Assembly (NCBI GenBank): GCA_022843925.1 | Contig: JALHMS010000010.1 | Location: 70,257-134,256, forward strand | Direction: 5' to 3' | Length of the DNA: 64,000 nucleotides | DNA from: Burkholderiales bacterium | GTDB lineage: Bacteria > Pseudomonadota > Gammaproteobacteria > Burkholderiales > Ga0077523 | Shown: one piece after another, positions 1-64,000 of the stretch | How the letters are laid out: every line of letters begins with the position of its first letter | Numbering within the stretch: position 1 is the stretch's first letter | Notes under the pieces: model-generated | Database searches by the model: none | Told to the model about the DNA's origin: nothing | What the model saw: the letters and a program-made list of their open reading frames with translations, nothing else | Made by a program: the position numbers and the translations under genes

Positions 1-1483
1 GCGCGCCTCGCGGATCATCAGCAACGTGTATCCCCGATCGCGGATCGTCTACACGGCCACGACCCAGCGCGAGTTCCGGCTGACGCTCGACCAGATCTTC
101 GGCGGTTCCAGCGGCGGCGAGGATTTCGTGGCCGACGTGGGCGAACTGCTCGACAAGCTCGATGACGAATCGGACGGCGAAATCGCCGGGGCGGGCGGGA
201 TCGACGACGCCTCCCTCGCCCAGGACAACGAACTGGTCCGGCTGGTGAACAAGATCATCGTCGACGCCTACCACCAGGGCGCGTCCGACATCCACATCGA
301 ACCGTTCCCCGGCAAGGGCAAGACCGAGGTCCGCTTCCGCAAGGACGGCACGCTGACCCATTACATCTCGGTGCCCTCGTCGTACCGCAATGCGCTGGCG
401 GCGCGATTGAAGATCATGTGCGATCTCGACATCTCGGAGCGCCGCAAGCCGCAGGACGGCAAGATCAAGTTCAAGAAGTTCGGCCCGCTCGACATCGAAC
501 TGCGGGTCGCGACCGTGCCGTCGCAGGGCGGTGTCGAAGACATAGTGATGCGGATTCTCGCCGCCGGCGAACCGATCCCGCTCGACAAGCTCGGCCTGTC
601 CGCGCGGAATCTGAAGAACGTGAAGGAGACGATCGCCAAGCCGTACGGTCTCTTCTTCGTGTGCGGCCCGACCGGCTCCGGCAAGACGACCACCCTGCAC
701 TCGATCCTCGGCTACATCAACACGCCGGAGACGAAGATCTGGACCGCCGAGGACCCCGTCGAGATCACGCAGAAGGGTCTGCGGCAGGTGCAGATGAACC
801 CCAAGGCCGGCGTGACCTTCGCCACGGCGATGCGCGCATTCCTCCGGGCCGATCCGGACGTCATCATGGTGGGCGAGATGCGCGACAAGGAGACGACCGC
901 GATCGGCATCGAGGCGTCGCTCACCGGTCACCTCGTATTCGCGACGCTCCACACGAACAGCGCCCCCGAGTCGATCATCCGGCTGCTCGACATGGGGATG
1001 GATCCGTTCAATTTCTCGGATGCCCTGCTCGGCGTGCTGGCCCAGCGGCTCGCGAAGCGGCTGTGCGCCAAGTGCAAGAAGTCCCACGTGGCCACCCAGG
1101 ACGAGATGAAGGCGTTGCTGGAGGAGTACAGCATCGAGCTGAAGAACACCGACTACTGGAAGCGCGATCCCAAGGCATCGTTCGAAGGCCTGTACCGGGA
1201 GTGGGTCCAGAACTTCGCCAACGAGAAGGGACAGTTCACCCTGTATTCGCCGGTGGGTTGCGACACGTGCAGCGGCACCGGCTACAAGGGACGGGTGGGC
1301 CTCCACGAACTGCTCATCGGCACCGAGACGATCAAGAAGCACATCCAGGAGCACGCCCGCGTCGCCGACATCGTCGCCACGGCGCTCGCCGAGAACATGC
1401 GCACCCTGAAGCAGGACGGCATAGAGAAGGTCCTGCAGGGGATCACCGACATGAAGCAGGTGCGTGCGGTCTGCATCAAGTAG
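1..1483 (+). CDS. GspE/PilB-family secretion/pilus-assembly ATPase, 5' end cut by window edge
   Basis: The frame is open from nt 2, and the track ORF 26..1483 starts at an internal GTG. Motifs: Walker A GPTGSGKTTTLHS, MVGEMRDKET and ATLHTNSAP boxes, and the C-terminal tetracysteine cluster CAKCKK...CDTCSGTGYKGRVGLHELL typical of GspE/PilB ATPases. Confidence 0.9.
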   Translation, partial: RASRIISNVYPRSRIVYTATTQREFRLTLDQIFGGSSGGEDFVADVGELLDKLDDESDGEIAGAGGIDDASLAQDNELVRLVNKIIVDAYHQGASDIHIEPFPGKGKTEVRFRKDGTLTHYISVPSSYRNALAARLKIMCDLDISERRKPQDGKIKFKKFGPLDIELRVATVPSQGGVEDIVMRILAAGEPIPLDKLGLSARNLKNVKETIAKPYGLFFVCGPTGSGKTTTLHSILGYINTPETKIWTAEDPVEITQKGLRQVQMNPKAGVTFATAMRAFLRADPDVIMVGEMRDKETTAIGIEASLTGHLVFATLHTNSAPESIIRLLDMGMDPFNFSDALLGVLAQRLAKRLCAKCKKSHVATQDEMKALLEEYSIELKNTDYWKRDPKASFEGLYREWVQNFANEKGQFTLYSPVGCDTCSGTGYKGRVGLHELLIGTETIKKHIQEHARVADIVATALAENMRTLKQDGIEKVLQGITDMKQVRAVCIK

Positions 1484-1514
1484 CTTCCACGTGACGACGG
1501 ACGCCCCACCGACG

Positions 1515-3182
1515 ATGAACCCCCTCCCGATGACGCCTGCGGCACCCGACGCCTCGGAGGATCTCCTGCCGCGCCTGGAGGAACTCAACGAGATCGGTAT
1601 CGCCCTCTCGAAGGAGCGCGATCTCGCGCGGCTCCTCGAGACCATCCTGATCGCGGCCAAGAAGATCACGAACGCCGAGGGCGGCACGCTCTATCGCCGT
1701 CATGCCGACGACGAGAACCTCCTCCACTTCGAGATCATCCGGAACGAGGTGCTCGGGATCGCGATGGGCGGCACCACGGGGCGCGAGATCCGTTTCGACC
1801 CGATCCCGCTCACCTTCGACGACGGCAGCGAGAACACGTCGATGGTGGTGGCCTACGCGGTGCTGCACGACCGGACGGTCAACATCGCCGACGCGTACAG
1901 CGAGGAAGGCTTCGACTTCTCCGGCACGAAGCGTTTCGACAGCCGCACCGGCTATCGCTCGAAATCGTTCCTCACCGTGCCGCTGAAGAACCACGAGAAC
2001 GAGATCATCGGTGTTCTGCAGCTCATCAACGCGAAGGATCGCGCGACGGGCGAGATCATCCCGTTCGGCCCGGCCGATCAGCGGCTCGCTGAGTCGCTCG
2101 CGTCCCAGGCGGCGGTCGCCATCACGAACCGGCTGCTCATCCTGCAACTGGAGCACCTCTTCGAGTCTTTCATCAACCTCATCAACGAGGCGATCGACGA
2201 CAAGTCGCCCTACACCGGCGGTCACTGCAAGCGGGTGCCGCAGCTCACGATGCTGCTGGCCGAGGCGGCCCACAGGGCGGAGTCCGGTCCGCTGGCTGCC
2301 TGGCAGATGACCGAGCAGGACCGCTACGAACTGAAGATCGCAGGGCTTCTGCACGACTGCGGCAAGGTGACCACGCCGGTCCACGTGGTCGACAAGGCCA
2401 CGAAACTGCAGACCATCTTCGATCGCATCGAGCTCGTCGAGACGCGGTTCGAAGTCGTGAGACGGGATGCCGAGATCGCCATGCTGCGGGCGAGGCTTGC
2501 CGCGCACGAGGGTGGGCCGGCCATCGACGTGGCGGCGACCGAGAAGACCTACATGGCGCGGCTCGCCAAGATCGAGGAGGACCGCGAATTCGTCCGTCGC
2601 GCCAACATCGGTTCCGAAGCGATGGGGGCGGAAGATCAGGCGCGTGTGAAGGCGATCAGCCTCGAGTACCCGTGGAACGACCCGACGGGCGCCAATGTGC
2701 CGTTCTTCAGCGCCGACGAGGCGGAGAACCTGGCCATCCGCGCGGGCACGCTCACCGCGAAGGAACGTCAGATCATCAACCATCACATCGACGTGACGAT
2801 CAAGATGCTCGAGGCGCTTCCATGGCCGCGGCACCTGCGCAATGTGCCGGAGTACGCGGGCGGTCACCACGAGCGGATGGACGGCAAGGGCTACCCGCGC
2901 GGTCTCAAGCGGGACGACATGTCGGTGCAGGCCCGCATCATGGGCATCGCCGACATCTTCGAGGCACTGACCGCGAAGGACCGGCCCTACAAGAAGGGCA
3001 AGACGCTCACCGAGTCGCTGCACATCCTCGGCAAGTTCAGCCTGAACGGCCACGTGGATCCGGACCTCTTCGACGTGTTCGTCCGGGACCGCGTCTATCT
3101 CGCGTATGCCGAACAGTTTCTCGATCCGGAGCAGATCGACGAAGTGGACGTCAGCAGCATTCCGGGGTATGCCGGAGACTGA
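1515..3182 (+). CDS. GAF-like sensor + HD-GYP domain protein (predicted c-di-GMP phosphodiesterase/receptor)
   Basis: Track ORF 1464..3182. I chose the ATG at 1515 (MNPLPMTP) because 1464 lies inside the upstream gene. HD-GYP signature: [11 protein letters not shown] ... [14 protein letters not shown]. The N-terminal half looks GAF-like, which is a weaker call. Confidence 0.85.
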
Positions 3183-3375
3183 CGGAAAACGTCACGACGA
3201 CCACGCGGGCTTCCTGTGCACGACTTCCTTCCGCCGCACGCCGATCCCCGGCCCTGACATGCGACGGAGACAAAACCCCCGGTGGAACCGGACCAGCCCC
3301 GAAACCCCGGCGCACAAGGGTACTTTCCGACAGGGTCGTTCAATGGGCCGACAGCCCCTGTCAAGATTCGCGTAC

Positions 3376-3391
3376 TGGCACACGCCTTGCC
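3376..3391 (+). promoter_or_regulatory. RpoN (sigma54) -24/-12 promoter for pilA
   Basis: TGGCAC-acgcc-TTGCc matches the consensus TGGCAC-N5-TTGC with correct spacing, about 60 nt upstream of the pilA ATG. Sigma54/PilR control of pilA is established in Pseudomonas and relatives. Confidence 0.7.
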
Positions 3392-3451
3392 TTTTCGGAG
3401 GGTGCACATCGCCCGATTGTGTCCAGTCCAACCGCCTTAGGAGTTAAGTCA

Positions 3452-3910
3452 ATGAAGCGTATTCAACAGGGTTTCACCCTCATCGAGCTGATGATCGTGG
3501 TCGCGATCATCGGCATTCTGGCGGCGGTTGCGCTGCCCGCGTACCAGGACTACACGGTCCGCGCCCGGGTGCAGGAAGCCGTGACGCTGTCCGACCCGGC
3601 CCGCTCGGCAGTGGCCCAGGCCTGCTCCGAAGCCACGCTGGGTGGTGCCACCTCCGCGGGCGGCGTCGTCGACAACACGACGGCCGGTCTGCCGGTACCG
3701 ACGGGGATCACCGGCCAGTACGTGGCTTCCGTGACGATGACCAGCACGGGCACGAGCACGGCCACCGTGACGATCTCCGTCCGCAACATCAACGGTATCG
3801 TGGCCGGTGGCAGCACCGGTGATGTGATCTACACGGCAGCCTGCAACCCTGGTGGCACGAACTGGTCGGTTTCGGGCTCGATCCTGTCCAAGTACTTCCC
3901 GAAGTCCTGA
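3452..3910 (+). CDS. pilA: Type IVa major pilin (prepilin)
   Basis: Only the last 459 nt of track ORF 2672..3910 are pil[35 protein letters not shown] is a class III leader with G-1, F+1 and E+5. Two Cys ([12 protein letters not shown]) fit the C-terminal disulfide loop. An AGGAG RBS lies 8 nt upstream of the ATG. Confidence 0.95.
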
Positions 3911-3931
3911 TCCGGACTTTCAGGTCTGTAC

Positions 3932-3964
3932 AAAAAAGGAGGCGAAAGCCTCCTTTTTCTTTTT
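3932..3964. terminator. Bidirectional rho-independent terminator between convergent pilA and GT41 gene
   Basis: A-run, then stem GGAGGC, loop GAAA, stem GCCTCC, then a T-run (aaaaaaGGAGGCgaaaGCCTCCtttttctttttc). Confidence 0.8.
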
Positions 3965-4084
3965 CGGGTGACGATCCGCGTCTTCCCGCCGACCGGAACG
4001 GAGGCACAAGGGCGGCCATCGGATGCCATCGTCCACCCGCAGACACGTGCGGCGATAAACGTCGCCTGCAGGTGTCACGCAACG

Positions 4085-6829
4085 TCAACGCCCGTCCTGT
4101 CCCCCCGGTCTATCGAGCCAGTCCTGCCACATGCGGCGATAGGCCGCTTCGAGCGCCCGCGTGAATCGTGGCACGTCCGTCAACGGTGACGCCGCCATCG
4201 CCGACCGGAGCGTCTTTCGCATCCTTGCCAGGCGCTCGGGATCCTGCGCGAGCGACACCGCCAGTGCCACGTAGTCGGCGGCATCCTTCGCGATCAGCTC
4301 CCCGTACCCGATCGCCGAAAGGAGACTTGCCGATACCCGCGCGGCATGCCGATCTCCCAGCATGGCGACGACCGGGACCCCCATCCAGAGCGACTCGCAG
4401 GTGGTGGTGGTGCCGTTGTAGGGAAACGTGTCGAGGGCGATATCGACCTGCTCGAGCGTCCGGAGATGCGCCTGGAAGCCGGGAATCGGCCCCAGGAACC
4501 GCACGCGATCCCGCGCGAAGCCATGGGCATCCAGCCGGGCGCGAACGCGATCCTGCAGTTCCTCGTCGCCGAGCGTGGGCGTCTTCATCGTGAGGGTCGC
4601 GCCGGGAACGCGATCCAGGATCTCCTTCCAGCATCGGAGGGCCGAGTCACTCACCTTCTGGTAATTGTTGTAGACGCCGAAGTTGATGTGACCCGTCGCT
4701 GCCGACGGCGGGGCGCAGACCCCTGGCATTTCGGGCGACGGCGCGTACACGATGAACATGTCGGGCATCCGGAACACGCGCTCCAGTTGATGTGCGTCGG
4801 CGTCGGGCGCGGGATCCGCGATCGCATCCGAGATGCGCCAGTCGATGGTCGGGATGCCTGTGCCCGAGGGGTAGCCCAGCCAGGTCACCTGGACCGGCGC
4901 GACCCGGCGGGCGAGGAGGGCGAGGCGGTTGTTTCCGGTATGGCCCGCGAGCTCGACGACGACATCGAGGTCGTCTTCGAGCATCACCCGCTCCGCCTCG
5001 TCGTCGGGGAGGTTCCCGATATCCCTCCAGATGGTCGCCATCTCGCGAAAACGAGCGGTGGCCGGATCGGCCTCCCTGCCGGCGAAATAGAGATACAGCT
5101 CGACCGCCGTGGCGTCGTGGGCTCGCAGCACGGGCTGAACGAAGTGGCCGACCACATGGTTGCGGAAGTCGGGCGACACGTACCCCACGCGCAGCCGGCG
5201 CCCCGGTCGCCGATCGCGGGTGAACGACGTCCGGGATCTACGTTCGGCCAGTTCGGGGCGCTGTCCCGCCAGTACGTGCTCGGCAAGCAGAGCCGCCGGC
5301 GTCGTCGTCCCGACGTAGTTCAGTGCGAACAGCAGATTGCTCCAGGCGGTATCGAACTGCGGTCGGACCTCGATGACCTGACGCAGCGCCGGTACGCTCT
5401 CCTCGAAGCGCCCCTGCGCCTGGAGCGCATTGGCCAGACTGAGCAGCGCATCCGGATGCCGTGGATCCAGTTCGAGGGCATCGCGCGCGGCCGTCTCCGC
5501 CTTGGTGGGCAACTGCAACCGGTACTGCACCGAAGAGAGGTTGATGTGCGGCTCGATCAGCCGGGGTTCGAGTTCGATGGCGCGCTCGAGCTGCCGCCGT
5601 GCCTCCTCGTACTGCCCGATGCCCGAGAGCGCCACGCCGAGATCCGAGTATCCCCGCGCGGAATCCGGATCGAGCACCAGCAGGTCGGACAACCACTTGG
5701 CCGCCGCGCGGAAGCGGTTGCGCCGGATCAGGAGACCCGAAAGCGTGAAGAGGATCCGCGTATCCCCGCCGGCGAGCGCATTGGCCTTCTCCAGCAGGAT
5801 CTCGGCCTCGTCGTAGGACCGCTGGCCGATCAGCACTTCGGCCAGGATGTGATGGGCATCCGCGCTCGCGGGGTCCACGGCGATCGCGCGATTCAGGAGC
5901 GCTTCGGCCTCGTCGAGGCGCTCCAGATGCAGCAGGGTCGTCCCTAGCTCGACCAGGATGGGCGCCGCGTCGGGCGCGATCCGATGCGCGTTTTCGAGGG
6001 CTGCGAGGGCCTGCTCCGGCTGACTCGCCGCGCGGCGGACGATCCCGAGATGCGTCAGCGCGATGGCGGACTCGGTGCGGCCGCCGACGGCACGCTCCAG
6101 CACGACGAGCGCTTCGTCGACGCGCCCCGCCTTGAAGAGCAGCAGGCCCAGCATCGCGCCCGCGCCGGCATGGTCGGCATCGCGCGCCAGGATCAGTCGG
6201 CTGAGGGTCATGACCTCGGCAGGGTCGTTCTGCCGGACGAGGAAGCGGGCGAAATCGAAGACGTCGCGATCCCGGGTTCCGGCGCCGGTCCATGCCGCCA
6301 GAAGAGCAGGGGTCGCACCGTCGGTGTCGCCCTGACGGGCCAGCAGCGCCCCCAGCATCCATTGCAGCGCCGGCTCGGACGGCATGAGGGCCACGGCGCG
6401 CCGGTACACGTCGATCGCGTCCGGCACGCGGCCCATCTCCTGCCGGATCCGCCCGAGCAGGTGCCACCAGTTCGCATCGTCGGACTGTCTCGCGAGGCCG
6501 TCCTCGAAGCCCTCGCAGGCCTCTTCGAGCCGCCCCAGACGCCACAGCGCCTCTCCACGCGAGAAATGGAAGAGGGGCGCTTCCGGATCGATCGCGAGCG
6601 CGCGCTCGAAGCCCTCGAGGGCGGCTGCGAACTCGCCGGACGCCAGATCCAGTCGCGCGCGGAGGAAGCGCGCATCGGCATTCTTCGGGTCGATCTGCAG
6701 CGCCTGGTCGAAGGCCACGCGCGCGCTGGCCTGATCGCCCTTCTCGAACGCCTCGTAGCCGACCTTGACGTAGGCACGCGCCTCGCTTGAAGGGTCCGGC
6801 TTGGGTTTGCCCTTGAGCCACTTGAACAT
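4085..6829 (-). CDS. TPR-repeat + GT41 (O-GlcNAc transferase/SPINDLY-like) glycosyltransferase, paralogue 1
   Basis: 914 aa with a long N-terminal TPR array. C-terminal catalytic motifs: VGYVSPDFRNHVVGHF, VQVTWLGYPSGTG and DTFPYNGTTTTCESLWMGVPVV...ARVSASLLSAIG, parallel to the OGT motif FPYNGHTT..LW.G.P. No signal peptide. Confidence 0.85.
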   Translation of the reverse strand: MFKWLKGKPKPDPSSEARAYVKVGYEAFEKGDQASARVAFDQALQIDPKNADARFLRARLDLASGEFAAALEGFERALAIDPEAPLFHFSRGEALWRLGRLEEACEGFEDGLARQSDDANWWHLLGRIRQEMGRVPDAIDVYRRAVALMPSEPALQWMLGALLARQGDTDGATPALLAAWTGAGTRDRDVFDFARFLVRQNDPAEVMTLSRLILARDADHAGAGAMLGLLLFKAGRVDEALVVLERAVGGRTESAIALTHLGIVRRAASQPEQALAALENAHRIAPDAAPILVELGTTLLHLERLDEAEALLNRAIAVDPASADAHHILAEVLIGQRSYDEAEILLEKANALAGGDTRILFTLSGLLIRRNRFRAAAKWLSDLLVLDPDSARGYSDLGVALSGIGQYEEARRQLERAIELEPRLIEPHINLSSVQYRLQLPTKAETAARDALELDPRHPDALLSLANALQAQGRFEESVPALRQVIEVRPQFDTAWSNLLFALNYVGTTTPAALLAEHVLAGQRPELAERRSRTSFTRDRRPGRRLRVGYVSPDFRNHVVGHFVQPVLRAHDATAVELYLYFAGREADPATARFREMATIWRDIGNLPDDEAERVMLEDDLDVVVELAGHTGNNRLALLARRVAPVQVTWLGYPSGTGIPTIDWRISDAIADPAPDADAHQLERVFRMPDMFIVYAPSPEMPGVCAPPSAATGHINFGVYNNYQKVSDSALRCWKEILDRVPGATLTMKTPTLGDEELQDRVRARLDAHGFARDRVRFLGPIPGFQAHLRTLEQVDIALDTFPYNGTTTTCESLWMGVPVVAMLGDRHAARVSASLLSAIGYGELIAKDAADYVALAVSLAQDPERLARMRKTLRSAMAASPLTDVPRFTRALEAAYRRMWQDWLDRPGGQDGR

Positions 6830-6998
6830 GGGTCACCTCGATTTCGCTGGAGCGGCAGGCGCGCCTGCGCTTCGCACTGCGGCAAGCCTTGCCGGCGACC
6901 CGATCGCCGCTGCGGCACTCGCTGCACCACGGCCCCGCGCCGTATGATCCGTTTGCATTCGACATGCGCCACGGTTGGCGCGAATGGAGCATGAAAGC

Positions 6999-7319
6999 AT
7001 GATCTTCGGAATGTTCGATACCAGAAAGGTGGATGACTTCGCGAGGAGCCTCGCCTCGGATCTTTCTCGGCGCTTCCCGCCGGCCAGTGAAGCCCGGACG
7101 GACAAGGGCGTGAAGCAGCAGCTCGAAGTGGTCACCGAGGGCCTGTACGCGCGAGCCGTCCGATTCCACCAGGAGAACCGCCTGGGCCTGTACAAGAAGG
7201 CGAAGCTGGGCAACACGTTCCGTTGGCAGTTGAAGGCCCTGGGATACACCGATCCGTTCATCGAGACGGTGACGAAGGGGCTGGTGGTGCGGCTCGCAAC
7301 GCCGAAGAAGACCCAGTAG
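6999..7319 (+). CDS. Small conserved-looking hypothetical protein
   Basis: Track ORF 6975..7319, with alternative starts TTG 6975, ATG 6984 and ATG 6999. It has a strong GC3 codon bias and a balanced composition (MIFGMFDTRKVDDFARSLASDL...). No recognisable domain. Its 3' end overlaps the convergent GT41 paralogue 2 by 62 nt. Confidence 0.6.
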   Translation: MIFGMFDTRKVDDFARSLASDLSRRFPPASEARTDKGVKQQLEVVTEGLYARAVRFHQENRLGLYKKAKLGNTFRWQLKALGYTDPFIETVTKGLVVRLATPKKTQ

Positions 7320-9303
7320 TCGCGGCGGCCGTCGCCGGCGATGCCAACGCCCGATACGCTGCTTCCAGATCCCGCACGAACCGCGGTTCGTCCATGATCC
7401 CCGATCCTGCGAGGCGCTGTCGCAGGCCGCTCCGCAGGGTCGCCAGCGCTGCCACATCCCCGGCGCGACGCCGGGCGATCTCCACGTAGTCGTCCACCGT
7501 TCTCCCGCACCAGTCGTCCAGCCCGAGATTCGCCAGGATGCTGGCGCCGACGCGCGACACATGCGTGTCTCCCGCCAGCGCGATCACCGGCACCCCCATC
7601 CAGAGTGCATGCAGGGTTGTCGTCGTGCCGTTGTAGGGGAAGCTGTCCAGCGCGATGTCGACCTCCCGGTGCTGCGCGAGGAAGGTCTCGTGCGAACCAC
7701 GCCCACGCAGGATGAAGCGCGCCGGATCGACCCCCCTCCCCTCGAAGTACGCCAGCAGCGCCGTGCGCGCCTCGCCCCCGGGGAGCGCGGTCATCAGGCA
7801 TCGCGCATCGGGTACGGCCACCATCACGTTCGCGATGGTCTCGCGCATCGTCGGCGAGATCTTCGCGAACGTGTTGAAGCAGCCGAACGTGATGCAGCCA
7901 TTGGCGATGGCCGGCAGCGGCCCCGGATCCGGCGCACCGGGCAGCGGCCGGAAGCACATGAAGAAGTGCGGCAGCGGCACGATCTGCTCCGACGCGGTCT
8001 GGCCGGAGAGGTCTGCGGCGATGTGCCGATCGGTGATCCACGCGTCCACGGAGCGCAGACCCGTGGTGTCGGGGTAGCCGAGCCACGTGACCTGCACCGG
8101 CGCCGGCTTGCGGGCGAAGAGCGGCAGGTTGTTGTCGTCGAAATGACCCTTCAGATCCACGAGGACATCGATGCCATCCGCACGGACCAGCTCCGCGAGG
8201 GCGTCCCACGCCATGCCCGGCACGCGCCGCCAGTGGTCCGCCTTTCCCTCCAGACGCAGGCTCACGGCATCCCGCTGCCGCGTGCGGTCGTAGCACCACA
8301 CCTCGACCGTCCGGCGGTCGTGGCGCTCCAGCACCGGCTCGAAGAAGTAGTTGATGACGTGATCGCAGAAGTCGCCCGACACGTAGCCCACGCGCAGCCG
8401 CCGCGATCCCGACGATGGCGTGGGCCCGACGACGGGGGGACGGCGGAAGCGACGGTCGTAGTCGTCGAACGCCTTCGCGCGCGCTTCCCGCGACGGGGAC
8501 CCGGCGTACAGCCCGGCCGAGAACCAGTCGGACCACGCCTGCGGATCCGAAGGCGCGAGCGCCATCCCGCGTTCGTAGTGGACGAGCGCCTCTGCCAGCT
8601 CGCCGCGACTGTCGAGGGCGAACGCCAGCTTGCGATGGGTGAACGCATCGTCGGACCCGCACGCAAGCGCCTCGCGGTACCAGCGGATCGCATCGTCGAG
8701 ACGTCCGCGCGCCTGCATCGTGGCGCCGAGATACGCGCGCGACGCTGCGTCGCCGGGATCGCGTGCGCCGGCCTGCTCCAGTTGCGCGACCGCGTCGTCG
8801 AGCCGGCCCTGGGCGTGCAGAAGCGCGACGGGGTTGCGAGCCGGATCGAACGTCCAGTCGAGCAGGCGATGCATCTGGTAGGTCTCGATCGCATCGTCGT
8901 ACCGACCCAGCGCACCGAGCAGCGGGACGATTCGCTCGGCCGCCGCGGCATACCGCAGATCCGCAGCGAGCGCGGCTCGCATCGCCGAGAGCGCGGCTTC
9001 CGCATCGCCGGTCTCCCGCAGTGCCTCGGCCAGCGTGAACCACGTGGCGGCCCGCGAAGGGTCGAGCGTCGTCGCCGTCCGGAGATGCACCACTGCGCGG
9101 GGGAACGCGCCCTGTCGGCAGGCCAGAACGCCGGCCAGATGCAGCGCTTCGGCGGGTGGCGACGGCTCGGCAAGCAACCCGTCGAGGACGGCCGCCGCCC
9201 CTGCATCGTCGCCGGCGCGTAGCGCGGTTCGCGCGGCTTCCAGGCGTGGTCCTGCCGGGGCAGGGGGTGGCGCGGACCGATGACGTCTCAGCCAGTCGAA
9301 CAT
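7258..9303 (-). CDS. TPR-repeat + GT41 (OGT/SPINDLY-like) glycosyltransferase, paralogue 2
   Basis: Track ORF 7258..9498. I moved the start to ATG 9303 (MFDWLRRH), which matches the N-termini of the neighbouring paralogues (MFKWLKGK, MLDWLKQT). Motifs: VGYVSGDFCDHVINYF, VQVTWLGYPDTTG and DSFPYNGTTTTLHALWMGVPV. Confidence 0.85.
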   Translation of the reverse strand: MFDWLRRHRSAPPPAPAGPRLEAARTALRAGDDAGAAAVLDGLLAEPSPPAEALHLAGVLACRQGAFPRAVVHLRTATTLDPSRAATWFTLAEALRETGDAEAALSAMRAALAADLRYAAAAERIVPLLGALGRYDDAIETYQMHRLLDWTFDPARNPVALLHAQGRLDDAVAQLEQAGARDPGDAASRAYLGATMQARGRLDDAIRWYREALACGSDDAFTHRKLAFALDSRGELAEALVHYERGMALAPSDPQAWSDWFSAGLYAGSPSREARAKAFDDYDRRFRRPPVVGPTPSSGSRRLRVGYVSGDFCDHVINYFFEPVLERHDRRTVEVWCYDRTRQRDAVSLRLEGKADHWRRVPGMAWDALAELVRADGIDVLVDLKGHFDDNNLPLFARKPAPVQVTWLGYPDTTGLRSVDAWITDRHIAADLSGQTASEQIVPLPHFFMCFRPLPGAPDPGPLPAIANGCITFGCFNTFAKISPTMRETIANVMVAVPDARCLMTALPGGEARTALLAYFEGRGVDPARFILRGRGSHETFLAQHREVDIALDSFPYNGTTTTLHALWMGVPVIALAGDTHVSRVGASILANLGLDDWCGRTVDDYVEIARRRAGDVAALATLRSGLRQRLAGSGIMDEPRFVRDLEAAYRALASPATAAATTGSSSALRAAPPAPSSPSR

Positions 9304-11102
9304 GACCCCTCCGACGCCCGTTGCATGACCATCCCGGCATAGGCGTTCTCCAGCGCGCGGGCGAGCCGGAGAACGTCCGTGAGCGCGCTCGCACGGAGTT
9401 CGCCGCGCAGGTTCACGCGATGATCCGCGAGAGCCTCGCGGTCCGACGCGAGACCGGCGGCAATGCGGACGTAGTCGTCCCGGTCCGTCGCGACCCATTC
9501 CGGATGGCCGGCCCGCGCCAGCAGGCTCACACCGACGCGCGACACGTGCGCGTCCCCGGCGAGCGTCACCACCGGCACCCCCATCCAGAGCGCCTCGCAG
9601 GTCGTCGTCGTGCCGTGATACGGATGGCTGTCCAGGGCGACGTCGATATCCGCATATCGACGCAGGTGGCGCTCGAAATCCCCTTCCCAGCCCGAGACGT
9701 CGAGCCGCGCCGGGTCACCGCCCGTCGCGGCGAAACGCGCGCGGAATCGCGCCTCGGCACGGACATCCTCGAGTCCCTGCGCCTTCACCAGCAGTCGCGA
9801 ACCCGGCGTCGCCGCCAGCACGCCCGCCCACAGCGCGAGGCAGGTGTCGCTCAGCTTCGCGGGGTTGCTGAAGCATCCGAAGGTGACGTGCCCGCGGGTG
9901 CGAAAGGGCGGCGCCGCCACGTTCGGCGCCTCGGACCTCGGCTGGTAGGCAAGGAAGCCGGACGGCAGGCGCACGAGTGCTTCCGTGTGCAGGGATTCCG
10001 ACGTGCCGGGCGGATCTGCCCAGGCGTCCGTCAGACGGAAGTCCATGGCCGGCACGCCGGTCGTGTTGGGATAGCCGAGCCAAGTCGCCTGCACCGGTGC
10101 GATGCGCTGCGCGAAGAGCGGGAGGCGATGGCCTCCGGTGTGTCCGGAGAGATCGACGGCGATGTCGAGCCGATCCGCGCGGATGACCTGCAGCGCGGTC
10201 GCGTCGTCCATGCCGCCGATGTCGCGCCAGACGTGGGCGTGCGAACGGGTCCGCGCAGTCTGCGCGTCGTGCCGATTCCCCGCGAAATAGCAGAAGACCT
10301 CCACGACGCTGCGATCGTGGGCGGCGAGCACGGGTTCGAGGAAGAAGCTGACGACGTGGAAGCCGAAGTCGGCGGAGACATAGCCGACGCGCAACGGGCG
10401 CCCGTCCTCGCGCGGCGCGATCGGCAGGTCCACGGAACACCGCCCCAGCAGCCCCGCGAGCCGGCGGTGCTCGCCCGCAACGAAGGCGGGCTCGACGCCA
10501 TCGGCATAGTTCAACGTGAGCAGGTACGCCTCGATCAGCCCCGGCTCGGGCCGGGCGGGCATGTCGCGCAGAACCTCGAGGGCCTCGTCGATGCGCCCCT
10601 GGCCGCGCAGCGCGAGGGCAAGGTTGCTGCGCAGGCCGGCGTCGCCGGGCGCCTGGGCGAGCGCCGCGCGGAAATGCGCCTCCGCATCGATGAAGCGCCC
10701 CGCCGCGCAGACGAGGGTCCCGAGATTATTGCGGGCCGCAAGCGACGCGGGGTCGGCCGCCAGCGCGGCGGCGAGGCTCTTCTCGGCCGCGACGGCATCA
10801 CCGCGCGCCTCGTGCACGCTCGCCAGGTTCACCCACGCGGCAGCGAGCCCGGGCATGGCTTCGACGGCGTGGCGCAGCGCATCCTCGGCTTCGGCGAAGG
10901 CGCCGGTCTGCAGGTACGTGAGCGCGAGGTTGTTCCACGCCTGCGCGTAGTCGGGGGCCAGTGCAACGGCCTCGCGATAGGCACGCCGTGCAGCGTCGAC
11001 ATCACCCGCCTCCGCGAGGCGGTCGGCCTCCGACTTTCGCGCGAGGGCGCCCGGCGACGGCGCGTCGTGGCGCGAGAACGTCTGCTTCAACCAGTCGAGC
11101 AT
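9288..11102 (-). CDS. TPR-repeat + GT41 (OGT/SPINDLY-like) glycosyltransferase, paralogue 3
   Basis: 604 aa. TPR N-terminus, then VGYVSADFGFHVVSFF, VQATWLGYPNTTG and DSHPYHGTTTTCEALWMGVPVV. Its stop overlaps the start of paralogue 2 by 16 nt. Confidence 0.85.
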   Translation of the reverse strand: MLDWLKQTFSRHDAPSPGALARKSEADRLAEAGDVDAARRAYREAVALAPDYAQAWNNLALTYLQTGAFAEAEDALRHAVEAMPGLAAAWVNLASVHEARGDAVAAEKSLAAALAADPASLAARNNLGTLVCAAGRFIDAEAHFRAALAQAPGDAGLRSNLALALRGQGRIDEALEVLRDMPARPEPGLIEAYLLTLNYADGVEPAFVAGEHRRLAGLLGRCSVDLPIAPREDGRPLRVGYVSADFGFHVVSFFLEPVLAAHDRSVVEVFCYFAGNRHDAQTARTRSHAHVWRDIGGMDDATALQVIRADRLDIAVDLSGHTGGHRLPLFAQRIAPVQATWLGYPNTTGVPAMDFRLTDAWADPPGTSESLHTEALVRLPSGFLAYQPRSEAPNVAAPPFRTRGHVTFGCFSNPAKLSDTCLALWAGVLAATPGSRLLVKAQGLEDVRAEARFRARFAATGGDPARLDVSGWEGDFERHLRRYADIDVALDSHPYHGTTTTCEALWMGVPVVTLAGDAHVSRVGVSLLARAGHPEWVATDRDDYVRIAAGLASDREALADHRVNLRGELRASALTDVLRLARALENAYAGMVMQRASEGSCSTG

Positions 11103-11185
11103 CGGGGGCGAGGAAGGATCGGGGCCGGGGCAGTATAGCGAGGCGCAACGTCGACGCTCACGCCTTCGTCATGCGGGCACCACCC

Positions 11186-12028
11186 TCAGCGCCGGTAGAC
11201 CGATGCCTTCAGCGGCAACCCGTTGCTCATGTAGGAGTGGAAGTACTCGAGGTCGTTGAAGGTCTCGCTGCCCATGGGCAACGGCTCGGCGCGCACCTGC
11301 TCCATGCAGCGGGTGTAGCGCGCGTGAAGCGTGTAGAGCGCATCGCCCCCGCGGAAGACCGGAAAATGCGGCGCCTGCCCGAGCGCGGGGGAGATGACTT
11401 CCATCCGCATCACGCGGCCCGCGTTCTGCACATGGCAGTTGGCGCACGAGAAGTTCATCTGCCCGATGCGGCGCTCGAAGAACGCGCGGCCGGCTTCGTA
11501 GCGCGCGACGGCCTCGGGCGACTCGACGCGGATCGCCATGCGCATGCCGTCGGACAACGTGCGCGCGTACGCCGTGAGCACCCCCATCGTGTCGCGATCG
11601 TCGTAGCGGTACGCGGCCTCGCCGTTGTCGGTGCGGCAGCGGTTCAGGAGCATCTCGAAGGTGACGACGCGGCGTTGTTCCGCGTCGTATCGGGGATAGG
11701 TGCCCGCCAGCATGCGGCCACCGTCGGGCAGGCAATCGGCGTACGTGCGGCCGTTGGGGAACGGCTTCTCCCAGAGGGCGCGTCCGCGATCGATGTCGGG
11801 TTCGAAGGGCGGGAACGCCATGATGTCTTCGTAGTGCCGCCGGCCCGCCGCGTTGAGCATGAAGCTGCCGAGCACGTAGTCGTCGAGCGGCACGGCCGGG
11901 AATCGCGCCTGGAAGAACTGCACGTAGTCGCGGCGATCGTCTTCCGGTGCCGCGGCACTGCCGCCGAACAGCCCGGACAGACCAGCACCGAGTACCAGCG
12001 CCGCCAGCCGCGCCTGTCCGCGCCTCAC
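11186..12028 (-). CDS. soxA: SoxA, c-type cytochrome subunit of the SoxAX thiosulfate-oxidation complex (single heme motif)
   Basis: Track ORF 11186..12076. The GTG at 12028 gives a signal peptide (RRGQARLAALVLGAGLSG) and a GTGA overlap with the soxZ stop. Motifs: one CANCH heme motif, the conserved YTRCMEQVR cysteine-ligand region and the C-terminus LPLKASVYRR. Confidence 0.85.
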   Translation of the reverse strand: MRRGQARLAALVLGAGLSGLFGGSAAAPEDDRRDYVQFFQARFPAVPLDDYVLGSFMLNAAGRRHYEDIMAFPPFEPDIDRGRALWEKPFPNGRTYADCLPDGGRMLAGTYPRYDAEQRRVVTFEMLLNRCRTDNGEAAYRYDDRDTMGVLTAYARTLSDGMRMAIRVESPEAVARYEAGRAFFERRIGQMNFSCANCHVQNAGRVMRMEVISPALGQAPHFPVFRGGDALYTLHARYTRCMEQVRAEPLPMGSETFNDLEYFHSYMSNGLPLKASVYRR

Positions 12029-12339
12029 TTGATCGGGACCTCGAGGCTCATGGTCTCGCCCCGGTTGTCCTCCCACGTCACACCGATACGGTCACCGGCC
12101 TTCGCCCCCCGCACGCGGAACTCGAGGAACGGATTCTTCGAGACCGACCGGCTCCACTGCGCATCGAGCACCGTGCGGCCGTTGTGCGTGGCGACCACGT
12201 GATGGATGAAATGCATCGGCACCATGGCCTCGCCGAGCGGATCCTTCCGCAACCCGGTTTCCATGGGATGCGGCATCAGCACCTTCACGGTGGCGACCTC
12301 CCCATCGAGGGCGATGCGCATCTTGATCGGATCAGGCAT
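12025..12339 (-). CDS. soxZ: SoxZ, sulfur-carrier complex subunit
   Basis: Start at ATG 12339 (MPDPIKMRIALDGEVATVKVLMPHPMETG...), about 104 aa, the typical SoxZ size and sequence. It lies directly after soxY. Confidence 0.85.
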   Translation of the reverse strand: MPDPIKMRIALDGEVATVKVLMPHPMETGLRKDPLGEAMVPMHFIHHVVATHNGRTVLDAQWSRSVSKNPFLEFRVRGAKAGDRIGVTWEDNRGETMSLEVPIK

Positions 12340-12353
12340 GCCGTCTCCCGGAC

Positions 12354-12848
12354 TCAGCCTGCACAACCGCCGAGGGTGACCTTGGTCTCCCGGCGGGCGA
12401 AGTACTTGCGATCCCCGGCCAGCACGACGGCCCGCAGATGCGCCGACTCGGCCATCTTGATCCGCACGGCGACGATCGGCTCCAGGCCCGGGAGGAGATC
12501 GAACTCTGCGACGAGCGGCTGCGGATTCTTCTCGGCGAAGATCAGGATGCTGCGGGTGTCGGGCACCTTCGACTGGATCTCGACGTGGACGATCGCGCTG
12601 TTCTCGGCGATGTCGGGTGCCCGGAGGATGACGTCCTCGCTCTCCACCGCATCGGCCACCCCCGCGGCGACGAGCGCCAGATCGATCGCCTTGGCGTCGA
12701 AGGCTTCGACGTTACGGGCACCGGCCCAGGCGACGATCGGCGCAAGCAGCCCGGTGGTCGGCGCCAGTATCGCGCCGGTCAGCCCCGCGAGCCGTGCGAG
12801 CAGCCGACGGCGCAGGCGATGCTGCGGATGGAGAAAATCAGAGGCCAT
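12354..12848 (-). CDS. soxY: SoxY, sulfur-carrier protein with C-terminal Cys swinging arm
   Basis: Start at ATG 12848. Twin-arginine leader (HRLRRRLLARLAGL). The C-terminus VTLGGCAG is a variant of the canonical GGCGG. Confidence 0.85.
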   Translation of the reverse strand: MASDFLHPQHRLRRRLLARLAGLTGAILAPTTGLLAPIVAWAGARNVEAFDAKAIDLALVAAGVADAVESEDVILRAPDIAENSAIVHVEIQSKVPDTRSILIFAEKNPQPLVAEFDLLPGLEPIVAVRIKMAESAHLRAVVLAGDRKYFARRETKVTLGGCAG

Positions 12849-13188
12849 GTATGTAGTCCACCACCTGGTCGATCTCCTCCTCGGTGAGGATGCGGTGCCG
12901 TCCGTAGGGCGGCATGATCGTGTCGGGGTTGAATGCCCGGGCGTCCCAGATCCGTTGACGCAGATCCGCGCGGTCGGGATAGCGCCGGCGGATGTTCTCG
13001 AGGGTCGGGCCCAGGTCCGCGTTGGTTTCCGCACCAGGATCGGCCGGCATCCGGTGACAGGCGAGGCAGTTGCCGCGCTCCTGATCGTGGGCCACGCGGC
13101 GACCGGACGACTCGGTGGCCCCGGCCGGCGCCTCGGTGATGGCGAGGACCAGAAGCAGAGGGGCGAGCAGGACGGGGTGGGATCGCAT
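12838..13188 (-). CDS. soxX: SoxX, monoheme cytochrome c subunit of SoxAX
   Basis: Start at ATG 13188 (MRSHPVLLAPLLLVLAI, a signal peptide). Heme motif CLACH, and IMPPYGRH with the Met ligand region. It overlaps the soxY start by 11 nt. Confidence 0.8.
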   Translation of the reverse strand: MRSHPVLLAPLLLVLAITEAPAGATESSGRRVAHDQERGNCLACHRMPADPGAETNADLGPTLENIRRRYPDRADLRQRIWDARAFNPDTIMPPYGRHRILTEEEIDQVVDYIHGL

Positions 13189-13259
13189 CGGGCGCTGGGT
13201 CGGGTATGTCCTGGATCGGACCGGACCGGCCAGTATCCGTTCGGCGGGCGTGCCGGCAG

Positions 13260-13748
<489 letters not shown>

Positions 13749-13798
13749 GAGTTTCGCCGGAGAAAGAACCAGAAACAGGCCGCAGCTATCATAGCATC

Positions 13799-15220
13799 GT
13801 GATCCGAGCCTCCCTCCTCTGCCTTCTTGCGGCGCTGCCCCTCCAGGCATTGCCCGCAGACACCCTCCCCGACCTCGGCGATGTCTCGCAGGCGACGCTC
13901 TCGCCTGCCCAGGAGCGCGGGATCGGTTTCAGCATCATGCGGCAGATCCGCCAGTCGCCGACCTTTCTCGACGACCCCGAGGTGTCGGACTACCTCAACC
14001 AGTTGGGCTACCGGCTGGTCGCGGTGAGCCCGGACACGCGCCAGGACTTCCTCTTCTTCCCGCTGCAGGACAACTCGGTGAACGCCTTCGCGCTGCCGGG
14101 AGGCTATGTGGGCGTCCATTCGGGGCTCCTGCTGACGGCGCAGAGCGAGTCCGAACTGGCGGCGGTCATGGCGCACGAAGTGGCCCACGTGACCCAGCGC
14201 CACATCGCCCGCATGGTGGCGGCCCAGGAGAAGCAGGGGATGATCTCCCTCGCCGCCGTCGCACTCGCCATCCTGGCCGCCCGCTCCAACCCCCAGGCCG
14301 CCGCCGGTGCGATCGCGGCGAGCCAGGCCCAGGCGCTGTCGAACCAACTCGCCTTCAGCCGCGACAACGAACGCGACGCCGACCGCGTCGGTGTGCAGAT
14401 CCTCGAACGCGCGGGCTTCGACACGCATTCGATGCCCGTCTTTCTCGACCGCCTGCAGCGCTCGACGCGCTCGCTCGAGACCGGGGCGCCCACCTACATG
14501 CGCACCCACCCGATCACCTACGAGCGCATCGCCGACGTCCAGGGCCGGATCTACGACCTCCCGTACCGGCAGGTGCCGGACAGCCTGGAGTTCCACCTGG
14601 TCCGCGCCAAGCTCCGCGCGATGCAGAGGGAACCCCGCGAAGCCGTCGCTTACTTCGACGAATTGGTGTCCGAACGCAAGTTCGCCAACGAGACGGCAGC
14701 CCGCTACGGCCTGATCACCGCCCTGTTGCGCGCCCGGGAGTTCGCCCGCGCGGCCCGGGAGATCAAGTTACTGCCCCAGGCCGCGGACAGCCACCCGATG
14801 CTCGCGCTGCTCCATGGGCGCATCCTCGCGGGCAGCGGCAAGACGCAGCCGGCCATCGACTGGTACCGCAAGCAACTCATCGCCTTCCCGAACCAGCGGG
14901 CCCTCGTGTACGCCCTTGCCCAGACGCTTCTCGACGCCAAGCGGCCGGCGGACGCGAACGCGGTGATCGATGCCCGCCTCCAGCGCGATCCCGACGACGG
15001 CCGACTCTACGAAATGCAGGCCATCGCGTACTCGGCCCTGGGGCAGAACATGATGAAGCATCGATCGCTCGCCGAGTCCTACGTGGCCCAGGGCAACATC
15101 CGGCTTGCCATGGAACAACTGCAACTGGCCCTGAAGAACAACAACGGGGACTTCTACGAGGTGTCCGGCATCGAGGCGCGCCTCAGCCAGCTCCGGACCC
15201 TCACGGCGAAGCAGGAATGA
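13799..15220 (+). CDS. bepA: M48-family periplasmic metalloprotease with TPR domain (BepA/YfgC-like)
   Basis: GTG start and signal peptide. Motifs: [10 protein letters not shown] zinc motif, [17 protein letters not shown] and a C-terminal TPR region. Confidence 0.85.
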
Positions 15221-16620
15221 CGGCGCCGGGCGCCGACGATCTGCCGAAGCACCCCTCGGCGGCCGCGGAAATCCCGATAGAATCGGCGACTTCCTCCACC
15301 GCCCCCCCGACCTCTACCGCCCCCATGGACCGCATCGGCAAGTACGAACTGGTGCGCGAAATCGGCCGCGGCGCGACAAGCGCCGTGTATCTGGCGAACG
15401 ACCCCTTCGCCGGCCGCCAGGTGGCGGTCAAGCTGGTCAAGCAGGAGGCCCTGGGCGATCGTGAATACGGCCGGCGCTTCCAGAAGCTCTTTCTCACCGA
15501 AGCGTCGCTGGTCGGCAAGCTCAACCACCCGCACATCGCCGCCATCTACGATGCCGTGGCGGACGTAGACGGCAGCTACATCGTGATGGAGTTCATCGAC
15601 GGCCCGACGCTCGACGAGTTCTGCCGGGTCGAGAACCTCATGCCGGTGTCGCGCGTGGTGGAGCTCATCTTCAAGTGCAGCAAGGCCCTCGACTACGCCC
15701 TGAGGATCGGCATCATTCATCGGGACATCAAACCGGCGAACATCCTCGTGGCCCCCGACGGCGAGATCAAGATCTCCGACTTCGGCGCGGCCCTGTCGCT
15801 CGCGTCCGAGACGACGCAGGTCACGGGGGTCGGGTCGCCGGCCTACATGTCGCCCGAACAGGTGCGCGACCAGCAGCTGAACCACCAGACCGACATCTTC
15901 TCGCTCGGGGTGGTCATGTATCAGCTGCTCACCGGCCGACTGCCCTTCAAGGCGACCAACAACTTCAGCATGGTCTACCAGATCATCAACGTGGACCCGC
16001 CGCCGCCGTCGGTCCACAGGCCCGAGATTCCCCAGGCGGTGGACGTGATCGTGAAGAAGGCGCTGCAGAAGAGCCTCGATCGCCGGTATCAGACCTGGAG
16101 CGAGTTCTCTTCGGCGCTGGCCGCGGTGTTCGGCGACCTCAAGTCGATCGCCCAACCCGTCCCCGAGGCCGAGAAGTTCTCGACGCTCCGGGACCTCGAG
16201 TTCTTCCACGGCTTCGGCGATGCGGACCTCTGGCAGGTCGTGCGCATCTCGTCGTGGTCGCGCCATCCGACGGGTACTGCTGTGATCCAGGAAGGTGCCG
16301 ACGGCCGATCGTTCTTCATCCTCGCCTCCGGCGAGGTGCGGGTGACCAAGAACGAACGCCTGCTCACGGTGCTGCAGGCAGGTCAGTGCTTCGGGGAGAT
16401 GAGCTACCTCGGCACGCGCGACTTCCACCGTTCGGCGACCGTCACCGCACTGACCGACATCACCCTCATCGAGGTCTCGGACGAGGCGTTGTCGCAGGCC
16501 ACGGAGTCCTGCCGCAACCGGTTCAACGCCGCCTTCCTGGAACTGCTGGTCTCGCGGCTGGAAGCCGCCAACATCCGCGTGTCCCAGTTGCTGGTGGACC
16601 GTACCGTCGGCGCGCGATAG
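15217..16620 (+). CDS. Ser/Thr protein kinase fused to a C-terminal cyclic-nucleotide-binding domain
   Basis: Kinase motifs: IGRGATSAVY, VAVK, HRDIKPANILV, DFG and SPAYMSPEQ. The C-terminal CAP_ED-like domain has FGEMSYL...RSATVTA. ATG 15217 forms an ATGA overlap with the bepA stop. An alternative start is ATG 15325 (MDRIGKYEL). Confidence 0.85.
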   Translation: MTAPGADDLPKHPSAAAEIPIESATSSTAPPTSTAPMDRIGKYELVREIGRGATSAVYLANDPFAGRQVAVKLVKQEALGDREYGRRFQKLFLTEASLVGKLNHPHIAAIYDAVADVDGSYIVMEFIDGPTLDEFCRVENLMPVSRVVELIFKCSKALDYALRIGIIHRDIKPANILVAPDGEIKISDFGAALSLASETTQVTGVGSPAYMSPEQVRDQQLNHQTDIFSLGVVMYQLLTGRLPFKATNNFSMVYQIINVDPPPPSVHRPEIPQAVDVIVKKALQKSLDRRYQTWSEFSSALAAVFGDLKSIAQPVPEAEKFSTLRDLEFFHGFGDADLWQVVRISSWSRHPTGTAVIQEGADGRSFFILASGEVRVTKNERLLTVLQAGQCFGEMSYLGTRDFHRSATVTALTDITLIEVSDEALSQATESCRNRFNAAFLELLVSRLEAANIRVSQLLVDRTVGAR

Positions 16621-16678
16621 GCGGGGTATCCTTCGGCCTTCGCCCGAATATCCGTCGACCACGGAGTGCAATTTCCCC

Positions 16679-16921
16679 ATGACCACGACCGACATTCCGC
16701 ACGATTTCGAACTCGACGCCCGGGGCCTCAACTGCCCCCTGCCCATCCTCAGAACCAAGAAGGCGCTGAACGGCATGGGTTCAGGCCAGGTGCTGAAGAT
16801 CCTCGCCACCGACCCGGGCTCGGTGCGCGACTTCCAGGCCTTCTCGAAACAGACCGGCAACGAACTGCTCGGCGTGGACGAGTCCCCCGAGGAGTTCCGT
16901 TTCCTCATGAGGAAGCGATGA
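16679..16921 (+). CDS. TusA/SirA-family sulfurtransferase-like protein
   Basis: 80 aa, with [18 protein letters not shown] carrying the active-site CP.P motif. Confidence 0.8.
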
Positions 16922-17586
16922 TCCTCCGGCGCGCGTCCGGCAGGCCGCAACTCCCCTCCCTGCCGTCGATCGACGATCTCATCGTCGGTTTCGACCGCGG
17001 ACTACGCACCGTCTTCGCGAAGGCGACCTCCTCCCGCCCCTACCCGGACGCGGACCTCCCCGAGCCCGACCTCACGCCGGACCAGCGCCGCCATGCCGCG
17101 GCCCTCATGCGGGTGAATCACACCGGGGAAGTGTGCGCACAGGCGCTCTACCAGGGCCAGATGCTGACGGCCCGCGCCCCCGAGATCCGCAGTGCCCTCG
17201 GGCATGCGGCCACCGAGGAAACCGACCATCTCGCCTGGACCGAGCAGCGGATCGAAGCCCTGGGGGGCCGGAAGAGCATGCTGAACCCGATCTTCTACCT
17301 CGGCTCCTTCGCCATGGGTGCCCTGTCAGGGATCGCCGGTGACCGCTGGAACATGGGCTTCCTGGCCGAGACCGAACGGCAGGTCGAAGGCCACCTCACG
17401 AGTCACCTCGACACCCTGCCCGAGGCGGACACCCGGAGCCGGGCGGTCGTCGAGAAGATGCGCGCCGACGAGGCTGCCCACGCGCGCACAGCCGTCGATC
17501 ACGGCGGCGACCCGCTCCCCGCCCCCATCGCCGGGGCCATGCGGGCCATCGCCAAGGTGATGACCTCGACTACGTACCGCTGGTAG
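16918..17586 (+). CDS. coq7: 2-polyprenyl-3-methyl-6-methoxy-1,4-benzoquinone hydroxylase Coq7 (di-iron)
   Basis: ATG 16918 forms an ATGA overlap with the upstream stop. Motifs: [35 protein letters not shown] and ADEAAHA (E..H di-iron motifs). Confidence 0.85.
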
Positions 17587-18007
17587 CCGCCGCGAGGTCG
17601 ACGATCTCGAAGTCGTGGGTGATCTCGGCCGTCTTGCCGAGCATGATCGAGGCGGAGCAGTACTTGGTGGCCGACAGCTCGATGGCCCTGGCCACCGCCT
17701 CAGGGCGGAGATTCCGCCCCTTGACCACGAAGTGCAGGTGGATGCGGGTGAACACTTTCGGGTCGACCGGCGCACGGTCGGCGTCCATCTCGACCGCGAC
17801 ATCGTCGATGTCCTGGCGGCTCTTCTTCAGGATCGTGACCACATCGTAGGCCGTGCACCCGCCGGCACCGGCCAGCAACGTTTCCATCGGCCGGGGGCCG
17901 AGGTTGCGCCCCCCACCCTCGGGCGCGCCGTCCATCACGATCGCGTGGCTGCTCTCGGTCTCGCCCAGGAATGTCACGCCCTCCACCCACTTCACTCGCA
18001 CTTTCAT
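17570..18007 (-). CDS. OsmC/Ohr-family protein
   Basis: Start at ATG 18007 ([10 protein letters not shown]...), 145 aa. Motifs [11 protein letters not shown] and ATKYCSAS carry the two conserved Cys. It overlaps the coq7 3' end convergently by 17 nt. Confidence 0.8.
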
Positions 18008-18234
18008 ACCGGCCCCCTCTCGTTGGAATCGCACCGATTCTAGCCATCGCGCCCGGTCCCGGCGGGTGTCCGGTGACGGAACCCCTCGCGCCGACACAGA
18101 TATTCCGAAGACGCTGCCGCGAGCCCCTTGGATACCGCGCCGCAATATGCAACACTTCGTTACGATTGAGTGGCGACCTTCGGGTCCGGGACGTGTGGTT
18201 CACACATGATTCACCTCATCACGATACTGGCAAG

Positions 18235-18265
18235 GAGCGCAGCCCCGCGGCTGCGCTCTTTTTTT
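18235..18265 (+). terminator. Strong rho-independent terminator with no annotated upstream plus-strand gene
   Basis: Stem GAGCGCAGCC, loop ccgc, stem GGCTGCGCTC, followed by seven T. The orientation is plus-strand only. Confidence 0.7.
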
Positions 18266-18478
18266 GTGTCCGGCCCGGGAACACGCCTCCGGGATTGCCA
18301 ATCCGAGGCTTGTCTGTTGCGGCACGGCAATTTTGGCCGCACGTCGGAAACGGAAATATAAGGGCTTTGGGTGGACAAACGATTTCGTCTACCGATCAAT
18401 GAGTTAAGACGCAAATTCAAGACAAGTGCGATTCCGGCAGATATACTCACGAGTTATTTCGAAGCAAGGTGAACGAGC

Positions 18479-19078
18479 ATGGCCCAACAATCGACAACTG
18501 ACGGCAAGAAGCGGCGATTCCTGATCGCCGCCACCGGCGCGGTTGGCGCGGTAGGGGCCGCCTTCGTGGCGACACCCTTCCTCACCAGCATGGCGCCCAG
18601 CGCACGCGCGAAAGCGGCAGGCGCGCCAGTGGAAGTGGATATCTCCAAACTCGAACCCGGCATGATGGTCACGGTCGAGTGGCGCGGGCGTCCGGTCTGG
18701 ATCATCCACCGGACCAAGGAAATGCTCGAGATCCTGCCCAAGGCATCGGACAAGGTGGCTGACCCCGAGTCCAGCCAGCCCCTCCAACCCGAGTACGCCA
18801 AGAACACCAACCGTTCGATCAAGCCCGACTACATGGTCGTCGTCGGGATCTGTTCCCATCTGGGCTGTTCGCCGTCCGAAAAGATGAAGATCGGGCCGGA
18901 AAGCGGTCTGGGTGACGACTGGCCCGGCGGTTTCTACTGTCCCTGCCACGGCTCCAAGTTCGATCTCGCGGGGCGCGTCTTCAAGGGCATGCCCGCCCCG
19001 GTGAACCTCACCGTGCCGCCGCACACCTATGTCACCGACACCCGCCTCCTGATCGGCGAAGACAAGAAAGGAGCCTGA
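18479..19078 (+). CDS. petA: Ubiquinol-cytochrome c reductase Rieske iron-sulfur subunit
   Basis: Tat-like leader KKRRFLIAATGA. Rieske motifs CSHLGCSP and CPCHGSKFD. Confidence 0.95.
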   Translation: MAQQSTTDGKKRRFLIAATGAVGAVGAAFVATPFLTSMAPSARAKAAGAPVEVDISKLEPGMMVTVEWRGRPVWIIHRTKEMLEILPKASDKVADPESSQPLQPEYAKNTNRSIKPDYMVVVGICSHLGCSPSEKMKIGPESGLGDDWPGGFYCPCHGSKFDLAGRVFKGMPAPVNLTVPPHTYVTDTRLLIGEDKKGA

Positions 19079-19082
19079 CGCG

Positions 19083-20348
19083 ATGAGCAAGCCAGCGGCC
19101 CTCATCCAGTGGATCGACGAGCGCTTCCCGCTCACGGCCAACTGGAAGGCGCACCTCTCCGAGTACTACGCGCCGAAGAACTTCAACTTCTGGTACTACT
19201 TCGGATCCCTCGCGCTTCTGGTGCTGGTGATCCAGGTGCTGTCCGGGATCTTCCTCACCATGCACTACAAGCCGGACGCTGCACTCGCGTTCGGTTCGGT
19301 CGAATACATCATGCGCGACGTCCCCTGGGGATGGCTGGTGCGCTACATCCACTCGACCGGTGCCTCGATGTTCTTCATCGTGGTCTACCTGCACATGCTG
19401 CGCGGCCTGCTGTACGGGTCGTACCGCAAACCTCGCGAACTCATCTGGATCTTCGGCATGCTGATCTACCTCTGCCTGATGGCGGAGGCGTTCTTCGGCT
19501 ACCTGCTTCCGTGGGGCCAGATGTCGTACTGGGGCGCACAGGTGATCGTGAACCTCTTCGCCGCAGTGCCGTTCGTCGGTGAAGACCTGTCGGTCTGGAT
19601 CCGCGGCGACTACGTCGTCGGCGACGCCACGCTGAACCGCTTCTTCGCCTTCCACGTGATCGCGATCCCGCTCGTCCTGATCGGCCTCGTCGCCGCGCAC
19701 ATCATCGCGCTGCACGAGGTGGGCTCCAACAATCCGGACGGCATCGACATCAAGAAGAAGAAGGACCCGAAGACCGGTATCCCGCTCGACGGCATCCCGT
19801 TCCACCCGTACTACACAGTGAAGGACATCGTGGGCGTGGTCGTCTTCCTGATGGTCTTCACGATCGTCGTGTTCTTCATGCCCGAAGTCGGCGGCTACTT
19901 CCTCGAGTACAACAACTTCATCCCCGCCGACCCGATGAAGACCCCTCCGCACATCGCGCCGGTCTGGTACTTCACGCCGTACTACGCGATGTTGCGTGCG
20001 GTCCCGGCCATGTTCGGATCGCAGTTCCCGGGCGTGATCGTGATGGGTGCCGGTGTCGTGATCTTCTTCCTCCTGCCGTGGCTCGATCGCGGCAAGGTGC
20101 GGTCGATCCGCTACCGCGGCCCGCTCTTCCGCGGCTGGCTCTACGTGTTCATCGTGAGCTTCGTGATCCTGGGCTGGCTCGGTGTGAAGCCCACCGACTT
20201 CCTCGGCAAGGTGGGTTCGACCGATCTCGAATGGGCGACCCTCCTGGCGCGGATCTTCACGATCGTCTACTTCCTGTTCTTCCTGCTGATGCCCTTCTAC
20301 ACGGCCATCGATCGCGAACAACCCGAACCCGACCGTGTGACGGGATAA
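19083..20348 (+). CDS. petB: Cytochrome b
   Basis: 421 aa polytopic protein. Typical cytochrome b sequence (YYAPKNFNFWYYFGSLA, RYIHSTGASMFF, WGAQVI, PEWYF-like PVWYFTPYYA). Confidence 0.95.
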   Translation: MSKPAALIQWIDERFPLTANWKAHLSEYYAPKNFNFWYYFGSLALLVLVIQVLSGIFLTMHYKPDAALAFGSVEYIMRDVPWGWLVRYIHSTGASMFFIVVYLHMLRGLLYGSYRKPRELIWIFGMLIYLCLMAEAFFGYLLPWGQMSYWGAQVIVNLFAAVPFVGEDLSVWIRGDYVVGDATLNRFFAFHVIAIPLVLIGLVAAHIIALHEVGSNNPDGIDIKKKKDPKTGIPLDGIPFHPYYTVKDIVGVVVFLMVFTIVVFFMPEVGGYFLEYNNFIPADPMKTPPHIAPVWYFTPYYAMLRAVPAMFGSQFPGVIVMGAGVVIFFLLPWLDRGKVRSIRYRGPLFRGWLYVFIVSFVILGWLGVKPTDFLGKVGSTDLEWATLLARIFTIVYFLFFLLMPFYTAIDREQPEPDRVTG

Positions 20349-20352
20349 CGCC

Positions 20353-21099
20353 ATGAAACTACTCGAGCGACTCATTGCAATCGCGGCGCTGGTACCCACG
20401 TTGGCCTTCGCCAATGTGGAGGTTCCGCTGGATACCGCGCCCATCGACACGGGCGACACGGCATCCCTGCAGAACGGCGCCAAGCTGTTCGTCAACCATT
20501 GCCTGAACTGCCATGCCGCATCCCACATGCGGTACAACCGCCTGACCGACCTCGGACTGACGGAACAGCAGATCAAGGACAACCTCATGTTCACCACCGA
20601 GAAGATCGGTGATCACATGAAGGTGGCCATGAGCGCGAAGGACGCCGCCAAGTGGTTCGGCGCGCAACCGCCGGACCTCTCGGTGATCGCCCGTTCGCGC
20701 GGCGCCGACTGGCTCTACACGTACCTGCGCACGTTCTACCGCGACGACACCCGCGCCACCGGCTGGAACAACGTCGCCTTCCCGAACGTCGGCATGCCGC
20801 ACGTGCTGGCGGAACTGCAGGGCGAGCTGGTGATGGAGGAGCACAAGGCCGCGGAAGGCGGGGAAGGAGCCCACGGCGCGTCCCACGAACCGCCCAAGCT
20901 CGTGCTCGCCCAGGCCGGCTCGATGACGCTGAAACAGTACGACGCCGCCATCGCCGACCTCGTCAACTACCTCGTCTACATGGGCGAGCCTGCCCGCAAC
21001 AGCCGTGTGCAGATCGGCATGATGACGCTGCTCTTCCTCGGCGTTCTGCTCGTCTTCGCCTACGTACTCAAGAAAGAATACTGGAAGGACGTGCACTGA
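20353..21099 (+). CDS. petC: Cytochrome c1
   Basis: Signal peptide, CLNCH heme motif, PPDLS and a C-terminal membrane anchor. Confidence 0.9.
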   Translation: MKLLERLIAIAALVPTLAFANVEVPLDTAPIDTGDTASLQNGAKLFVNHCLNCHAASHMRYNRLTDLGLTEQQIKDNLMFTTEKIGDHMKVAMSAKDAAKWFGAQPPDLSVIARSRGADWLYTYLRTFYRDDTRATGWNNVAFPNVGMPHVLAELQGELVMEEHKAAEGGEGAHGASHEPPKLVLAQAGSMTLKQYDAAIADLVNYLVYMGEPARNSRVQIGMMTLLFLGVLLVFAYVLKKEYWKDVH

Positions 21100-21142
21100 G
21101 CTCCGCTCTGCACGCACCTCACCGGCACAGGGAGATCGTTCG

Positions 21143-21742
21143 ATGATGACGCTTTATTCGGGTACCACGTGCCCGTTCAGCCAGCGCTGCCGGATCGTGC
21201 TCTACGAGAAGGGCATGGACTTCCAGATTCACGACGTGGATCTCTTCAACAAGCCCGAGGACCTCGCGGTGATGAACCCGTACAACCGCACCCCGGTGCT
21301 GGTCGAACGGGATCTCGTCCTGTACGAGTCCAACATCATCAACGAGTACATCGACGACCGCTTCCCGCATCCGCAACTGATGCCCGCGGACCCGGTGATG
21401 CGCGCCCGCGCACGGCTCTTTCTCTTCCGCTTCGAGAACGAACTCTTCTCGAACATCGAAGCGCTGGAGAAGGGGAACCAGAAGCAGGCCGAGAAGGCCC
21501 GCCAGGTCGTGCGCGACAGCCTCACGCAGATCGCCCCGGTGTTCAACAAGCAGAAGTTCATGCTGGGCGACGAGTACTCCATGCTCGACGTGGCCATCGC
21601 GCCGTTGCTATGGCGCCTGGATTACTACGGCGTGCAGATCCCGAAGCAGGCAGCGCCGCTGCTGAAGTACGCCGAGCGCCTGTTCAGCCGCCCCGCGTAC
21701 ATCGAAGCGCTGACGCCCGCCGAGAAGGTGATGCGCAAGTGA
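21143..21742 (+). CDS. sspA: Stringent starvation protein A (GST-like)
   Basis: MTLYSGTTCPFSQRCRIVLYEKG...YESNIINEYIDDRFPHPQLMP is typical SspA. Confidence 0.9.
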   Translation: MMTLYSGTTCPFSQRCRIVLYEKGMDFQIHDVDLFNKPEDLAVMNPYNRTPVLVERDLVLYESNIINEYIDDRFPHPQLMPADPVMRARARLFLFRFENELFSNIEALEKGNQKQAEKARQVVRDSLTQIAPVFNKQKFMLGDEYSMLDVAIAPLLWRLDYYGVQIPKQAAPLLKYAERLFSRPAYIEALTPAEKVMRK

Positions 21743-22161
21743 CACCGGCCTCCACCACGCCCTACCTGATCCGCGCGATCTACGAGTGGTGCGTGGATGG
21801 CGGCTTCACGCCATACCTCGCCGTGAAGGTGAACGCGCGCACGCGAGTGCCGATGGAGTTCGTCCGCAACGGCGAGATCGTTCTCAACGTGAGTGCAGAC
21901 GCGACACGCAACCTCACCATCGGCAACGACGGCATCCAGTTCTCGGCACGCTTCAGCGGCACGTCGCGCGAGCTGTCCATCCCGATCGACGCCGTGACCG
22001 GCATCTTCGCGAAGGAAAACGGCCAGGGCCTGGCCTTCCCACAGACCGACGACACCCCCGAGATCATGGGCGACGGCGAGTCCGAAGAAGACCAGTCCCC
22101 ACCCGACGACCCGCCGACCCCGCCCCCAAGCGGCCGGCCCAAGCTCCAGGTCGTGAAGTAG
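21739..22161 (+). CDS. sspB: Stringent starvation protein B (ClpXP adaptor)
   Basis: GTG 21739 forms a GTGA overlap with the sspA stop. PYLIRAIYEWCVDGGFTPYL..., an acidic/Pro-rich tail and the C-terminal ClpX-binding-like RPKLQVVK. Confidence 0.9.
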   Translation: MTPASTTPYLIRAIYEWCVDGGFTPYLAVKVNARTRVPMEFVRNGEIVLNVSADATRNLTIGNDGIQFSARFSGTSRELSIPIDAVTGIFAKENGQGLAFPQTDDTPEIMGDGESEEDQSPPDDPPTPPPSGRPKLQVVK

Positions 22162-22217
22162 CACCCGACCGCTGGTTGCAGCACAGTGCTCGGTCGTATC
22201 ATTTCCCCGTCTTCAAA

Positions 22218-22292
22218 GCCGCTTTAGCTCAGGGGTAGAGCAACCGCCTTGTAAGCGGTAGGTCGTCAGTTCGAATCCGACAAGCGGCACCA
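22218..22292 (+). tRNA. tRNA-Thr (anticodon UGU), CCA encoded
   Basis: I folded the cloverleaf by hand: acceptor GCCGCTT/AAGCGGC, D arm GCTC-AGGGGTA-GAGC, anticodon arm ACCGC-CTTGTAA-GCGGT, variable AGGTC, T arm GTCAG-TTCGAAT-CCGAC (one A:C mismatch), discriminator A, then CCA. Confidence 0.9.
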
Positions 22293-22637
22293 ACCTCACG
22301 ATCCAGTGGCTTCTTGATCCGCTGGCTCCCCACGTTCGTTCGGCTCTTGGCGCTCTCTCAAAGCTGACCCGCACGAGATCACTGCCCGGCTCTGCAGCCT
22401 GGCGGTACGCAAGATCGACCCGCGACCGCGCGACCGCCCCCAGGGCTTCTCCCCGATCTCGCCTACAATCCCGCGTACTTCGCCGCCCCGTCCGCGTGCC
22501 GACGAGATGCCTCTTCGCGAGGGCGCCGCTCTGATCTGACCCCCTCGCCTCCGCAGCACCCATCCGACCAGCAATCAGCGTTGACCCGGGCAGGGGTACG
22601 ACCCGGGAACGTCAGCCGCCACCTTCAGGAGTTCCTG

Positions 22638-24221
22638 TTGAGAATTCGCATCACTGCCACGGGCGCGCTCGCCTGTACCCTTCTGTTCGCGCCGGCGGCC
22701 CACGCCGCGTCCGACCCCGACACCAACCGCTTCGAGCGTCGCTACGACCTGAACCTGAGTTTCAGACTGCCGCTCGACAAGGTCGCGAACGGCCAGGTCA
22801 TCGTCGACGTGAAGATGATCGCGAAGCTCTGGACGCTGATGGGCGAGCCGGTGGTCTACTGCAGCGCAAGCTGGACGCTGCGCAACGCCAATCTCACGCT
22901 CACGCGACGCGGTGAGTCGAGGGTGTTCCTGCGCGACGAGAGCATGCCGGCGTCGGTGTGGAAGGATGTCGATCTCATCGACGCGAAGTTCGCGATCCCG
23001 CTGGTGCGCAAGCCTTCGGGCAGCTCCCCCGAGAGGGCCTGGCTGCCCTGCGACATAGGGGCGACGAACGCGAACGGGGATCCGCGCGGATCGTTCACGG
23101 TGCCGGGTAGTCCGGACTGGAGTCGCCTGTTGCTCACGCCGGAACGCTTCCAGAACGTGAATCGACGGTGGAACGACGCCGCCAACTACATGACGGCCGC
23201 AGAGGCGAAGGCGTTCCTGAAATCGCCGGACACCTCGATGGAGACCGTCGGGCGCAATCTCGGTGTCTCGAACAGCTTTGTGCTCGAGATGCAGTTCAAC
23301 TTCTGGTCGCTGATCGGCTGGCAGGACGACCAGTACGCCGCGCAGGAAGAGAAGCGCGTGGCCGAGCGGGCTGCGGAACGCCGACGCGTCCGCGACATCA
23401 TCGCGGCGAAGCGTCCGGCGAAGTCGCCGCAGACTCCGAGCGAAGCGACGAAGCCCGGGAGCAACCTGCTCGACCCGTTCGATGCGATGGTGGAGGAGAT
23501 CGAGACCACCGAGGTGACTCGCGACGCCGAGGTGCGCAAGTCCGCCACCGCCCGCGAGTCGTCACAGACGGCGGCGCGGCAGGCGCAGCGGCGCCGCCAG
23601 CTGGCCGCACGCGGCTGTCACGGAAGCGACCCCGCGACGCTCGACGATCTCGGCGCCGCCGCCGAGCGCGCTGAAGCGGGCCACGCGAAGTGCAGCAGCG
23701 GCGCGGGTCTCGTGGCATTCCGCGATAAAGAGGCCCACCTCTACGGCTACAAGCGGCCCGATGGTTCGGTGCACATCGAACCGCGATTCGAGGAAGCCAA
23801 GAACTTCAGCGAAGGGCTGGGGCTGGTGAAGAGCACCGAGTGCGGCAAGTTCGCCTGCTACGTGAACGCGGAGGGCGCGATCGTCCTCCGGACCGAGTAC
23901 GAGCACGCAGAACCGTTCTCCAGCGGCCTCGCGTCAGTGCAGGACTCGAACAGCTACAAATACGGCTACATCGACCGCGAGGGACGTGTCGTGATCCCGC
24001 TTCAGTTCACCAACGCGTGGCCATTCGTGAACGGCGTCGCGTCGGTGGGTACGCTGTTGGAACAAACGCCGGTGGAATCCATCACGGTCGAAAACGTGTG
24101 CTGGGAGTACGGCACGACTGCATATGCCCAAGGCGAGATCTCGCCGACCGGTGCGTGGATCTCCGGTCCGACGGAGAGGCGTGATGAATACAAGCAGCTG
24201 TGCCCGACGAACAACCGATGA
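22638..24221 (+). CDS. Secreted WG-repeat (KWG-type) protein with unknown N-terminal domain
   Basis: Track ORF 22581..24221. The TTG at 22638 lies 7 nt after AGGAG and gives the signal peptide LRIRITATGALACTLLFAPAAHA/AS. The C-terminus has WG-type repeats (YGYKRPDGSVHIEPRFEEAKNFSEGLGLV, YGYIDREGRVVIPLQFTNAWPFVNGVASV). Confidence 0.75.
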   Translation: MRIRITATGALACTLLFAPAAHAASDPDTNRFERRYDLNLSFRLPLDKVANGQVIVDVKMIAKLWTLMGEPVVYCSASWTLRNANLTLTRRGESRVFLRDESMPASVWKDVDLIDAKFAIPLVRKPSGSSPERAWLPCDIGATNANGDPRGSFTVPGSPDWSRLLLTPERFQNVNRRWNDAANYMTAAEAKAFLKSPDTSMETVGRNLGVSNSFVLEMQFNFWSLIGWQDDQYAAQEEKRVAERAAERRRVRDIIAAKRPAKSPQTPSEATKPGSNLLDPFDAMVEEIETTEVTRDAEVRKSATARESSQTAARQAQRRRQLAARGCHGSDPATLDDLGAAAERAEAGHAKCSSGAGLVAFRDKEAHLYGYKRPDGSVHIEPRFEEAKNFSEGLGLVKSTECGKFACYVNAEGAIVLRTEYEHAEPFSSGLASVQDSNSYKYGYIDREGRVVIPLQFTNAWPFVNGVASVGTLLEQTPVESITVENVCWEYGTTAYAQGEISPTGAWISGPTERRDEYKQLCPTNNR

Positions 24222-25177
24222 ACATGACCATGACCCCGCTCAGAACACTCGCGATCGTCGCCATCGCAATCGGCCTCAGCGCCTGCGGCACGACCCAGTC
24301 GCAGTTCCGCGAGACACCCCAGGGCCCGGGCCTGACCTGGCGCGTCGACGAATCGAAGCAGTCGATCCTCGCGGCGCCCTCGGCGTCCCTGGAAGGCGAC
24401 ACGCTGCTGTTCCCCGTCGAGATCCGCCGGGTCGAGCGGGAGTTCGCGTTCGATGGTTTCGTGCGGGAGGCCCTGCACACGAAGAGCCCGGACGCCGTCG
24501 CCGCGGTGACTGGCAGCATCCTGACACTGGGAACGTACTGCCTGATCCGTACGGAGGAATGCTTCGGCGAGTCGACCGGATGGAGCGAGGCCCAGGAGAT
24601 CCGCCGCAACGAGCGGCCGACGGGGAACAGTCGCCCGCGCGTGGATCCGCACACAGAAGCCGTCACCGCGGACGTCCTGCTGCAGGGGAAGGACGCCGAC
24701 GGCACCGTGATGGGGTCCGTTCCGGCCGTCGTGGAGACAACCGACGGCACACTGCGCCTGCCGCTCACGAACCTGTTGCAGCAGTTCCCGCAGCGGCCGC
24801 GACACCTCGACGTGCTGGTCACGCTGCGCGACCCGGCAGCCGAGCCCTGGCATCTCGAGATCGGTCGCGAACAACTCGACCCCCTGGCGCTATCCGCCGA
24901 ACATTGGCTGCCACCCACCGAACGCCAGGCGCTGGCGATCGCGCGGCTCAAGCCGCAACTGCTGGCCGGCGACCATCGCGAGGCGCTGGCGAACTTCGCG
25001 CAGCTCGAAGCGCTGCCGGTCACGCTGCCGGTATCGTTCCACTTCATGTACGGCCGCAGCCTGCTGATGGCCGGCGAACGCAATCGCGGACGGGAGCAGA
25101 TGCAGAAGTATCTGGCCGCGGCGGGCGAGTCCGGGCTGTACGTCGCCGACGCGCGGGCGTTCCTGGGGGCGCCATGA
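24218..25177 (+). CDS. Lipoprotein of unknown function
   Basis: ATG 24218 forms an ATGA overlap with the upstream stop. Lipobox AIGLSAC. No recognisable domain. The C-terminus looks helical-repeat-like. Confidence 0.7.
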   Translation: MNMTMTPLRTLAIVAIAIGLSACGTTQSQFRETPQGPGLTWRVDESKQSILAAPSASLEGDTLLFPVEIRRVEREFAFDGFVREALHTKSPDAVAAVTGSILTLGTYCLIRTEECFGESTGWSEAQEIRRNERPTGNSRPRVDPHTEAVTADVLLQGKDADGTVMGSVPAVVETTDGTLRLPLTNLLQQFPQRPRHLDVLVTLRDPAAEPWHLEIGREQLDPLALSAEHWLPPTERQALAIARLKPQLLAGDHREALANFAQLEALPVTLPVSFHFMYGRSLLMAGERNRGREQMQKYLAAAGESGLYVADARAFLGAP

Positions 25178-25194
25178 TCGAGCGACCGGAGGTC

Positions 25195-26374
25195 CGTCTG
25201 CGTTGATCTCGTCGCAGCCCTTGTAGGAGGGGCCCATGGCCCCGAGAGCGATCGACGCGCGGAAACGCATCGACCGGAACAGACGCTTTCGCGGCCATGG
25301 GCCGCTCCTACAAAATGCGTGGCGGATTCCGACAGCGGGTGATGCACCACAGCCCTTGTAGGAGGGGCCCATGGCCTCGAAAGCGATTGACGCGAGGAAG
25401 CGCTTCGACCGGAACAGACGCTTTCGGGGCCATGGGCCGCTCCTGCAAAATGCGTGGCCGATTCCGGCAGCAGGTGATGCACCACAGCCCCTGTAGGAGG
25501 GGCCCATGGCCCCGAAACCGATCGACGCGAGAAAACGCATCGACCGGAACAGACGCTTTCGCGGCCATGGGCCGCTCCTACAAAATGCGTGGCCGATTCC
25601 GGCAGCAGGTGATGCACCACAGCCCCTGTAGGAGGGGCCCATGGCCCCGAGAGCGATCGACGCGAGGAAACGCTTCGACCGGAACAGACGCTTTCGCGGC
25701 CATGGGCCGCTCCTACAGAAAATAGTGGCGGATTCCGACAGCGGTTGATGCACCGCCCCCCCTGTAGGAGGGGTCCATGGCCCCGAAAGCGATCGACGCG
25801 AGGAAGCGCTTCGACCGGAACAGACGCTTTCGCGGCCATGGGCCGCTCCTGCAAAATGCGTGGCGGATTCCGGCAGCAGGCGATGCACCACAGCCCCTGT
25901 AGGAGGGGCCCATGGCCCCGAAAGCGATCGACGCGAGAAAACGCATCGACCGGAAAAGATGCTTTCGCGGCCATGGGCCGCTCCTACAGAAAATAGTGGC
26001 GGATTCCAACAGCGGTTGATGCACCGCCCCCCCTGTAGGAGGGGCCCATGGCCCCGAAAGCGATCGACGCGAGGAAACGCATCGACCGGAACAGATGCTT
26101 TCGCGGCCATGGGCCGCTCCTACAAAATGCTTGGCCGATTCCGACAGCAGGTGATGCGCCACAGCCCCCGTAGGAGGGGCCCATGGCCCCGAAAGCGATC
26201 GACGCGAGGAAGCGCTTCGACCGGAACAGACGCTTTCGCGGCCATGGGCAGCTCCTGCAAAATGCGTGGCGGATTCCGGCAGCAGGCGATGCACCACAGC
26301 CCCTGTAGGAGGGGCCCATGGCCCCGAAACCGATCGACACGAGGAAGCTCATCGACCGGAACAGACGCTTTCGC
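25195..26374. repeat. Tandem array of 9 x ~135-bp REPIN-like units (GTAGGAG-type REP doublets)
   Basis: Forward REP TGTAGGAGGGGCCCATGGCCCCGAAAGCG starts at 25221, 25356, 25491, 25626, 25762, 25897, 26033, 26168 and 26303. Each is followed by the inverted REP CGCTTTCGCGGCCATGGGCCGCTCCTAC. The last unit is truncated. Confidence 0.95.
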
Positions 26375-26450
26375 ACGCTTGCCAGGTCCCGTCACCCATC
26401 GCAGGCGTACAGTGGAGGCGTTCACGCCAACACCCAGCGCCCAACGACCC

Positions 26451-27494
26451 ATGAAGATTTCCGTACTCGACCAGTCCACCGCCTCGGCGGGACGTGGGCA
26501 GGATGCCGCCATCCGCGAGAGCATCGACCTCGCGCGCCACTGCGACCGCCTGGGCTATCACCGCTACTGGGTGTCGGAGCATCACAACAGCGAGAGCATC
26601 GTCGGGACGGCGCCTGAGGTGTTGATGGCGGCGATCGCAGCAACGACCACGCGCATCCGCGTCGGCAGTGCCGGCGTCATGCTTCCGCACTACGCGGCGC
26701 TGAAGGTGGCCGAGCAGTTCCGGGTGCTCGAAGCCATCGCGCCGGGCCGCATCGACCTCGGACTCGGGCGCGCACCGGGGTCCGACCGCCTCACGGCCCA
26801 CGCGCTGAATCCGTACTCGAACGCCGCCGACGAGTTTCCGCGGCAGGTGCAGGAGCTGCAGGCCTGGGTGGCCGGTGAGCCGCTGCCGGACAACCATCCG
26901 TTCCGGTCGATCCGCGCGCATCCGATGGGGTCGACGGAACCACAGATCTGGATTCTCGGCAGCTCGGACTACGGTGCGCAGCTCGCCGCGCATTTCGGGT
27001 TGCCCTACGCGTACGCGTATTTCTTCAGCGATGGCCGTGGCGTGGAGCAGGCACTCGATCTCTATCGGCGCTACTACCGCGCGAGCGATCGGCATCCGAC
27101 GCCGCAGCCGACCATCTGCGTGTGGGCGCTGGCGGCGGACACCGAGGCGGAGGCGAAGCGGCTAGCGACGACGCGCGAGTACTGGCGTGTCGGCTTCGAA
27201 CAGGGGCTCCGCAATCCGCTGGTGTCGCCCGAGGATGCCATGGCGCATCCGTACTCCGCAGCCGAGATGGCGACGGTCACGGCGATGCGCAGCAAGGCCT
27301 TCGTCGGGACCGGACCGCAGGTGGCGGAGAAGCTGCACGCGCTGGCGCGTCGCCTCGATCTCGACGAGCTGGTGATCAACACCTGGACCCACGACCCCGT
27401 GCCGCGCCACCGTTCGTACGAGTTGCTCGCGGACGCTTTCGATCTGGGCGGCACCGCGCGCTCTGCGGTGCAGCCCGAGACAGCGCCTGCGTAG
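26451..27494 (+). CDS. Luciferase-like (LLM class) flavin-dependent oxidoreductase
   Basis: Start at ATG 26451 (MKISVLDQS...). YHRYWVSEHHN and RIDLGLGRAPGSD are typical LLM motifs. The track ORF 25860..27494 is extended artificially through the repeat array. Confidence 0.85.
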   Translation: MKISVLDQSTASAGRGQDAAIRESIDLARHCDRLGYHRYWVSEHHNSESIVGTAPEVLMAAIAATTTRIRVGSAGVMLPHYAALKVAEQFRVLEAIAPGRIDLGLGRAPGSDRLTAHALNPYSNAADEFPRQVQELQAWVAGEPLPDNHPFRSIRAHPMGSTEPQIWILGSSDYGAQLAAHFGLPYAYAYFFSDGRGVEQALDLYRRYYRASDRHPTPQPTICVWALAADTEAEAKRLATTREYWRVGFEQGLRNPLVSPEDAMAHPYSAAEMATVTAMRSKAFVGTGPQVAEKLHALARRLDLDELVINTWTHDPVPRHRSYELLADAFDLGGTARSAVQPETAPA

Positions 27495-27503
27495 CGCTTG
27501 CGG

Positions 27504-28175
27504 TCAGCCCCGACCTGCCAGCGCCTTCGCCACCGCCTCGTCCACCCACTGCCGATCGAGCGTCCCCGCGGCGATGGCCGCGTGGGTCTCACCCTCCCGC
27601 GTTCGCAACTGGTCCGCGCCCGCCAGCGCACGCTCGACGTCCTCCGGGCGGATCACGACCAGGCCGTCGATGTCGCCCACGATGATGTCGCCCGGGTTCA
27701 CGGTCATCCCGCCCACCGTCACCGGCACGTGGATCTCGCCGGGCCCCACGCGCGTCGGGCCCTTCGGCGAGATGCCGCGAGCGTAGATCGGCAAGTCGTG
27801 CGACGAGATGTCCGCGAGGTCGCGGATCGCGCCGTCGATCACGAAGCCCGCCACACCGCGCCGCGTGGCCCACGCGCTGACGATGTCGCCGACGACGGCG
27901 ATGTCGAGCGAGCCGCCGACGTCGACCACGATGACGTCGCCCGGCTGCGCGAGATCCACCGCCTTCTGGATGAAGAGGTTGTCGCCGGGCGGGAGACGCA
28001 CCGTGAGCGCGGGGCCGCAGAGGTTGCCCTTGCGATGCATCGGCCGGAGCACGCCCGTGGCGCCATCGGCGCGACGCAGCGCGTCGGAGAGATGCGACAC
28101 GGCGTGAGCGCCGAGTGCTGCGACGATGGCGGGGTCGGGCCGCGCGGGTGCGGGGAGAATTCGGGCGAGGGACAT
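27504..28175 (-). CDS. RraA-family protein (putative 4-hydroxy-4-methyl-2-oxoglutarate aldolase/oxaloacetate decarboxylase)
   Basis: Start at ATG 28175 (MSLARILPAP). GDVIVVD...GDIVSAWATRRGVAGFVIDGAIRD is typical of the RraA/HMG aldolase family. Confidence 0.8.
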   Translation of the reverse strand: MSLARILPAPARPDPAIVAALGAHAVSHLSDALRRADGATGVLRPMHRKGNLCGPALTVRLPPGDNLFIQKAVDLAQPGDVIVVDVGGSLDIAVVGDIVSAWATRRGVAGFVIDGAIRDLADISSHDLPIYARGISPKGPTRVGPGEIHVPVTVGGMTVNPGDIIVGDIDGLVVIRPEDVERALAGADQLRTREGETHAAIAAGTLDRQWVDEAVAKALAGRG

Positions 28176-28347
28176 GCGGATCTCCGGGAGACGTACGACT
28201 GGGCTGCGACGCACGGAGGATGACATCCGGCGCGAGGCGCTGTCACCCATCGCCACGGACCGGTGTCGTGCAGCACAATCCGGGGAGCCTCCTCGCAGTC
28301 TGCGCGCCGCACAGCGCGGCAGCGGGCCACCCTCCCCGGAGAACCCC

Positions 28348-29472
28348 ATGAAGATCCGTGCCGCCATCCTCGACCGCCTCGGCGCCGACCGCCCCTATGC
28401 GACCAGCCGTCCGCTCTCCGTGGAGGAGATCACGCTCGATCCGCCGGGCGACGGCGAAGTGCTGGTACGCATCGGCGCGGCGGGCCTCTGCCATTCGGAC
28501 CTCTCGGTCATCAACGGCTCGCGGCCGCGCCCCGTGCCGATCGCGCTCGGCCACGAAGCCGCGGGCATCGTCGAGCACGTGGGTCCTGGCGTCACGGACC
28601 TGCGCGCCGGCGATCATGTCGTCATCGTCTTCGTACCGAGCTGCGGCCACTGCCTGCCGTGTGCGGAGGGGCGCCCCGCGCTGTGCGAGCCGGGCGGCGC
28701 GGCGAATGCGGCGGGCACGCTGCTCTCGGGCGCGCGCCGCCTGCACCGCGGCGACCAGTACGTGAGCCATCACACGGGCGGCTCCGTCTTTGCGGAGTAC
28801 GCCGTGGTGTCGCGCCGGTCGCTCGTGAAGATCGATCCGGAGGTCGCGATGGAAGACGCCGCCCTCTTCGGCTGCGCGGTCCTCACCGGGGTCGGCGCAG
28901 TGGTGAACACGGCCCGGGTCCGCCTGGGCGACACGGTCGCCATCATCGGGTTGGGTGGCGTGGGGCTCGCGGCACTGCTGGGCGCGGTGGCGGCCGGCGC
29001 GCGCCGCGTGGTCGCGGTCGACCTCGCGCGGAGCAAGCTCGATGTGGCACTGACGCTCGGCGCTACCGATGTGTTCGAGGCCGGTGCGGAAGGCGTCGTG
29101 GAAGCCGTCCGCGCAGCCACCGGCGGAGGCGTCGACTACGCGCTGGAGTTCGCCGGGTCCGCCCGCGCGCTGGAGTTCGCGTACCGCATCACGAAGCGCG
29201 GCGGCACCACCGTGACGGCGGGGCTCCCGCCGCCCGACGCCACGATGGCGCTGCCGATCGTCAATCTCGTGGCCGAGGAACGCTGCGTGCGCGGCAGCTA
29301 CATCGGCACGTGCATCCCGTCGCGCGATGTGCCGAACTACGTGTCGCTGTTCCGGCAGGGTCGGTTGCCCGTGGACCGCCTGCGCACGGGAGTCCTCACG
29401 CTCGACGAGATCAACACGGGCTTCGACCGCCTCGAAAGCGGCGAGGCGATCCGGCAGGTCGTCGTTCCGTAA
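28348..29472 (+). CDS. Zinc-dependent alcohol dehydrogenase family protein
   Basis: Start at ATG 28348. GLCHSD, GHEAAGIVEHVG, the structural-zinc Cys cluster (CGHCLPCAEGRPALC) and the Rossmann motif GLGGVGLA. Confidence 0.85.
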   Translation: MKIRAAILDRLGADRPYATSRPLSVEEITLDPPGDGEVLVRIGAAGLCHSDLSVINGSRPRPVPIALGHEAAGIVEHVGPGVTDLRAGDHVVIVFVPSCGHCLPCAEGRPALCEPGGAANAAGTLLSGARRLHRGDQYVSHHTGGSVFAEYAVVSRRSLVKIDPEVAMEDAALFGCAVLTGVGAVVNTARVRLGDTVAIIGLGGVGLAALLGAVAAGARRVVAVDLARSKLDVALTLGATDVFEAGAEGVVEAVRAATGGGVDYALEFAGSARALEFAYRITKRGGTTVTAGLPPPDATMALPIVNLVAEERCVRGSYIGTCIPSRDVPNYVSLFRQGRLPVDRLRTGVLTLDEINTGFDRLESGEAIRQVVVP

Positions 29473-29499
29473 CGCGTATCGAGGACCCGCCCAGGATCG

Positions 29500-30519
29500 T
29501 CAGATGTCGATGACGATCTTGCCGAAGTGCGCGCCCTTCTCCAGACGACGGAATGCGTCGGCAGCATCCGCCAGAGCGAACGTGCTGTCGATCACCGGCT
29601 TCAGGCCATGCAGCGTGATCGCCCGGTTCATCGCCTCGAAGCGCGTGCGTGAGCCGGTCGCGATCCCCTGCACGCGGATCATGGGGCCGATCACGGCGCG
29701 CAACGGGATCTTCGCCTCGTAGCCCGCCACGAACCCGATCACGCCGATGAAACCGCCGAAGGCGACGGCGGCGAGCGACTTGTCGAGGGTCGACCCGACC
29801 GTCTCGACGATGATGTCCACGCCGCGTCCGCCCGTGGCCTCCTTCACCGCGACGTGCCAGTCGGGCGTCGCGCGGTAGTTGATGCCGACGTCGGCGCCGA
29901 GCGCCTTCGCGCGCGCCAGCTTCTCGTCGCTCGACGAGATCACGATCACCTGCGCGCCGGCCAGCTTGGCGAACTGCAGCGCGAAGAGCGCGACGCCCCC
30001 GGTACCTTGCACGAGCACGGTGTCGCCGGTTTTCACGTCCCCCTCCTGAAGCGTCGACCAGGCCGTCAGCGCCGCGATCGGCAGCGTTGCGGCCTCGGCG
30101 TCGGACAGATGGGGAGGAACCGTGACTGCGTCCTCGGCGGGCACCGCGACGTACTCCTGCAGCACACCGGACAGCGGTGCCCCGAGCGTGCGGCGCGTAC
30201 GCTGCTCGGGCGTTGGCTTGCCGTCGTGCCAGCCCTGCGTGTAGAGAGGAATGGCGCGATCGCCCACGGCGAAACGCGTGACGTCCTCGCCGACCGCCAC
30301 GACCTGACCGCACGCATCGGATGCCGGGACGTACGGCAACGGCAGCGTCGGAATGTAGGCCTGCGCGAGGATGGCGAGATCGCGGTAGTTGAGGCTCGCC
30401 GCGCGGATGCGCACGAGGATCTCGCCGCGGCGGGGTACGGGCACCGGATGCTCGGCGAGGGCAAGGCTGTCGATGGAGAACGCGGTGGCCTGGAGGGCGC
30501 GCATGGTGGCGGCGGTCAT
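29500..30519 (-). CDS. NAD(P)H:quinone oxidoreductase-like medium-chain dehydrogenase/reductase
   Basis: Start at ATG 30519 (MTAATMRALQA). It has MDR-family features (GDTVLVQGTGGVALFALQFAKLAGA) and no catalytic zinc motif. Confidence 0.8.
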   Translation of the reverse strand: MTAATMRALQATAFSIDSLALAEHPVPVPRRGEILVRIRAASLNYRDLAILAQAYIPTLPLPYVPASDACGQVVAVGEDVTRFAVGDRAIPLYTQGWHDGKPTPEQRTRRTLGAPLSGVLQEYVAVPAEDAVTVPPHLSDAEAATLPIAALTAWSTLQEGDVKTGDTVLVQGTGGVALFALQFAKLAGAQVIVISSSDEKLARAKALGADVGINYRATPDWHVAVKEATGGRGVDIIVETVGSTLDKSLAAVAFGGFIGVIGFVAGYEAKIPLRAVIGPMIRVQGIATGSRTRFEAMNRAITLHGLKPVIDSTFALADAADAFRRLEKGAHFGKIVIDI

Positions 30520-30735
30520 CGGGGCTGTCCTGTCGTGGAACGGGAAAGGGCGCGAGCATCGCACAGTCGGCGAGCGCGGGATCGGTCACGCGCGCGCTAT
30601 TCGGGTAAGGGGGCTTCACCGATCGCGAAGGCGGCCCGCACGCGGATGCGTTGACACCGGCAAAAGCCGCGGCCGACACTCCGGTGCTTCGCGCTGCCGC
30701 CCCGGCACGCGGCCACTCACACCGGAGGTGATGCG

Positions 30736-31113
30736 ATGAGCAACGAGATGTTCGAGAAGGGCCTGAAGGTCCGCCGCGAAGTGCTGGGCGCCGAGTACGT
30801 CGACAAGGCCATCGCCGGCGCCGACGACTTCAACCGTCCGCTGCAGGAACTCGTCACCAGCTACTGCTGGGGCGAGATCTGGAACCGTCCGGGCCTCGAC
30901 CGCCGCACGCGCAGCATGCTGAACCTCGCGATGCTCACCGCGCTGAACCGTCCGCACGAAGTGAAGCTGCACGTCCGCGGCGCCATCAACAACGGCCTGA
31001 CCAAGGACGAGATCCGCGAGGTGCTGCTGCAGGCGGGCATCTACTGTGGCGTGCCGGCCGCGATCGACAGCTTCCGCATCGCGCGCGAAGTGTTCGCCGA
31101 GATGGGCATCTGA
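30736..31113 (+). CDS. Carboxymuconolactone decarboxylase-family protein (PcaC-like)
   Basis: 125 aa. WGEIWNRPGLDRRTRSMLNLAMLTALNRPHE...GLTKDEIREVLLQAGIYCGVPAA is a typical CMD domain. Confidence 0.85.
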   Translation: MSNEMFEKGLKVRREVLGAEYVDKAIAGADDFNRPLQELVTSYCWGEIWNRPGLDRRTRSMLNLAMLTALNRPHEVKLHVRGAINNGLTKDEIREVLLQAGIYCGVPAAIDSFRIAREVFAEMGI

Positions 31114-31115
31114 CC

Positions 31116-32009
31116 ATGACCGATGCTCCGAAGGACCGCATCGCGTTCATCGGCCTGGGCACCATGGGCGAGCCGATGGTCCGGCAACTCGCGCTCGCAG
31201 GCTTCACGCCCGCCCTGTTCGACCTGAACAGTGAGGCGGCCGCGCGCATCGCGACGGACATCGGGGCCACGGCGGGAATCAGCGCGAACGAAGCCGCGCG
31301 CGGCGCGGATATCGTGATCACGATGCTGCCGAGCTCCAAGGAGGTCGACACCACGGTGCTCGGCGCCGACGGGAAGTCGGGCGTGTTCTCCGTGCTCGCG
31401 AAGGGCGCCATCGTGATCGACATGAGTTCCAGCGATCCGATGCGCACGCGCGACCTCGCGAACGTGGCCGCCGGGGCCGGCATCACGTTCGTCGACGCGC
31501 CGGTGTCCGGTGCCGTGCGCCGTGCACGCGACGGGACGCTGTCGATCATGTTCGGCGGTGACGCCGCCGTGCTCGAACGCGTGCGGCCGATCCTCGCCGC
31601 CATGGGCAAGCAGATCTTCCATGTGGGGGCGGCCGGCGCCGGCCACGCGATGAAGGCGCTGAACAACTACGTGTCGGCGGCGGGGCTCGTGGCTGCGGTC
31701 GAGGCGCTGCACGTGGGCGAGAAGTTCGGTATCGACCCGCAGGTCATGACACAGGTGCTGAACGCGTCCACCGGCAAGAACAACACGACCGAGCACAAGG
31801 TCGCGCAGTTCATGCTCTCCGGCACCTACGGCTCCGGCTTCTTCCTTGGCCTGATGGCGAAGGACGTGGGGATCGCCATCGGGCTCGCGGACCAGCTCGG
31901 GGTGCGTGCGGAACTCGGTCATGTCTGCGCGAAGCAGTGGAAGGACGCCGCCGCCAAGTCCGAGCGCACCACCGACCATACGGAGATGTACCGCATTCTG
32001 AAGCCTTGA
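31116..32009 (+). CDS. NAD(P)-dependent 3-hydroxyisobutyrate dehydrogenase-family oxidoreductase
   Basis: IAFIGLGTMGEPM Rossmann motif, DAPVSG, and the GAGHAMKALNN-type signature of the HIBADH/6PGDH-NAD family. Confidence 0.85.
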   Translation: MTDAPKDRIAFIGLGTMGEPMVRQLALAGFTPALFDLNSEAAARIATDIGATAGISANEAARGADIVITMLPSSKEVDTTVLGADGKSGVFSVLAKGAIVIDMSSSDPMRTRDLANVAAGAGITFVDAPVSGAVRRARDGTLSIMFGGDAAVLERVRPILAAMGKQIFHVGAAGAGHAMKALNNYVSAAGLVAAVEALHVGEKFGIDPQVMTQVLNASTGKNNTTEHKVAQFMLSGTYGSGFFLGLMAKDVGIAIGLADQLGVRAELGHVCAKQWKDAAAKSERTTDHTEMYRILKP

Positions 32010-32033
32010 CCATGCGGCAATGCGCGGGTGTGG

Positions 32034-32882
32034 TCAGTCGATCCGCGCCTGCGCCTGCATCGCGAGCCAGCCCTCGTGGTCGCGCGCCCAGAGGGCGACC
32101 GTGCCGTCGTCGTTACGCTTGCCGCAGACGGTGAAGCGGTGGGTGTCGAACACGGGCCGCACCGCGCGGAACTCGAAGGTCCGCACGCGCGCGCGTGGCA
32201 TCTCGCGCGCGAGCAGATCGAGCAGCAGCGTGGCGATCAACGGGCCGTGCACGACGAGGCCCGGATAGCCTTCCACCTCGGTCACGTACGAACGGTCGTA
32301 GTGGATGCGATGACCGTTGAACGTGAGTGCGGAGTAACGGAACAGGAGGACGGGGTCGGGGACGATCTCGCGCGAGAACGCGGCGTCGGTAGGCGCAGGC
32401 TGAGGCGGTGGGGACTTCGCGCCCGGCTGCGGATTGTCTCGATAGACGATGTCGTGCTCCTCGGTGAGCACCACGTCCGCCGCATCGCTGTACTCATGCC
32501 GCACGGTGACGAACACCAAGGTGCCGCTGCGACCCTCCTTCACTTCGACGCCGGCGATCCGCGACAGCCGCGTGAGCACGTCGCCCACTCGGAGCGGACG
32601 CAGGAACTCCAACCGCCCGCCGGCCCACATGCGCCGGGGCAGCGGCACCGGCGGCAGGAAACCGCCGCGCTTCGCGTGCCCATCGGGGCCGATCTCGCGC
32701 TGCGGCGCCAGCGACGTGAAGTAGAGCCAGTGCCACAGCAGCGGCAACGGCGCGCCGGGATCGGCGGAGACATTGGCATCGCGATCTAGCGTGGCGGCCA
32801 TGGCAGCGACGGGCGTGGGCGTGACGCGGTCGGAGCGGGTCTCGGTGCGGCCGACCCAGTCGGTGAGGTGCTGCGGATCCAT
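32034..32882 (-). CDS. Double hot-dog (MaoC-like) acyl-CoA hydratase/dehydratase
   Basis: Start at ATG 32882 (MDPQHLTDWVG). LWHWLYF...RRMWAGGRLEF and LTFNGHRIHYDRSY..GYPGLVVHGPL are typical of HTD2/mesaconyl-C4- or itaconyl-CoA hydratase-like proteins. The substrate is not determinable. Confidence 0.7.
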   Translation of the reverse strand: MDPQHLTDWVGRTETRSDRVTPTPVAAMAATLDRDANVSADPGAPLPLLWHWLYFTSLAPQREIGPDGHAKRGGFLPPVPLPRRMWAGGRLEFLRPLRVGDVLTRLSRIAGVEVKEGRSGTLVFVTVRHEYSDAADVVLTEEHDIVYRDNPQPGAKSPPPQPAPTDAAFSREIVPDPVLLFRYSALTFNGHRIHYDRSYVTEVEGYPGLVVHGPLIATLLLDLLAREMPRARVRTFEFRAVRPVFDTHRFTVCGKRNDDGTVALWARDHEGWLAMQAQARID

Positions 32883-33080
32883 GGTGCGGCGGGGGAGCGA
32901 AACGCGAAGGCCGCGAGCTTGCGTCGAAGCGCCGCCGCTGGCAATTCCATTCTCGCGAAGCACCGTGCCACGCGGACGATGGCGCAGCACTGGCGCCGGC
33001 GGCCGTCCGCCGCGAGAATGCACCGCTCCACATCGCCGGCACCGACCGGCGGCACATCACGACACGACGGGAGGTTCCAG

Positions 33081-34139
33081 GTGGCCAAGTACAGGATCGC
33101 AGTGATCGCCGGCGACGGCATCGGCAAGGAGGTCATGCCCGAGGGCGTGCGCGTGCTCGACGCGGTCGGGCGGAAGTTCGGCATCGATCTCGCGTTCGAT
33201 CACTTCGACTGGAGCTGCGACAACTACGACACGCACGGCTGGTGGATGCCGCCCGACTGGCGCGATCACATCGGCGGCCACGATTGCATCTTCTTCGGCG
33301 CCACCGGCTGGCCCGCGAAGGTGGCCGACCACGTGTCACTCTGGGATTCTCTGATCCTCTTCCGCCGCGGCTTCGATCAGTACGTGAACCTCCGGCCCGT
33401 GCGCCTGATGCCCGGCATCCCGTGTCCGCTCGCCGGTCGGAAGGTGGGCGACATCGACTACTTCGTCGTGCGCGAGAACACCGAAGGCGAGTACTCGTCG
33501 GTGGGGGGCCGGATGTTTCCGGGGACGGATCGCGAATTCGTCACGCAGCAGTCCGTCTTCACGCGGCACGGCACCGACCGGATCATGAAGTACGCGTTCG
33601 AACTCGCGATGAAGCGGCCGCGCAAGCTGGTGACGTCGGCGACGAAGTCGAACGGGATCTCGATCACGATGCCGTACTGGGACGAACGCTTCGCCGAGAT
33701 GGCGAAGCGCTACCCCGACATCACGACGAACCAGTACCACATCGACGGCCTCACCATCCAGATGGTGCTGAACCCGCAGCGCTTCGACGTGATCGTGGGG
33801 TCGAACCTCTTCGGCGACATCCTCTCGGACCTCGGCCCCGCGACCGCCGGCACCATCGGCGTAGCGCCGTCGGCGAACATCAACCCGGAGCGGAAGTTTC
33901 CGTCGCTGTTCGAGCCGGTGCACGGCTCGGCACCGGACATCTACGGCAAGAAGATCGCGAACCCCATCGCGCAGATCTGGTCGGGCGCGATGATGCTGGA
34001 GCACCTCGGCCACACGGATGCCGCGGCGGCGATCGTGAAAGCCATCGAGGGCGCATTGATCGACGGCCCGCGCACACCGGACGCGGGCGGGAAGGCATCG
34101 ACCGAAGACGTCGGGCGGGCGATCGCGTCGGCGTTCTAG
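33081..34139 (+). CDS. Tartrate dehydrogenase/decarboxylase-type isocitrate/isopropylmalate dehydrogenase family enzyme
   Basis: GTG 33081 follows GGGAGG. YRIAVIAGDGIGKEV, NLRPVR, VRENTEGEYS and NLFGDILSDLG are family motifs. Confidence 0.8.
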   Translation: MAKYRIAVIAGDGIGKEVMPEGVRVLDAVGRKFGIDLAFDHFDWSCDNYDTHGWWMPPDWRDHIGGHDCIFFGATGWPAKVADHVSLWDSLILFRRGFDQYVNLRPVRLMPGIPCPLAGRKVGDIDYFVVRENTEGEYSSVGGRMFPGTDREFVTQQSVFTRHGTDRIMKYAFELAMKRPRKLVTSATKSNGISITMPYWDERFAEMAKRYPDITTNQYHIDGLTIQMVLNPQRFDVIVGSNLFGDILSDLGPATAGTIGVAPSANINPERKFPSLFEPVHGSAPDIYGKKIANPIAQIWSGAMMLEHLGHTDAAAAIVKAIEGALIDGPRTPDAGGKASTEDVGRAIASAF

Positions 34140-34143
34140 ACGG

Positions 34144-34396
34144 TCTTGTAGGAGCGGGCCACGCCCGCGAAAGCGGTCGATGCAAGTTGATGCACCAACC
34201 GGAACCATCGCTTTCGCGGCCGTGGGCCGCTCCTACAAAAAAGCGTGGCCCATGCCGACAGCTGGTGGCGTATCCACCACCCTTGTAGGAGGGGCCCATG
34301 GCCCCTGTAGGAGCGGGCCATGCCCGCGAAAGCGGCAGATGCAAGGAAACGCTTCAACCGAAACCGACGCTTTCGCGGCCATGGGCCGCTCCTACG
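34144..34396. repeat. REP/REPIN cluster (5 REP copies)
   Basis: Forward REPs at about 34146, 34281 (truncated) and 34305. Inverted REPs at about 34209 and 34368. They share the GTAGGAG..hairpin..GAAAGCG core with array 25195..26374. Confidence 0.9.
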
Positions 34397-34425
34397 AGAA
34401 AACATGGCCCGCTCCTCCCGCCCCC

Positions 34426-35157
34426 CTACAGCCGCCCCCGCACCCCCGCCGCCTCCAACATCTCGTGTACCTCCCCCGTCATCACGGCGAGGTACGCCGC
34501 GAGCGCGAGGTAGGCGATGCCGTAGTTCAATCGGGTCTGCGCCGGTACGTCGTAGTACACGATGTTCTCCGGCGCGTTGCGATCGAACTTGATCGCTTTC
34601 CACACGTTCGGCGCTGCGAGCAGGGCGACCAGGATCAACATCGGGCTGGGGCGCCAGAAGAACAGGCCGACGAGCACCGGCACGCCCAGCAGCCAGATCC
34701 GCGGTGACACGATCGCGGTGATGCGGCCACCGTCGAAGGGGGCGAGCGGGATGAGGTTGAAGAGGTTGATGAAGAACCCCGTGTAGGACAGCGCGAGCAG
34801 CAGGTCGCTGTCGTAGCTCCGCGCGAGGAAATAGCACACGAGGGCGCCCACGGTGCCGACCAGCGGGCCGCCCATGCCCACATAGGCCTCGGTCTCGACG
34901 CTGTGGGGCAGTTCCTTCAGCTGGATCCACGCGCCGACGAACGGGATGAAGGTGGGCGCACCGACGTCGAGGCCCTTCTGCTTCGCCGCGATGTAGTGAC
35001 CCATCTCGTGCACGAGGATGAGCAGCACGAAGCCCACCGCGAACCAGAGGCCGAACACGAGCGCGTACACGCCGATGCTGAGGATCATGGTGAGCCCGGT
35101 GGTGGCCACCTTGCCCAGCTTGCCGGCGGCGAAAAGGAGCGAGAGGAGTTTCAGCAT
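34426..35157 (-). CDS. M50 (site-2 protease) family membrane metalloprotease
   Basis: HEMGHY zinc motif in a TM helix, and NLFNLIPLAPFDGGR (the second S2P motif). Polytopic, 243 aa. Confidence 0.85.
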   Translation of the reverse strand: MLKLLSLLFAAGKLGKVATTGLTMILSIGVYALVFGLWFAVGFVLLILVHEMGHYIAAKQKGLDVGAPTFIPFVGAWIQLKELPHSVETEAYVGMGGPLVGTVGALVCYFLARSYDSDLLLALSYTGFFINLFNLIPLAPFDGGRITAIVSPRIWLLGVPVLVGLFFWRPSPMLILVALLAAPNVWKAIKFDRNAPENIVYYDVPAQTRLNYGIAYLALAAYLAVMTGEVHEMLEAAGVRGRL

Positions 35158-35169
35158 CGTGATGTCGCG

Positions 35170-36120
35170 TCAGCTCGTGCCGTCGTCCTTCTTCTTGCGG
35201 CCGAGGAATTTCGCGCCGATGCCGAGCGCTGCGACGGCACCGACGCCGATGACCTTCGCGAACTTCAGGGCGAAGGCGGCGATGACCGCGAGCAGGCCCA
35301 GCTTCTTCGCGGCGATACCGCCGACGAGGGCGGCGAGACCGTACTCGGCGATGCGGTCGGTCGATTCGGTGAAGTCGGTGTAGCGTCGACCGTCCTTGAA
35401 CTGGAGCGCGGCAAGCAGCTGACGGGCGACCGCCTTGTCCTTCTCGATGCTTTCGTAGCCGGTCACGAGGTTCAGGCTCACGTAGCCCTCCCGGCCCAGC
35501 GCGTAGGTGTTGTAGTTCACGCCGCGCGGCGCATCGCCGGGTTCGCTCTTGTCCTTCGTCGCGGCAGACCACACGAGGCGATGCGTGTCGGCGGCGTACG
35601 TGGGCGGCTCGATCCAGCGCAGCACCTGCAACTCGCCCAATCCGAGCTTGCGCCGCTCCTCGTTGCCCTGCTCCGTTCCTTCGCGCAGGCTCTTCAGGAG
35701 GTCTTCGGCGTTCCACTCCTTCGCGTCGTCCTCCTTGATATGGCCGGAATCGATGTACTCCATCACGACGATCCAGCTCGCCTCGTCGTCCTCCGCGATC
35801 TCCTCCCCGCCCGAGTCGGGGACGATCATTCCCAGCAGGTTGTCACCGGGCTGGTTGCCCATGGCCTTCAACAGGCGCCGGCTTTCCGCGGCGGGGATGT
35901 AGGCGAACTTCGCGGGCATCTGGAGCACGGCCTGGTCGCGCAATGAGATCTCGTGCGGACCCGGGATGGCGGCCCTCTGGGCATCCATCACGGCCGCTTC
36001 GGCCTCCGTGCGCGGATCGGACGCGGCGGCGGGTTCGTCGGCGGACAACCCAGGCTCGGCAAGCAGGAAGAGCCCCAGGAGGCCGGCAACGAAGGGGGCA
36101 AGGACGCGAGCGGCGGACAT
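35170..36120 (-). CDS. Membrane-anchored exported protein, DUF2167-like
   Basis: Start at ATG 36120 (MSAARVLAPFVAGLLGLFLL, a signal peptide). C-terminal TM segments plus a basic tail (GRKKKDDGTS). The family name is from memory only. Confidence 0.6.
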   Translation of the reverse strand: MSAARVLAPFVAGLLGLFLLAEPGLSADEPAAASDPRTEAEAAVMDAQRAAIPGPHEISLRDQAVLQMPAKFAYIPAAESRRLLKAMGNQPGDNLLGMIVPDSGGEEIAEDDEASWIVVMEYIDSGHIKEDDAKEWNAEDLLKSLREGTEQGNEERRKLGLGELQVLRWIEPPTYAADTHRLVWSAATKDKSEPGDAPRGVNYNTYALGREGYVSLNLVTGYESIEKDKAVARQLLAALQFKDGRRYTDFTESTDRIAEYGLAALVGGIAAKKLGLLAVIAAFALKFAKVIGVGAVAALGIGAKFLGRKKKDDGTS

Positions 36121-36337
36121 GGCAGTCTCCTCGGGAGCTTGGGTCGCGTGAACGGAGGGCGGCGTTCCCGGGCAGGGTGCGCGGGATACGACGGCAGCCC
36201 GGGATTGAAGCACAGGATCGACTGCCGGGACCGACCTCCATGCGGATGCGGGTGGACGAAGGATCTGGTGGCCGGCGCCCCGCGGGACCGCGCCGTCACC
36301 GGTCATAATCCCCACTTCCCTTCCACAGACCCACGCC

Positions 36338-36967
36338 ATGGCTCACATCTTCCAGGTCGGCATCGGTGCCTCGCAGGACCGCCTCGAGAAGCTGATCGAG
36401 GCCCGCCTCGCCCCCGGCGCCGACAAGGCGGAGATCGACCAGCGCATCTGGGATCTTTTCGGCGAGACCTGGGCCGTCATGTTCACGGACCTCGCCGGTT
36501 TCTCGCGCAACGTGACGGACTTCGGAATCATCCACTTCCTGCAGACCATCCACGAGTCGCATCGGCTGCTGGTGCCGTGCATCGACCGCTTCGACGGCAT
36601 CCTGCTCAAGACGGCGGGGGACAGCATGCTGGTCATCTTTCGGAGCGTGTCGAAGGCGCTCGAATGCGCCATCGCGATGCAGACGACGCTGACGGACTAC
36701 AACCGCGACCGCATCGAGTCGGAGCAGGTGCTGCTCTGCGTGGGCCTCGGCCACGGTCCGATGCTGCGGATCGGGGATCAGGACGTCTTCGGTCCCGAGG
36801 TGAATGCGGCAGCGAAGCTGGGTGAGGATCGCGCGAAGGCGCACGAGATCCTCGTCACGGGCGCCGTGGCCGAGCAGGTGCGCGAGGCCTTCCCGTACCC
36901 GCTCGAAGAGATCGCGGGGGAACCGCCTGGCGCCGCACAGGCGTTCCGCGTGCACTACCGCGACTGA
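36338..36967 (+). CDS. Minimal class III adenylate/guanylate cyclase domain protein
   Basis: 209 aa. AVMFTDLAGFS (metal Asp), KTAGDSMLVIF and GPEVNAAAKL are typical class III cyclase catalytic motifs. There is no sensor or TM domain. Confidence 0.8.
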   Translation: MAHIFQVGIGASQDRLEKLIEARLAPGADKAEIDQRIWDLFGETWAVMFTDLAGFSRNVTDFGIIHFLQTIHESHRLLVPCIDRFDGILLKTAGDSMLVIFRSVSKALECAIAMQTTLTDYNRDRIESEQVLLCVGLGHGPMLRIGDQDVFGPEVNAAAKLGEDRAKAHEILVTGAVAEQVREAFPYPLEEIAGEPPGAAQAFRVHYRD

Positions 36968-37120
36968 CGCGGTCGACGCGATCGACGGGCCCGAATCATC
37001 CACGGCGTCACCGACAGTACATCGGCGCCGGCGCGACATCGCGCCCTCTGCATGGTGTCGAACGCGCATACTCACGCCGTGGTCCGGCGGGTGTCCGGGC
37101 CAACCCACCGGAGATGCACC

Positions 37121-37261
37121 ATGGCCAAGGAACGTCACTCGACGAAGGAAACGAAGAAGCAGCCCGCCCTCAGCCAGAAGGAGAAGCGCGCCGCGAAGAA
37201 GACCAGGGACGCCGTCGGCAAGAGTGGCTCCACGCCGTTCACGACGCCCCGCCCGATCTGA
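37121..37261 (+). CDS. Small lysine-rich hypothetical protein (46 aa)
   Basis: MAKERHSTKETKKQPALSQKEKRAAKKTRDAVGKSGSTPFTTPRPI, followed by a hairpin terminator. The track ORF starts earlier, at 37052. Confidence 0.45.
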   Translation: MAKERHSTKETKKQPALSQKEKRAAKKTRDAVGKSGSTPFTTPRPI

Positions 37262-37286
37262 CGACCGCGCCCGTCGGAGTTCGGGC

Positions 37287-37326
37287 AAAAAGAAAGCCCC
37301 GCCGCGTTGCCGCGACGGGGCTTTTC
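37287..37326. terminator. Bidirectional hairpin terminator between convergent genes
   Basis: aaaaagaaa-GCCCCGCCGCG-ttgc-CGCGACGGGGC-tttt: an 11-bp stem with one mismatch, flanked by an A-run and a T-run. Confidence 0.7.
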
Positions 37327-37345
37327 CACTTCGGATCAGGGCAGG

Positions 37346-38359
37346 TCAGCCCTGCTGGATACCGCCAAGGAGCCAGCCGTCCTTGCCCCTCAGGGGCTTC
37401 ACGAGGTTCCACACCTCATCGAACGGTTCGGCGGGCGCGCCTTCGGCTTCGCGCATCGTCCCGGTGAACCGGACGCTCGCCAGAGCCACTGCGCCCTGCT
37501 CCTCGATACCGAGCAGTTGCGCATCGACGCTCACGACATCGGTCACGTTCTTCGCATCGCCGCGCTCGGAGAGATCCATCTTGATCTCGGCGAACATCTC
37601 GGGTGTCGTGAATTCGCGGATGTCCGCGAGATCCGCGGCGTCCCACGCCGCCTGCAGCCGCACGAAGTACACCTTGGCACTACGCAGGAAGCCGTCGACG
37701 TCGAAATCCGCCGGAACCGTCCACGTGGCCGTCGATGCCGCCGAAGACGACAGCGGCGCGAGCGGCTCGCCGGTGACGCTCACCGGCCCCGAGCTTGCGG
37801 GCGCAGCGCCGAAGGCTTGCCGCTGCGTCGGGGGGTTGTCGTACGACGGCTGGGCGTAGTCGCGGCGCGCAGGCGGTTCGTCGAGCGGCGCCGGCTTCGC
37901 GTAGGCCGGCCGCATGCCGGGCGGGATGTTCGGCCCCTGACCGTTCTTCGCGTTGGCGCCGCGCACCATGCGATAGATGAACAAGCCGGCCATGACGAGC
38001 AGGCCGATCATGAGCATCGAGCCCATCGCTTCGGCGAGCGCGCCGCCCATGCCGAGGTGCGAGAGGAGGGACGCGATGCCGATACCGGCGGCGAGGCCGG
38101 CCAGCGGACCGAGCCAGCGATTGCGCGACGGTTGCGGTGCAGCGGCACCCTGCTGGCCCTGGGCGGACTTCGAGGCCTGCTGCTGCGACGGGCTCCCCTG
38201 GGGCGCGGCCGCTTCCCGCTGGCTCACGTTGTTGGACTGGCGGCCCATCGACCGGCCACCGCCGAGACGCCGGGCTTCGGCATCCTCGATGACGACGCTG
38301 AGGCCGATGCACAAGGTGAAGAGCAGCAGGAAGATGTGACGAAAGCGAGAAGATTGCAT
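37346..38359 (-). CDS. Tim44-like domain membrane protein
   Basis: Start at ATG 38359 (MQSSRFRHIFLLLFTL). Gln/Gly-rich linker, a TM segment, and a C-terminal Tim44-like domain (FDVDGFLRSAKVYFVRLQAAWDAADLADIREFTTPEMFAEIK). Confidence 0.7.
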   Translation of the reverse strand: MQSSRFRHIFLLLFTLCIGLSVVIEDAEARRLGGGRSMGRQSNNVSQREAAAPQGSPSQQQASKSAQGQQGAAAPQPSRNRWLGPLAGLAAGIGIASLLSHLGMGGALAEAMGSMLMIGLLVMAGLFIYRMVRGANAKNGQGPNIPPGMRPAYAKPAPLDEPPARRDYAQPSYDNPPTQRQAFGAAPASSGPVSVTGEPLAPLSSSAASTATWTVPADFDVDGFLRSAKVYFVRLQAAWDAADLADIREFTTPEMFAEIKMDLSERGDAKNVTDVVSVDAQLLGIEEQGAVALASVRFTGTMREAEGAPAEPFDEVWNLVKPLRGKDGWLLGGIQQG

Positions 38360-38690
38360 GGTTGTTCCCTTCATGATCCGGAGGACAGGGTAGCACTGCA
38401 CGCGCTGCAGAGGCGGCCCGATGACGGGCTCGGGCGAATAATCGCAGATGCGACAGCGTCGCTCGTCCCGGGTTCTGGTGACACCGAGGGCAAGCCGCAA
38501 CTCTCGATCGGGCCAGCCGAGGATCGCGGGCCACGGTGTCGCCGACGCCGCCGGAGGCAGCCGACACCCTGTCCATCGCCGGAAGATTCCGGCACGATTC
38601 CCAGTTGGGGCACGTCGCCCCGGAATGCAATGCTGCTGGCGTTCGTACCGAGAGATTGTCGCGACACCAGCCCCTGCCGAGACCGCCGCC

Positions 38691-40115
38691 ATGACATCGC
38701 CGACCCTCCCGCTCTGGCAGTTGAGCGCCAGCGCCCTTGCCGATCACATCGATTCCCGCGAGTGCTCCGCCACTGAGGCGCTGGAGTCCATCCTCGCGCG
38801 CGCCGAGGCCTGCAACCCTGCCCTCAACGCCATCGTGTACCCGTGTTTCGACGCGGCACGGGCGCGGGCGCACGAGGCCGACGCCGCCACGGCCCGTGGC
38901 GAATCGTGGGGGCCGCTGCACGGCGTACCCGTCACCATCAAGGAGAACGTCGACGTCGCGGGCATGCCCACGCCCAACGGCGTGCGGGCGTTCGAGGGCG
39001 TCATCGCACCGGACGACTCGCCGGTCGTGCGCAACCTGCGCGCCGCGGGTGCCATCGTGATCGGCCGCACCACGACGCCCGAGTTCTCGATGCGGGCCAC
39101 CACCGACAGCCCGCTGCACGGCCGCACGCGCAACCCGTGGGGGCCGGACGCCTCGTCGGGCGGCTCGTCCGGCGGCGCCGGAGCGGCGGCAGCGGCGGGC
39201 ATGGGGCCCATCCACCACGGCAACGACATCGGCGGCTCACTGCGCATCCCGGCTTTCGCGTGCGGCGTGGCCACCGTCAAGCCCACCGTGGGCCGCGTCC
39301 CCGTGTTCAATCCGTCGGCCGTCGCCGAGCGCGGCCTGCTGGCGCAGCTCATGTCGGTGCAAGGCGCGCTCTGCCGGGAGGTGCGCGACGTCCGCCTGGC
39401 CACCGCCGTCATGTCCCGTGGCGATGCGCGCGATCCGTGGTGGGTGCCGGTGCCGTTCGAGGGGCCGTCGATCGCGGGGCCGATCCGCGTGGCGTTCACG
39501 AAGAACGCGCACGGGTATCCCATGCACCCCGGCATCGCGCGGACGCTCGACCGCGCCGCACGCGTGCTGGAAGCGGCGGGCTACGCGGTCGAGGAAGTGG
39601 AGCCGCCCCCCATCACCGAGCCGGCGGCGGGATGGATGTCGATCGCCCTCGCCGAGATCCGCGCGACGCTCGACCCGCTGGTCCGCAAGCACGGCAGCGA
39701 GGACGTGCAGCGCGTGTTCGATGCGTACTACGCGATGGGCGACGTCGCCGACGGCGAGCGGTACCTCCTCGGGGTCGCGGCCCGCACGAAGATGACGCGG
39801 GCCTGGAACATCTTCCTCGATCGGTACCCGCTGGTGCTGTCGCCGTTCATGCTGCGCCCCACGCATGCGTGGAACTACGACGCGCAGGGCCCGACGCAGA
39901 CGAAGGATCTCTTCGACGCGCTCATCTACAGCTACGGCGTGAACTACCTGAGCCTGCCCGCGGGCGTGGTGCCCGTGGACATCGTGGATGGTCTGCCCGC
40001 CGGCGTGCAGATCATCGGACGGCGATTCCGCGAGGACCTCATCCTCGACGCGATGGAAGCCATCGAACGCGATGCTGGCGTGATGGCCCACCGGCTGTGG
40101 GCGCACGAGGCCTGA
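38691..40115 (+). CDS. Amidase-signature family amidase
   Basis: Start at ATG 38691. PVTIKEN (catalytic Lys region) and GGSSGGAGAAAAAG...GNDIGGSLRIPA (amidase signature). Confidence 0.85.
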   Translation: MTSPTLPLWQLSASALADHIDSRECSATEALESILARAEACNPALNAIVYPCFDAARARAHEADAATARGESWGPLHGVPVTIKENVDVAGMPTPNGVRAFEGVIAPDDSPVVRNLRAAGAIVIGRTTTPEFSMRATTDSPLHGRTRNPWGPDASSGGSSGGAGAAAAAGMGPIHHGNDIGGSLRIPAFACGVATVKPTVGRVPVFNPSAVAERGLLAQLMSVQGALCREVRDVRLATAVMSRGDARDPWWVPVPFEGPSIAGPIRVAFTKNAHGYPMHPGIARTLDRAARVLEAAGYAVEEVEPPPITEPAAGWMSIALAEIRATLDPLVRKHGSEDVQRVFDAYYAMGDVADGERYLLGVAARTKMTRAWNIFLDRYPLVLSPFMLRPTHAWNYDAQGPTQTKDLFDALIYSYGVNYLSLPAGVVPVDIVDGLPAGVQIIGRRFREDLILDAMEAIERDAGVMAHRLWAHEA

Positions 40116-40119
40116 CGCT

Positions 40120-40902
40120 TCACGCGTCGAACACGACCTCGACGGTGCCGAGCGCGCCGAAATCGGCGACCGCCCGCTCGCCGGGAGCCGGCGCATGGAT
40201 GCCGGTCATCGTGCCGGTCATCACGAAGAGGCCGGCGCCGATGTCGAGGCCCTGCGCGCGGAACGTCTCGACGAACCACTCGAGCACGTTCCGCGGGTCG
40301 CCCAGCACGGCCGCGCCGGTGCCCGCCTGCTTCAGCACACCGTCGATGCGCAGTTCCACCGGCAGTGACGGCAGGTCGAGCGATCGCCAGTCGTGCACGG
40401 GCGCCCCGAGCACCGCACCACCGTTCCCACCGCAGTCGGCGATGAGCTGTGGGATGCGGTCGACGGTGAGCCGGTCGAAGCGCGGGCTGATGATCTCGAT
40501 CGCGGGGATCAACGCCTCGACGGCATCGAGGACCTCCTCGCGGGTGTAGGGCGCCGCACGCGCCGGCAGATCGCGCCCGAACCGGAAGGCGAATTCGGAT
40601 TCGAGCATCCGGTGCTGGAAGTCGGCCACCCGACACCGCGCGGCGCTCTGTGCCACAGTCCGCGCGAAGAGGGGCCCGTACAACGGCCCCGGAACGCCGA
40701 ACAGCGCCTGCACCTGCTTCGACGTGGCACCCACCTTCCAGCCGGCGATGCGATCGTCCCAGCGCCCGGCCAGCGCGGCCTGCATGCGATAGCCGTCCTC
40801 GTGCGTCGCCGGCTGTCTTGCCCCTGCGAGATCGGGGATGATCGAACGGGCAGCGCGGGCGGCCAGGAGGTCCTGCACGCCGGCTTCGAGGTCTGCATTC
40901 AT
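40120..40902 (-). CDS. 2-keto-4-pentenoate hydratase-family protein
   Basis: Start at ATG 40902 (MNADLEAG). GWKVGATSKQVQALFGV...ESEFAF..., about 260 aa, typical of the MhpD/HpcG-like hydratase/decarboxylase family. Confidence 0.7.
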   Translation of the reverse strand: MNADLEAGVQDLLAARAARSIIPDLAGARQPATHEDGYRMQAALAGRWDDRIAGWKVGATSKQVQALFGVPGPLYGPLFARTVAQSAARCRVADFQHRMLESEFAFRFGRDLPARAAPYTREEVLDAVEALIPAIEIISPRFDRLTVDRIPQLIADCGGNGGAVLGAPVHDWRSLDLPSLPVELRIDGVLKQAGTGAAVLGDPRNVLEWFVETFRAQGLDIGAGLFVMTGTMTGIHAPAPGERAVADFGALGTVEVVFDA

Positions 40903-41117
40903 GGGGGGCTTCCAGGTGCGCGAGGCGCGGATTCTCGCCCGCGCCCCCGGACATTGCCATCGCGGCGTGGCGCTGGCACGGCGGCTGCGTCGCCCGTCGC
41001 GGCCCGACACCATTCGTCGGGCTTCGGTTGCATGTCCAGACTCCCTGACCGCGACCGGCCCCGAAGGCGCGTCGACGACGCAGGGCCCAGAGCTTCACCC
41101 AAGAGGGAGCACTTCCC

Positions 41118-42737
41118 GTGACATCCACGCCTTCGCAACGCGTCCAGGCCCGCCGGCCGGCGTCCAACATCATCTCGCGTCAGAGCCATTGGCTCCGGAC
41201 GATCGCCACGCTGCTCCTCGGCAGCCTGCTTTCGCTCACGTTCGCTGCCCATGCCCAGTCGCTCAGCTGGATCAAGAACCGCTGGAAGCCGGATCAGTAC
41301 GTCCACATCGAATACGGGGCGGCGCAGGCCGGCCCCATCCAGCCGGGCTGGTGGAGCGCCATGTGGATCGTCGAGGGCGTGCCCGGCACCGAGTTCGTGA
41401 AACTGCGGAACCGATGGAAGGGCGATCAGTACCTTCACATCGAATACGGCGCGCTGCAATCGGGGCCCATCCAGCCGGGCTGGTGGAGCGCCATGTGGGT
41501 GGTCGATAACGTGCAGGGCGCACCGTTCGCGCGCATCCGCAACCGGTGGAAGCCCGATCAGTACCTGCACATCGAGAACGGTGCACTGCAGTCGGGTCCG
41601 ATACAGCAGGGCTGGTGGAGCGCGATGTGGACGCTCGAGCCCGCCGGGGGCGGTCAAGGAAGCGCAGCACCCACCGCCCCGCCACCTGTCGCCGCGGAGC
41701 CTGCACCGCCACCCCTCGCGCCTCCGCCTCCCGTCCCACAGGCCGACCCCGAACCCCAGCCGGCACCGATGCCCGTACAGCAGCCGAGCACCCAGGCGCG
41801 GCTGCGCACGATGTTCACGGGTGGCGGCAAGTGTCTCGATATCGTGAACGATGGAAAGAACAACCGCGTCCAGATGGCCGACTGCGGCAACTACTCGGGT
41901 CAGATCTGGCAGATCGAACCGACGCGGGAAGCCCCCGGTGCCGTACGCCTCAAGACGCAGTTCACCGGCCCCGGCAAGTGCCTCGACATCGTGAACGACG
42001 GCAGGAACAATCGACTGCAGATGGCAGACTGCGGCGCCTACTCGGGCCAGGTCTGGACCGTCGAGACGCAGCCGGGCGGCAGCCTCCGCCTGCGGACGCT
42101 CTTCACGGGCCCCGGCAGGTGCCTCGACATCGTGAACGATGGCCGGAACAACCAGGTGCAGATGGCCACGTGCGGCAACTACTCCGGTCAGGCCTGGACA
42201 ACGAACCTCGCGATGGAAACCCAGCCGGCGCCCGCGCCGACGCCGGCCCCTCAACCCAAGCCTGACCCCGCACCGCCGCAACCCCAGGCACCGGCCGCCC
42301 CCCAGGGCACGGCAGCGAAGTTCCGCTCGATGTTCACGGGCGCCAACAACTGCCTGGACATCGTCAACGACGGGAAGAACAACCGCGTCCAGATGGCCCC
42401 CTGCGGCGCCTACTCCGGTCAGGCCTGGACGATGGAACCCGCGCGAGAGGCCCCGGGCAGCTTCCGTCTGAAGACCCAGTTCACGGGTGCCAATCGCTGC
42501 CTCGACATCGTCAACGACGGCAGGAACAACCGGCTGCAGATGGCCGACTGCGCGGCGGTGTCCGGGCAGATGTGGGGCATCGAGAACACGGCCCAGGCCG
42601 GACACGTCCGCCTGCGCACGCTGTTCACAGGACCAGGCAAGTGCCTCGACATCGTGAACGATGGAAAGAACAACCAGCTGCAGATGGCGAACTGCGCGGA
42701 AGCGTCGGGGCAGTACTGGATGACGAAGACGCCGTAA
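41118..42737 (+). CDS. Secreted lectin with three beta-trefoil modules (one atypical + two ricin-B/QxW type)
   Basis: GTG start and signal peptide ...LTFAAHA/QS. Three copies of NRWK.DQY.HIE.G..Q.GPIQ.GWWSAMW, a Pro-rich linker, then 3+3 repeats of F.TG.G.CLDIVNDG.NN..QMA.CG.YSGQ.W separated by a second Pro-rich linker. Confidence 0.8.
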   Translation: MTSTPSQRVQARRPASNIISRQSHWLRTIATLLLGSLLSLTFAAHAQSLSWIKNRWKPDQYVHIEYGAAQAGPIQPGWWSAMWIVEGVPGTEFVKLRNRWKGDQYLHIEYGALQSGPIQPGWWSAMWVVDNVQGAPFARIRNRWKPDQYLHIENGALQSGPIQQGWWSAMWTLEPAGGGQGSAAPTAPPPVAAEPAPPPLAPPPPVPQADPEPQPAPMPVQQPSTQARLRTMFTGGGKCLDIVNDGKNNRVQMADCGNYSGQIWQIEPTREAPGAVRLKTQFTGPGKCLDIVNDGRNNRLQMADCGAYSGQVWTVETQPGGSLRLRTLFTGPGRCLDIVNDGRNNQVQMATCGNYSGQAWTTNLAMETQPAPAPTPAPQPKPDPAPPQPQAPAAPQGTAAKFRSMFTGANNCLDIVNDGKNNRVQMAPCGAYSGQAWTMEPAREAPGSFRLKTQFTGANRCLDIVNDGRNNRLQMADCAAVSGQMWGIENTAQAGHVRLRTLFTGPGKCLDIVNDGKNNQLQMANCAEASGQYWMTKTP

Positions 42738-43045
42738 GGCAGGGTGGGAAGCGCGGCCCCCGCGGAGGGGGCCGTGCGGGCCCCTCCCTGACACGCGGCG
42801 GCGCGTGATCGAATCGCCGCCGCAGCGGCGAGGGCGAACGCGGGCGGAGCGGGCGGGGCAGGCCTGCGCCTCCTTCAGTGCAGCAGACTCCCATTTGCAC
42901 GGGCCGATCCGCGGACGTCCGCCGGCGGATTGACCTCCGTCATGTCTTCGGCATGCAGGCGCGCCTACATTGGTCTTGTCACGCCGGGAAACTCCGGCGA
43001 TCCCGCCTCCGCGGGATCCGCGAAGACATCCAATGGAGTCACGCC

Positions 43046-45643
43046 ATGTTTCGTCGCACCGTTCTCACCAGCCTCATCCTGGCCGCTTTCGCCATGCATG
43101 CGCCGAACGCCGCCGCGCTCGGGGCGCTCGACGCTTGCACGTGGAAGGGCAACTTCATCGCCACAGGCGCCATGACGACCGCGCGCGCCGGGCTCGTCGC
43201 GACGGCACTCGTCGACGGATCCGTGCTGGTGACCGGCGGCAGCAGCCGATCGACCACCGTCCGCAGCGCCGAGCACTTCGACCGCACCACCGGAACGTTC
43301 ACCGCCCTGCCCGACATGACGACGGAGCGCTACTTCCACACCGCGACCCGCCTGGATTCGGGCGAAGTGTTGATCGTCGGCGGAAGCGGCGGCGCGGGGG
43401 CCCACGGCGCCACTGCGAGCGCCGAGATCTTCGAGCCGATGCGCAAGGCGTTCCGCGCGACGACGGGCGCCCTCGCCAAGGCACGGGTGTTCCACACCGC
43501 CACCCTCATGTCCGACGGCACGGTGCTGATCGTGGGCGGCGTGGGAACGAATTCGTCGGATGTGGCCGAGGTCGAGTTGTTCGATCCGGCGACGGGGAAG
43601 TTCCGCGTCGTCGCGACGCTGTCGACGCCGCGCTCCAACCACACGGCAGTCCGCGTGAAGGGCGCGTCGGCAACGACGGACGACGTGCTCATCGCGGGCG
43701 GGAAGGGGCCGAACGGCACGACGACCGCCGTGGAGATCCTCACCTACGACGCGTCGCTGAAGACCGCCACTGTGCGCACTGCACCACCGCTGGCGGAGGC
43801 CCGACAGAACCATTCGGCGACGCTACTGCATAGCGGGGAAGTCCTCGTCGCGGGGGGCACCGGCGCCAACTACCAGCCGGTCGCGAGCGTGGAGCGCTGG
43901 ACCGGGCACGCGTTCTTCACCGAGGGGCCACTGAACCATCCGCGCCGGGACCACCACGCGACGCTTCTGCCGACCGGCCAGGTGCTGGTGGCCGGCGGCC
44001 TCGACCTGCATGTCGTGCCGGCGACCGAGCTGTACACACCGGGTGCCGGCTTCCGCGACATCGGGGAGCTCGTCGCACCGCGCTTCTACTCCGCGGCGGT
44101 CGGTCTGCCCACCGGGCAGGTGCTGTTCATCGGCGGCTTCGACGCAACGGAGGTCGCCGTCCTGAAGCACGCCGAGCTGTACGACCCGTTCTGGGCCGGC
44201 GTCGGCCCGATGCAGGAGGGGCGACAGAATCACAGCGCGACGCTGTTGCAGGACGGGCGTGTGCTGCTGGCCGGCGGGGGCGACGGCGGCAGCGGGACGC
44301 GGAACACGGCGGAGCTGTTCGATCCGGTCACGGGAGGGTTCACGTCGGTCGGCATGACCGACGCGCGATCGAAGCACGCGGCCGCGCGACTCGACGGCGG
44401 CGCAGTGCTCCTCGCCGGCGGCCAGAAGACCGGCACGCAGTTCCTCGCGTCGGCAGAGGTCTTCGACCCCGTCACCAACACCTTCGGTGCCACTGCGTCG
44501 CTCTCCAGCCCGCGTCTGGGCCACACGGCAACAGCCCTCGCCGACGGTCGCGTCGTGGTCGCCGGCGGGTTCGGGCCGACCGTCTGGGCGTCCACCGAGA
44601 TCTTCACGTGGCGCGCAACGACTTCGCAGGGCACCTTCCAGTCCGGGCCGGCGATGACGCGGGACCGCCTCGGTCACGCGTCGGTGCTGCTCGACAACGG
44701 GCGCGTGCTCTCGACCGGCGGCTGGAGCAGCGTCGCAGGCGGCATCACGTACGCCATCGAGGAGTTCGACCCGGCCGCGGGCGGCTCGTATTCGGCCTGG
44801 CCCAACCATGCGTGGTTCCTGACCAACCGGCGGGATCACACGATCGCCGCCCTGCCCGGCCAGACGCGCGCGCTCGTGGCCGGTGGCCTCACGTCCGGCC
44901 TCACGCCGACGACGTCGTTCGAGGTCATCCCGCAGGGCGGGGAAGGGCGGATGCTCTCCGCCCGCACGCTCCACGCGATGACGCCGACGGGTACGAACCC
45001 CACGACGTTCTGGGTGATCGGTGGGCTCCCCGCGTTCTCGGGCCCGTCGACGGCGACAGTGGAGAAGCTCGACGCCGCCGATCTCTCGACGACGGCGATG
45101 CCCGAACTGGGCACGGGCCGCGCGCACCACACGGCAACGCTGTTGCAGGACGGGCGCGTGCTCGTGGCCGGCGGTCATCGGAGCATGGACGGCGCGACGG
45201 CGACCGCCGAGATCTCGAAATCGACGATCTGCGCCGCGCCACCGCCCTTCGGCTTCCGGCCCCGCGGCAAGGTCACGTTCGAGAAGACGTATCTCCACAT
45301 CGACCCGAAGCGCTTCTCGATCCGTGCGCTCGTCGGCAACGGCGGCCGGCGAAACAACCCGGCGTTCGACATGCGCTTCGACCTCGTCGGCCGCGATGGC
45401 GACGAGCGCCGCATCGTGCTGGGCAGGATGCCTGTCCCGAAGCTCGGCCCGGCCGAGCGGACGCGCCTCACGGCGAATCTCGCGCTGCCGGCGCGGCTGC
45501 CGGAAGGCACGTTCGGCATCCGGGCCTGCGTGGTGCCGCAGGCGCTGCTCGCGGCGGAGTGCTTCGACATCCCGGGCAACGTGGTACGCGGCACGAAGCT
45601 GCGTCGGGACCACTTCCCGCATCTGCAGGCACCGGGGAAGTAG
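43046..45643 (+). CDS. Secreted Kelch-repeat protein (14 blades) with C-terminal beta-sandwich-like domain
   Basis: Start at ATG 43046 (MFRRTVLTSLILAAFAMHAPNAAA, a signal peptide). I counted 14 repeats of the pattern .R..H[ST]AT.L.DG.VL[VI]AGG by eye. The last ~150 aa resemble a CARDB-type domain, which is a tentative call. Confidence 0.8.
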   Translation: MFRRTVLTSLILAAFAMHAPNAAALGALDACTWKGNFIATGAMTTARAGLVATALVDGSVLVTGGSSRSTTVRSAEHFDRTTGTFTALPDMTTERYFHTATRLDSGEVLIVGGSGGAGAHGATASAEIFEPMRKAFRATTGALAKARVFHTATLMSDGTVLIVGGVGTNSSDVAEVELFDPATGKFRVVATLSTPRSNHTAVRVKGASATTDDVLIAGGKGPNGTTTAVEILTYDASLKTATVRTAPPLAEARQNHSATLLHSGEVLVAGGTGANYQPVASVERWTGHAFFTEGPLNHPRRDHHATLLPTGQVLVAGGLDLHVVPATELYTPGAGFRDIGELVAPRFYSAAVGLPTGQVLFIGGFDATEVAVLKHAELYDPFWAGVGPMQEGRQNHSATLLQDGRVLLAGGGDGGSGTRNTAELFDPVTGGFTSVGMTDARSKHAAARLDGGAVLLAGGQKTGTQFLASAEVFDPVTNTFGATASLSSPRLGHTATALADGRVVVAGGFGPTVWASTEIFTWRATTSQGTFQSGPAMTRDRLGHASVLLDNGRVLSTGGWSSVAGGITYAIEEFDPAAGGSYSAWPNHAWFLTNRRDHTIAALPGQTRALVAGGLTSGLTPTTSFEVIPQGGEGRMLSARTLHAMTPTGTNPTTFWVIGGLPAFSGPSTATVEKLDAADLSTTAMPELGTGRAHHTATLLQDGRVLVAGGHRSMDGATATAEISKSTICAAPPPFGFRPRGKVTFEKTYLHIDPKRFSIRALVGNGGRRNNPAFDMRFDLVGRDGDERRIVLGRMPVPKLGPAERTRLTANLALPARLPEGTFGIRACVVPQALLAAECFDIPGNVVRGTKLRRDHFPHLQAPGK

Positions 45644-45713
45644 GCGGGAGGAGGCGCGGCGGTCGCTCGGCCGGCGCTTCTCGCGGAGGGCGGAACCGGG
45701 TCCAATGGAGGGC

Positions 45714-46829
45714 ATGAATCCGTCCCTCCCTTTGAGGCTGCGCCTGCCGCCCGTCGCCGTCCTCCTGCTGTGCCTTTGCGGCCTTGCGGCCTGCGGCAGC
45801 GCCGCGCCGAAACCCGGGCCCCTCAGGTCCGATCCACTGTCCGTGCTCTCGTGGAACATGGAGTGGCTCGCGGATCCGGCCGCGCTCGACGCCGCGGACT
45901 ACTGGCGGCGATGCGCCGACGCCGGCCAACCCAATCGGAAGATCCGGGACGATCTCCCCTTCTGCAACGTGTTCCCGAAGAAGGGCATCGAGACGGCAGC
46001 CGACTACGAGACGCGCAAGCTCGCGCCGTTGCGCCGACGGCTGGCTGAACTGGTCGCGCTGCGCAACGCCGACGTGATCGCGGTCCAGGAGGTGCAGAAC
46101 GCGGCGGCGCTGCGATCGGTGCTGCCGCCCGGTTATCGGGTCGCGTGCTTCACGTCGCGGCGTGATGCGCAGAACGTGGGCTACGCCGTGCGCGATTCTC
46201 TCGCCGCCGCGGTCGACTGCCGCGAAGTCACGCCGCTCTCGCTGGAGGAGGATCCGTCGACGGAGCGCCCGCTGCGTCGCGGGCTCGCACTGGGGATCAC
46301 CGTTCGCGACACGCGCATCACGCTGCTGGCGGTGCATCTGAAGTCGGGGTGCCCCGGCGGGCCGATGGACGCTCCCAACCGGGCGGCGTGCCGATCGCTG
46401 CAACGCCAGGCCGCGCCGCTGGAAGCGTGGATCGAAGCCCAGGCCCACGCGGGCAGGCCCTTCATGATCGTGGGCGATTGGAACCGCGATCTCGAAGCCG
46501 AGATCCGGGGCGGGTACGCAGCGCGCACCGGAGCCGCTGCGCCGACGACCGCCGTGGTGGCGGGCGAGGTGCGGAATCTGTGGCCCGAGATCAACGACGG
46601 CGATCCACCGGACAGCGCGATGGCGCTGGTCGCCATGGACCGCAGCGCCGCCTCGAGCCGCGCGTGCCATCGGAACCTGGACCAGATCGCGGTGAGCGCG
46701 ACCCTGATGGCGATGCTCGATCCGGCATCCCTGGAGGACGACCGCCTGCCCGCGCGGTTCGAGACACGCCCCGTGGCCGCCTCGGACCATTGCCCGATGA
46801 GCACGCGGTTGGTGTTCGGGGGCGGGTGA
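45714..46829 (+). CDS. Endonuclease/exonuclease/phosphatase (EEP) family lipoprotein
   Basis: MNPSLPLRLRLPPVAVLLLCLCGLAAC (lipobox). EEP motifs: LSWNMEW, VIAVQEV, LAVHLKSG, IVGDWNRD and SDHCP. An alternative ATG lies at 45705. Confidence 0.8.
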   Translation: MNPSLPLRLRLPPVAVLLLCLCGLAACGSAAPKPGPLRSDPLSVLSWNMEWLADPAALDAADYWRRCADAGQPNRKIRDDLPFCNVFPKKGIETAADYETRKLAPLRRRLAELVALRNADVIAVQEVQNAAALRSVLPPGYRVACFTSRRDAQNVGYAVRDSLAAAVDCREVTPLSLEEDPSTERPLRRGLALGITVRDTRITLLAVHLKSGCPGGPMDAPNRAACRSLQRQAAPLEAWIEAQAHAGRPFMIVGDWNRDLEAEIRGGYAARTGAAAPTTAVVAGEVRNLWPEINDGDPPDSAMALVAMDRSAASSRACHRNLDQIAVSATLMAMLDPASLEDDRLPARFETRPVAASDHCPMSTRLVFGGG

Positions 46830-46845
46830 TGCGGCGGCGATATCG

Positions 46846-47212
46846 ACCGCTTTCGGGGCCATGGGCCCCTCCTACAGGGCTGGTCGGTGCGCCACCTACC
46901 TCGGAAATGGGCGAGCTGTTGTAGGAGCGGGCCATGCCCGCGAAAGCGATGGTTCCGGTCAATCCGCTTCCGCAGCATCCACCGCTTTCGGGGCCATGGG
47001 CCTCTCCTACAAGGTAGGGGCGCCATCCGCCTCGGGACGGGCCTCGCCTCTGTAGGAGCGGGCCATGCCCGCGAAAGCGATGGTTCCGGTCAATCCGCTT
47101 CCGCAGCATCCACCGCTTTCGGGGCCATGGGCCCCTCCTACAAGGTAGGGGCGCCATCCGCCTCGGGACGGGCCTCGCCCTTGTAGGAGCGGGCCATGCC
47201 CGCGAAAGCGCG
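46846..47212. repeat. REP/REPIN cluster with 131-bp period (6 REP copies)
   Basis: Forward REP TGTAGGAGCGGGCCATGCCCGCGAAAGCG at about 46919, 47050 and 47181. Inverted REP CCGCTTTCGGGGCCATGGGCCCCTCCTACA at about 46849, 46983 and 47114. Confidence 0.9.
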
Positions 47213-47250
47213 GGTTGCGTGAAGCGCTGCCGTAGCTTCGACGCGCCTCT

Positions 47251-47610
47251 CTACCCACCCGCCCTCTTCGCGGGAATCCCCTCCGCCGCCAGCGCCGCGA
47301 CGACGCGGTCGCAATGATCGCCCTGCACTTCGATCACGCCATCCTTCACCGTGCCGCCGGACCCGCATGCCGCCTTCAATCGCTTGCCGAGATCCGTCAA
47401 CGCGTCCGGTGCGAGTGCCAGTCCCTTCACCAGCGTGACGCACTTGCCGCCGCGGCCTTTCGTCTCGCGCGAGACGCGTACCGGGCCGGCGGCGGGCGGC
47501 GCGCTCTTCGGGCGGCCGCACACGCATTCGGCGAGGGGGCGGCGGCAACCCGGGCACGTGCGGCCGACGGCAGTGGAATAGACGAGGCCACCGGTGGCGT
47601 TCTTCTTCAT
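47251..47610 (-). CDS. yciH: SUI1/eIF1-family translation initiation factor homologue
   Basis: Start at ATG 47610 (MKKNATGGLVYST...CPGC...). RVSRETKGRGGKCVTLVKGL...LKAACGSGGTVKDGVIEVQGDH is typical YciH. Confidence 0.85.
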   Translation of the reverse strand: MKKNATGGLVYSTAVGRTCPGCRRPLAECVCGRPKSAPPAAGPVRVSRETKGRGGKCVTLVKGLALAPDALTDLGKRLKAACGSGGTVKDGVIEVQGDHCDRVVAALAAEGIPAKRAGG

Positions 47611-47720
47611 GGAGATCACAGGAGATCGGAACGAGGACGCCGGATTGTCCGCGCGAACGGAGAACGCGTCACCTCCACTCGTGCTCTGCAGCTGATGGGG
47701 CGGCTCGGACGGAGGAGGGG

Positions 47721-50426
47721 TCAGGTCATGCCGCCGATGCGGCGCAGCACGGCCTTCTCGATCTCCAGGATCACCAGGACCGCCAGTCCGGCGGCGACGA
47801 TGCGGGCACCCCACGCGAGCGGCAGCGCCTCGGTGTGGAAGAGCTGCTGCATCAGCGGCAGGTAGGTGAACAGCAACTGCAGGACGAAGACGCCCGCCAC
47901 CGCGGCCAGCACCCGCGGCGTGCCCTGCACGCCCTGCCAGCTGAAGGAGCGCGACTTCAGATAGCGCACGCTGAACAGATAGAACACCTCCATGCACACG
48001 AGGGTGTTCACGGCCACGGTGCGCGACGCCTCCACGCTGGCGCCGGTCCGGAGCGCCCATTCGTACATGGCGAAGATGCCGGCAAGGAACAGGGTGGACA
48101 CGAACACGATGCGCCAGACGAGGAAGCGCGACAGCAGCGGCTCGCCGACGGGGCGGGGCGGACGCCGCATCACGTCGGCCTCGGTCGGCTCGAAGGCGAG
48201 CACCATCGCCAGCGCGACCGAACTCACCATGTTCACCCACAGCACCTGGGCGGGCAGGATCGGCAACGCGATCCCCAGCAGCACGGCCAGCAGCAGGGTC
48301 AGCGACTCGCCGCCGTTGATCGGCAGCAGGAAGGTGACTGTCTTCTGCAGGTTGTCGTACACGGTGCGGCCTTCCTCGACGGCGTGGGCGATGGACGCGA
48401 AGTTGTCGTCGGCCAGCACGACAGCGCCGGCCTGCTTGGCGGCCTCCGTCCCCTTCCTGCCCATCGCCACGCCCACGTCGGCCTGCTTGAGTGCCGGGGC
48501 ATCGTTGACGCCATCACCGGTCATCGCGACGATCTCGCCATTCGCCTTCATGGCGCGCACGAGTCGCAGCTTGTGCTCGGGGCTCGCGCGCGCGAAGACG
48601 CGGGCATCGCGCACCACCTCGCGCAGCGCCGCTTCGTCCATCGACTCGATCTCGGGCCCGGTGACGGCGGCACGCCCTCCGCCCAGGCCGATCTGCCCGG
48701 CGATCGCACTGGCAGTGACGCCGTGGTCGCCGGTGATCATCACCACGCGGATCCCGGCCTGCTGGCAGCGCGCCACGGCCTCGACGGCCTCCGTGCGCGG
48801 CGGATCGATGATGCCGACGATCCCCAGCAGCGTCAGCCCTTGCTCCACGTCGGCATGCTGCAGATCGGTCCGTCCGCCCGGCAACGCGCGCTCGGCCAGC
48901 GCGAGCACGCGCCGCCCGGCGCGCGCCTGCGCCTCGACGGCCTCCCGCCAGACCTCGTGCGCCAGCGGTTCGGATGGACCGTCGTCGACGGCCTGATGGG
49001 CACACATCGCCAGCACGCGCTCCGGCGCGCCCTTCACCAGCACCACGCTGCCATCGCCCTGCCGGTGCAGCGTGGCCATGAAACGGTGCTCCGATTCGAA
49101 CGGGATCACGTCGATCCGCTCCTGCTCGATCTTGAGTTCCGTCGGGTTGAGGCCGGCCTTCAGGGCCAACGTGATCAGCGCCCCCTCGGTCGGGTCCCCG
49201 GCCAGATGCCAGCCGGCGCCGTCCTCGTGCAGGCTGGCGTCGTTGCACAGCGCGGCGCTCCTCGCCAATCGCATCAGTACCGGGTCGGTGTCGGCCAGGC
49301 GGGACACGTCGACGGTCCGGTCGTCGCGCAGGATCACGCCGTCGGGCGCATAGCCGGCACCCTGGACCTGAAAGCTCTGCCGGGCGCACACGACCGACTG
49401 CACCGTCATCTCGTTGCGGGTGAGCGTACCGGTCTTGTCGGAGCAGATGACGGTCACCGAGCCCAGGGTCTCGACGGCCGGCAGGCGTCGGATCACCGCA
49501 TTGCGTCGTGCCATGCGCTGGACGCCGATCGCCAGCGTGATGGTGAGGATGGCCGGCAGGCCTTCGGGGATCGCTGCCACGGCCAGACCGACCGCGGCCA
49601 TGAAGGTGTCTGCGACCGTCATGTCGCGCACCAGCACGCCGAACCCGAACAGGAGCGCGGCCGCGCCGAGAATCGCCAGTGTCAGGCGCCGGCCGAAGAC
49701 GCTCATCTTCTCGAGCAGCGGCGTCGTGCCGGCTTCCACCGACGCCAGCATCCGTCCGATGCGGCCGATCTCGGTGGTCGCGCCGGTCGCCACGACCACG
49801 ACACGGGCCTGGCCCTGGGTGACCAGCGTGCCGGCATAGCCCATGCACAGCCGGTCACCGAGCGTGGCGTCGGCTGCCACCGGGTCGGTGCTCTTGTCCA
49901 CCGGCACCGATTCGCCGGTGAGCGCGGACTCGTCGACGCGCAGATTGCGCGCCTGCAGCAGCCGCACGTCGGCCGGGAGACTGTCGCCCGAGGCGAGCAG
50001 CACGATGTCGCCGGGCACGAGGTCAGCGGCGTCGATATCGTGCTGCCGGCCGTCGCGCAGCACGACGGCGTGGGGAGCGAGCAGGTGGCGTATCGCCTGA
50101 AGCGCGCGCTCGGCCTTGCCCTCCTGGACGAAACCGATGAGCGCGTTCAGAACGACGACCGCGGCGATGACACCGCTGTCGATCCAGTGCCCCATGGCGG
50201 CGGTCACGGCGGCGGCCACCATCAGCACGATCAGCAGCAGGTTGTTGAACTGTCGTAGCAATCGCGCGAGCAGCCCGGGCGGATCGGGTTCGGCCAGGCG
50301 ATTCGGCCCGTAAGCCTCGAGGCGGCGACCGGCCTCTTCCCGTGCGAGCCCCTCGGGGCCGGTGTCGAGCGCCTGCAAGGCAGCCGACGCCTCGACGGCA
50401 TGCCACTGTGTCTTCCTATCGTTCAC
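47721..50426 (-). CDS. Cation-transporting P-type ATPase (P2/P3-like, HAD-IC)
   Basis: GTG start after GAGGAG. Motifs: LTGESVPV, CSDKTGTLT, MITGDH and TGDGVNDAPALKQADVGVAMG. Ten-TM type architecture. Ion specificity is not determinable. Confidence 0.9.
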   Translation of the reverse strand: MNDRKTQWHAVEASAALQALDTGPEGLAREEAGRRLEAYGPNRLAEPDPPGLLARLLRQFNNLLLIVLMVAAAVTAAMGHWIDSGVIAAVVVLNALIGFVQEGKAERALQAIRHLLAPHAVVLRDGRQHDIDAADLVPGDIVLLASGDSLPADVRLLQARNLRVDESALTGESVPVDKSTDPVAADATLGDRLCMGYAGTLVTQGQARVVVVATGATTEIGRIGRMLASVEAGTTPLLEKMSVFGRRLTLAILGAAALLFGFGVLVRDMTVADTFMAAVGLAVAAIPEGLPAILTITLAIGVQRMARRNAVIRRLPAVETLGSVTVICSDKTGTLTRNEMTVQSVVCARQSFQVQGAGYAPDGVILRDDRTVDVSRLADTDPVLMRLARSAALCNDASLHEDGAGWHLAGDPTEGALITLALKAGLNPTELKIEQERIDVIPFESEHRFMATLHRQGDGSVVLVKGAPERVLAMCAHQAVDDGPSEPLAHEVWREAVEAQARAGRRVLALAERALPGGRTDLQHADVEQGLTLLGIVGIIDPPRTEAVEAVARCQQAGIRVVMITGDHGVTASAIAGQIGLGGGRAAVTGPEIESMDEAALREVVRDARVFARASPEHKLRLVRAMKANGEIVAMTGDGVNDAPALKQADVGVAMGRKGTEAAKQAGAVVLADDNFASIAHAVEEGRTVYDNLQKTVTFLLPINGGESLTLLLAVLLGIALPILPAQVLWVNMVSSVALAMVLAFEPTEADVMRRPPRPVGEPLLSRFLVWRIVFVSTLFLAGIFAMYEWALRTGASVEASRTVAVNTLVCMEVFYLFSVRYLKSRSFSWQGVQGTPRVLAAVAGVFVLQLLFTYLPLMQQLFHTEALPLAWGARIVAAGLAVLVILEIEKAVLRRIGGMT

Positions 50427-50823
50427 CGGATCTCCTCGACGGGGCCGAAATACTGTCGCGTGTCATCGATGTCACGCGTCCCCTTGCGCGCCCCACGGCC
50501 CGATCGTTCCACATCGGGTCGTCCGACCACAGGGGCGACGCAAGGGCCGTCCCGAACGACAACATCGGGATTGGTCGGCCCTGCCTCGCGTGCTGGGGGT
50601 TGTGCGAATGGACGCACCGGACCTGGGACCCGACTCCGCGACGGCAAGACAACGGCGGCCGGGTTGGTGTTCCGTCCGGACCGCGAATCCATAAGCGCAA
50701 GTTTGGCGCCCCATTAGCAGAACCGATCCGTCGTGGCGGTGGCACGACCTAGACTCCGGGCCTTTGCCGTCGGCGCACCCTGCACCGACTTCCCTCGCAC
50801 CGCCTCTTCCGGAGACCCGCTCC

Positions 50824-52503
50824 ATGGCATCGGACATCGAAATCGCCCAGCAGGCGACCCTGCATCGCATCACCGACGTGGCGTCGAAGCTCGGCATCGC
50901 CGACGAACACCTGGAGCCCTACGGCCACTACAAGGCGAAGATCTCCCTCGACTACCTCGCGAGCCTGCCGCCGCGGCCGAATGCGAAGCTCATCCTCGTC
51001 ACGGCGATCAGCCCGACCCCGGCGGGCGAGGGCAAGACGACCACCACGGTCGGCCTCGGGGATGCCCTCAACCGGATCGGCAAGCGCGCCATCGTGTGCC
51101 TGCGCGAACCCTCGCTCGGACCGGTGTTCGGCGTGAAGGGCGGCGCGGCCGGCGGCGGCTACGCGCAGGTGGTTCCGATGGAGGACATCAACCTCCACTT
51201 CACGGGCGACTTCAACGCGATCGGCCTGGCGAACAACCTGCTCGCCGCGATGATCGACAACCACATCCATCACGGCAACGAACTGGGCATCGACGTCCGT
51301 CGCATCACCTGGAAGCGCGTGATGGACATGAACGACCGGGCGCTGCGCGACATCACCGTATCGCTCGGCGGGCCGGCCAACGGCTATCCGCGCGAGGACG
51401 GCTTCGACATCGTCGTCGCGTCGGAAGTGATGGCGATCTTCTGCCTCGCGACATCCATCGCGGACCTGAAGGAACGCCTCGGCAACATCGTCATCGGTTA
51501 CACGCGCGAGCAGAAGCCGGTGACGGCGCGCGAGCTGGAGGCGCACGGCGCGATGACCGTGCTGCTCAAGGAAGCGCTGAAGCCCAACCTCGTGCAGACG
51601 CTCGAGAACAATCCGGCCATCCTGCACGGCGGCCCGTTCGCGAACATCGCGCACGGCTGCAACTCGGTGATCGCGACGCAGGCGTCGCTGCGGCTCGGCG
51701 ACTACGTGGTGACCGAAGCCGGCTTCGGCGCGGACCTCGGTGCCGAGAAGTTCATCGACATCAAGTGCCGCAAATCCGGCCTGCGGCCCGACGCGGTGGT
51801 CATCGTCGCGACGTTGCGGGCGCTCAAGTACCACGGCGGGGTCGACGTGAAGAACGTATCGCAGGAGAACCTCGCGGCGCTGGAGGCCGGCATCGCGAAT
51901 CTCGAACGGCACGTCCGCAACGTCCGCGAGCACTACGGCCTGCCGTGCGTCGTCTCCATCAACAACTTCACGTTCGACACGCCGGCCGAGCTGGACCTCC
52001 TCCAAGGCCGCATGCGGAAGCTCGACACGCCGGTGTTCGTCGCGCGGCACTGGGCCGAAGGCGGCAAGGGCGCGGAGAACGTCGCGCGCGCCGTGGTCGA
52101 TCTGGTCGAGCGGCCGGGTGCCGGCACGAACTTCAAGTTCGTGTACGAGGACAGCGCCACGCTCGTCGAGAAGATCACCGCGATCGCCACGAAGATCTAC
52201 GGCGCCGCGAACGTCGTGTTCGACGGCAAGGCGAAAGCCCAGGTGAAGAAGCTGGAGGAGGACGGCTTCGGCGGATACCCCGTGTGCGTCGCGAAGACGC
52301 AGTACTCGTTCTCGACCGACCCGGCCGCGCGGGGTGCGCCCTCGGGCCACACGATCAACGTGCGCGAAGTGCGCCTCGCGGCCGGCGCCCAGTTCGTCGT
52401 GATGATCTGCGGCGACGTCATGACCATGCCCGGCCTGCCGAAGCAGCCCTCGGCCGCGAAGATCGATCTCGACGAGCAGGGGCGCGTGGTCGGCCTGTTC
52501 TGA
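50824..52503 (+). CDS. fhs: Formate-tetrahydrofolate ligase
   Basis: Start at ATG 50824 ([11 protein letters not shown]). [16 protein letters not shown]-loop, 559 aa. Confidence 0.95.
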
Positions 52504-52786
52504 CGGCATCGCGATGCGACGGGTGGCGCAATGCGGTGGCCACCCGCGCCATCCGGCGCCGCCCGCCAGCGCCGCGCAATCCGCGCCAAGCCTCTGTTTG
52601 TCCAGGAAAGTGGTCGCGATTTTGTCGAACATATGAGATTTTTTTCATAACTTCGGGTGCCGCAGCGCGCCATAAGTTATTGTTTGCAGAGCGATAACAA
52701 ACTTCGATCAGACGATTTCCACGCTCCCCTACACTGGCCTCGTCGTCTAGAACAGACGCACCAGATCCCCCGACCCGAGGCCCACC

Positions 52787-54049
52787 GTGTTCGACCACAA
52801 GCAAGCGATCTCCGAGACCGACCCCCAGCTCTGGGCGGTCATCGGCCATGAACTCCAACGTCAGGAAGATCACCTCGAGCTGATCGCTTCCGAGAACTAC
52901 GTGAGCCCGGCGGTGATGCGGGTGCAGGGTTCCGTTCTCACCAACAAGTACGCGGAAGGCTATCCGGGCAAGCGGTACTACGGCGGCTGCGAACACGTCG
53001 ACGTGGCCGAGCAGCTCGCGATCGAGCGCGCGAAACAGCTCTTCGGTGCCGAGTACGCCAACGTCCAGCCCCACTCGGGTTCCCAGGCCAATGCGGCCGT
53101 CTACATGGGAATGCTCACCCCTGGCGACACCATCCTCGGCATGTCGCTCGCGCACGGCGGTCATCTGACCCACGGCGCCACCGTCAACTTCAGCGGGAAG
53201 ATCTACAAATCGGCCGCCTACGGCCTGAACCCCGAGACCGAGGCGATCGACTACGACGAAGTCGCGGCCATCGCGCGCGAGGTGAAGCCGAAGATGATCG
53301 TGGCCGGCGCCTCGGCTTATTCGCTCACCATCGACTGGAAGCGCTTCCGCGCGATCGCGGACGAGGTGGGCGCCTACCTGCTGGTGGACATGGCCCACTA
53401 CGCGGGTCTCGTCGCCGCGGGCGAATACCCGTCGCCGGTCGGCATTGCGCACTTCGTCACCAGCACAACGCACAAGACGCTGCGCGGTCCGCGCGGCGGG
53501 ATCATCCTGTCGAGCGCCGAGTTCGAGAAGACGCTCAACTCCATGATCTTCCCCGGCATCCAGGGCGGCCCGCTGATGCATGTCATCGCCGCGAAGGCCC
53601 TCGCCTTCCAGGAGGCGCTCCGGCCGGAGTTCAAGACCTACCAGCAGCAGGTCAAGAGGAACGCGCAGGCCATGGCGCATCGCCTCACCGAACGCGGTCT
53701 GCGCATCGTCTCGGGCCGCACCGAGAGCCACGTCTTCCTGCTGGACCTGCGGGCGAAGCGCATCACCGGCAAGGCAGCCGAGGCCGTGCTGGGCCGTGCG
53801 CACATCACCGTCAACAAGAACGCGATCCCCAACGACCCCGAGAAGCCGTTTGTCACGAGCGGCATCCGGATCGGCTCACCGGCCATCACGACCCGCGGCT
53901 TCGGCACCGAAGAGGCCGTGAAGGTGGCGGACCTCATCGCCGACGTGCTCGAAGCGCCCGACGACGACGCTGCGATCGCCCGCACGGTGGAGCGGGTGCG
54001 CGCGCTGTGTTCGGTCTTCCCGGTGTACGGCCCCGACTACCGACCCTGA
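52787..54049 (+). CDS. glyA: Serine hydroxymethyltransferase
   Basis: GTG start after [31 protein letters not shown] and the PLP-Lys motif [14 protein letters not shown]. Confidence 0.95.
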
Positions 54050-54159
54050 CCCGCGATGCCGGGCGCGGCCGTGCCCGGGTTCGCACCACCCGATTTCCAT
54101 CACCCGACACCACGCATCCCAACCCCGATTCCCACAAACCGATTCCCAGGAGGTCTGCC

Positions 54160-55386
54160 ATGGCTGGTCGCAACGCTCTCTTCGTTCCCGGACCCACCAA
54201 CGTGCCCGATCGCGTGCTGCGCTCGATGATGGTCGCGATGGAGGATCACCGCTCGCCAAAGTTTCCGGAACTCACGCTGCACTGCCTCGCAGGCCTGAAG
54301 AAGATCTTCAAGACCGAGACCGGCACGCCCATCATGTTCCCCGCGTCGGGAACGGGCTGCTGGGAAGCGGCACTCACGAACTGCCTCTCGCCCGGCGACA
54401 AGGTCCTCGCCTCGCGATTCGGTCAGTTCAGTCATCTCTGGATCGACATGGCGACCCGTCTCGGCTTCGAGGTCGAGATCATCGATTGCGAATGGGGCAC
54501 GGGCGTCCCGCTCGAGCGCACTCTCGAAGTCCTCGAAGCCGACAAGGGTCACCGCATCAAGGCCGTGCTCGCCACGCACAACGAGACGGCCACGGGCGTG
54601 ACGAGCGACATCGCCGGGGTGCGCCGCGCGATGGACGCCGCGAAGCATCCCGCCCTGCTGATGGTGGACGCGGTCAGCTCGCTCGGCAGCATCGATTTCC
54701 GCATGGACGAGTGGGCCGTGGACGTCTGCGTCACCGGCTCTCAGAAGGGCCTGATGCTGCCCGCGGGCTTGGGCATCGTGTGCGTCAGCCCGAAGGCGCT
54801 CGCGCTGCGCGAGCAGGCACGCGCCCCCCGCTGCTACTTCGACTTCGGCGACATGGTGAAGGCCAACACCTCGGGCTACTTCCCGTACACGCCGCCGCTG
54901 CCGCTGCTCTACGGTCTGCGCGAATCGCTCTCGATGCTCGAGGAGGAAGGTCTGGAGAATGTCTTCCGCCGGCATCACTACCTCGCCGCGGGTGCGCGCG
55001 CGGCCGTTCAGAAGGGCTGGAAGCTCGACCTCTGCGCGCGGGCGCCCAAGTGGTACTCCGACACCGTCTCGGCGATCCTCGTCCCCGAAGGCATCAACGG
55101 TGCGCAGGTGATCGAGATCGCGTTCCGCCGCTACAACCTGTCGCTCGGCGCCGGGCTGTCGAAGGTGGCCGGCAAGGTGTTCCGCATCGGCCATCTGGGC
55201 GATCTCAACGAGATCATGCTGCTCGGCGCGATCGGTGGCGCAGAGATGGCGATGCTGGATGCCGGCGTCCAGATCGCCCCCGGCAGCGGTGTCGCGGCGG
55301 CCCAGCAGTACTGGCGCGGGGAGGAAGCCGCCCGCAAGCTGGCCACGAGCGCCGACGCGGCCCGCCTCGTACCGGCGGGGGCCTGA
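54160..55386 (+). CDS. sga: Serine-glyoxylate aminotransferase (class V aminotransferase)
   Basis: Start at ATG 54160 after AGGAGG. LFVPGPTNVPDRVL and TGSQKGLMLPAGLG (PLP Lys). Serine-cycle gene context. Confidence 0.85.
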   Translation: MAGRNALFVPGPTNVPDRVLRSMMVAMEDHRSPKFPELTLHCLAGLKKIFKTETGTPIMFPASGTGCWEAALTNCLSPGDKVLASRFGQFSHLWIDMATRLGFEVEIIDCEWGTGVPLERTLEVLEADKGHRIKAVLATHNETATGVTSDIAGVRRAMDAAKHPALLMVDAVSSLGSIDFRMDEWAVDVCVTGSQKGLMLPAGLGIVCVSPKALALREQARAPRCYFDFGDMVKANTSGYFPYTPPLPLLYGLRESLSMLEEEGLENVFRRHHYLAAGARAAVQKGWKLDLCARAPKWYSDTVSAILVPEGINGAQVIEIAFRRYNLSLGAGLSKVAGKVFRIGHLGDLNEIMLLGAIGGAEMAMLDAGVQIAPGSGVAAAQQYWRGEEAARKLATSADAARLVPAGA

Positions 55387-55389
55387 CGC

Positions 55390-56340
55390 ATGGGGCACAC
55401 CGTGGTCTTTCTCGACCGGGATTCCGTCAAGGCCCGGGTACGCGCACCGGCGTTCGAGCACACGTACGTCGAGCACCGGGCGACGGCGCCCGACGAGGTC
55501 GTCGATCGCCTGCGGTTGGCCACGGTGGCCATCGTCAACAAGGTGCAACTGCGCGAGCCCACTCTCGCGCAGTTGCCGAACCTGCGCATGATCGCGGTGG
55601 CCGCCACCGGCTACGACTGCATCGACGTCGCCGCATGTCGCGCGCGCGGCATCGCGGTGGCGAACATCCGCAACTACGCCGTCCACACGGTGCCCGAACA
55701 CGCCTTCGCGCTGATCCTCGCATTGCGCCGCAACCTCATCGCCTATCGGCGCGACGTCGAGGCCGGCGTGTGGCAGAAGGCCGACCAGTTCTGCTTTCTC
55801 GACCACGACATCCGGGATCTTCACGGCTCGACGCTCGGCATCGTCGGCGAGGGGGCGATCGGGCAGGCCACGGCCACCATCGCCCGGGGCTTCGGCATGC
55901 ACGTTCTGTTCGCCGACCACGCGCCGCCCAAGGCACCGGGTGTGGAGTACACGCCCTTCGACGAAGTGCTCGAACGTTCCGACGTGCTCAGCCTGCACTG
56001 CCCGCTCATGCCGGCCACACGCAACCTGATCGGCCTGCCGGAGATGCGGCGCATGAAGCGCAGCGGCCTGCTGATCAACACCTCGCGCGGCGGGCTCGTC
56101 GACGAAGAGGCGCTGATCCACGCGTTGGACGCTGGTCTCATCGCGGGCGCCGGCTTCGATGTCCTCACGACCGAGCCACCCCGCGACGGGCATCCCCTGT
56201 TGGACGTGCGCCGGACGAACTTCATCCTGACACCCCACGTGGCGTGGGCGTCGCAGGAGGCCATGCAATTCCTCGCCGACCAGCTCATCGACAACATCGA
56301 GGCGTGGGCTGCGGGTCGCCCGCAGCATCTCGTGACGTAG
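55390..56340 (+). CDS. hprA: Hydroxypyruvate reductase / D-glycerate dehydrogenase (D-2-hydroxyacid dehydrogenase family)
   Basis: [16 protein letters not shown]-binding motif, [13 protein letters not shown] and TPHVAWAS. It lies between sga and mtkA. Confidence 0.8.
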
Positions 56341-56410
56341 CCGGCGCCGTCCCCGCGGGGACGATCTGCAGCCCCCCACCAAGACCTGCACCACCCCTCG
56401 GAGACCAAGG

Positions 56411-57583
56411 ATGGACATTCACGAGTACCAGGCGAAGGAGCTTCTGCACCGGTTCGGGGTGCCGATACCGCGCGGGGGCGTGGCCTACAGCGCGGACCAG
56501 GCGGTGTACGTCGCGACCGAGCTGGGTGGCTGGCACTGGGCGGTCAAGGCGCAGATCCATTCGGGCGCCCGCGGCAAGGCGGGGGGTGTGAAGCTCTGCC
56601 GCACGTACCACGAGGTGGCGGAGGCCGCGAAGGGGATGCTCGGCACCTGCATGGTGACGGCGCAGACGGGCCCGGCCGGCAAGATGGTGAGCCGTGTCTA
56701 TGTCGAGATGGCCGAGCCCTTCGAGCGGGAGATCTACCTCGGCTTCGTGCTGGACCGCAAGGCGGAGCGCATCCGGGTCATCGCCTCGGGCGCGGGCGGC
56801 ATGGAGATCGAGGAGATCGCCCACGCCCGCCCCGAAACGATCCTGCAGGTGGAGGTGGAGCCTGCCGTGGGACTGCTGCCCTTCCAGGCGCGGCAGATCG
56901 CTTTCGGACTCGGCCTCAATCTGAAGCAGGTCAGCCAGGCCGTCGCCACGATGCTCGGCTGCTACCGGGCCTTCCGCGATCTCGACGCGACGATGGTCGA
57001 GATCAACCCGCTGGTCGTCACCAAGGATGACCGCGTGATCGCGCTCGACGCGAAGATGTCGTTCGACGACAACGCAATCTTTCGCCGCGCCCAGATCGCC
57101 GAGATGCGCGACGTCACCCAGGAGGATCCGCGCGAGGCCCAGGCGAACCAGCTCGGCCTGAACTACGTGGGGCTCGACGGCGACATCGGCTGCATCATCA
57201 ACGGCGCGGGCCTCGCGATGGCGACGATGGACATGATCAAGTACGCGGGCGGCGAGCCCGCCAACTTCCTCGACGTGGGCGGCGGGGCCTCGCCGGAACG
57301 CGTGAAGCAGGCCTTCGATCTGGTCCTGTCCGACAAGGGCGTGCGGGCGATCCTCGTGAACATCTTCGCGGGCATCAACCGTTGCGACTGGGTCGCACAG
57401 GGCGTGGTGCAGGCCGCGCAGGACCTAAGGGTGCCGCTCGTCGTGCGCCTCGCCGGTACCAACGTGGAGGAGGGCCAGCGCATCGTGCGCGAGAGCGGCC
57501 TGTCGATCATCACCGCCGAGACGCTCGCGGAGGCCGCCCACCGGGCCGTCGCCGCGGCGCGGGCGCATCGCGAAGCCGCCTGA
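56411..57583 (+). CDS. mtkA: Malate-CoA ligase (malate thiokinase) beta subunit
   Basis: [35 protein letters not shown] and [12 protein letters not shown] follow Methylobacterium MtkA as I recall it, rather than a generic SucC. Context with mtkB and mcl. Confidence 0.85.
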
Positions 57584-57596
57584 ACCGGAGCCCCCC

Positions 57597-58487
57597 ATGA
57601 GCATCCTCATCGACCAGACCACCCGCGTCATCGTACAAGGCTTCACCGGCGACAAGGCGAGCTTCCACGCGAAGGAGATGATCGCCTACGGCACCAATGT
57701 CGTCGGCGGCGTCACGCCCGGCAAGGGCGGCCAGCGCCATCTCGACCGACCCGTGTTCAACACGGTGAAGGACGCCGTGGAGACAACCGGAGCGGAAGCG
57801 AGTCTCGCATTCGTCCCGCCGGCGTTCGCCGCGGATGCCCTGATGGAGGCCGCCGACGCGGGGCTGCGCCTCGTGTGCGTCATCACCGACGGCATCCCGG
57901 CCCAGGACATGATGCGGGTAAAGCGCTATCTCAAGCGCTACGCCCGGGAGCGGCGGACCACGATCGTGGGGCCGAACTGCGCGGGCATCATCAGCGCCGG
58001 CCGCGCGATGCTCGGCATCATGCCGGGCCACATCTACCTGCCGGGCAACGTCGGCATCGTCTCGCGCTCGGGCACGCTGGGCTACGAGGCTGCGGCGCAG
58101 ATGAAGGCGCTCGGCATCGGGGTGAGCACGAGCGTCGGCATCGGCGGCGACCCGATCAACGGCAGCTCGTTTCTCGATCATCTCGCCCGCTTCGAGGAGG
58201 ACCCCGAGACGCACGCGGTGGTGATGATCGGCGAGATCGGCGGCCCCCAGGAAGCCGAGGCTGCGCAATGGGCGAAGGAGAACATGCGCAAGCCGGTGAT
58301 CGGCTACGTCGCGGGCCTCACGGCGCCGAAGGGACGCCGCATGGGCCACGCAGGCGCGATCATCTCCGCGGTCGGCGACACCGCCGCCGAGAAGTCCGAG
58401 ATCATGCGCTCGTACGGATTGCACGTCGCTCCGAGCGCCGCCGAGCTCGGCACGACTGTCGCGCAGGCACTGACGCGGGCTGCATGA
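57597..58487 (+). CDS. mtkB: Malate-CoA ligase alpha subunit
   Basis: Succinyl-CoA-ligase-alpha fold: VQGFTG, SRSGTLGYEA and the phosphohistidine loop RMGHAGAIIS. Confidence 0.85.
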   Translation: MSILIDQTTRVIVQGFTGDKASFHAKEMIAYGTNVVGGVTPGKGGQRHLDRPVFNTVKDAVETTGAEASLAFVPPAFAADALMEAADAGLRLVCVITDGIPAQDMMRVKRYLKRYARERRTTIVGPNCAGIISAGRAMLGIMPGHIYLPGNVGIVSRSGTLGYEAAAQMKALGIGVSTSVGIGGDPINGSSFLDHLARFEEDPETHAVVMIGEIGGPQEAEAAQWAKENMRKPVIGYVAGLTAPKGRRMGHAGAIISAVGDTAAEKSEIMRSYGLHVAPSAAELGTTVAQALTRAA

Positions 58488-58595
58488 CGCGATGAACGCC
58501 GCCTGCCAGGCGATGCGAGGCGCAAGCGCATCTCTCTCCGCATCACCGACCGACCCTGCTGGCCGTTGTCCTCAAGCCCCGGAGACCCCGACCCC

Positions 58596-59576
58596 ATGAG
58601 CTTCACCGTGATCGAACAGGCCAAGCCGCGCCTGCACCGTTCGGAACTGGCCGTCCCCGGGTCGAACCCCGGCATGTTCGAGAAGGCTGCTGCATCCGCG
58701 GCGGACGTCGTCTTCCTCGACCTCGAGGACGCCGTCGCGCCCGACGACAAGGCGCGGGCCCGCACCAACATCATCCAGGCCCTGAACGAAGTGGACTGGG
58801 GCACCAAGACGATGATGGTGCGCATCAACGGCCTCGACACCCACTACATGTACCGCGACGTGATCGACGTCGTGGAGGCATGCCCGCGGCTCGACATGCT
58901 TCTGATTCCGAAGGTCGGAGTGCCCGCCGACGTCTACGCGATCGACATGCTGGTCACGCAGATAGAGGCTGCGACGGGCCGCACGAAGCGTCTGGGCTTC
59001 GAGGTGCTGATCGAGACGGCGCTCGGCATGGCGAACGTCGAAGCGATCGCCCAGTCGTCGCGGCGCCTGGAGGCGATGTCGTTCGGCGTGGCCGACTACG
59101 CGGCGTCCACCCGCGCGCGCACCACTGTGATCGGCGGCGTGAACAAGGACTCCGTGGTGCTCACGGACCGCGATGCGGAAGGCCGGCGCGAGAGCTTCTG
59201 GACCGACCCCTGGCACGCCGCGCAGACGCGGATGATGGTCGCGTGCCGCGCGTACGGCCTGCGGCCGGTCGACGGCCCGTTCGGCGACTTCGGCGATGCC
59301 GACGGCTACCGATCCGCCGCGAATCGCGCCGCGGTGCTGGGTTACGAAGGCAAGTGGGCCATCCATCCCTCGCAGATCGCACTCGCCAACGACGTCTTCA
59401 CGCCATCGGAGGCCGAGGTCACCAAGGCGCGCCGGATCATGGAGGCGATGGAGCAGGCGGCGCGCGAAGGCAAGGGTGCGGTGTCGCTGGACGGGCGGCT
59501 CATCGACATCGCGAGCATCCGCATGGCGCAGGCGCTGCTGGAGAAAGCCGCGGCGATGGGCGCCGGCATCCGTTGA
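58596..59576 (+). CDS. mcl: L-malyl-CoA/beta-methylmalyl-CoA lyase
   Basis: Start at ATG 58596. MSFTVIEQAKPRLHRSELAVPGSNP...FLDLEDAVAPDDK...GKWAIHPSQI is nearly colinear with M. extorquens MclA as I recall it. Confidence 0.9.
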   Translation: MSFTVIEQAKPRLHRSELAVPGSNPGMFEKAAASAADVVFLDLEDAVAPDDKARARTNIIQALNEVDWGTKTMMVRINGLDTHYMYRDVIDVVEACPRLDMLLIPKVGVPADVYAIDMLVTQIEAATGRTKRLGFEVLIETALGMANVEAIAQSSRRLEAMSFGVADYAASTRARTTVIGGVNKDSVVLTDRDAEGRRESFWTDPWHAAQTRMMVACRAYGLRPVDGPFGDFGDADGYRSAANRAAVLGYEGKWAIHPSQIALANDVFTPSEAEVTKARRIMEAMEQAAREGKGAVSLDGRLIDIASIRMAQALLEKAAAMGAGIR

Positions 59577-59752
59577 AGGTCGACGCGACCTGTCGGGAAC
59601 CACCAAAGTGACGCCGCGCTGCAACATCGAAAATGACCCACGCTGAAAGCGGATTCCTCGACGAAACCTGTGCAATTTCGTTGCCCCGGCAGCGGGGACT
59701 TTCCATAGAATTCCGGGACGTCGTTCAAGAAAGGACGCTCCCTTTGGCAGGC

Positions 59753-60682
59753 ATGCACTTCACCCTGCGACAGCTGCAGGTGTTCGCGACCGTGGCCGAC
59801 TGCGGCAACTTCACGCGCGCCGCCGAGGACCTCTGCCTTTCGCAACCCGCCGTCTCGCAGCAGATCCGGCAGCTCACCGATGCCGTGGGCCTGCTCCTCC
59901 TGGAGCAGATCGGGCGCAAGGTGCATCTCACCGAGGCGGGCCGCAAGCTCTACGCGCGATGGCAGACCATGCAGGCCGAGTGGCGCGCCTTCGAGGACGA
60001 AGTGAGCGAGCTGAAAGGCCTGCAGAGCGGCACGCTGCGCCTCGCGGTGGTGAGCACGGTGAAGTACTTCGTCCCCCGCCTGCTCACGCCCTTCTGCACC
60101 CGCTATCCGGGAATCGAAGTGAAGCTCGTGGTGGCGAATCTCGATCAGATCGTCGAGCGGATGCAGTCGAATCTCGACGACCTCTACATCCTGTCCGCAC
60201 CGCCGGCGGATCTCGATCTGACGGTGCAGGCCTTCCTCGACAACCCCCTGGTGATGATCGCCCCGCGGGACCACCCGCTCGCGAGAGGCCGTGCCATCCC
60301 GCTGGCGCGAGTGGCGGAGGAGCGGTTCATCCTGCGCGAGGCCGGCTCGGGGACCCGGGTCGCGATCGAGCGGCACCTCGCGCAGCGCAACGCCAAGCTC
60401 AACGTCCGGATGGAATTCGGCAGCAACCTCGCCATCAAGGAAGCCGTCGCCGCCGGCCTGGGGCTGTCGATCCTGTCGGAGTACGCACTGCACCGCAGCA
60501 AGGGCTGGAGCGACGACGTCGCGATCCTGGACGTGGAGGGCTTCCCGATCCACTCCACCTGGCAGCTCGTGCACCTCCGCCAGAAGCAACTGTCCGCAGT
60601 GGCCAGGGCGTTCCTCCAGCACGTGGGGGAGGCCGTCGACGCAGAGACGATCGGCCAACACGCCGAGACTGCACGGGCCTGA
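59753..60682 (+). CDS. LysR-family transcriptional regulator, CbbR/QscR-like
   Basis: Start at ATG 59753 (MHFTLRQLQVFATVADCGNFTRAAEDLCLSQPAVSQQIRQL, the HTH). A CbbR-like effector domain (STVKYFVPRLL, REAGSGTR). Confidence 0.85.
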   Translation: MHFTLRQLQVFATVADCGNFTRAAEDLCLSQPAVSQQIRQLTDAVGLLLLEQIGRKVHLTEAGRKLYARWQTMQAEWRAFEDEVSELKGLQSGTLRLAVVSTVKYFVPRLLTPFCTRYPGIEVKLVVANLDQIVERMQSNLDDLYILSAPPADLDLTVQAFLDNPLVMIAPRDHPLARGRAIPLARVAEERFILREAGSGTRVAIERHLAQRNAKLNVRMEFGSNLAIKEAVAAGLGLSILSEYALHRSKGWSDDVAILDVEGFPIHSTWQLVHLRQKQLSAVARAFLQHVGEAVDAETIGQHAETARA

Positions 60683-60698
60683 CATCCCGCCACGGCTC

Positions 60699-61410
60699 GG
60701 CCGCGGGGGGCCCTCCTACAGGGGTGCTGCCCTTCCTTCATGGGCATTCTTCGTAGCGGCCCATGGCCGCGAAAGCGCTGGGTCCGGCTGAAGCGCTTTT
60801 GCAGCATCCACCGCTTTCGGGGGCATGGCCCCCTCCTACAAGGGCATTCCGGATGGTGAGTTTGTAGGAGCGGCCCATGGCCGCGATAGCGTTGGTTCCG
60901 GTCGATACGCTTTCGCAGCATCCACCGCTTTCGGGGGCATGGCCCCCTCCTACAAGGGCATTCCGGATGGTGAGTTTGTAGGAGCGGCCCATGGCCGCGA
61001 TAGCGATCGTTCCGGGTGAAGCGCTTCTGCAGCATCCACCGCTTTCGGGGGCATGGCCCCCTCCTACAAGAGCATTCCGGGTGGTGGATTTGTAGGAGCG
61101 GCCCATGGCCGCGAAAGCGCTCGGGCCGGCTGAAGCGCTTCTGCAGCATCCACCGCTTTCGGGGGCATGGCCCCCTCCTACAAGGGCATTCCGGATGGTG
61201 AGTTTGTAGGAGCGGCCCATGGCCGCGAAAGCGATCGTTCCGGGTGAAGCGCCTCTGCAGCATCCACCGCTTTCGGGGGCATGGCCCCCTCCTACAGGGG
61301 CATTCCGGGTGGTGAGTTTGTAGGAGCGGCCCATGGCCGCGAAAGCGATCGTTCCAGGTGAAGCGCTTCTGCAGCATCCACCGCTTTCGGGGGCATGGGC
61401 CCCTCCTACC
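60699..61410. repeat. Tandem array of 6 x 114-bp REPIN-like units
   Basis: Forward REP TTTGTAGGAGCGGCCCATGGCCGCGAAAGCG starts at about 60861, 60975, 61089, 61203 and 61317, plus a degenerate copy at about 60751. Each is paired with the inverted REP CCGCTTTCGGGGGCATGGCCCCCTCCTACA. Confidence 0.95.
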
Positions 61411-61476
61411 CGGGCCGTGGATACTTCACCGGCAACGGTAGCGGCAGGCCGATCCAAGGCTCGGCTCGCTCTCCGC

Positions 61477-62658
61477 TCATGGCCCTACCGCTTCGAGGAC
61501 CTGCCACCCGCCCCCGGTGACTTCATAGACGGTGATCGTGCCCTCGCGCAGGTCGCCGCGGTCGTCGTACGCGATGCGCGCGGACGTCACGCCCGCACGT
61601 TCGATCTTCGCCAGCACGGGCAGGACCTTCGCCGGGTCGGAGGAATCCGCGCGCTTCATCGCCTCGATGAGCGTCATGGCGCCGTCGTAGGCGAACGGCG
61701 CGTAGACCTGGACCTCCTCGTTGAAGCGCACCCGGTACTTCTCGGCGAATGCCCCGCCGCCGGGCATCTGCGCGAGGGGCAGGCCCGCCAGCGAGGCGAC
61801 ACTGCCATCGGCGGCGGAGCCGGCGAGGACGAGGAAGTTCGGTGTCTTCACCATCTCACCGCCGAAGAGGCGCGAGGTCACCCCGAGTTGTCGCATCTGC
61901 TTCGCCATGGGCGCCGCCTGCGCATCGGCACCTCCGAAGAACACCGCGTCGGGCTGCGACTTCTTGATGCCGGTGAGGATGGCGGTGAAGTCCTTCGACT
62001 TGTCGTCGGTGTACTCGCGCCGGACGATCGTCGCGCCGGCCGCTTTCGCAGCGATCTCGAACTGGTCGGCGAGCCCCTAGCCGTAGGCCGTGCGATCGTC
62101 GACGATCGCGATGCGTTTCGCACCCTGCTTCTCGACCACGTAACGGCCGAGCACGCTGCCCTGCTGGACGTCGTTCGTCATCATGCGAAAGGTGGTGGAG
62201 AAGCCGCTTGCGGTGTACGCGGGCGCTGTGGCCATCGCGATCTGCGGGATGCCAGCCTCGGCGTAGATTCGGGAAGCAGGAATGCTCGTCCCGGAATTGA
62301 AGTGCCCGAGCATCCCCTTGATCCCGGCGTCCACCAGCTTCTGCGCGACGACGGTGGCCTTGGCAGGGTCGGCCTGGTCGTCTTCCGCCAGCAGTTCGAA
62401 CCGCACGGGCGTTCCGCCCAGCACCAGGCCGCCGGCATTGGCTTCCTCGATCGCCAGGGTGAGGCCGTTGCGCATGTCCGCGCCGTAGTGCGCCTGGGCG
62501 CCCGTCAACGGGGCGGCGAACCCGAGCTTCACGGTCTCGGTCGGGGGCGGGGTCGCCACCGACGTCGGCGGCGGCGCGGGCTCCTCCCTCGGGCCGCAGC
62601 CCGACAACAGGGCGAACACCGCGACAGTCAGGCAAAGAGGCCGAACGAACGGGGGCAT
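61477..62658 (-). pseudogene. LivK-type (branched-chain amino acid) ABC substrate-binding lipoprotein interrupted by one in-frame TAG
   Basis: Track ORFs 62077..62658 and 61477..61944 are in the same frame (the span is 1182 nt, or 394 codons). Translation through the gap reads ...IVDDRTAYG*GLADQFEIAAKAAGATIVRREYTDDKSKDFTAILTGIKKSQPDAVFFGGADAQ..., with TAG at 62077-62079. Lipobox LLSGC at the N-terminus. Confidence 0.8.
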
Positions 62659-62810
62659 GGCGGTTCTCCAGGGGCATCGGGGGCCGTGGGCGGCAGGATG
62701 GGAGTCCTGCTACGCGAGTCCTGCCGCGAACAGCCTGGAGTCTAGGGCTTCCCGACATCGGCGGAACAGGCGTCACCGTTCGCGCGACCAGGGCCGGACC
62801 TTTCGAGCGT

Positions 62811-63206
62811 TCAGTCCTTGGGGCGATGCAACGCACAAAGCTTGTTTCCGTCCGGGTCGCGCACGTACGCCAGATGCAACACGCCTGACGGACCCACCCG
62901 AGGCCCTGGCGGGTCTTCGATGGGCATGCCACCGGCGGCGACCGCCACTTCGTGGAACCGGCGCACCTGATCCGGGGAGTCGCACCGGAAGCCGATGGTG
63001 CTTCCGTTGCCGCACGAGGCGGGCTGGCCGTCGATCGGCTCACTGACACAGAAGGTCGTGCCGTCATGGCGATAGAACAGGCGGCGTTGCCCGGTCTTGT
63101 TCGTGTTCTCGATCGCGTCGCCGGCCCCGAGAACCTCGAGGACTGCATCGTAGAAGCGCTTGGACCGCTCGATGTCATTGGTCCCGAGCATGATGTGACT
63201 GAACAA
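62811..63206 (-). CDS. VOC (glyoxalase/bleomycin-resistance/dioxygenase) family protein
   Basis: The TTG at 63206 lies 6 nt after GGAGAA (MFSHIMLGTNDIERSKRFYDAVL...YVRDPDGNKL), giving 131 aa. The track ORF is longer. Confidence 0.75.
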   Translation of the reverse strand: MFSHIMLGTNDIERSKRFYDAVLEVLGAGDAIENTNKTGQRRLFYRHDGTTFCVSEPIDGQPASCGNGSTIGFRCDSPDQVRRFHEVAVAAGGMPIEDPPGPRVGPSGVLHLAYVRDPDGNKLCALHRPKD

Positions 63207-63350
63207 GGTGGTTCTCCAGAGTCGATGGTTGGCGGAGTCGCGGCTATGCGGCTTGGGAGGCCGGACGTGCGAGACGAGACGGCATCCCGGCGTTGCCGCA
63301 GAGCGTCCTCTCGATGGACCGGTTGGGCGTCGGTGTGGCAAAGGACGGAT

Positions 63351-63686
63351 CTACTTCCTTGGAAGACTGATGACTTGCCCACCTTCCGAGGAAGCCTCTC
63401 GCACCGGCTTGACCTTTGTGAGGAAGGTTGGCGCTACTGTCCAGTGCTGTCCGGTTTCGGTGATCACAGTGACTGACTTCCGGTTGTACTTCGTGATGAC
63501 ACCGAACGGCACCGGGTGCCCTTCGGGCGGGAACGATACGCGCTCACCGAGACTGAACGCCAGCATGGACGCATGCGCCCGCATCTGCTGGAGGAAACTC
63601 AAGCGGGCGGCTATGGGGCTGTTCAAGTCGACCAGTTCCGGTTCGGTCAGCTTGTCGATATCTAGGGAGCCTCCTCCGGTTCGCAT
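63351..63686 (-). CDS. Hypothetical protein
   Basis: ATG 63686. DKLTEPELVDLNSPIAARLSFLQQMRAHASMLAFSLGERVSFPPEGHPVPFGVITKYNRKSVTVITETGQHWTVAPTFL has a protein-like composition. The family is not recognised. Confidence 0.55.
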   Translation of the reverse strand: MRTGGGSLDIDKLTEPELVDLNSPIAARLSFLQQMRAHASMLAFSLGERVSFPPEGHPVPFGVITKYNRKSVTVITETGQHWTVAPTFLTKVKPVREASSEGGQVISLPRK

Positions 63687-63866
63687 GGCTCCCACCTCAC
63701 CAAGGGCTCGGCCGCCGTTCCTGAGGGCGCTGCTACGGACGCCGAACGACACTTTCGAACCAGTAGTCCCTGCGACGACCCACTGCAACTCACGGACGAT
63801 CGCCCTCTCCGCTCGTCGCCGCCGTCGTCGAGGCGTCAGTGGAACACGAAGCGAGCGGATTCGGGA

Positions 63867-64000
63867 CTACGCTGCCGCCACTTCCACGCGGGCGCTGAAA
63901 GTCGACTGTCCAGCGGAGAAGGCGAAGCGGTCGACAGCGGCATCCGGCAAGACCGCTACGCTGTCGGTCAGGGCATTCAGCGCGGGCCAACCATCGCGCA
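63867..64000 (-). CDS. 3' end of an unidentified gene continuing beyond the window
   Basis: The frame is open from the window edge to TAG (63867-63869): ...RDGWPALNALTDSVAVLPDAAVDRFAFSAGQSTFSARVEVAAA. It has a GC3-rich codon pattern and is not in the ORF track because no start lies inside the window. Confidence 0.3.
   Translation of the reverse strand, partial: RDGWPALNALTDSVAVLPDAAVDRFAFSAGQSTFSARVEVAAA

Follow-up and report, generated by a model that had tools for sequence, protein, structure and literature searches.

The window (the whole stretch of 64,000 nucleotides that was analysed) contains three genes for putative GT41 glycosyltransferases which converge on a type IV pilin gene. The features of this region are as follows:

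26-1483, plus strand: 3' portion of the gene for a PilB/MshE-type secretion ATPase, truncated by the window edge (Pfam T2SSE, E 9e-118)
1464-3182, plus strand: gene for a GAF + HD-GYP-type (HD_5) protein (Pfam HD_5, E 4.9e-41; GAF, E 8.9e-15)
3376-3390, plus strand: sigma54-type -24/-12 element, TGGCACACGCCTTGC, 62 nt 5' of the pilA start codon
3452-3910, plus strand: pilA, 152 aa (Pfam N_methyl, E 2.6e-10; Pilin, E 1.7e-08)
3933-3958, no strand assigned: bidirectional intrinsic-terminator hairpin, AAAAAGGAGGC-GAAA-GCCTCCTTTTT, with an 11-pair stem and a GAAA loop
4085-6829, minus strand: GT41-1, 914 aa, N-terminus MFKWLK
6999-7319, plus strand: small gene between GT41-1 and GT41-2, 106 aa, basic product (pI 10.2), GC3 0.83
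7258-9303, minus strand: GT41-2, 681 aa counted from MFDWLRR, with the frame open as far as 9498
9288-11102, minus strand: GT41-3, 604 aa, N-terminus MLDWLK
11186-12076, minus strand: soxA, last gene of soxXYZA (Pfam SoxA-TsdA, E 8.9e-23)

Nearly all of the genes, coordinates, strands, sizes and N-termini quoted for this region in an earlier note were confirmed in the sequence, as were the 16-nt overlap of GT41-2 and GT41-3 (9288-9303), the single hairpin, and the convergence of pilA, with its sigma54-type promoter, on the GT41 genes. The stop codons of pilA (3910) and GT41-1 (4085) are separated by 174 nt, and the hairpin, preceded by an A-run and followed by a T-run, is common to these two genes. 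The exact motif TGGCAC-N5-TTGC (3376-3390) occurs nowhere else in the 64 kb window, and it also precedes the pilin gene in six of the loci compared (L001, L009, L010, L011, L012 and L017). On the pilin side, the conserved flank of the transferase island is the PilB/MshE-type ATPase gene, whose full-length orthologues in L010, L012 and L017 (796-799 aa) contain GAF, MshEN (T2SSE_N) and T2SSE domains. The gene for the GAF + HD-GYP-type protein, a probable cyclic-di-GMP phosphodiesterase, lies immediately 5' of pilA, a position kept in L009, L010, L012, L017 and L029.

On the other side, soxA precedes GT41-3 on the same strand at a distance of 83 nt, and the genes for SoxZ, SoxY, a cytochrome c and MoaC lie beyond it. 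It is a conserved island flank, but limited to this lineage: no sox genes were found beside the islands in L013, L015 and L099-L103, and the link to sox genes considered previously comes down to lineage-specific synteny. The terminator scan detected none between soxA and the same-strand GT41-3 and GT41-2, and since both genes lie just 3' of soxA, their expression may be uncoupled from that of pilA.

While the earlier note had described three consecutive genes, and three GT41 genes do lie on the minus strand, they are not strictly consecutive, because the plus-strand gene at 6999-7319, overlooked at the time, intervenes. This small gene (other possible starts are present upstream, at 6984 and 6975) overlaps the 3' tail of GT41-2 by 62 nt. 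Its product gave no match in Pfam, NCBIfam or PHROG, nor in the PDB by fold or by sequence; an AF2 model (pLDDT 89.3) predicts five helices. The 812 homologues, corresponding to 677 clusters at 50% identity, are all stand-alone proteins of about 100 aa and form an unannotated family in which T8, T34 and T92 are nearly invariant. The protein is 100% identical in L001, whereas the products of the flanking genes are 94-98% identical.

Each of the three GT41 proteins combines a TPR array with a Glyco_transf_41 domain (PF13844; E 4.5e-52, 1.1e-48 and 2.8e-46 for GT41-1, GT41-2 and GT41-3, respectively, all far exceeding the Pfam cut-off of 25 bits). Over their full length the other two proteins are 37% and 42% identical to GT41-1, the catalytic domains are 39-49% identical to each other, and the motifs VGYVS.DF, VQ.TWLGYP and PY.GTTTT..LWMGVPV do not vary in the alignment; the three are therefore paralogues, as had been proposed. 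GT41-1 consists of about 14 TPRs and a GT-B catalytic domain, and in its AF2 model (pLDDT 93.6) residues 13-503 hold 29 helices. GT41-2 has a shorter, degenerate TPR region, while GT41-3 has about five TPRs with Asn at the position of the OGT-type "Asn-ladder" (AWNNL, AWVNL, ARNNL, LRSNL). The earlier note had likened these enzymes to OGT and XcOGT, but their best matches in sequence and fold are Arabidopsis SPINDLY (SPY) and Thermobaculum TtOGT, human OGT and XcOGT matching less well. SPY was the PDB match of GT41-1 (phmmer, E 1.7e-114), GT41-2 (E 4.9e-91) and GT41-3 (E 1.1e-104, aligned residue by residue), although with the catalytic domain of GT41-2 alone as the query TtOGT (1.9e-79) outscored SPY (1.1e-74). 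SPY also ranked top in a Foldseek search with the GT41-1 model (E 1e-47), whose target-normalised TM-score is 0.87 against the SPY-GDP-fucose complex and 0.93 against TtOGT. No signal peptide or transmembrane segment was found in the three proteins (maximum 19-residue Kyte-Doolittle hydropathy < 1.5), in agreement with the cytoplasmic location previously deduced.

The equivalents of SPY H495, K665, Y744, T747 and T748, that is, of all the mappable residues essential in SPY, are invariant in the three proteins and likewise in each of the 37 GT41 domains from islands that were compared (K665 is essential in SPY; residue roles are those given in PMC9715652 and PMC10027727). Judging from these residues, the active sites are intact and the enzymes look active. 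That the GT41 domains are instead pseudoenzymes, non-catalytic TPR scaffolds kept for binding, appears extremely improbable. Such a role would fit the little or no transferase activity displayed in vitro on bacterial substrates by TtOGT and XcOGT (PMC9715652), which are close structural relatives of the island proteins, and the replacement of the fucose-contacting S496 of SPY by Val in all three. However, besides the essential residues, the SPY-equivalent K689 and E752 are retained in two of the three orthogroups, and each orthogroup has kept its own pocket residues at sequence identities of 41-60% between lineages, which points to selection on the donor site.

As regards the donor, UDP-GlcNAc had been assumed for all three enzymes. 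This is unsupported, because the donor signature of human OGT (L866/R904/C917, L/R/C; PMC10027727) is present in none of them, and because they belong to three orthogroups with different donor pockets, each kept across loci: K/T/Y with E752, K/R/Y with E752, and T/x/Y with F728 and H752. The K/T/Y pocket and E752 of GT41-1 agree with the SPINDLY-like clan. Arabidopsis SPINDLY is a GDP-fucose protein O-fucosyltransferase, and in view of the SPINDLY guanosine-binding signature, GT41-1 probably uses a GDP-sugar. GT41-3 shows K689/R731/Y744/E752 (K/R/Y), and GT41-2 shows T689/F728/Q731/Y744/H752 (T/Q/Y), a signature kept by its orthologues in L001, L009, L010, L019-L022, L027 and L029; in every sox-flanked island, it is the GT41-2 member that converges on the small gene. 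Given the distinct orthogroups and donor residues, a division of labour is more likely than redundancy: the three enzymes most probably differ in the sugar that they add, or else in their site or step of action. The differences in donor residues would fit different sugars at least as well as a substrate range set by TPR length, as had been suggested. Sugar-biosynthesis genes were not found beside the GT41 genes in the window.

The product of pilA is a prepilin of the type IVa major-pilin type, with the leader MKRIQQG|FTLIELM; a cluster of identical proteins is named "type IV pilus assembly protein PilA" by one source. Ser and Thr make up 23% of the mature protein and 21-29% of island pilins, a range that describes these pilins alone. 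The C-terminal Ser, to which attention had been drawn, is not conserved, orthologues ending in S, T, G, V or A. The pilin contains a conserved sequon, N-[TA]-[ST]-AGLP, which is present at mature position 62-68 in all pilins from GT41-rich, sox-flanked islands, while the pilins of GT9-like islands have no common sequon, and most of them none at all. HMW1C and NGT are cytoplasmic GT41 enzymes acting on N-x-S/T (PMC3012730; PMC9715652), and in a variant of the main reading at least one of the island enzymes might similarly modify the Asn of this sequon. We consider this very unlikely: scores are no higher than 22-40 bits with the NCBIfam NGTferase model, whose cut-off is 1000, NGTs are devoid of TPRs, unlike the island proteins with their TPR and SPY-type O-transferase architecture, and the sequon is part of a conserved motif whose role may be structural only.

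A survey of relatives revealed islands of TPR-fused GT41, GT9-like and methyltransferase genes that are marked by the small gene and adjoin a pilin gene; at least eight distinct genomic contexts are represented. The layout recurs in many Betaproteobacteria. Where the GT41-1 orthologue is 75%, 48% or 41% identical, the order soxA, GT41 set, small gene, GT41 set, pilin is retained, but the transferases that lie between the flanks differ in number and type; the GT41-1 orthologue adjoins the pilin gene in L009, L010 and L021, while further transferase genes intervene in L012 and L029. The small gene is also found in islands whose flanks differ considerably (L013/L014, L015/L016, L072, L089, L099 from Methylophilaceae, L100 and L101), and the N-terminus of the pilin is nearly identical across the loci it marks. 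Among the 13 loci with about 10 kb of sequence on each side of the small gene, 11 have a pilin gene within 10 kb, as opposed to none of six control loci around more distant GT41 homologues, which showed neither a pilin signal nor the small gene. The small gene is thus a marker of such islands, the majority of which adjoin a pilin gene, and the linkage of pilin and island exceeds inherited synteny. To call pilin a candidate on adjacency alone, as had been done, was an understatement, because pilin, TPR-transferases and small protein recur together in several unrelated contexts.

The acceptor might still be another molecule, such as an adhesin, a minor pilin, a flagellin, an S-layer protein or a non-protein acceptor, with the pilA site merely a hot spot for surface-variation genes. 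In the fully covered L102, the small gene is accompanied by a TPR protein and sugar genes, yet no pilin gene lies within 10 kb, and the long islands of L027 (which extends past the flank examined) and L103 show none in the available sequence. In addition, members of GT41 such as HMW1C modify adhesins (PMC3012730), and the position of GT41-2 and GT41-3 just 3' of soxA may make their transcription independent of pilA. Nevertheless, we assign this explanation a low probability. Pilin is the only exported candidate that recurs across contexts, and gene calling in the islands turned up neither flagellin nor adhesin genes. The small gene directly adjoins pilin genes in L101, as well as in L063 and L075 (short contigs with no transferase genes visible), and L012 pairs two nearly identical tandem pilin genes with the largest transferase set (five GT41 proteins, one TPR-GT9-like protein and three methyltransferases).

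With a confidence slightly above even, we read the locus as an oligosaccharyltransferase-independent, cytoplasmic pilin glycosylation island, a reading that rests wholly on gene context and homology. The TPR solenoids of the three soluble SPINDLY-like enzymes would grip an extended stretch of an acceptor protein, most likely the prepilin from the neighbouring pilA, and each enzyme would move one monosaccharide from a nucleotide sugar to Ser/Thr, either before the prepilin is inserted into the membrane or while this takes place. The proposal of a multi-enzyme module with pilin as a sensible candidate substrate is supported. There is a precedent in Synechococcus elongatus, where the cytoplasmic TPR+GT41 protein Ogt is needed for PilA glycosylation and its catalytic-Lys mutant does not complement; in a set of 201 cyanobacterial genomes, ogt and a pilin gene are neighbours in 38% (PMC9306852). 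The present enzymes share this architecture, location and gene adjacency. The same TPR + GT-B logic is seen in FlmG, which acts on flagellin (PMC7591256). The 106-aa basic helical protein may be an accessory factor (adaptor, specificity factor or chaperone); its closest functional analogy is GlfM of Maf-2 flagellin glycosylation, which illustrates that a filament-subunit glycosyltransferase can require a small helical factor encoded in cis (bioRxiv 10.1101/2023.12.03.569772). If the reading is true, it suggests that these bacteria decorate their pili with sugars from inside the cell, by a route reported so far in cyanobacteria only.

Type IV prepilins enter the membrane via their N-terminal helix, probably co-translationally, and this leaves cytoplasmic enzymes little opportunity to reach the C-terminal domain of the pilin. 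The same topology problem is present in the cyanobacterial precedent, where the effect of Ogt could be indirect.

This problem would be sidestepped if the GT41 enzymes modified soluble proteins, as OGT and SPINDLY do in eukaryotes, with pilus activity being tuned. Products of neighbouring pilus-motor and signalling genes would be candidate targets (the GAF-PilB-type ATPase, the GAF-HD-GYP protein, and proteins of the FHA, PP2C and Ser/Thr kinase types), and so would the small helical protein with its near-invariant Thr residues; cross-talk with Ser/Thr phosphorylation is possible. The enzymes are cytoplasmic, and SPY, the nearest of their characterised relatives, has many nucleocytoplasmic substrate proteins (PMC10027727). 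Genes for FHA and PP2C proteins, a kinase, a CHASE2 cyclase, a class II phosphodiesterase and a cNMP-binding kinase recur by the islands in several contexts (15217-16620 in the window). It appears nonetheless rather unlikely that regulation is the function, considering that these signalling genes are missing from L015, L101 and L102, and that close relatives differ strongly in transferase number and type, as surface glycosylation islands do. Moreover, some islands contain nucleotide-sugar biosynthesis genes of the surface-glycan type (NTP-transferase, 4,6-dehydratase, DegT, FdtA, acetyltransferase, NeuB), and the unusual sugars they would make, such as nonulosonic acids (NeuB) and amino-deoxy-sugars (FdtA/DegT), are typical of surfaces, unlike regulatory marks. 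Finally, the only bacterial pairing of a TPR-GT41 gene with a pilin gene that has been studied experimentally implicates pilin (PMC9306852).

In favour of the pilin reading, the pilA and GT41 genes outpace most of their neighbours in divergence. Compared with L001, their products are 88-93% identical, against 94-98% for the flanks; compared with L010, identity is 48-56% for the GT41 proteins, 66% for PilA and 67-86% for the flanks.

The locus comprises the following features of the window:

3376-3390, plus strand: sigma54-type element TGGCACACGCCTTGC, the sole exact TGGCAC-N5-TTGC match in the window
3452-3910, plus strand: pilA, convergent with GT41-1, encoding a 152-aa prepilin (leader MKRIQQG/FTLIELM; predicted mature length 145 residues; Pfam N_methyl and Pilin)
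3933-3958: hairpin with an A-run and a T-run at its sides, in the 174-nt gap between pilA and GT41-1
4085-6829, minus strand: GT41-1, 914 aa, TPR and PF13844 Glyco_transf_41 (E 4.5e-52, 177.5 bits)
6999-7319, plus strand: small gene, 106 aa, likely start at 6999 (MIFGMFDTRK), GC3 0.83
7258-9303, minus strand: GT41-2, 681 aa from MFDWLRR (frame open to 9498), TPR and PF13844 (E 1.1e-48, 166.3 bits)
9288-11102, minus strand: GT41-3, 604 aa, TPR and PF13844 (E 2.8e-46, 158.3 bits)

The three minus-strand TPR+GT41 genes described in the earlier note were confirmed by the ORF coordinates and by HMM searches, in which TPR and Glyco_transf_41 were matched in all three products (the PF13844 cut-off is 25 bits). 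The 16-nt overlap of GT41-2 with GT41-3 and the pilin gene with its sigma54-type promoter and shared terminator hairpin were also found as described. The three genes had been called consecutive, but a plus-strand small gene sits between the first two. Its 3' end and that of GT41-2 overlap convergently by 62 nt (7258-7319; 41 nt in the related locus L010 and none in L012), and on the GT41-2 side the overlap falls in a low-complexity tail past the conserved ...EAAYRAL ending.

The paralogy of the three proteins was likewise upheld: their catalytic domains can be aligned as a whole, and the motifs previously quoted as common to them are invariant columns of the alignment. A recent tandem duplication was rejected, as the catalytic domains are only 39-49% identical in pairwise comparison and every paralogue has its own orthologues elsewhere. 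None of the three proteins has a signal peptide, as already noted, or a transmembrane segment.

The AlphaFold2 model of GT41-1 (pLDDT 93.6) contains 29 helices in residues 13-503, corresponding to about 14 TPRs, followed by a Rossmann-type GT-B domain. When this model was searched with Foldseek, structures of Arabidopsis SPINDLY (SPY) ranked at the top (E 1e-47), with OGT and TtOGT also among the top matches; target-normalised TM-scores were 0.87 for the SPY-GDP-fucose complex, 0.93 for TtOGT (rmsd 2.5 Å), about 0.79 for XcOGT and 0.43-0.64 for human OGT (hOGT). SPY is also the best sequence match of all three proteins (E 1.7e-114 for GT41-1, 4.9e-91 for GT41-2 and 1.1e-104 for GT41-3), followed by Thermobaculum TtOGT and then hOGT, with XcOGT far weaker (1e-38 to 1e-45). 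The alignment with SPY is contiguous, whereas that with hOGT is split into residues 552-729 and 845-1023 with the segment between them unmatched, showing that the metazoan OGT intervening domain is absent. In GT41-3, Asn occupies the ladder position of four successive TPRs (AWNNL, AWVNL, ARNNL, LRSNL); such an Asn ladder is the feature by which OGT and SPY grip an extended peptide (PMC10027727).

Active-site residues were located with HMMER alignments and by aligning SPY in MAFFT with 37 GT41 domains from islands, i.e. clusters of TPR-fused transferase genes marked by the small gene. The roles of the mapped SPY residues come from mutagenesis (PMC9715652, PMC10027727). The equivalents of H495, K665, Y744, T747 and T748 are kept without exception in the three proteins and across the 37 island domains; K665 corresponds to K842 of hOGT, H495 to H498, and T747-T748 to the phosphate-binding Thr-Thr pair T921-T922. 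The catalytic residues are thus intact in all three enzymes and, because the active site is conserved, it is most improbable that the GT41 domains are pseudoenzymes. Val takes the place of the fucose-contacting S496 of SPY in each of the three; across the 37 island domains this residue is Val or Ala, with a single exception.

With regard to the donor, Kumar et al. (PMC10027727) defined K689/A731/Y744 as the GDP-fucose signature of SPY and L866/R904/C917 as the UDP-GlcNAc signature of OGT, and SPY-like proteins keep the K and the Y around a variable, non-Arg middle residue (PMC10027727, Supplementary Table 2). The pockets of the three enzymes, in SPY numbering (689/731/744), are:

GT41-1: K/T/Y, with E752; canonical SPY-like pattern, as in several listed SPY-like proteins
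GT41-2: T/Q/Y, with F728 and H752; mixed, without K689 and E752
GT41-3: K/R/Y, with E752; mixed

Each pattern is kept in the orthologues of the respective gene at other loci, and therefore the three genes represent old, non-redundant orthogroups with different donor pockets. A GDP-sugar would be predicted as the donor of GT41-1, and perhaps of GT41-3, and another nucleotide for GT41-2. The OGT/SEC donor signature occurs in none of them, there being no Cys at the sugar-size gate and no Leu at 866. The NGT equivalog model NF049992 reached only 30.2, 22.7 and 40.0 bits (cut-off 1000), and TPRs are present. Judged by sequence, then, all three proteins are GT41 members and GT41-1 fits the SPY-like clan; because the defining features were checked and are absent, they are neither members of the OGT/SEC clan nor NGTs, and none looks like an O-GlcNAc transferase. 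The earlier proposal of OGT-like enzymes using UDP-GlcNAc was not sustained, since L866/R904/C917 is not matched and SPY is the closest homologue, and UDP-GlcNAc as a donor common to all three was rejected because the donor-pocket signature speaks against it. The labels 'O-GlcNAc transferase' and 'tetratricopeptide repeat protein' for these genes are similarly not supported by the predicted donor-pocket residues.

The product of the small gene is basic (pI 10.2) and 100% identical in the nearest related locus, L001, where the neighbouring genes are 94-98% identical. Its homologues in a large protein collection number 812, all unnamed and about 100 aa long. The family consists of 677 representative clusters (50% identity, E ≤ 1e-3), all of them stand-alone, and a search of 1.84 billion representative proteins revealed no domain fusions. 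There was no match to Pfam, NCBIfam or PHROGs and no sequence-profile match to the PDB, and the best Foldseek hit (E 0.21) was globin-like noise. The AlphaFold2 model, built from a 30-sequence alignment, shows five helices (pLDDT 89.3, pTM 0.80), and the family core is highly conserved (RRFPPxSExRTD ... KAKLGNxF[RK]W). If confirmed, these 677 currently unannotated clusters would constitute a new accessory protein family.

The N-terminal motif M-[FL]-x-W-[LF]-[KR] is found in proteins of different catalytic classes, GT41 and TPR-GT9-like (window genes starting at 6829, 9303 and 11102; L010, L012, L017), as well as in a TPR protein without a recognised catalytic domain; it is degenerate in a methyltransferase, and the small protein opens with a degenerate form of it, M.FG.FDT[RK]. 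The motif might serve in docking or in membrane association.

Synteny between the window and L001 (LNEE01000031, a metagenome-assembled Betaproteobacteria genome) is complete, the common order being PilB-type ATPase, GAF-HD-GYP, pilA, GT41-1, small gene, GT41-2, GT41-3, soxAZYX, moaC, BepA-like peptidase and cNMP-binding kinase. The contig scan gave this one close relative together with distant GT41 loci, the latter being used as controls. Where orthologues of GT41-1 are 75%, 48% and 41% identical, the flanks are kept and the content between them has changed. The use of the small gene as a probe led to islands with quite different flanks. The layouts are:

L010, between the flanks: three GT41
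L017, between the flanks: four GT41, one TPR-GT9-like protein, one methyltransferase
L012, between the flanks: five GT41, one TPR-GT9-like, one TPR protein, three methyltransferases, two pilin genes
L013 and L014: FHA/PP2C, pilin, two TPR-GT-B (GT9-like), small gene, then NTP-transferase, dehydratase, DegT, NeuB
L015 and L016 (Casimicrobiaceae): pilin, two TPR-GT9-like, small gene, third TPR-GT9-like, then FdtA, DegT, acetyltransferase, dehydratase
L099 (Methylophilaceae): small gene, GT41, GT41, pilin
L100 and L101: other layouts, with pilins and TPR proteins
L063 and L075: small gene immediately adjoining pilin genes

In a metagenome scan, the small gene was located at 80 loci, and wherever the relevant side has enough sequence it is bordered by TPR-transferase genes. 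Among the 13 loci in which about 10 kb of sequence is available to either side of the small gene, 11 have a GFTLIELM-type pilin within 10 kb of it; the other two are L027, in which the island extends past the flank, and L102. Six loci at more distant GT41 homologues (Azospirillum, Phycisphaerales, Verrucomicrobia and others) gave no pilin signal and no small gene. Therefore, pilin adjacency is a trait of this island type and not of bacterial GT41 genes generally: a soluble TPR+GT41 gene adjoining a type IV pilin gene was found across genomes, unlike at the control loci, and the association of pilA with GT41 is kept in relatives. Pilin had previously been put forward as a candidate substrate from adjacency alone. 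The original observation is solid, and the comparative evidence is stronger than adjacency, as pilin and small gene recur in differing contexts. The GT41 genes are generally the fastest-diverging in the neighbourhood and pilA diverges faster than most flanking genes (in comparison with L001, L020 and L010), and the GC content of the island region is 0.67-0.72 compared with 0.63 on the pilA side.

On balance, we lean towards the view that the locus is a pilin glycosylation island operating without an oligosaccharyltransferase. The mechanism is our inference throughout, from the acceptor and the sugars to the timing and the part played by the small protein. Soluble TPR-fused GT-B enzymes would accommodate an extended acceptor segment inside the TPR lumen and attach single sugars, taken from nucleotide donors, to Ser/Thr. 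Different enzymes would account for different sugars, sites or steps, and the small helical protein would be an accessory factor. A bolder version can be put forward only tentatively, namely that Betaproteobacteria possess a widespread, undescribed OTase-free pathway in which several cytoplasmic TPR-transferases (GT9-like enzymes, methyltransferases and SPY-clan GT41 enzymes whose nucleotide-sugar pockets are distinct) modify prepilin ahead of its export, with an approximately 100-aa helical protein as adaptor or specificity factor.

Two other acceptors should be considered. That the glycans are destined for another surface molecule is conceivable in view of L102, which has no pilin within 10 kb, but pilin is the sole recurring candidate acceptor, and we regard this possibility as unlikely. 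We would judge equally doubtful the idea that the GT41 enzymes glycosylate cytoplasmic regulators, such as the pilus motor or the nearby Ser/Thr-phosphorylation and cyclic-nucleotide signalling proteins; it agrees with the cytoplasmic location and with the analogy to SPY, but is harder to square with the surface-type sugar genes and with how much the transferase set changes among relatives.

As for the site on pilin, the pilins of all GT41-rich, sox-flanked islands (L001, L009, L010, L012, L017, L020, L021 and L029, in addition to the window) share an N-[TA]-[ST]-AGLP sequon located in the region of the alpha-beta loop, at residues ~73-80 of the window pilA product (66-73 of the mature protein). 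The pilins of the GT9-like islands are a different subfamily, with the C-terminus ...VPSAFR and without a conserved sequon. The occurrence of the sequon in all pilins of the GT41-rich islands might point to its N-glycosylation by an NGT-type reaction; this is, however, very unlikely because the NGT model score is far below the cut-off. The C-terminal Ser, to which the earlier note had drawn attention, was discarded as a site of TfpO-like glycosylation, as the last residue varies among the orthologues (S, T, G, V or A).

The main difficulty for cytoplasmic glycosylation of pilin is topology. Prepilins enter the membrane via their N-terminal helix, and therefore cytoplasmic enzymes would have limited access to the later periplasmic domain; the cyanobacterial precedent discussed below has the same gap. 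HMW1 and heptosylated autotransporters, which are glycosylated in the cytoplasm, leave through Sec, and thus the export of a cytoplasmically glycosylated protein is not impossible. The enzymes of the HMW1C/NGT type, which glycosylate protein in the cytoplasm ahead of Sec export and so illustrate that such export is possible in principle, belong to CAZy GT41 like the island enzymes, but have no TPRs, form an N-linkage and use UDP-hexose.

In the TfpO/PilO, PglL and TfpW systems, as would be the case in the island, the product is a glycosylated type IV pilin and the modifying genes lie beside pilA. In these systems, a membrane oligosaccharyltransferase moves lipid-linked glycans in the periplasm. 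No OTase Pfam family (Wzy_C-type or GT-C) was found among the called island genes or the scanned ORFs of the window.

The cyanobacterial Ogt/OgtA proteins (Synechococcus elongatus Ogt, Synpcc7942_0051, and Nostoc punctiforme OgtA) resemble the islands in being soluble TPR+GT41 proteins encoded beside pilin genes. S. elongatus Ogt, which has no secretion signals, is required both for normal piliation and for the glycosylation of PilA, and its catalytic Lys is essential; ogt adjoins pilin genes in 38% of 201 cyanobacterial genomes, and the cytoplasmic site of PilA glycosylation was deduced by the authors (PMC9306852). According to the published description, Ogt is a single enzyme that uses UDP-GlcNAc in vitro, whereas the islands, in Betaproteobacteria, have three to five paralogues with non-OGT pockets, a small helical protein and, in relatives, TPR-GT9-like enzymes and methyltransferases. 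Like the three GT41 proteins, SPY combines TPRs with a GT-B domain and lacks the metazoan intervening domain. It acts as a regulator in the eukaryotic nucleus and cytoplasm, where its substrates number in the hundreds, and the island enzymes differ from it in the Val at the S496 position and in the mixed signatures of GT41-2 and GT41-3. Two structurally characterized bacterial GT41 proteins, Thermobaculum TtOGT (5DJS) and Xanthomonas XcOGT (2JLB), both with short TPR regions, also have Tyr at the donor-size gate. The physiological substrate and donor are known for neither, and they showed little or no activity on bacterial substrates in vitro (PMC9715652); no pilin context for them is reported in the literature searched.

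In Caulobacter FlmG, a TPR domain binds flagellin and a GT-B domain adds pseudaminic acid in the cytoplasm, without an OTase (PMC7591256). The logic of an N-terminal TPR binder and a C-terminal GT-B transferase is that of the island enzymes, but FlmG is not a GT41 protein and its acceptor is exported through the flagellar type III channel rather than inserted into the membrane as pilin is. By analogy, a pilin-linked equivalent of the FlmG systems seems to be represented by those GT9-like islands that contain NeuB (L013). GlfM, a cis-encoded conserved small protein predicted to form a helical bundle, is required by Maf-2 to bind and glycosylate flagellin (bioRxiv 10.1101/2023.12.03.569772). The 106-aa protein is, by description, like GlfM in being cis-encoded, small and predicted to be helical, and GlfM may be a model for its role. 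The partner of GlfM, Maf, is a TPR-less GT-A type enzyme in which GlfM functionally replaces the TPR domain, whereas the island enzymes already have TPRs.

By these analogies, the nearest functional counterparts of the locus are the cyanobacterial Ogt-PilA pair and FlmG-type systems. What sets it apart is its phylum, the multiplicity of enzymes with distinct donor pockets, the mixed catalytic classes, which have the N-terminal M[FL]xW[LF][KR] in common, and the dedicated small-protein family. No description of GT41-pilin islands outside cyanobacteria was found in the literature searched.

Bacterial SPINDLY/OGT-like GT41 proteins are very common, and a substrate or donor is known for almost none of them. 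The recurrent pairing of three orthogroups and a small protein with one obvious acceptor, pilin, makes the question directly testable. If confirmed, GT41-dependent cytoplasmic glycosylation of pilin would extend beyond a single cyanobacterial genetic observation to many environmental Betaproteobacteria. If true, bacterial SPINDLY-like enzymes would for the first time have a physiological substrate and a set of donors assigned to them, and the insertion and assembly of a cytoplasmically modified pilin, including its crossing of the membrane, would need explaining.

On the other flank of the island, the order soxA then GT41 gene is kept in L010, L012, L017, L021-L023, L026, L027 and L029. A functional link to sox was dismissed because the sox flank is confined to one lineage. 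The soxA and GT41-3 genes are on the same strand with a spacing of 83 nt (11103-11185), in which no terminator or sigma70-like promoter was detected, and therefore GT41-3 and GT41-2 may be transcribed by read-through from soxXYZA. Elsewhere in the window are a 539-aa protein with two ricin-B lectin domains (41118-42737, plus strand) and a 546-aa WG-repeat protein (22581-24221, plus strand), for which no connection to the island was seen.

Signalling genes recur beside the pilin and the island (window 26-3182 and 15217-16620; L009/L010 13.5-22.7 kb; L099 5.8-10 kb). Their products are a GAF-containing PilB-type ATPase, a GAF-HD-GYP protein, FHA and PP2C proteins, a class II cyclic-nucleotide phosphodiesterase and a CHASE2 nucleotide cyclase, together with two kinds of kinase, one with CHASE2 and one a Ser/Thr kinase that binds cNMP. 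Such a neighbourhood points to control of this pilus by cyclic-nucleotide and phosphorylation signals.

Six related loci likewise have the TGGCAC-N5-TTGC element of pilA upstream of their pilin gene. Before the GT41 genes of the window, no sigma54 motif was detected with up to one mismatch, nor by reading the intergenic region 6830-6998. In L012, an exact TGGCAC-N5-TTGC lies at 5997-6011 (plus strand), between the small gene and the next GT41 gene (start 6236), which hints at co-regulation of transferases and pilin by RpoN at that locus.

Follow-up and report, generated by a model that had tools for sequence, protein, structure and literature searches.

Within a single locus, the tandem copies of a BIME show good conservation, and their number differs from strain to strain (PMC3333891). 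REPs arranged in large, regular clusters of alternating orientation are known from Xanthomonas and Stenotrophomonas (PMC2817692), and tandem REPIN clusters including their flanks from Pseudomonas fluorescens SBW25 (PMC3116915). The 1.2-kb repeat analysed here, located in a window of 64,000 nucleotides (the whole stretch of DNA under study), is real but ordinary, a REP-doublet array that is one of about 80 in its genome. Very probably, it is a non-coding, BIME-2-like tandem array of GTAG-type REP doublets, which occupies an old site and was expanded in place.

Comparison with the described systems revealed similarities to each of them. With E. coli BIME-2 (tandem Y/Z2 modules with S and s/l/r linkers) the array has in common the regular REP spacing and alternating orientation, the two REP stem subtypes alternating per module (GC/GC and CC/GG here, Y/Z2 there), inter-REP motifs recognisable across loci, nearly identical copies at a single locus, a copy number varying between genomes, and a cognate RAYT gene flanked by the same elements (PMC3333891, PMC2817692). 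In contrast to BIME-2, the array REP shows no similarity to Y/Z2 past the GTAG head, the module is longer (135 bp), and arrays are far more dominant, about 80 of them accounting for 80% of the REPs. The BIMEs of Xanthomonas campestris and Stenotrophomonas maltophilia also belong to high-GC Pseudomonadota, consist of GTAG REPs mostly in large, regular, alternating clusters, show compensatory stem variants, and flank or embed the rayt gene (PMC2817692). While inter-REP segments of different BIMEs were reported to be without homology in Stenotrophomonas (PMC2817692), spacer and linker are conserved between loci here, in fixed relative orientation. In SBW25, REPIN clusters adjoin each RAYT, and the REP core found here is very similar to the GTAGGAGCG...CGCGAA type (Bertels & Rainey 2011, PMC3116915). 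However, the 16 clusters of SBW25 comprise at most 4 REPINs (about 700 bp), with plain doublets accounting for 61% of its REPs, whereas the genome studied here contains about 80 arrays reaching 11-12 REPINs and only about 10% plain doublets. In the GTAG-1 super-family, for example in Thauera sp. MZ1T, extra bases follow the GTAG tag and the untagged end carries a short conserved tail, GAAAGCG; its families are largely clustered, tandemly reiterated with flanking DNA, and located preferentially at gene 3' ends and in convergent gaps (Di Nocera et al. 2013, PMC3733652). These features resemble those of the array's REP family, which may be assigned to GTAG-1 by this resemblance. Judged from its sequence, the array would belong to the REP/REPIN-RAYT systems, with GTAG palindromes, fixed-gap pairing, a flanked RAYT, co-occurrence of the two and an extragenic position, and probably to the BIME-2 type, with regular alternating modules, two subtypes, and conserved copies in variable number.

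When the tandem repeat was re-tested by TRF, it was recovered at 25215-26374 with period 135, 8.6 copies, 90% matches and a score of 1882. Periods 271 and 406 were also called, both with slightly better matches than 135, and period 406 had the best score. Unit alignment placed 8.6 head-to-tail units of 135/136 bp at window positions 25214-26374, so that the array proper begins at about 25214 and not at 25195 as given in the first-pass annotation. Forward REP cores (GTAGGAGGGG) begin at 25223, 25358, 25493, 25628, 25764, 25899, 26035, 26170 and 26305, in exact agreement with the unit spacing of 135, 135, 135, 136, 135, 136, 135 and 135 nt noted before. The four-part unit and the REP sequences quoted for it were likewise found in the array by unit alignment and inverted repeats. 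In each unit, a 33-nt spacer separates a GTAG-type REP from an inverted REP, and a 46-nt linker follows. The stem of the forward REP is GGGGCC/GGCCCC, that of the inverted REP another subtype, GCGGCC/GGCCGC; the spacer has a small palindrome at its centre, and the linker a small hairpin of its own (GGTGG-n5-CCACC). The REP map showed 17 REPs in strictly alternating orientation (+-+-...+), with forward arms of the GC/GC type and inverted arms of the CC/GG type throughout. The array and its surroundings are made up as follows, G014 being the nearest sister species.

24200 to 25177, plus strand: upstream gene, hypothetical (ORF list; strong codon periodicity; G014 ortholog 93% identical)
25214 to 26374, plus strand: array, 8.6 tandem units, 17 REPs (TRF, unit alignment, inverted repeats, REP map)
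25214 to 25348, plus strand: unit 1, type A, edge unit; TT precedes GTAGG, likewise in unit 1 of the G014 array
25349 to 25483, plus strand: unit 2, type B (GAAGCGCTTC spacer centre, CTCCTGC); 95-96% identical to units 5 and 8
25484 to 25618, plus strand: unit 3, type A'; GAAACCG tail in common with unit 9
25619 to 25754, plus strand: unit 4, 136 nt, linker variant C (CAGAAAATAGTGGC...GCACCGCCCCCCC), from unit alignment
25755 to 25889, plus strand: unit 5, type B; 98% identical to unit 8, with a 79-nt exact repeat at offset 406
25890 to 26025, plus strand: unit 6, 136 nt, linker variant C; 96% identical to unit 4
26026 to 26160, plus strand: unit 7, type A, from unit alignment
26161 to 26295, plus strand: unit 8, type B, from unit alignment
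26296 to 26374, plus strand: unit 9, cut short after the forward REP, the spacer and the initial 11 nt of the inverted REP
26375 to 26450, plus strand: unique right junction upstream of the LLM gene; its last 58 nt or so (from about 26404) alignable to G014
26451 to 27494, plus strand: MsnO8-family luciferase-like (LLM) oxidoreductase (PF00296, 3.4e-41; TIGR03558, 399.7 bits)

The units are 84-98% identical pairwise and form a higher-order repeat, mean unit identity being 90.0% at offset 1, 92.8% at offset 3 and 94.5% at offset 6. A separate linker variant (..CAGAAAATAGTGGC..GGTTGATGCACCGCCCC) had been described for units 4 and 6 and was confirmed. The description of the last unit as lacking its right arm holds in that unit 9 ends at 26374, 11 nt into the inverted REP (..GACGCTTTCGC up to this position, ACGCTTGCC beyond it), but not as a feature of the array, the end being an indel breakpoint. 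The missing arm coincides with the absence of about 1.06 kb present in G014, and this difference of about 1.06 kb from the sister species would have arisen by an indel of which one breakpoint lies within the last inverted REP. The 1055-nt segment following the G014 array had no match anywhere in the source assembly. On the left side, the 46 nt next to the array are 63% linker-like compared to 52 +/- 5% for shuffles (p about 0.03), which weakly suggests that 25177-25222 could be a degenerate linker copy; nhmmer gave no match for such a copy in this flank.

As noted in the first-pass annotation, the array is located in a gap between two genes of the same strand, where it occupies 1161 of the 1273 nt between the stop at 25177 and the LLM ATG at 26451. 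The stop codon of the upstream gene lies 45 nt ahead of the first REP. For this gene, searches of Pfam and NCBIfam gave no family match; the LLM gene is 97% identical to its G014 ortholog, and its nearest named homologs, in Pseudomonadota and betaproteobacterial MAGs, are at 78-87%. Long spurious ORFs indeed run across the array on both strands, for example at 24082-25974 (minus strand, 630 aa), 24890-26110 (minus strand, 406 aa) and 25860-27494 (plus strand, 544 aa). The codon-position GC spread is 0.02 in the array versus 0.35-0.38 in the flanking genes, indicating an extragenic sequence without codon periodicity, and a reading as protein-coding repeat was dropped. For annotation, this means that about 1.2 kb yielding ORFs of up to 630 aa is a non-coding repeat and that the true start of the LLM oxidoreductase is 26451. 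Rfam searches with relaxed thresholds assigned no family to the array and returned only sub-threshold chance matches to miRNA hairpin models. Terminator-like sites, that is, a T-run after a GC hairpin, were absent from 24900-26700, and a promoter and terminator consensus scan around the array detected no canonical signal. The expectation that GTAG-type REP doublets fold as REPIN hairpins was borne out (z about -9), the predicted folds as ssDNA having -35.4 and -38.8 kcal/mol (z -8.9 and -9.3). Judged from these folds, the array as DNA or RNA could fold into consecutive hairpins of very high stability behind the upstream gene. By analogy to E. coli REP/BIME, an effect on 3'-end stability, on read-through into the LLM gene or on supercoiling is plausible.

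Genome-wide, the REP core, which had been proposed for counting, is represented by 912 copies at up to 5 mismatches, compared to 6 for a reversed control pattern. The consensus is TGTAGGAG[C/G]GG[C/G]CCATG[C/G]CC[C/G]CGAAAGCG. The 912 REPs fall into 190 clusters, and 734 of them (80%) are in clusters of at least four REPs. Among inverted (+ -) doublets, the inner gap is 33 or 34 nt in 349 of 395 cases, and the outer gap between REPs has its mode at 46 nt. Two arms of the same subtype were found in only 13 of 356 doublets (9 of 137 loci), 25% being expected (p = 3e-8). There are 79 GTAG-type tandem arrays with a total of 43 kb, among which the array at 25214-26374 ranks third by TRF copy number and fifth by REP count. 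Gene context was assigned by GC periodicity alone, and many flanks were ambiguous; by this measure, arrays of at least four REPs are located in 36 convergent, 14 co-directional and 4 divergent gene gaps. No association of unit polarity was detected with local GC skew (Fisher p = 0.39) or with flanking gene direction. Three more clusters of the same REP family are present in the window.

34148 to 34395, no strand assigned: second cluster, 4 REPs; 2 at the G014 ortholog site
46848 to 47210, minus strand: third array, 6 REPs, 131-bp period, opposite polarity
60750 to 61409, minus strand: fourth array, 12 REPs, 114-bp period, opposite polarity; 4 REPs at the G014 site

The unit had been interpreted as one REPIN plus its flank. 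The linker, however, is a family-wide module at dozens of loci and not a local flank. Its consensus was found at 167 places in the genome, its orientation is coupled to that of the spacer across loci, and spacers of different loci are 72% identical versus 53% for shuffles. With stringent BLAST, the array's own spacer was detected only here and its linker at just one other locus, C42. The reading as locus-specific flank prompted by this search was dropped in view of the family-level alignment and HMM, by which spacer and linker of the array are diverged copies of family-wide modules. The sequence of the whole module of about 135 bp is kept across dozens of loci. It may represent a composite unit of fixed orientation (REP subtype 1, spacer, REP subtype 2, linker) that goes beyond a REPIN with copied flank, but this remains a doubtful proposal. 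A CRISPR array was also considered and rejected, as the inter-REP segments recur as well (identities of 0.91 and 0.87 within arrays) and are kept between loci.

The search for a RAYT gene, which had also been suggested, was successful outside the window on another contig (C27:59714-60196; NCBIfam NF047646 REP_Tyr_transpos, 121.6 bits at a cut-off of 80). Its product contains the HUH motif (PDHAHW) and the Tyr region (ARYIIENP), and GTAG REPs flank the gene on both sides (-538 to -37 and +685 to +931 relative to the ORF). Among 31 related genomes, the REP pattern was found 685 times in G000 and 431 times in G014, apart from which there was a single match in G029; the RAYT was present in G000 and G014 only, at 82% identity. 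On sequence grounds, the family is tied to this single, putatively cognate RAYT (Y1/HUH transposase) gene. From established RAYT biology, it presumably seeded REP doublets at many intergenic sites.

At the orthologous site of G014, the left junction is the same and three units are present, so that the copy-number comparison proposed before could be made between species, though not between strains (8.6 units versus 3). LNFM01000064.1, the sole match to the left junction in a metagenome scan, is the same record as G014 (100% over 13 kb) and thus not independent. The units of the window are 83-93% identical to those of G014, and linker variants are species-specific. All window units bear the ACAGACGC spacer end of G014 unit 1, while G014 units 2 and 3 keep the family consensus CCATCGC. 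The four REP sites of the window contain 17, 4, 6 and 12 REPs compared to 6, 2, 5 and 4 in G014, the third site in G014 consisting of 4 REPs and a solitary REP about 180 nt upstream. Since all four sites are occupied in G014 as well, no recent insertion is visible. The site of the array was thus already occupied before the split from the sister species and would then have grown in place to 8.6 units in this lineage, all from the first-unit type. We infer an increase from about three to nearly nine copies since the split, a direction (as opposed to contraction in G014) read from the unit genealogy only. The earlier preference for local tandem amplification over nine insertions is upheld by the three G014 units and by the first-unit type of all window units. 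Genome-wide identities point the same way, being 0.91 for spacers and 0.87 for linkers within arrays and 0.72 and 0.57 between loci. The suggestion of a recombination hotspot receives some support from this comparison.

Unequal homologous recombination between misaligned units would be the most likely route of growth, leading to the three-unit higher-order repeat, with RAYT-catalysed module addition as a live alternative. That the RAYT itself built the array is possible but judged rather unlikely; it would have added modules in situ, either through strand transfer after cutting at inverted-REP plus linker sites or by copying an excised module as a rolling circle, as modelled by Nunvar 2010 and Ton-Hoang 2012. 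A cognate RAYT is present and is itself located between arrays, 80% of the REPs are in arrays, and the linker is conserved in fixed orientation, as expected of the bearer of a recognition/cleavage site. In addition, E. coli TnpAREP recombines inverted-REP plus linker sites in vitro and assembles tandem BIME copies (PMC3333891), and Nunvar et al. argued that BIME length polymorphism is above what recombination or slippage would yield (PMC2817692). However, neighbouring units are least alike (90.0%) and units three or six apart most alike (92.8% and 94.5%), the opposite of what single-module addition or rolling-circle copying of one module predicts, although copying of a three-unit block would agree with this pattern. 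The sequence carries no mark of RAYT cleavage sites. Even less can be said for nine independent REPIN insertions side by side, each into a pre-existing REP. REPs are known insertion targets, and disordered clusters arise by insertion beside existing REPINs (Bertels & Rainey, PMC3116915), but the strict 135/136-nt period, the array-specific spacer and linker variants common to all units, the three-unit higher-order repeat and the genome-wide identity, far higher within than between arrays, effectively refute this reading and make it extremely improbable. The source genome and G014 constitute a clean natural pair for REP/BIME array growth, because both have REPs at the same sites, in copy numbers that differ two- to three-fold, a founder-unit genealogy can be followed, the RAYT is found in these two only, and arrays are the dominant state of the REPs. 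The pair could make an old question testable, namely whether BIMEs are built by host recombination or by RAYT.

Very unlikely is also an assembly artefact, by which the array or its length would reflect a collapsed or expanded repeat. Repeats do trouble the source assembly, since among its 64 contigs 33 of 128 ends (26%) are within 300 nt of a REP, and the exact copy number comes from one short-read-style assembly. Yet the units can be told apart individually and no exact repeat within the array exceeds 79 nt, so that k-mers or reads above this length give one path; the array is about 95 kb and 71 kb away from the ends of its contig, the independent assembly of the other species has the same element at the same junction, and more than 150 similar arrays exist in the genome. 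Apart from its origin, the array could be kept by selection rather than being tolerated as selfish DNA, for example if it shields the 3' end of the upstream mRNA, acts ahead of the LLM gene as an insulator or a Rho-dependent attenuator, or serves as a topological element bound by gyrase. The prevalence of convergent gaps (36 versus 14 and 4), paralleled by the same REP bias reported in PMC3733652, would fit such a role, as would the very stable predicted RNA and DNA hairpins and the retention of all four window sites in both species; furthermore, gyrase binding is described for E. coli BIME-2, and mRNA stabilisation and assistance to Rho termination for REPs (cited in PMC2817692 and PMC3333891). 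The 3'-end bias is, however, equally explained by purifying selection against promoter insertions, copy number differs about three-fold at the orthologous site, no terminator-like T-run is found at the array, and 16 of 18 congeners are devoid of such REPs, so that no particular array is essential. Maintenance by selection is therefore considered improbable.

A second, unrelated (GTGG) REP family is present in the same genome, with its own RAYT and a module of about 130 bp that also occurs mostly in arrays. As an improbable reading of the convergence of the two families, RAYTs in this lineage may amplify entire modules in place, the linker being a second cleavage/joining site, or the host may select arrays of hairpin modules of about 130 bp as topological or nucleoid-binding elements. 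Together, the two families make up about 156 arrays and about 96 kb, or 1.7% of the genome, the GTGG figures being derived from TRF only and the GTGG core being nearly palindromic.

The tandem array lies at 25214-26374, where it takes up 1161 of the 1273 nt between two genes of the same orientation and thus fills the intergenic gap much as the first-pass annotation had described it. That annotation placed the start at 25195; the array itself is present, but it begins near 25214, and the 46 nt to its left are only marginally linker-like (63% versus 52 +/- 5% for shuffles).

Features at the array locus
up to 25177, + strand, upstream gene, hypothetical (stop at 25177)
25214-26374, tandem array
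from 26451, + strand, downstream gene, MsnO8-family luciferase-like oxidoreductase (ATG at 26451)

The forward REP cores begin at 25223, 25358, 25493, 25628, 25764, 25899, 26035, 26170 and 26305, reproducing the unit spacing of 135, 135, 135, 136, 135, 136, 135 and 135 nt read from the sequence earlier. Tandem Repeats Finder (TRF) delimited 25215-26374 with a period of 135, 8.6 copies and 90% matches; periods of 271 and 406 were also reported, with match percentages slightly above that of period 135. The four-part unit was recovered as well, consisting of a forward REP (TGTAGGAGGGGCCCATGGCCCCGAAAGCG), a spacer of 33 nt, an inverted REP (CGCTTTCGCGGCCATGGGCCGCTCCTACA) and a linker of 46 nt, and every REP pair of the array was found by an inverted-repeat search. 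Units 4 and 6, which are the 136-nt units, indeed carry a distinct linker of their own (96% identical to each other), and unit 9 is incomplete as claimed, with only the first 11 nt of its inverted REP present. Both strands carry ORFs across the array, the longest of 630 aa. They are spurious, as stated before, because the array lacks codon-position GC periodicity (spread of 0.02 versus 0.35-0.38 in the flanking genes).

The REP core was expected to be abundant in the genome, and 912 copies were counted when up to five mismatches were allowed, versus six for a reversed control pattern. These form 190 clusters, with 734 REPs (80%) in clusters of at least four. Of 395 doublets, 349 have an inner gap of 33 or 34 nt, and the outer gap is looser (mode 46, range 24-68 nt). 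In the whole assembly (5.57 Mb, 67.7% GC, 64 contigs), of which the window covers C10:70257-134256, TRF revealed 174 regions of 100-165-bp period, amounting to 104 kb.

Tandem regions in the whole genome (TRF, period 100-165 bp)
GTAG-REP regions: 79, 43 kb
second-REP (CGTGGGTCGAGCnnnGCTCGAC) regions: 77, 53 kb, ~130-bp period
regions of other kinds: 18

Among the GTAG arrays, the one at 25214-26374 ranks third in TRF copy number and fifth in REP count; it is typical of this genome, not exceptional. The second REP family has a GTGG head and no relation to the GTAG family. Its arrays, with a period of 129-131 bp and up to 11.3 copies, share the order REP, spacer, inverted REP and linker, so that two families converge on modules of ~130-135 bp. 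In a third array type (133-138-bp period, up to 9.1 copies), the unit combines one GTAG REP with a module of ~100 nt containing the palindrome ACAAGGGGnnnnCCCCTTGT and GGCCCGCGGCGG.

Examples of the other array types
second REP family (TRF): C37:3296-4759; C13:97312-98700; C14:91476-92834
third array type: C30:28715-29922; C43:15692-16520; C6:94590-95375; C1:274436-275091; about 8 more

In stringent BLAST searches, spacer and linker of the 25214-26374 array matched almost only within that array. Between loci, oriented spacers are 72% identical (53 +/- 6% for shuffles) and linkers 57% (49% for shuffles). With a linker HMM (consensus AAAAGCCTGGCCCATTCCCACGGCGGGTGGCGCATCCACCGCCCCT), 167 places were detected, of which 122 have a REP on either side and 38 are at the edges of arrays. 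When arrays were oriented by the spacer alone, linker orientation was concordant at 69 loci out of the 86 that were informative (p = 1e-8). Because linker orientation follows that of the spacer, the whole module of ~135 bp is a fixed-orientation composite. The proposal that the unit is a REPIN plus its local flank does not hold, since cross-locus identity and the HMM show the linker to be conserved at the family level. The four arrays of the window represent one module in two orientations. At C42:14293-14545, a short array of 1.9 units has a linker 93% identical to that of the 25214-26374 array, far nearer than at any other locus, which suggests that a module was recently copied or transferred between the two loci.

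The arms of a doublet differ in their stems, GGGGCC/GGCCCC in the forward and GCGGCC/GGCCGC in the inverted REP. Four stem subtypes exist genome-wide, each self-complementary through compensatory changes, and arms of the same subtype occur in only 13 of 356 doublets (9 of 137 loci), versus 25% under random pairing (p = 3e-8). The Y/Z alternation in BIMEs of E. coli is of the same kind. Both at 25223-26332 and genome-wide, the hairpin of each single REP is perfect, and the long hairpin between arms is always mismatched. Arms may be unlike because perfect long palindromes are avoided or because the REP-associated tyrosine transposase (RAYT) requires it. As single-stranded DNA, the doublet is predicted to form a long hairpin (-35.4 kcal/mol for the top and -38.8 for the bottom strand, z about -9); predicted pairing across the linker is nearly as strong (-37.4 kcal/mol).

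Three places in the genome match Pfam Y1_Tnp. The search for a RAYT gene was successful: the ORF at C27:59714-60196 scores 121.6 bits on the NCBIfam equivalog 'REP-associated tyrosine transposase' (NF047646, cut-off 80 bits) and is flanked by GTAG REPs on both sides (-538 to -37 and +685 to +931). A second RAYT, on C33, reaches 117.2 bits and has second-family REPs on both sides. The third protein (C3:223259-224293, 344 aa), with 71.7 bits, falls under the cut-off. Its N terminus holds a Y1_Tnp domain (Pfam 53.7 bits) and its C terminus an HTH-like tail. GTAG REPs are found upstream only, at 540-740 nt, and the gene is probably of another kind, IS200-like or TIRYT-type. In a comparison of 31 related genomes, 18 of them congeners, the GTAG REP was detected only in the source genome, with 685 exact-pattern hits, and in its nearest sister species G014, with 431, apart from a single hit in a third genome. 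The C27-type RAYT is present in exactly the same two genomes (82% identity), and its named relatives, ~60% identical, come from Pseudoxanthomonas and Pseudomonas and are annotated RayT or REP-associated tyrosine transposase. In all sequence-level respects, REPs and gene thus have the appearance of a REP/REPIN-RAYT system.

G014 and the window are syntenic, with a nucleotide identity of 90-95%. At the orthologous site (G014:C62:498000-504000) the left junction is the same, and only three units are present, the last inverted REP being complete. Between the array and the luciferase-like oxidoreductase gene lies a segment of 1055 nt (oriented 2707-3761 of this site) which is absent at window 26374/26375. 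The segment includes an ORF of 120 aa whose product has a signal peptide (MNQVTSKIFTTTFAAVLAIGASGVALAQ...), and no match to the segment or to the protein exists anywhere in the source assembly. The lack of a right arm in unit 9 therefore marks one end of an indel. Units are 84-98% identical within the window array, 92-95% within that of G014 and 83-93% between the genomes, and every window linker contains window-specific variants. The spacer end ACAGACGC is found in all window units and in G014 only in unit 1, units 2 and 3 retaining the family consensus CCATCGC. Most simply, these sequences would mean that seeding of the site preceded the divergence of the two species and that the window array later expanded from a founder of the first-unit type. 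All four REP sites of the window are also occupied in G014, always with more REPs in the window.

REPs in the window versus G014
25214-26374: 17 versus 6
34148-34395: 4 versus 2
46848-47210: 6 versus 5
60750-61409: 12 versus 4

The two genomes also differ by a large indel, window 42756-45675 (about 2.9 kb) versus G014 oriented 20630-43691 (about 23 kb). Solitary REPs are located near the right edge of the extra ~23 kb in G014, and the window array with a 131-bp period lies ~1.2 kb beyond the indel.

Repeats strain the assembly, as 33 of 128 contig ends (26%) have a REP of one family or the other within 300 nt. Breaks occur preferentially in REP arrays, the true length of some arrays likely exceeds the assembled one, and the 8.6 copies are an as-assembled figure. 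That the array is an assembly artefact is nevertheless argued against by its distinguishable units, by a longest exact repeat of only 79 nt (at offset 406), by its distance from contig ends and by the independent assembly of G014, in which the element recurs at this junction. Mean identity is 90.0% at an offset of one unit, 92.8% at three and 94.5% at six. Adjacent units are the least similar; units 2, 5 and 8 are of one type, 4 and 6 of another. Host unequal recombination is favoured for the recent growth steps, because unequal exchange between misaligned multi-unit blocks would produce such a three-unit higher-order repeat. The less likely alternative is amplification catalysed by the RAYT, as proposed for BIMEs (PMC2817692) and partly reproduced in vitro with E. 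coli TnpAREP (PMC3333891). A three-unit higher-order repeat would not result from addition of one module at a time or from a single module copied by rolling circle, though copying of a three-unit block would fit.

Judged by its structure, the array is a BIME-2-like array of REPINs in every feature compared: alternation of REPs is regular, arm subtypes differ, units are homogeneous within the locus, copy number differs between genomes, and the RAYT gene is flanked by the same elements. Structures of the same kind are known from E. coli (PMC3333891), Xanthomonas and Stenotrophomonas (PMC2817692), P. fluorescens SBW25 (PMC3116915) and GTAG-1 families, for example in Thauera (PMC3733652). Mildly unusual at the level of this genome are the dominance of arrays as the REP state, the conserved linker in fixed orientation and the convergence of two families on ~130-135-bp modules.

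A consensus scan of the locus detected no T-run terminator and no sigma-70 consensus, the array matched no Rfam family, and unit polarity did not correlate with GC skew or gene direction. RNA of the first 3.5 units has a predicted fold with z = -13.8. By analogy to REPs and BIMEs of E. coli, mRNA 3'-end protection, Rho-dependent attenuation and gyrase binding are plausible roles. Arrays of at least four REPs are located between convergent genes in 36 cases, between co-directional genes in 14, the minority class to which the 25214-26374 array belongs, and between divergent genes in 4. A 3'-end bias is known for REPs (PMC3733652), and the preference for convergent gaps fits either a 3'-end function or plain exclusion from promoter regions.
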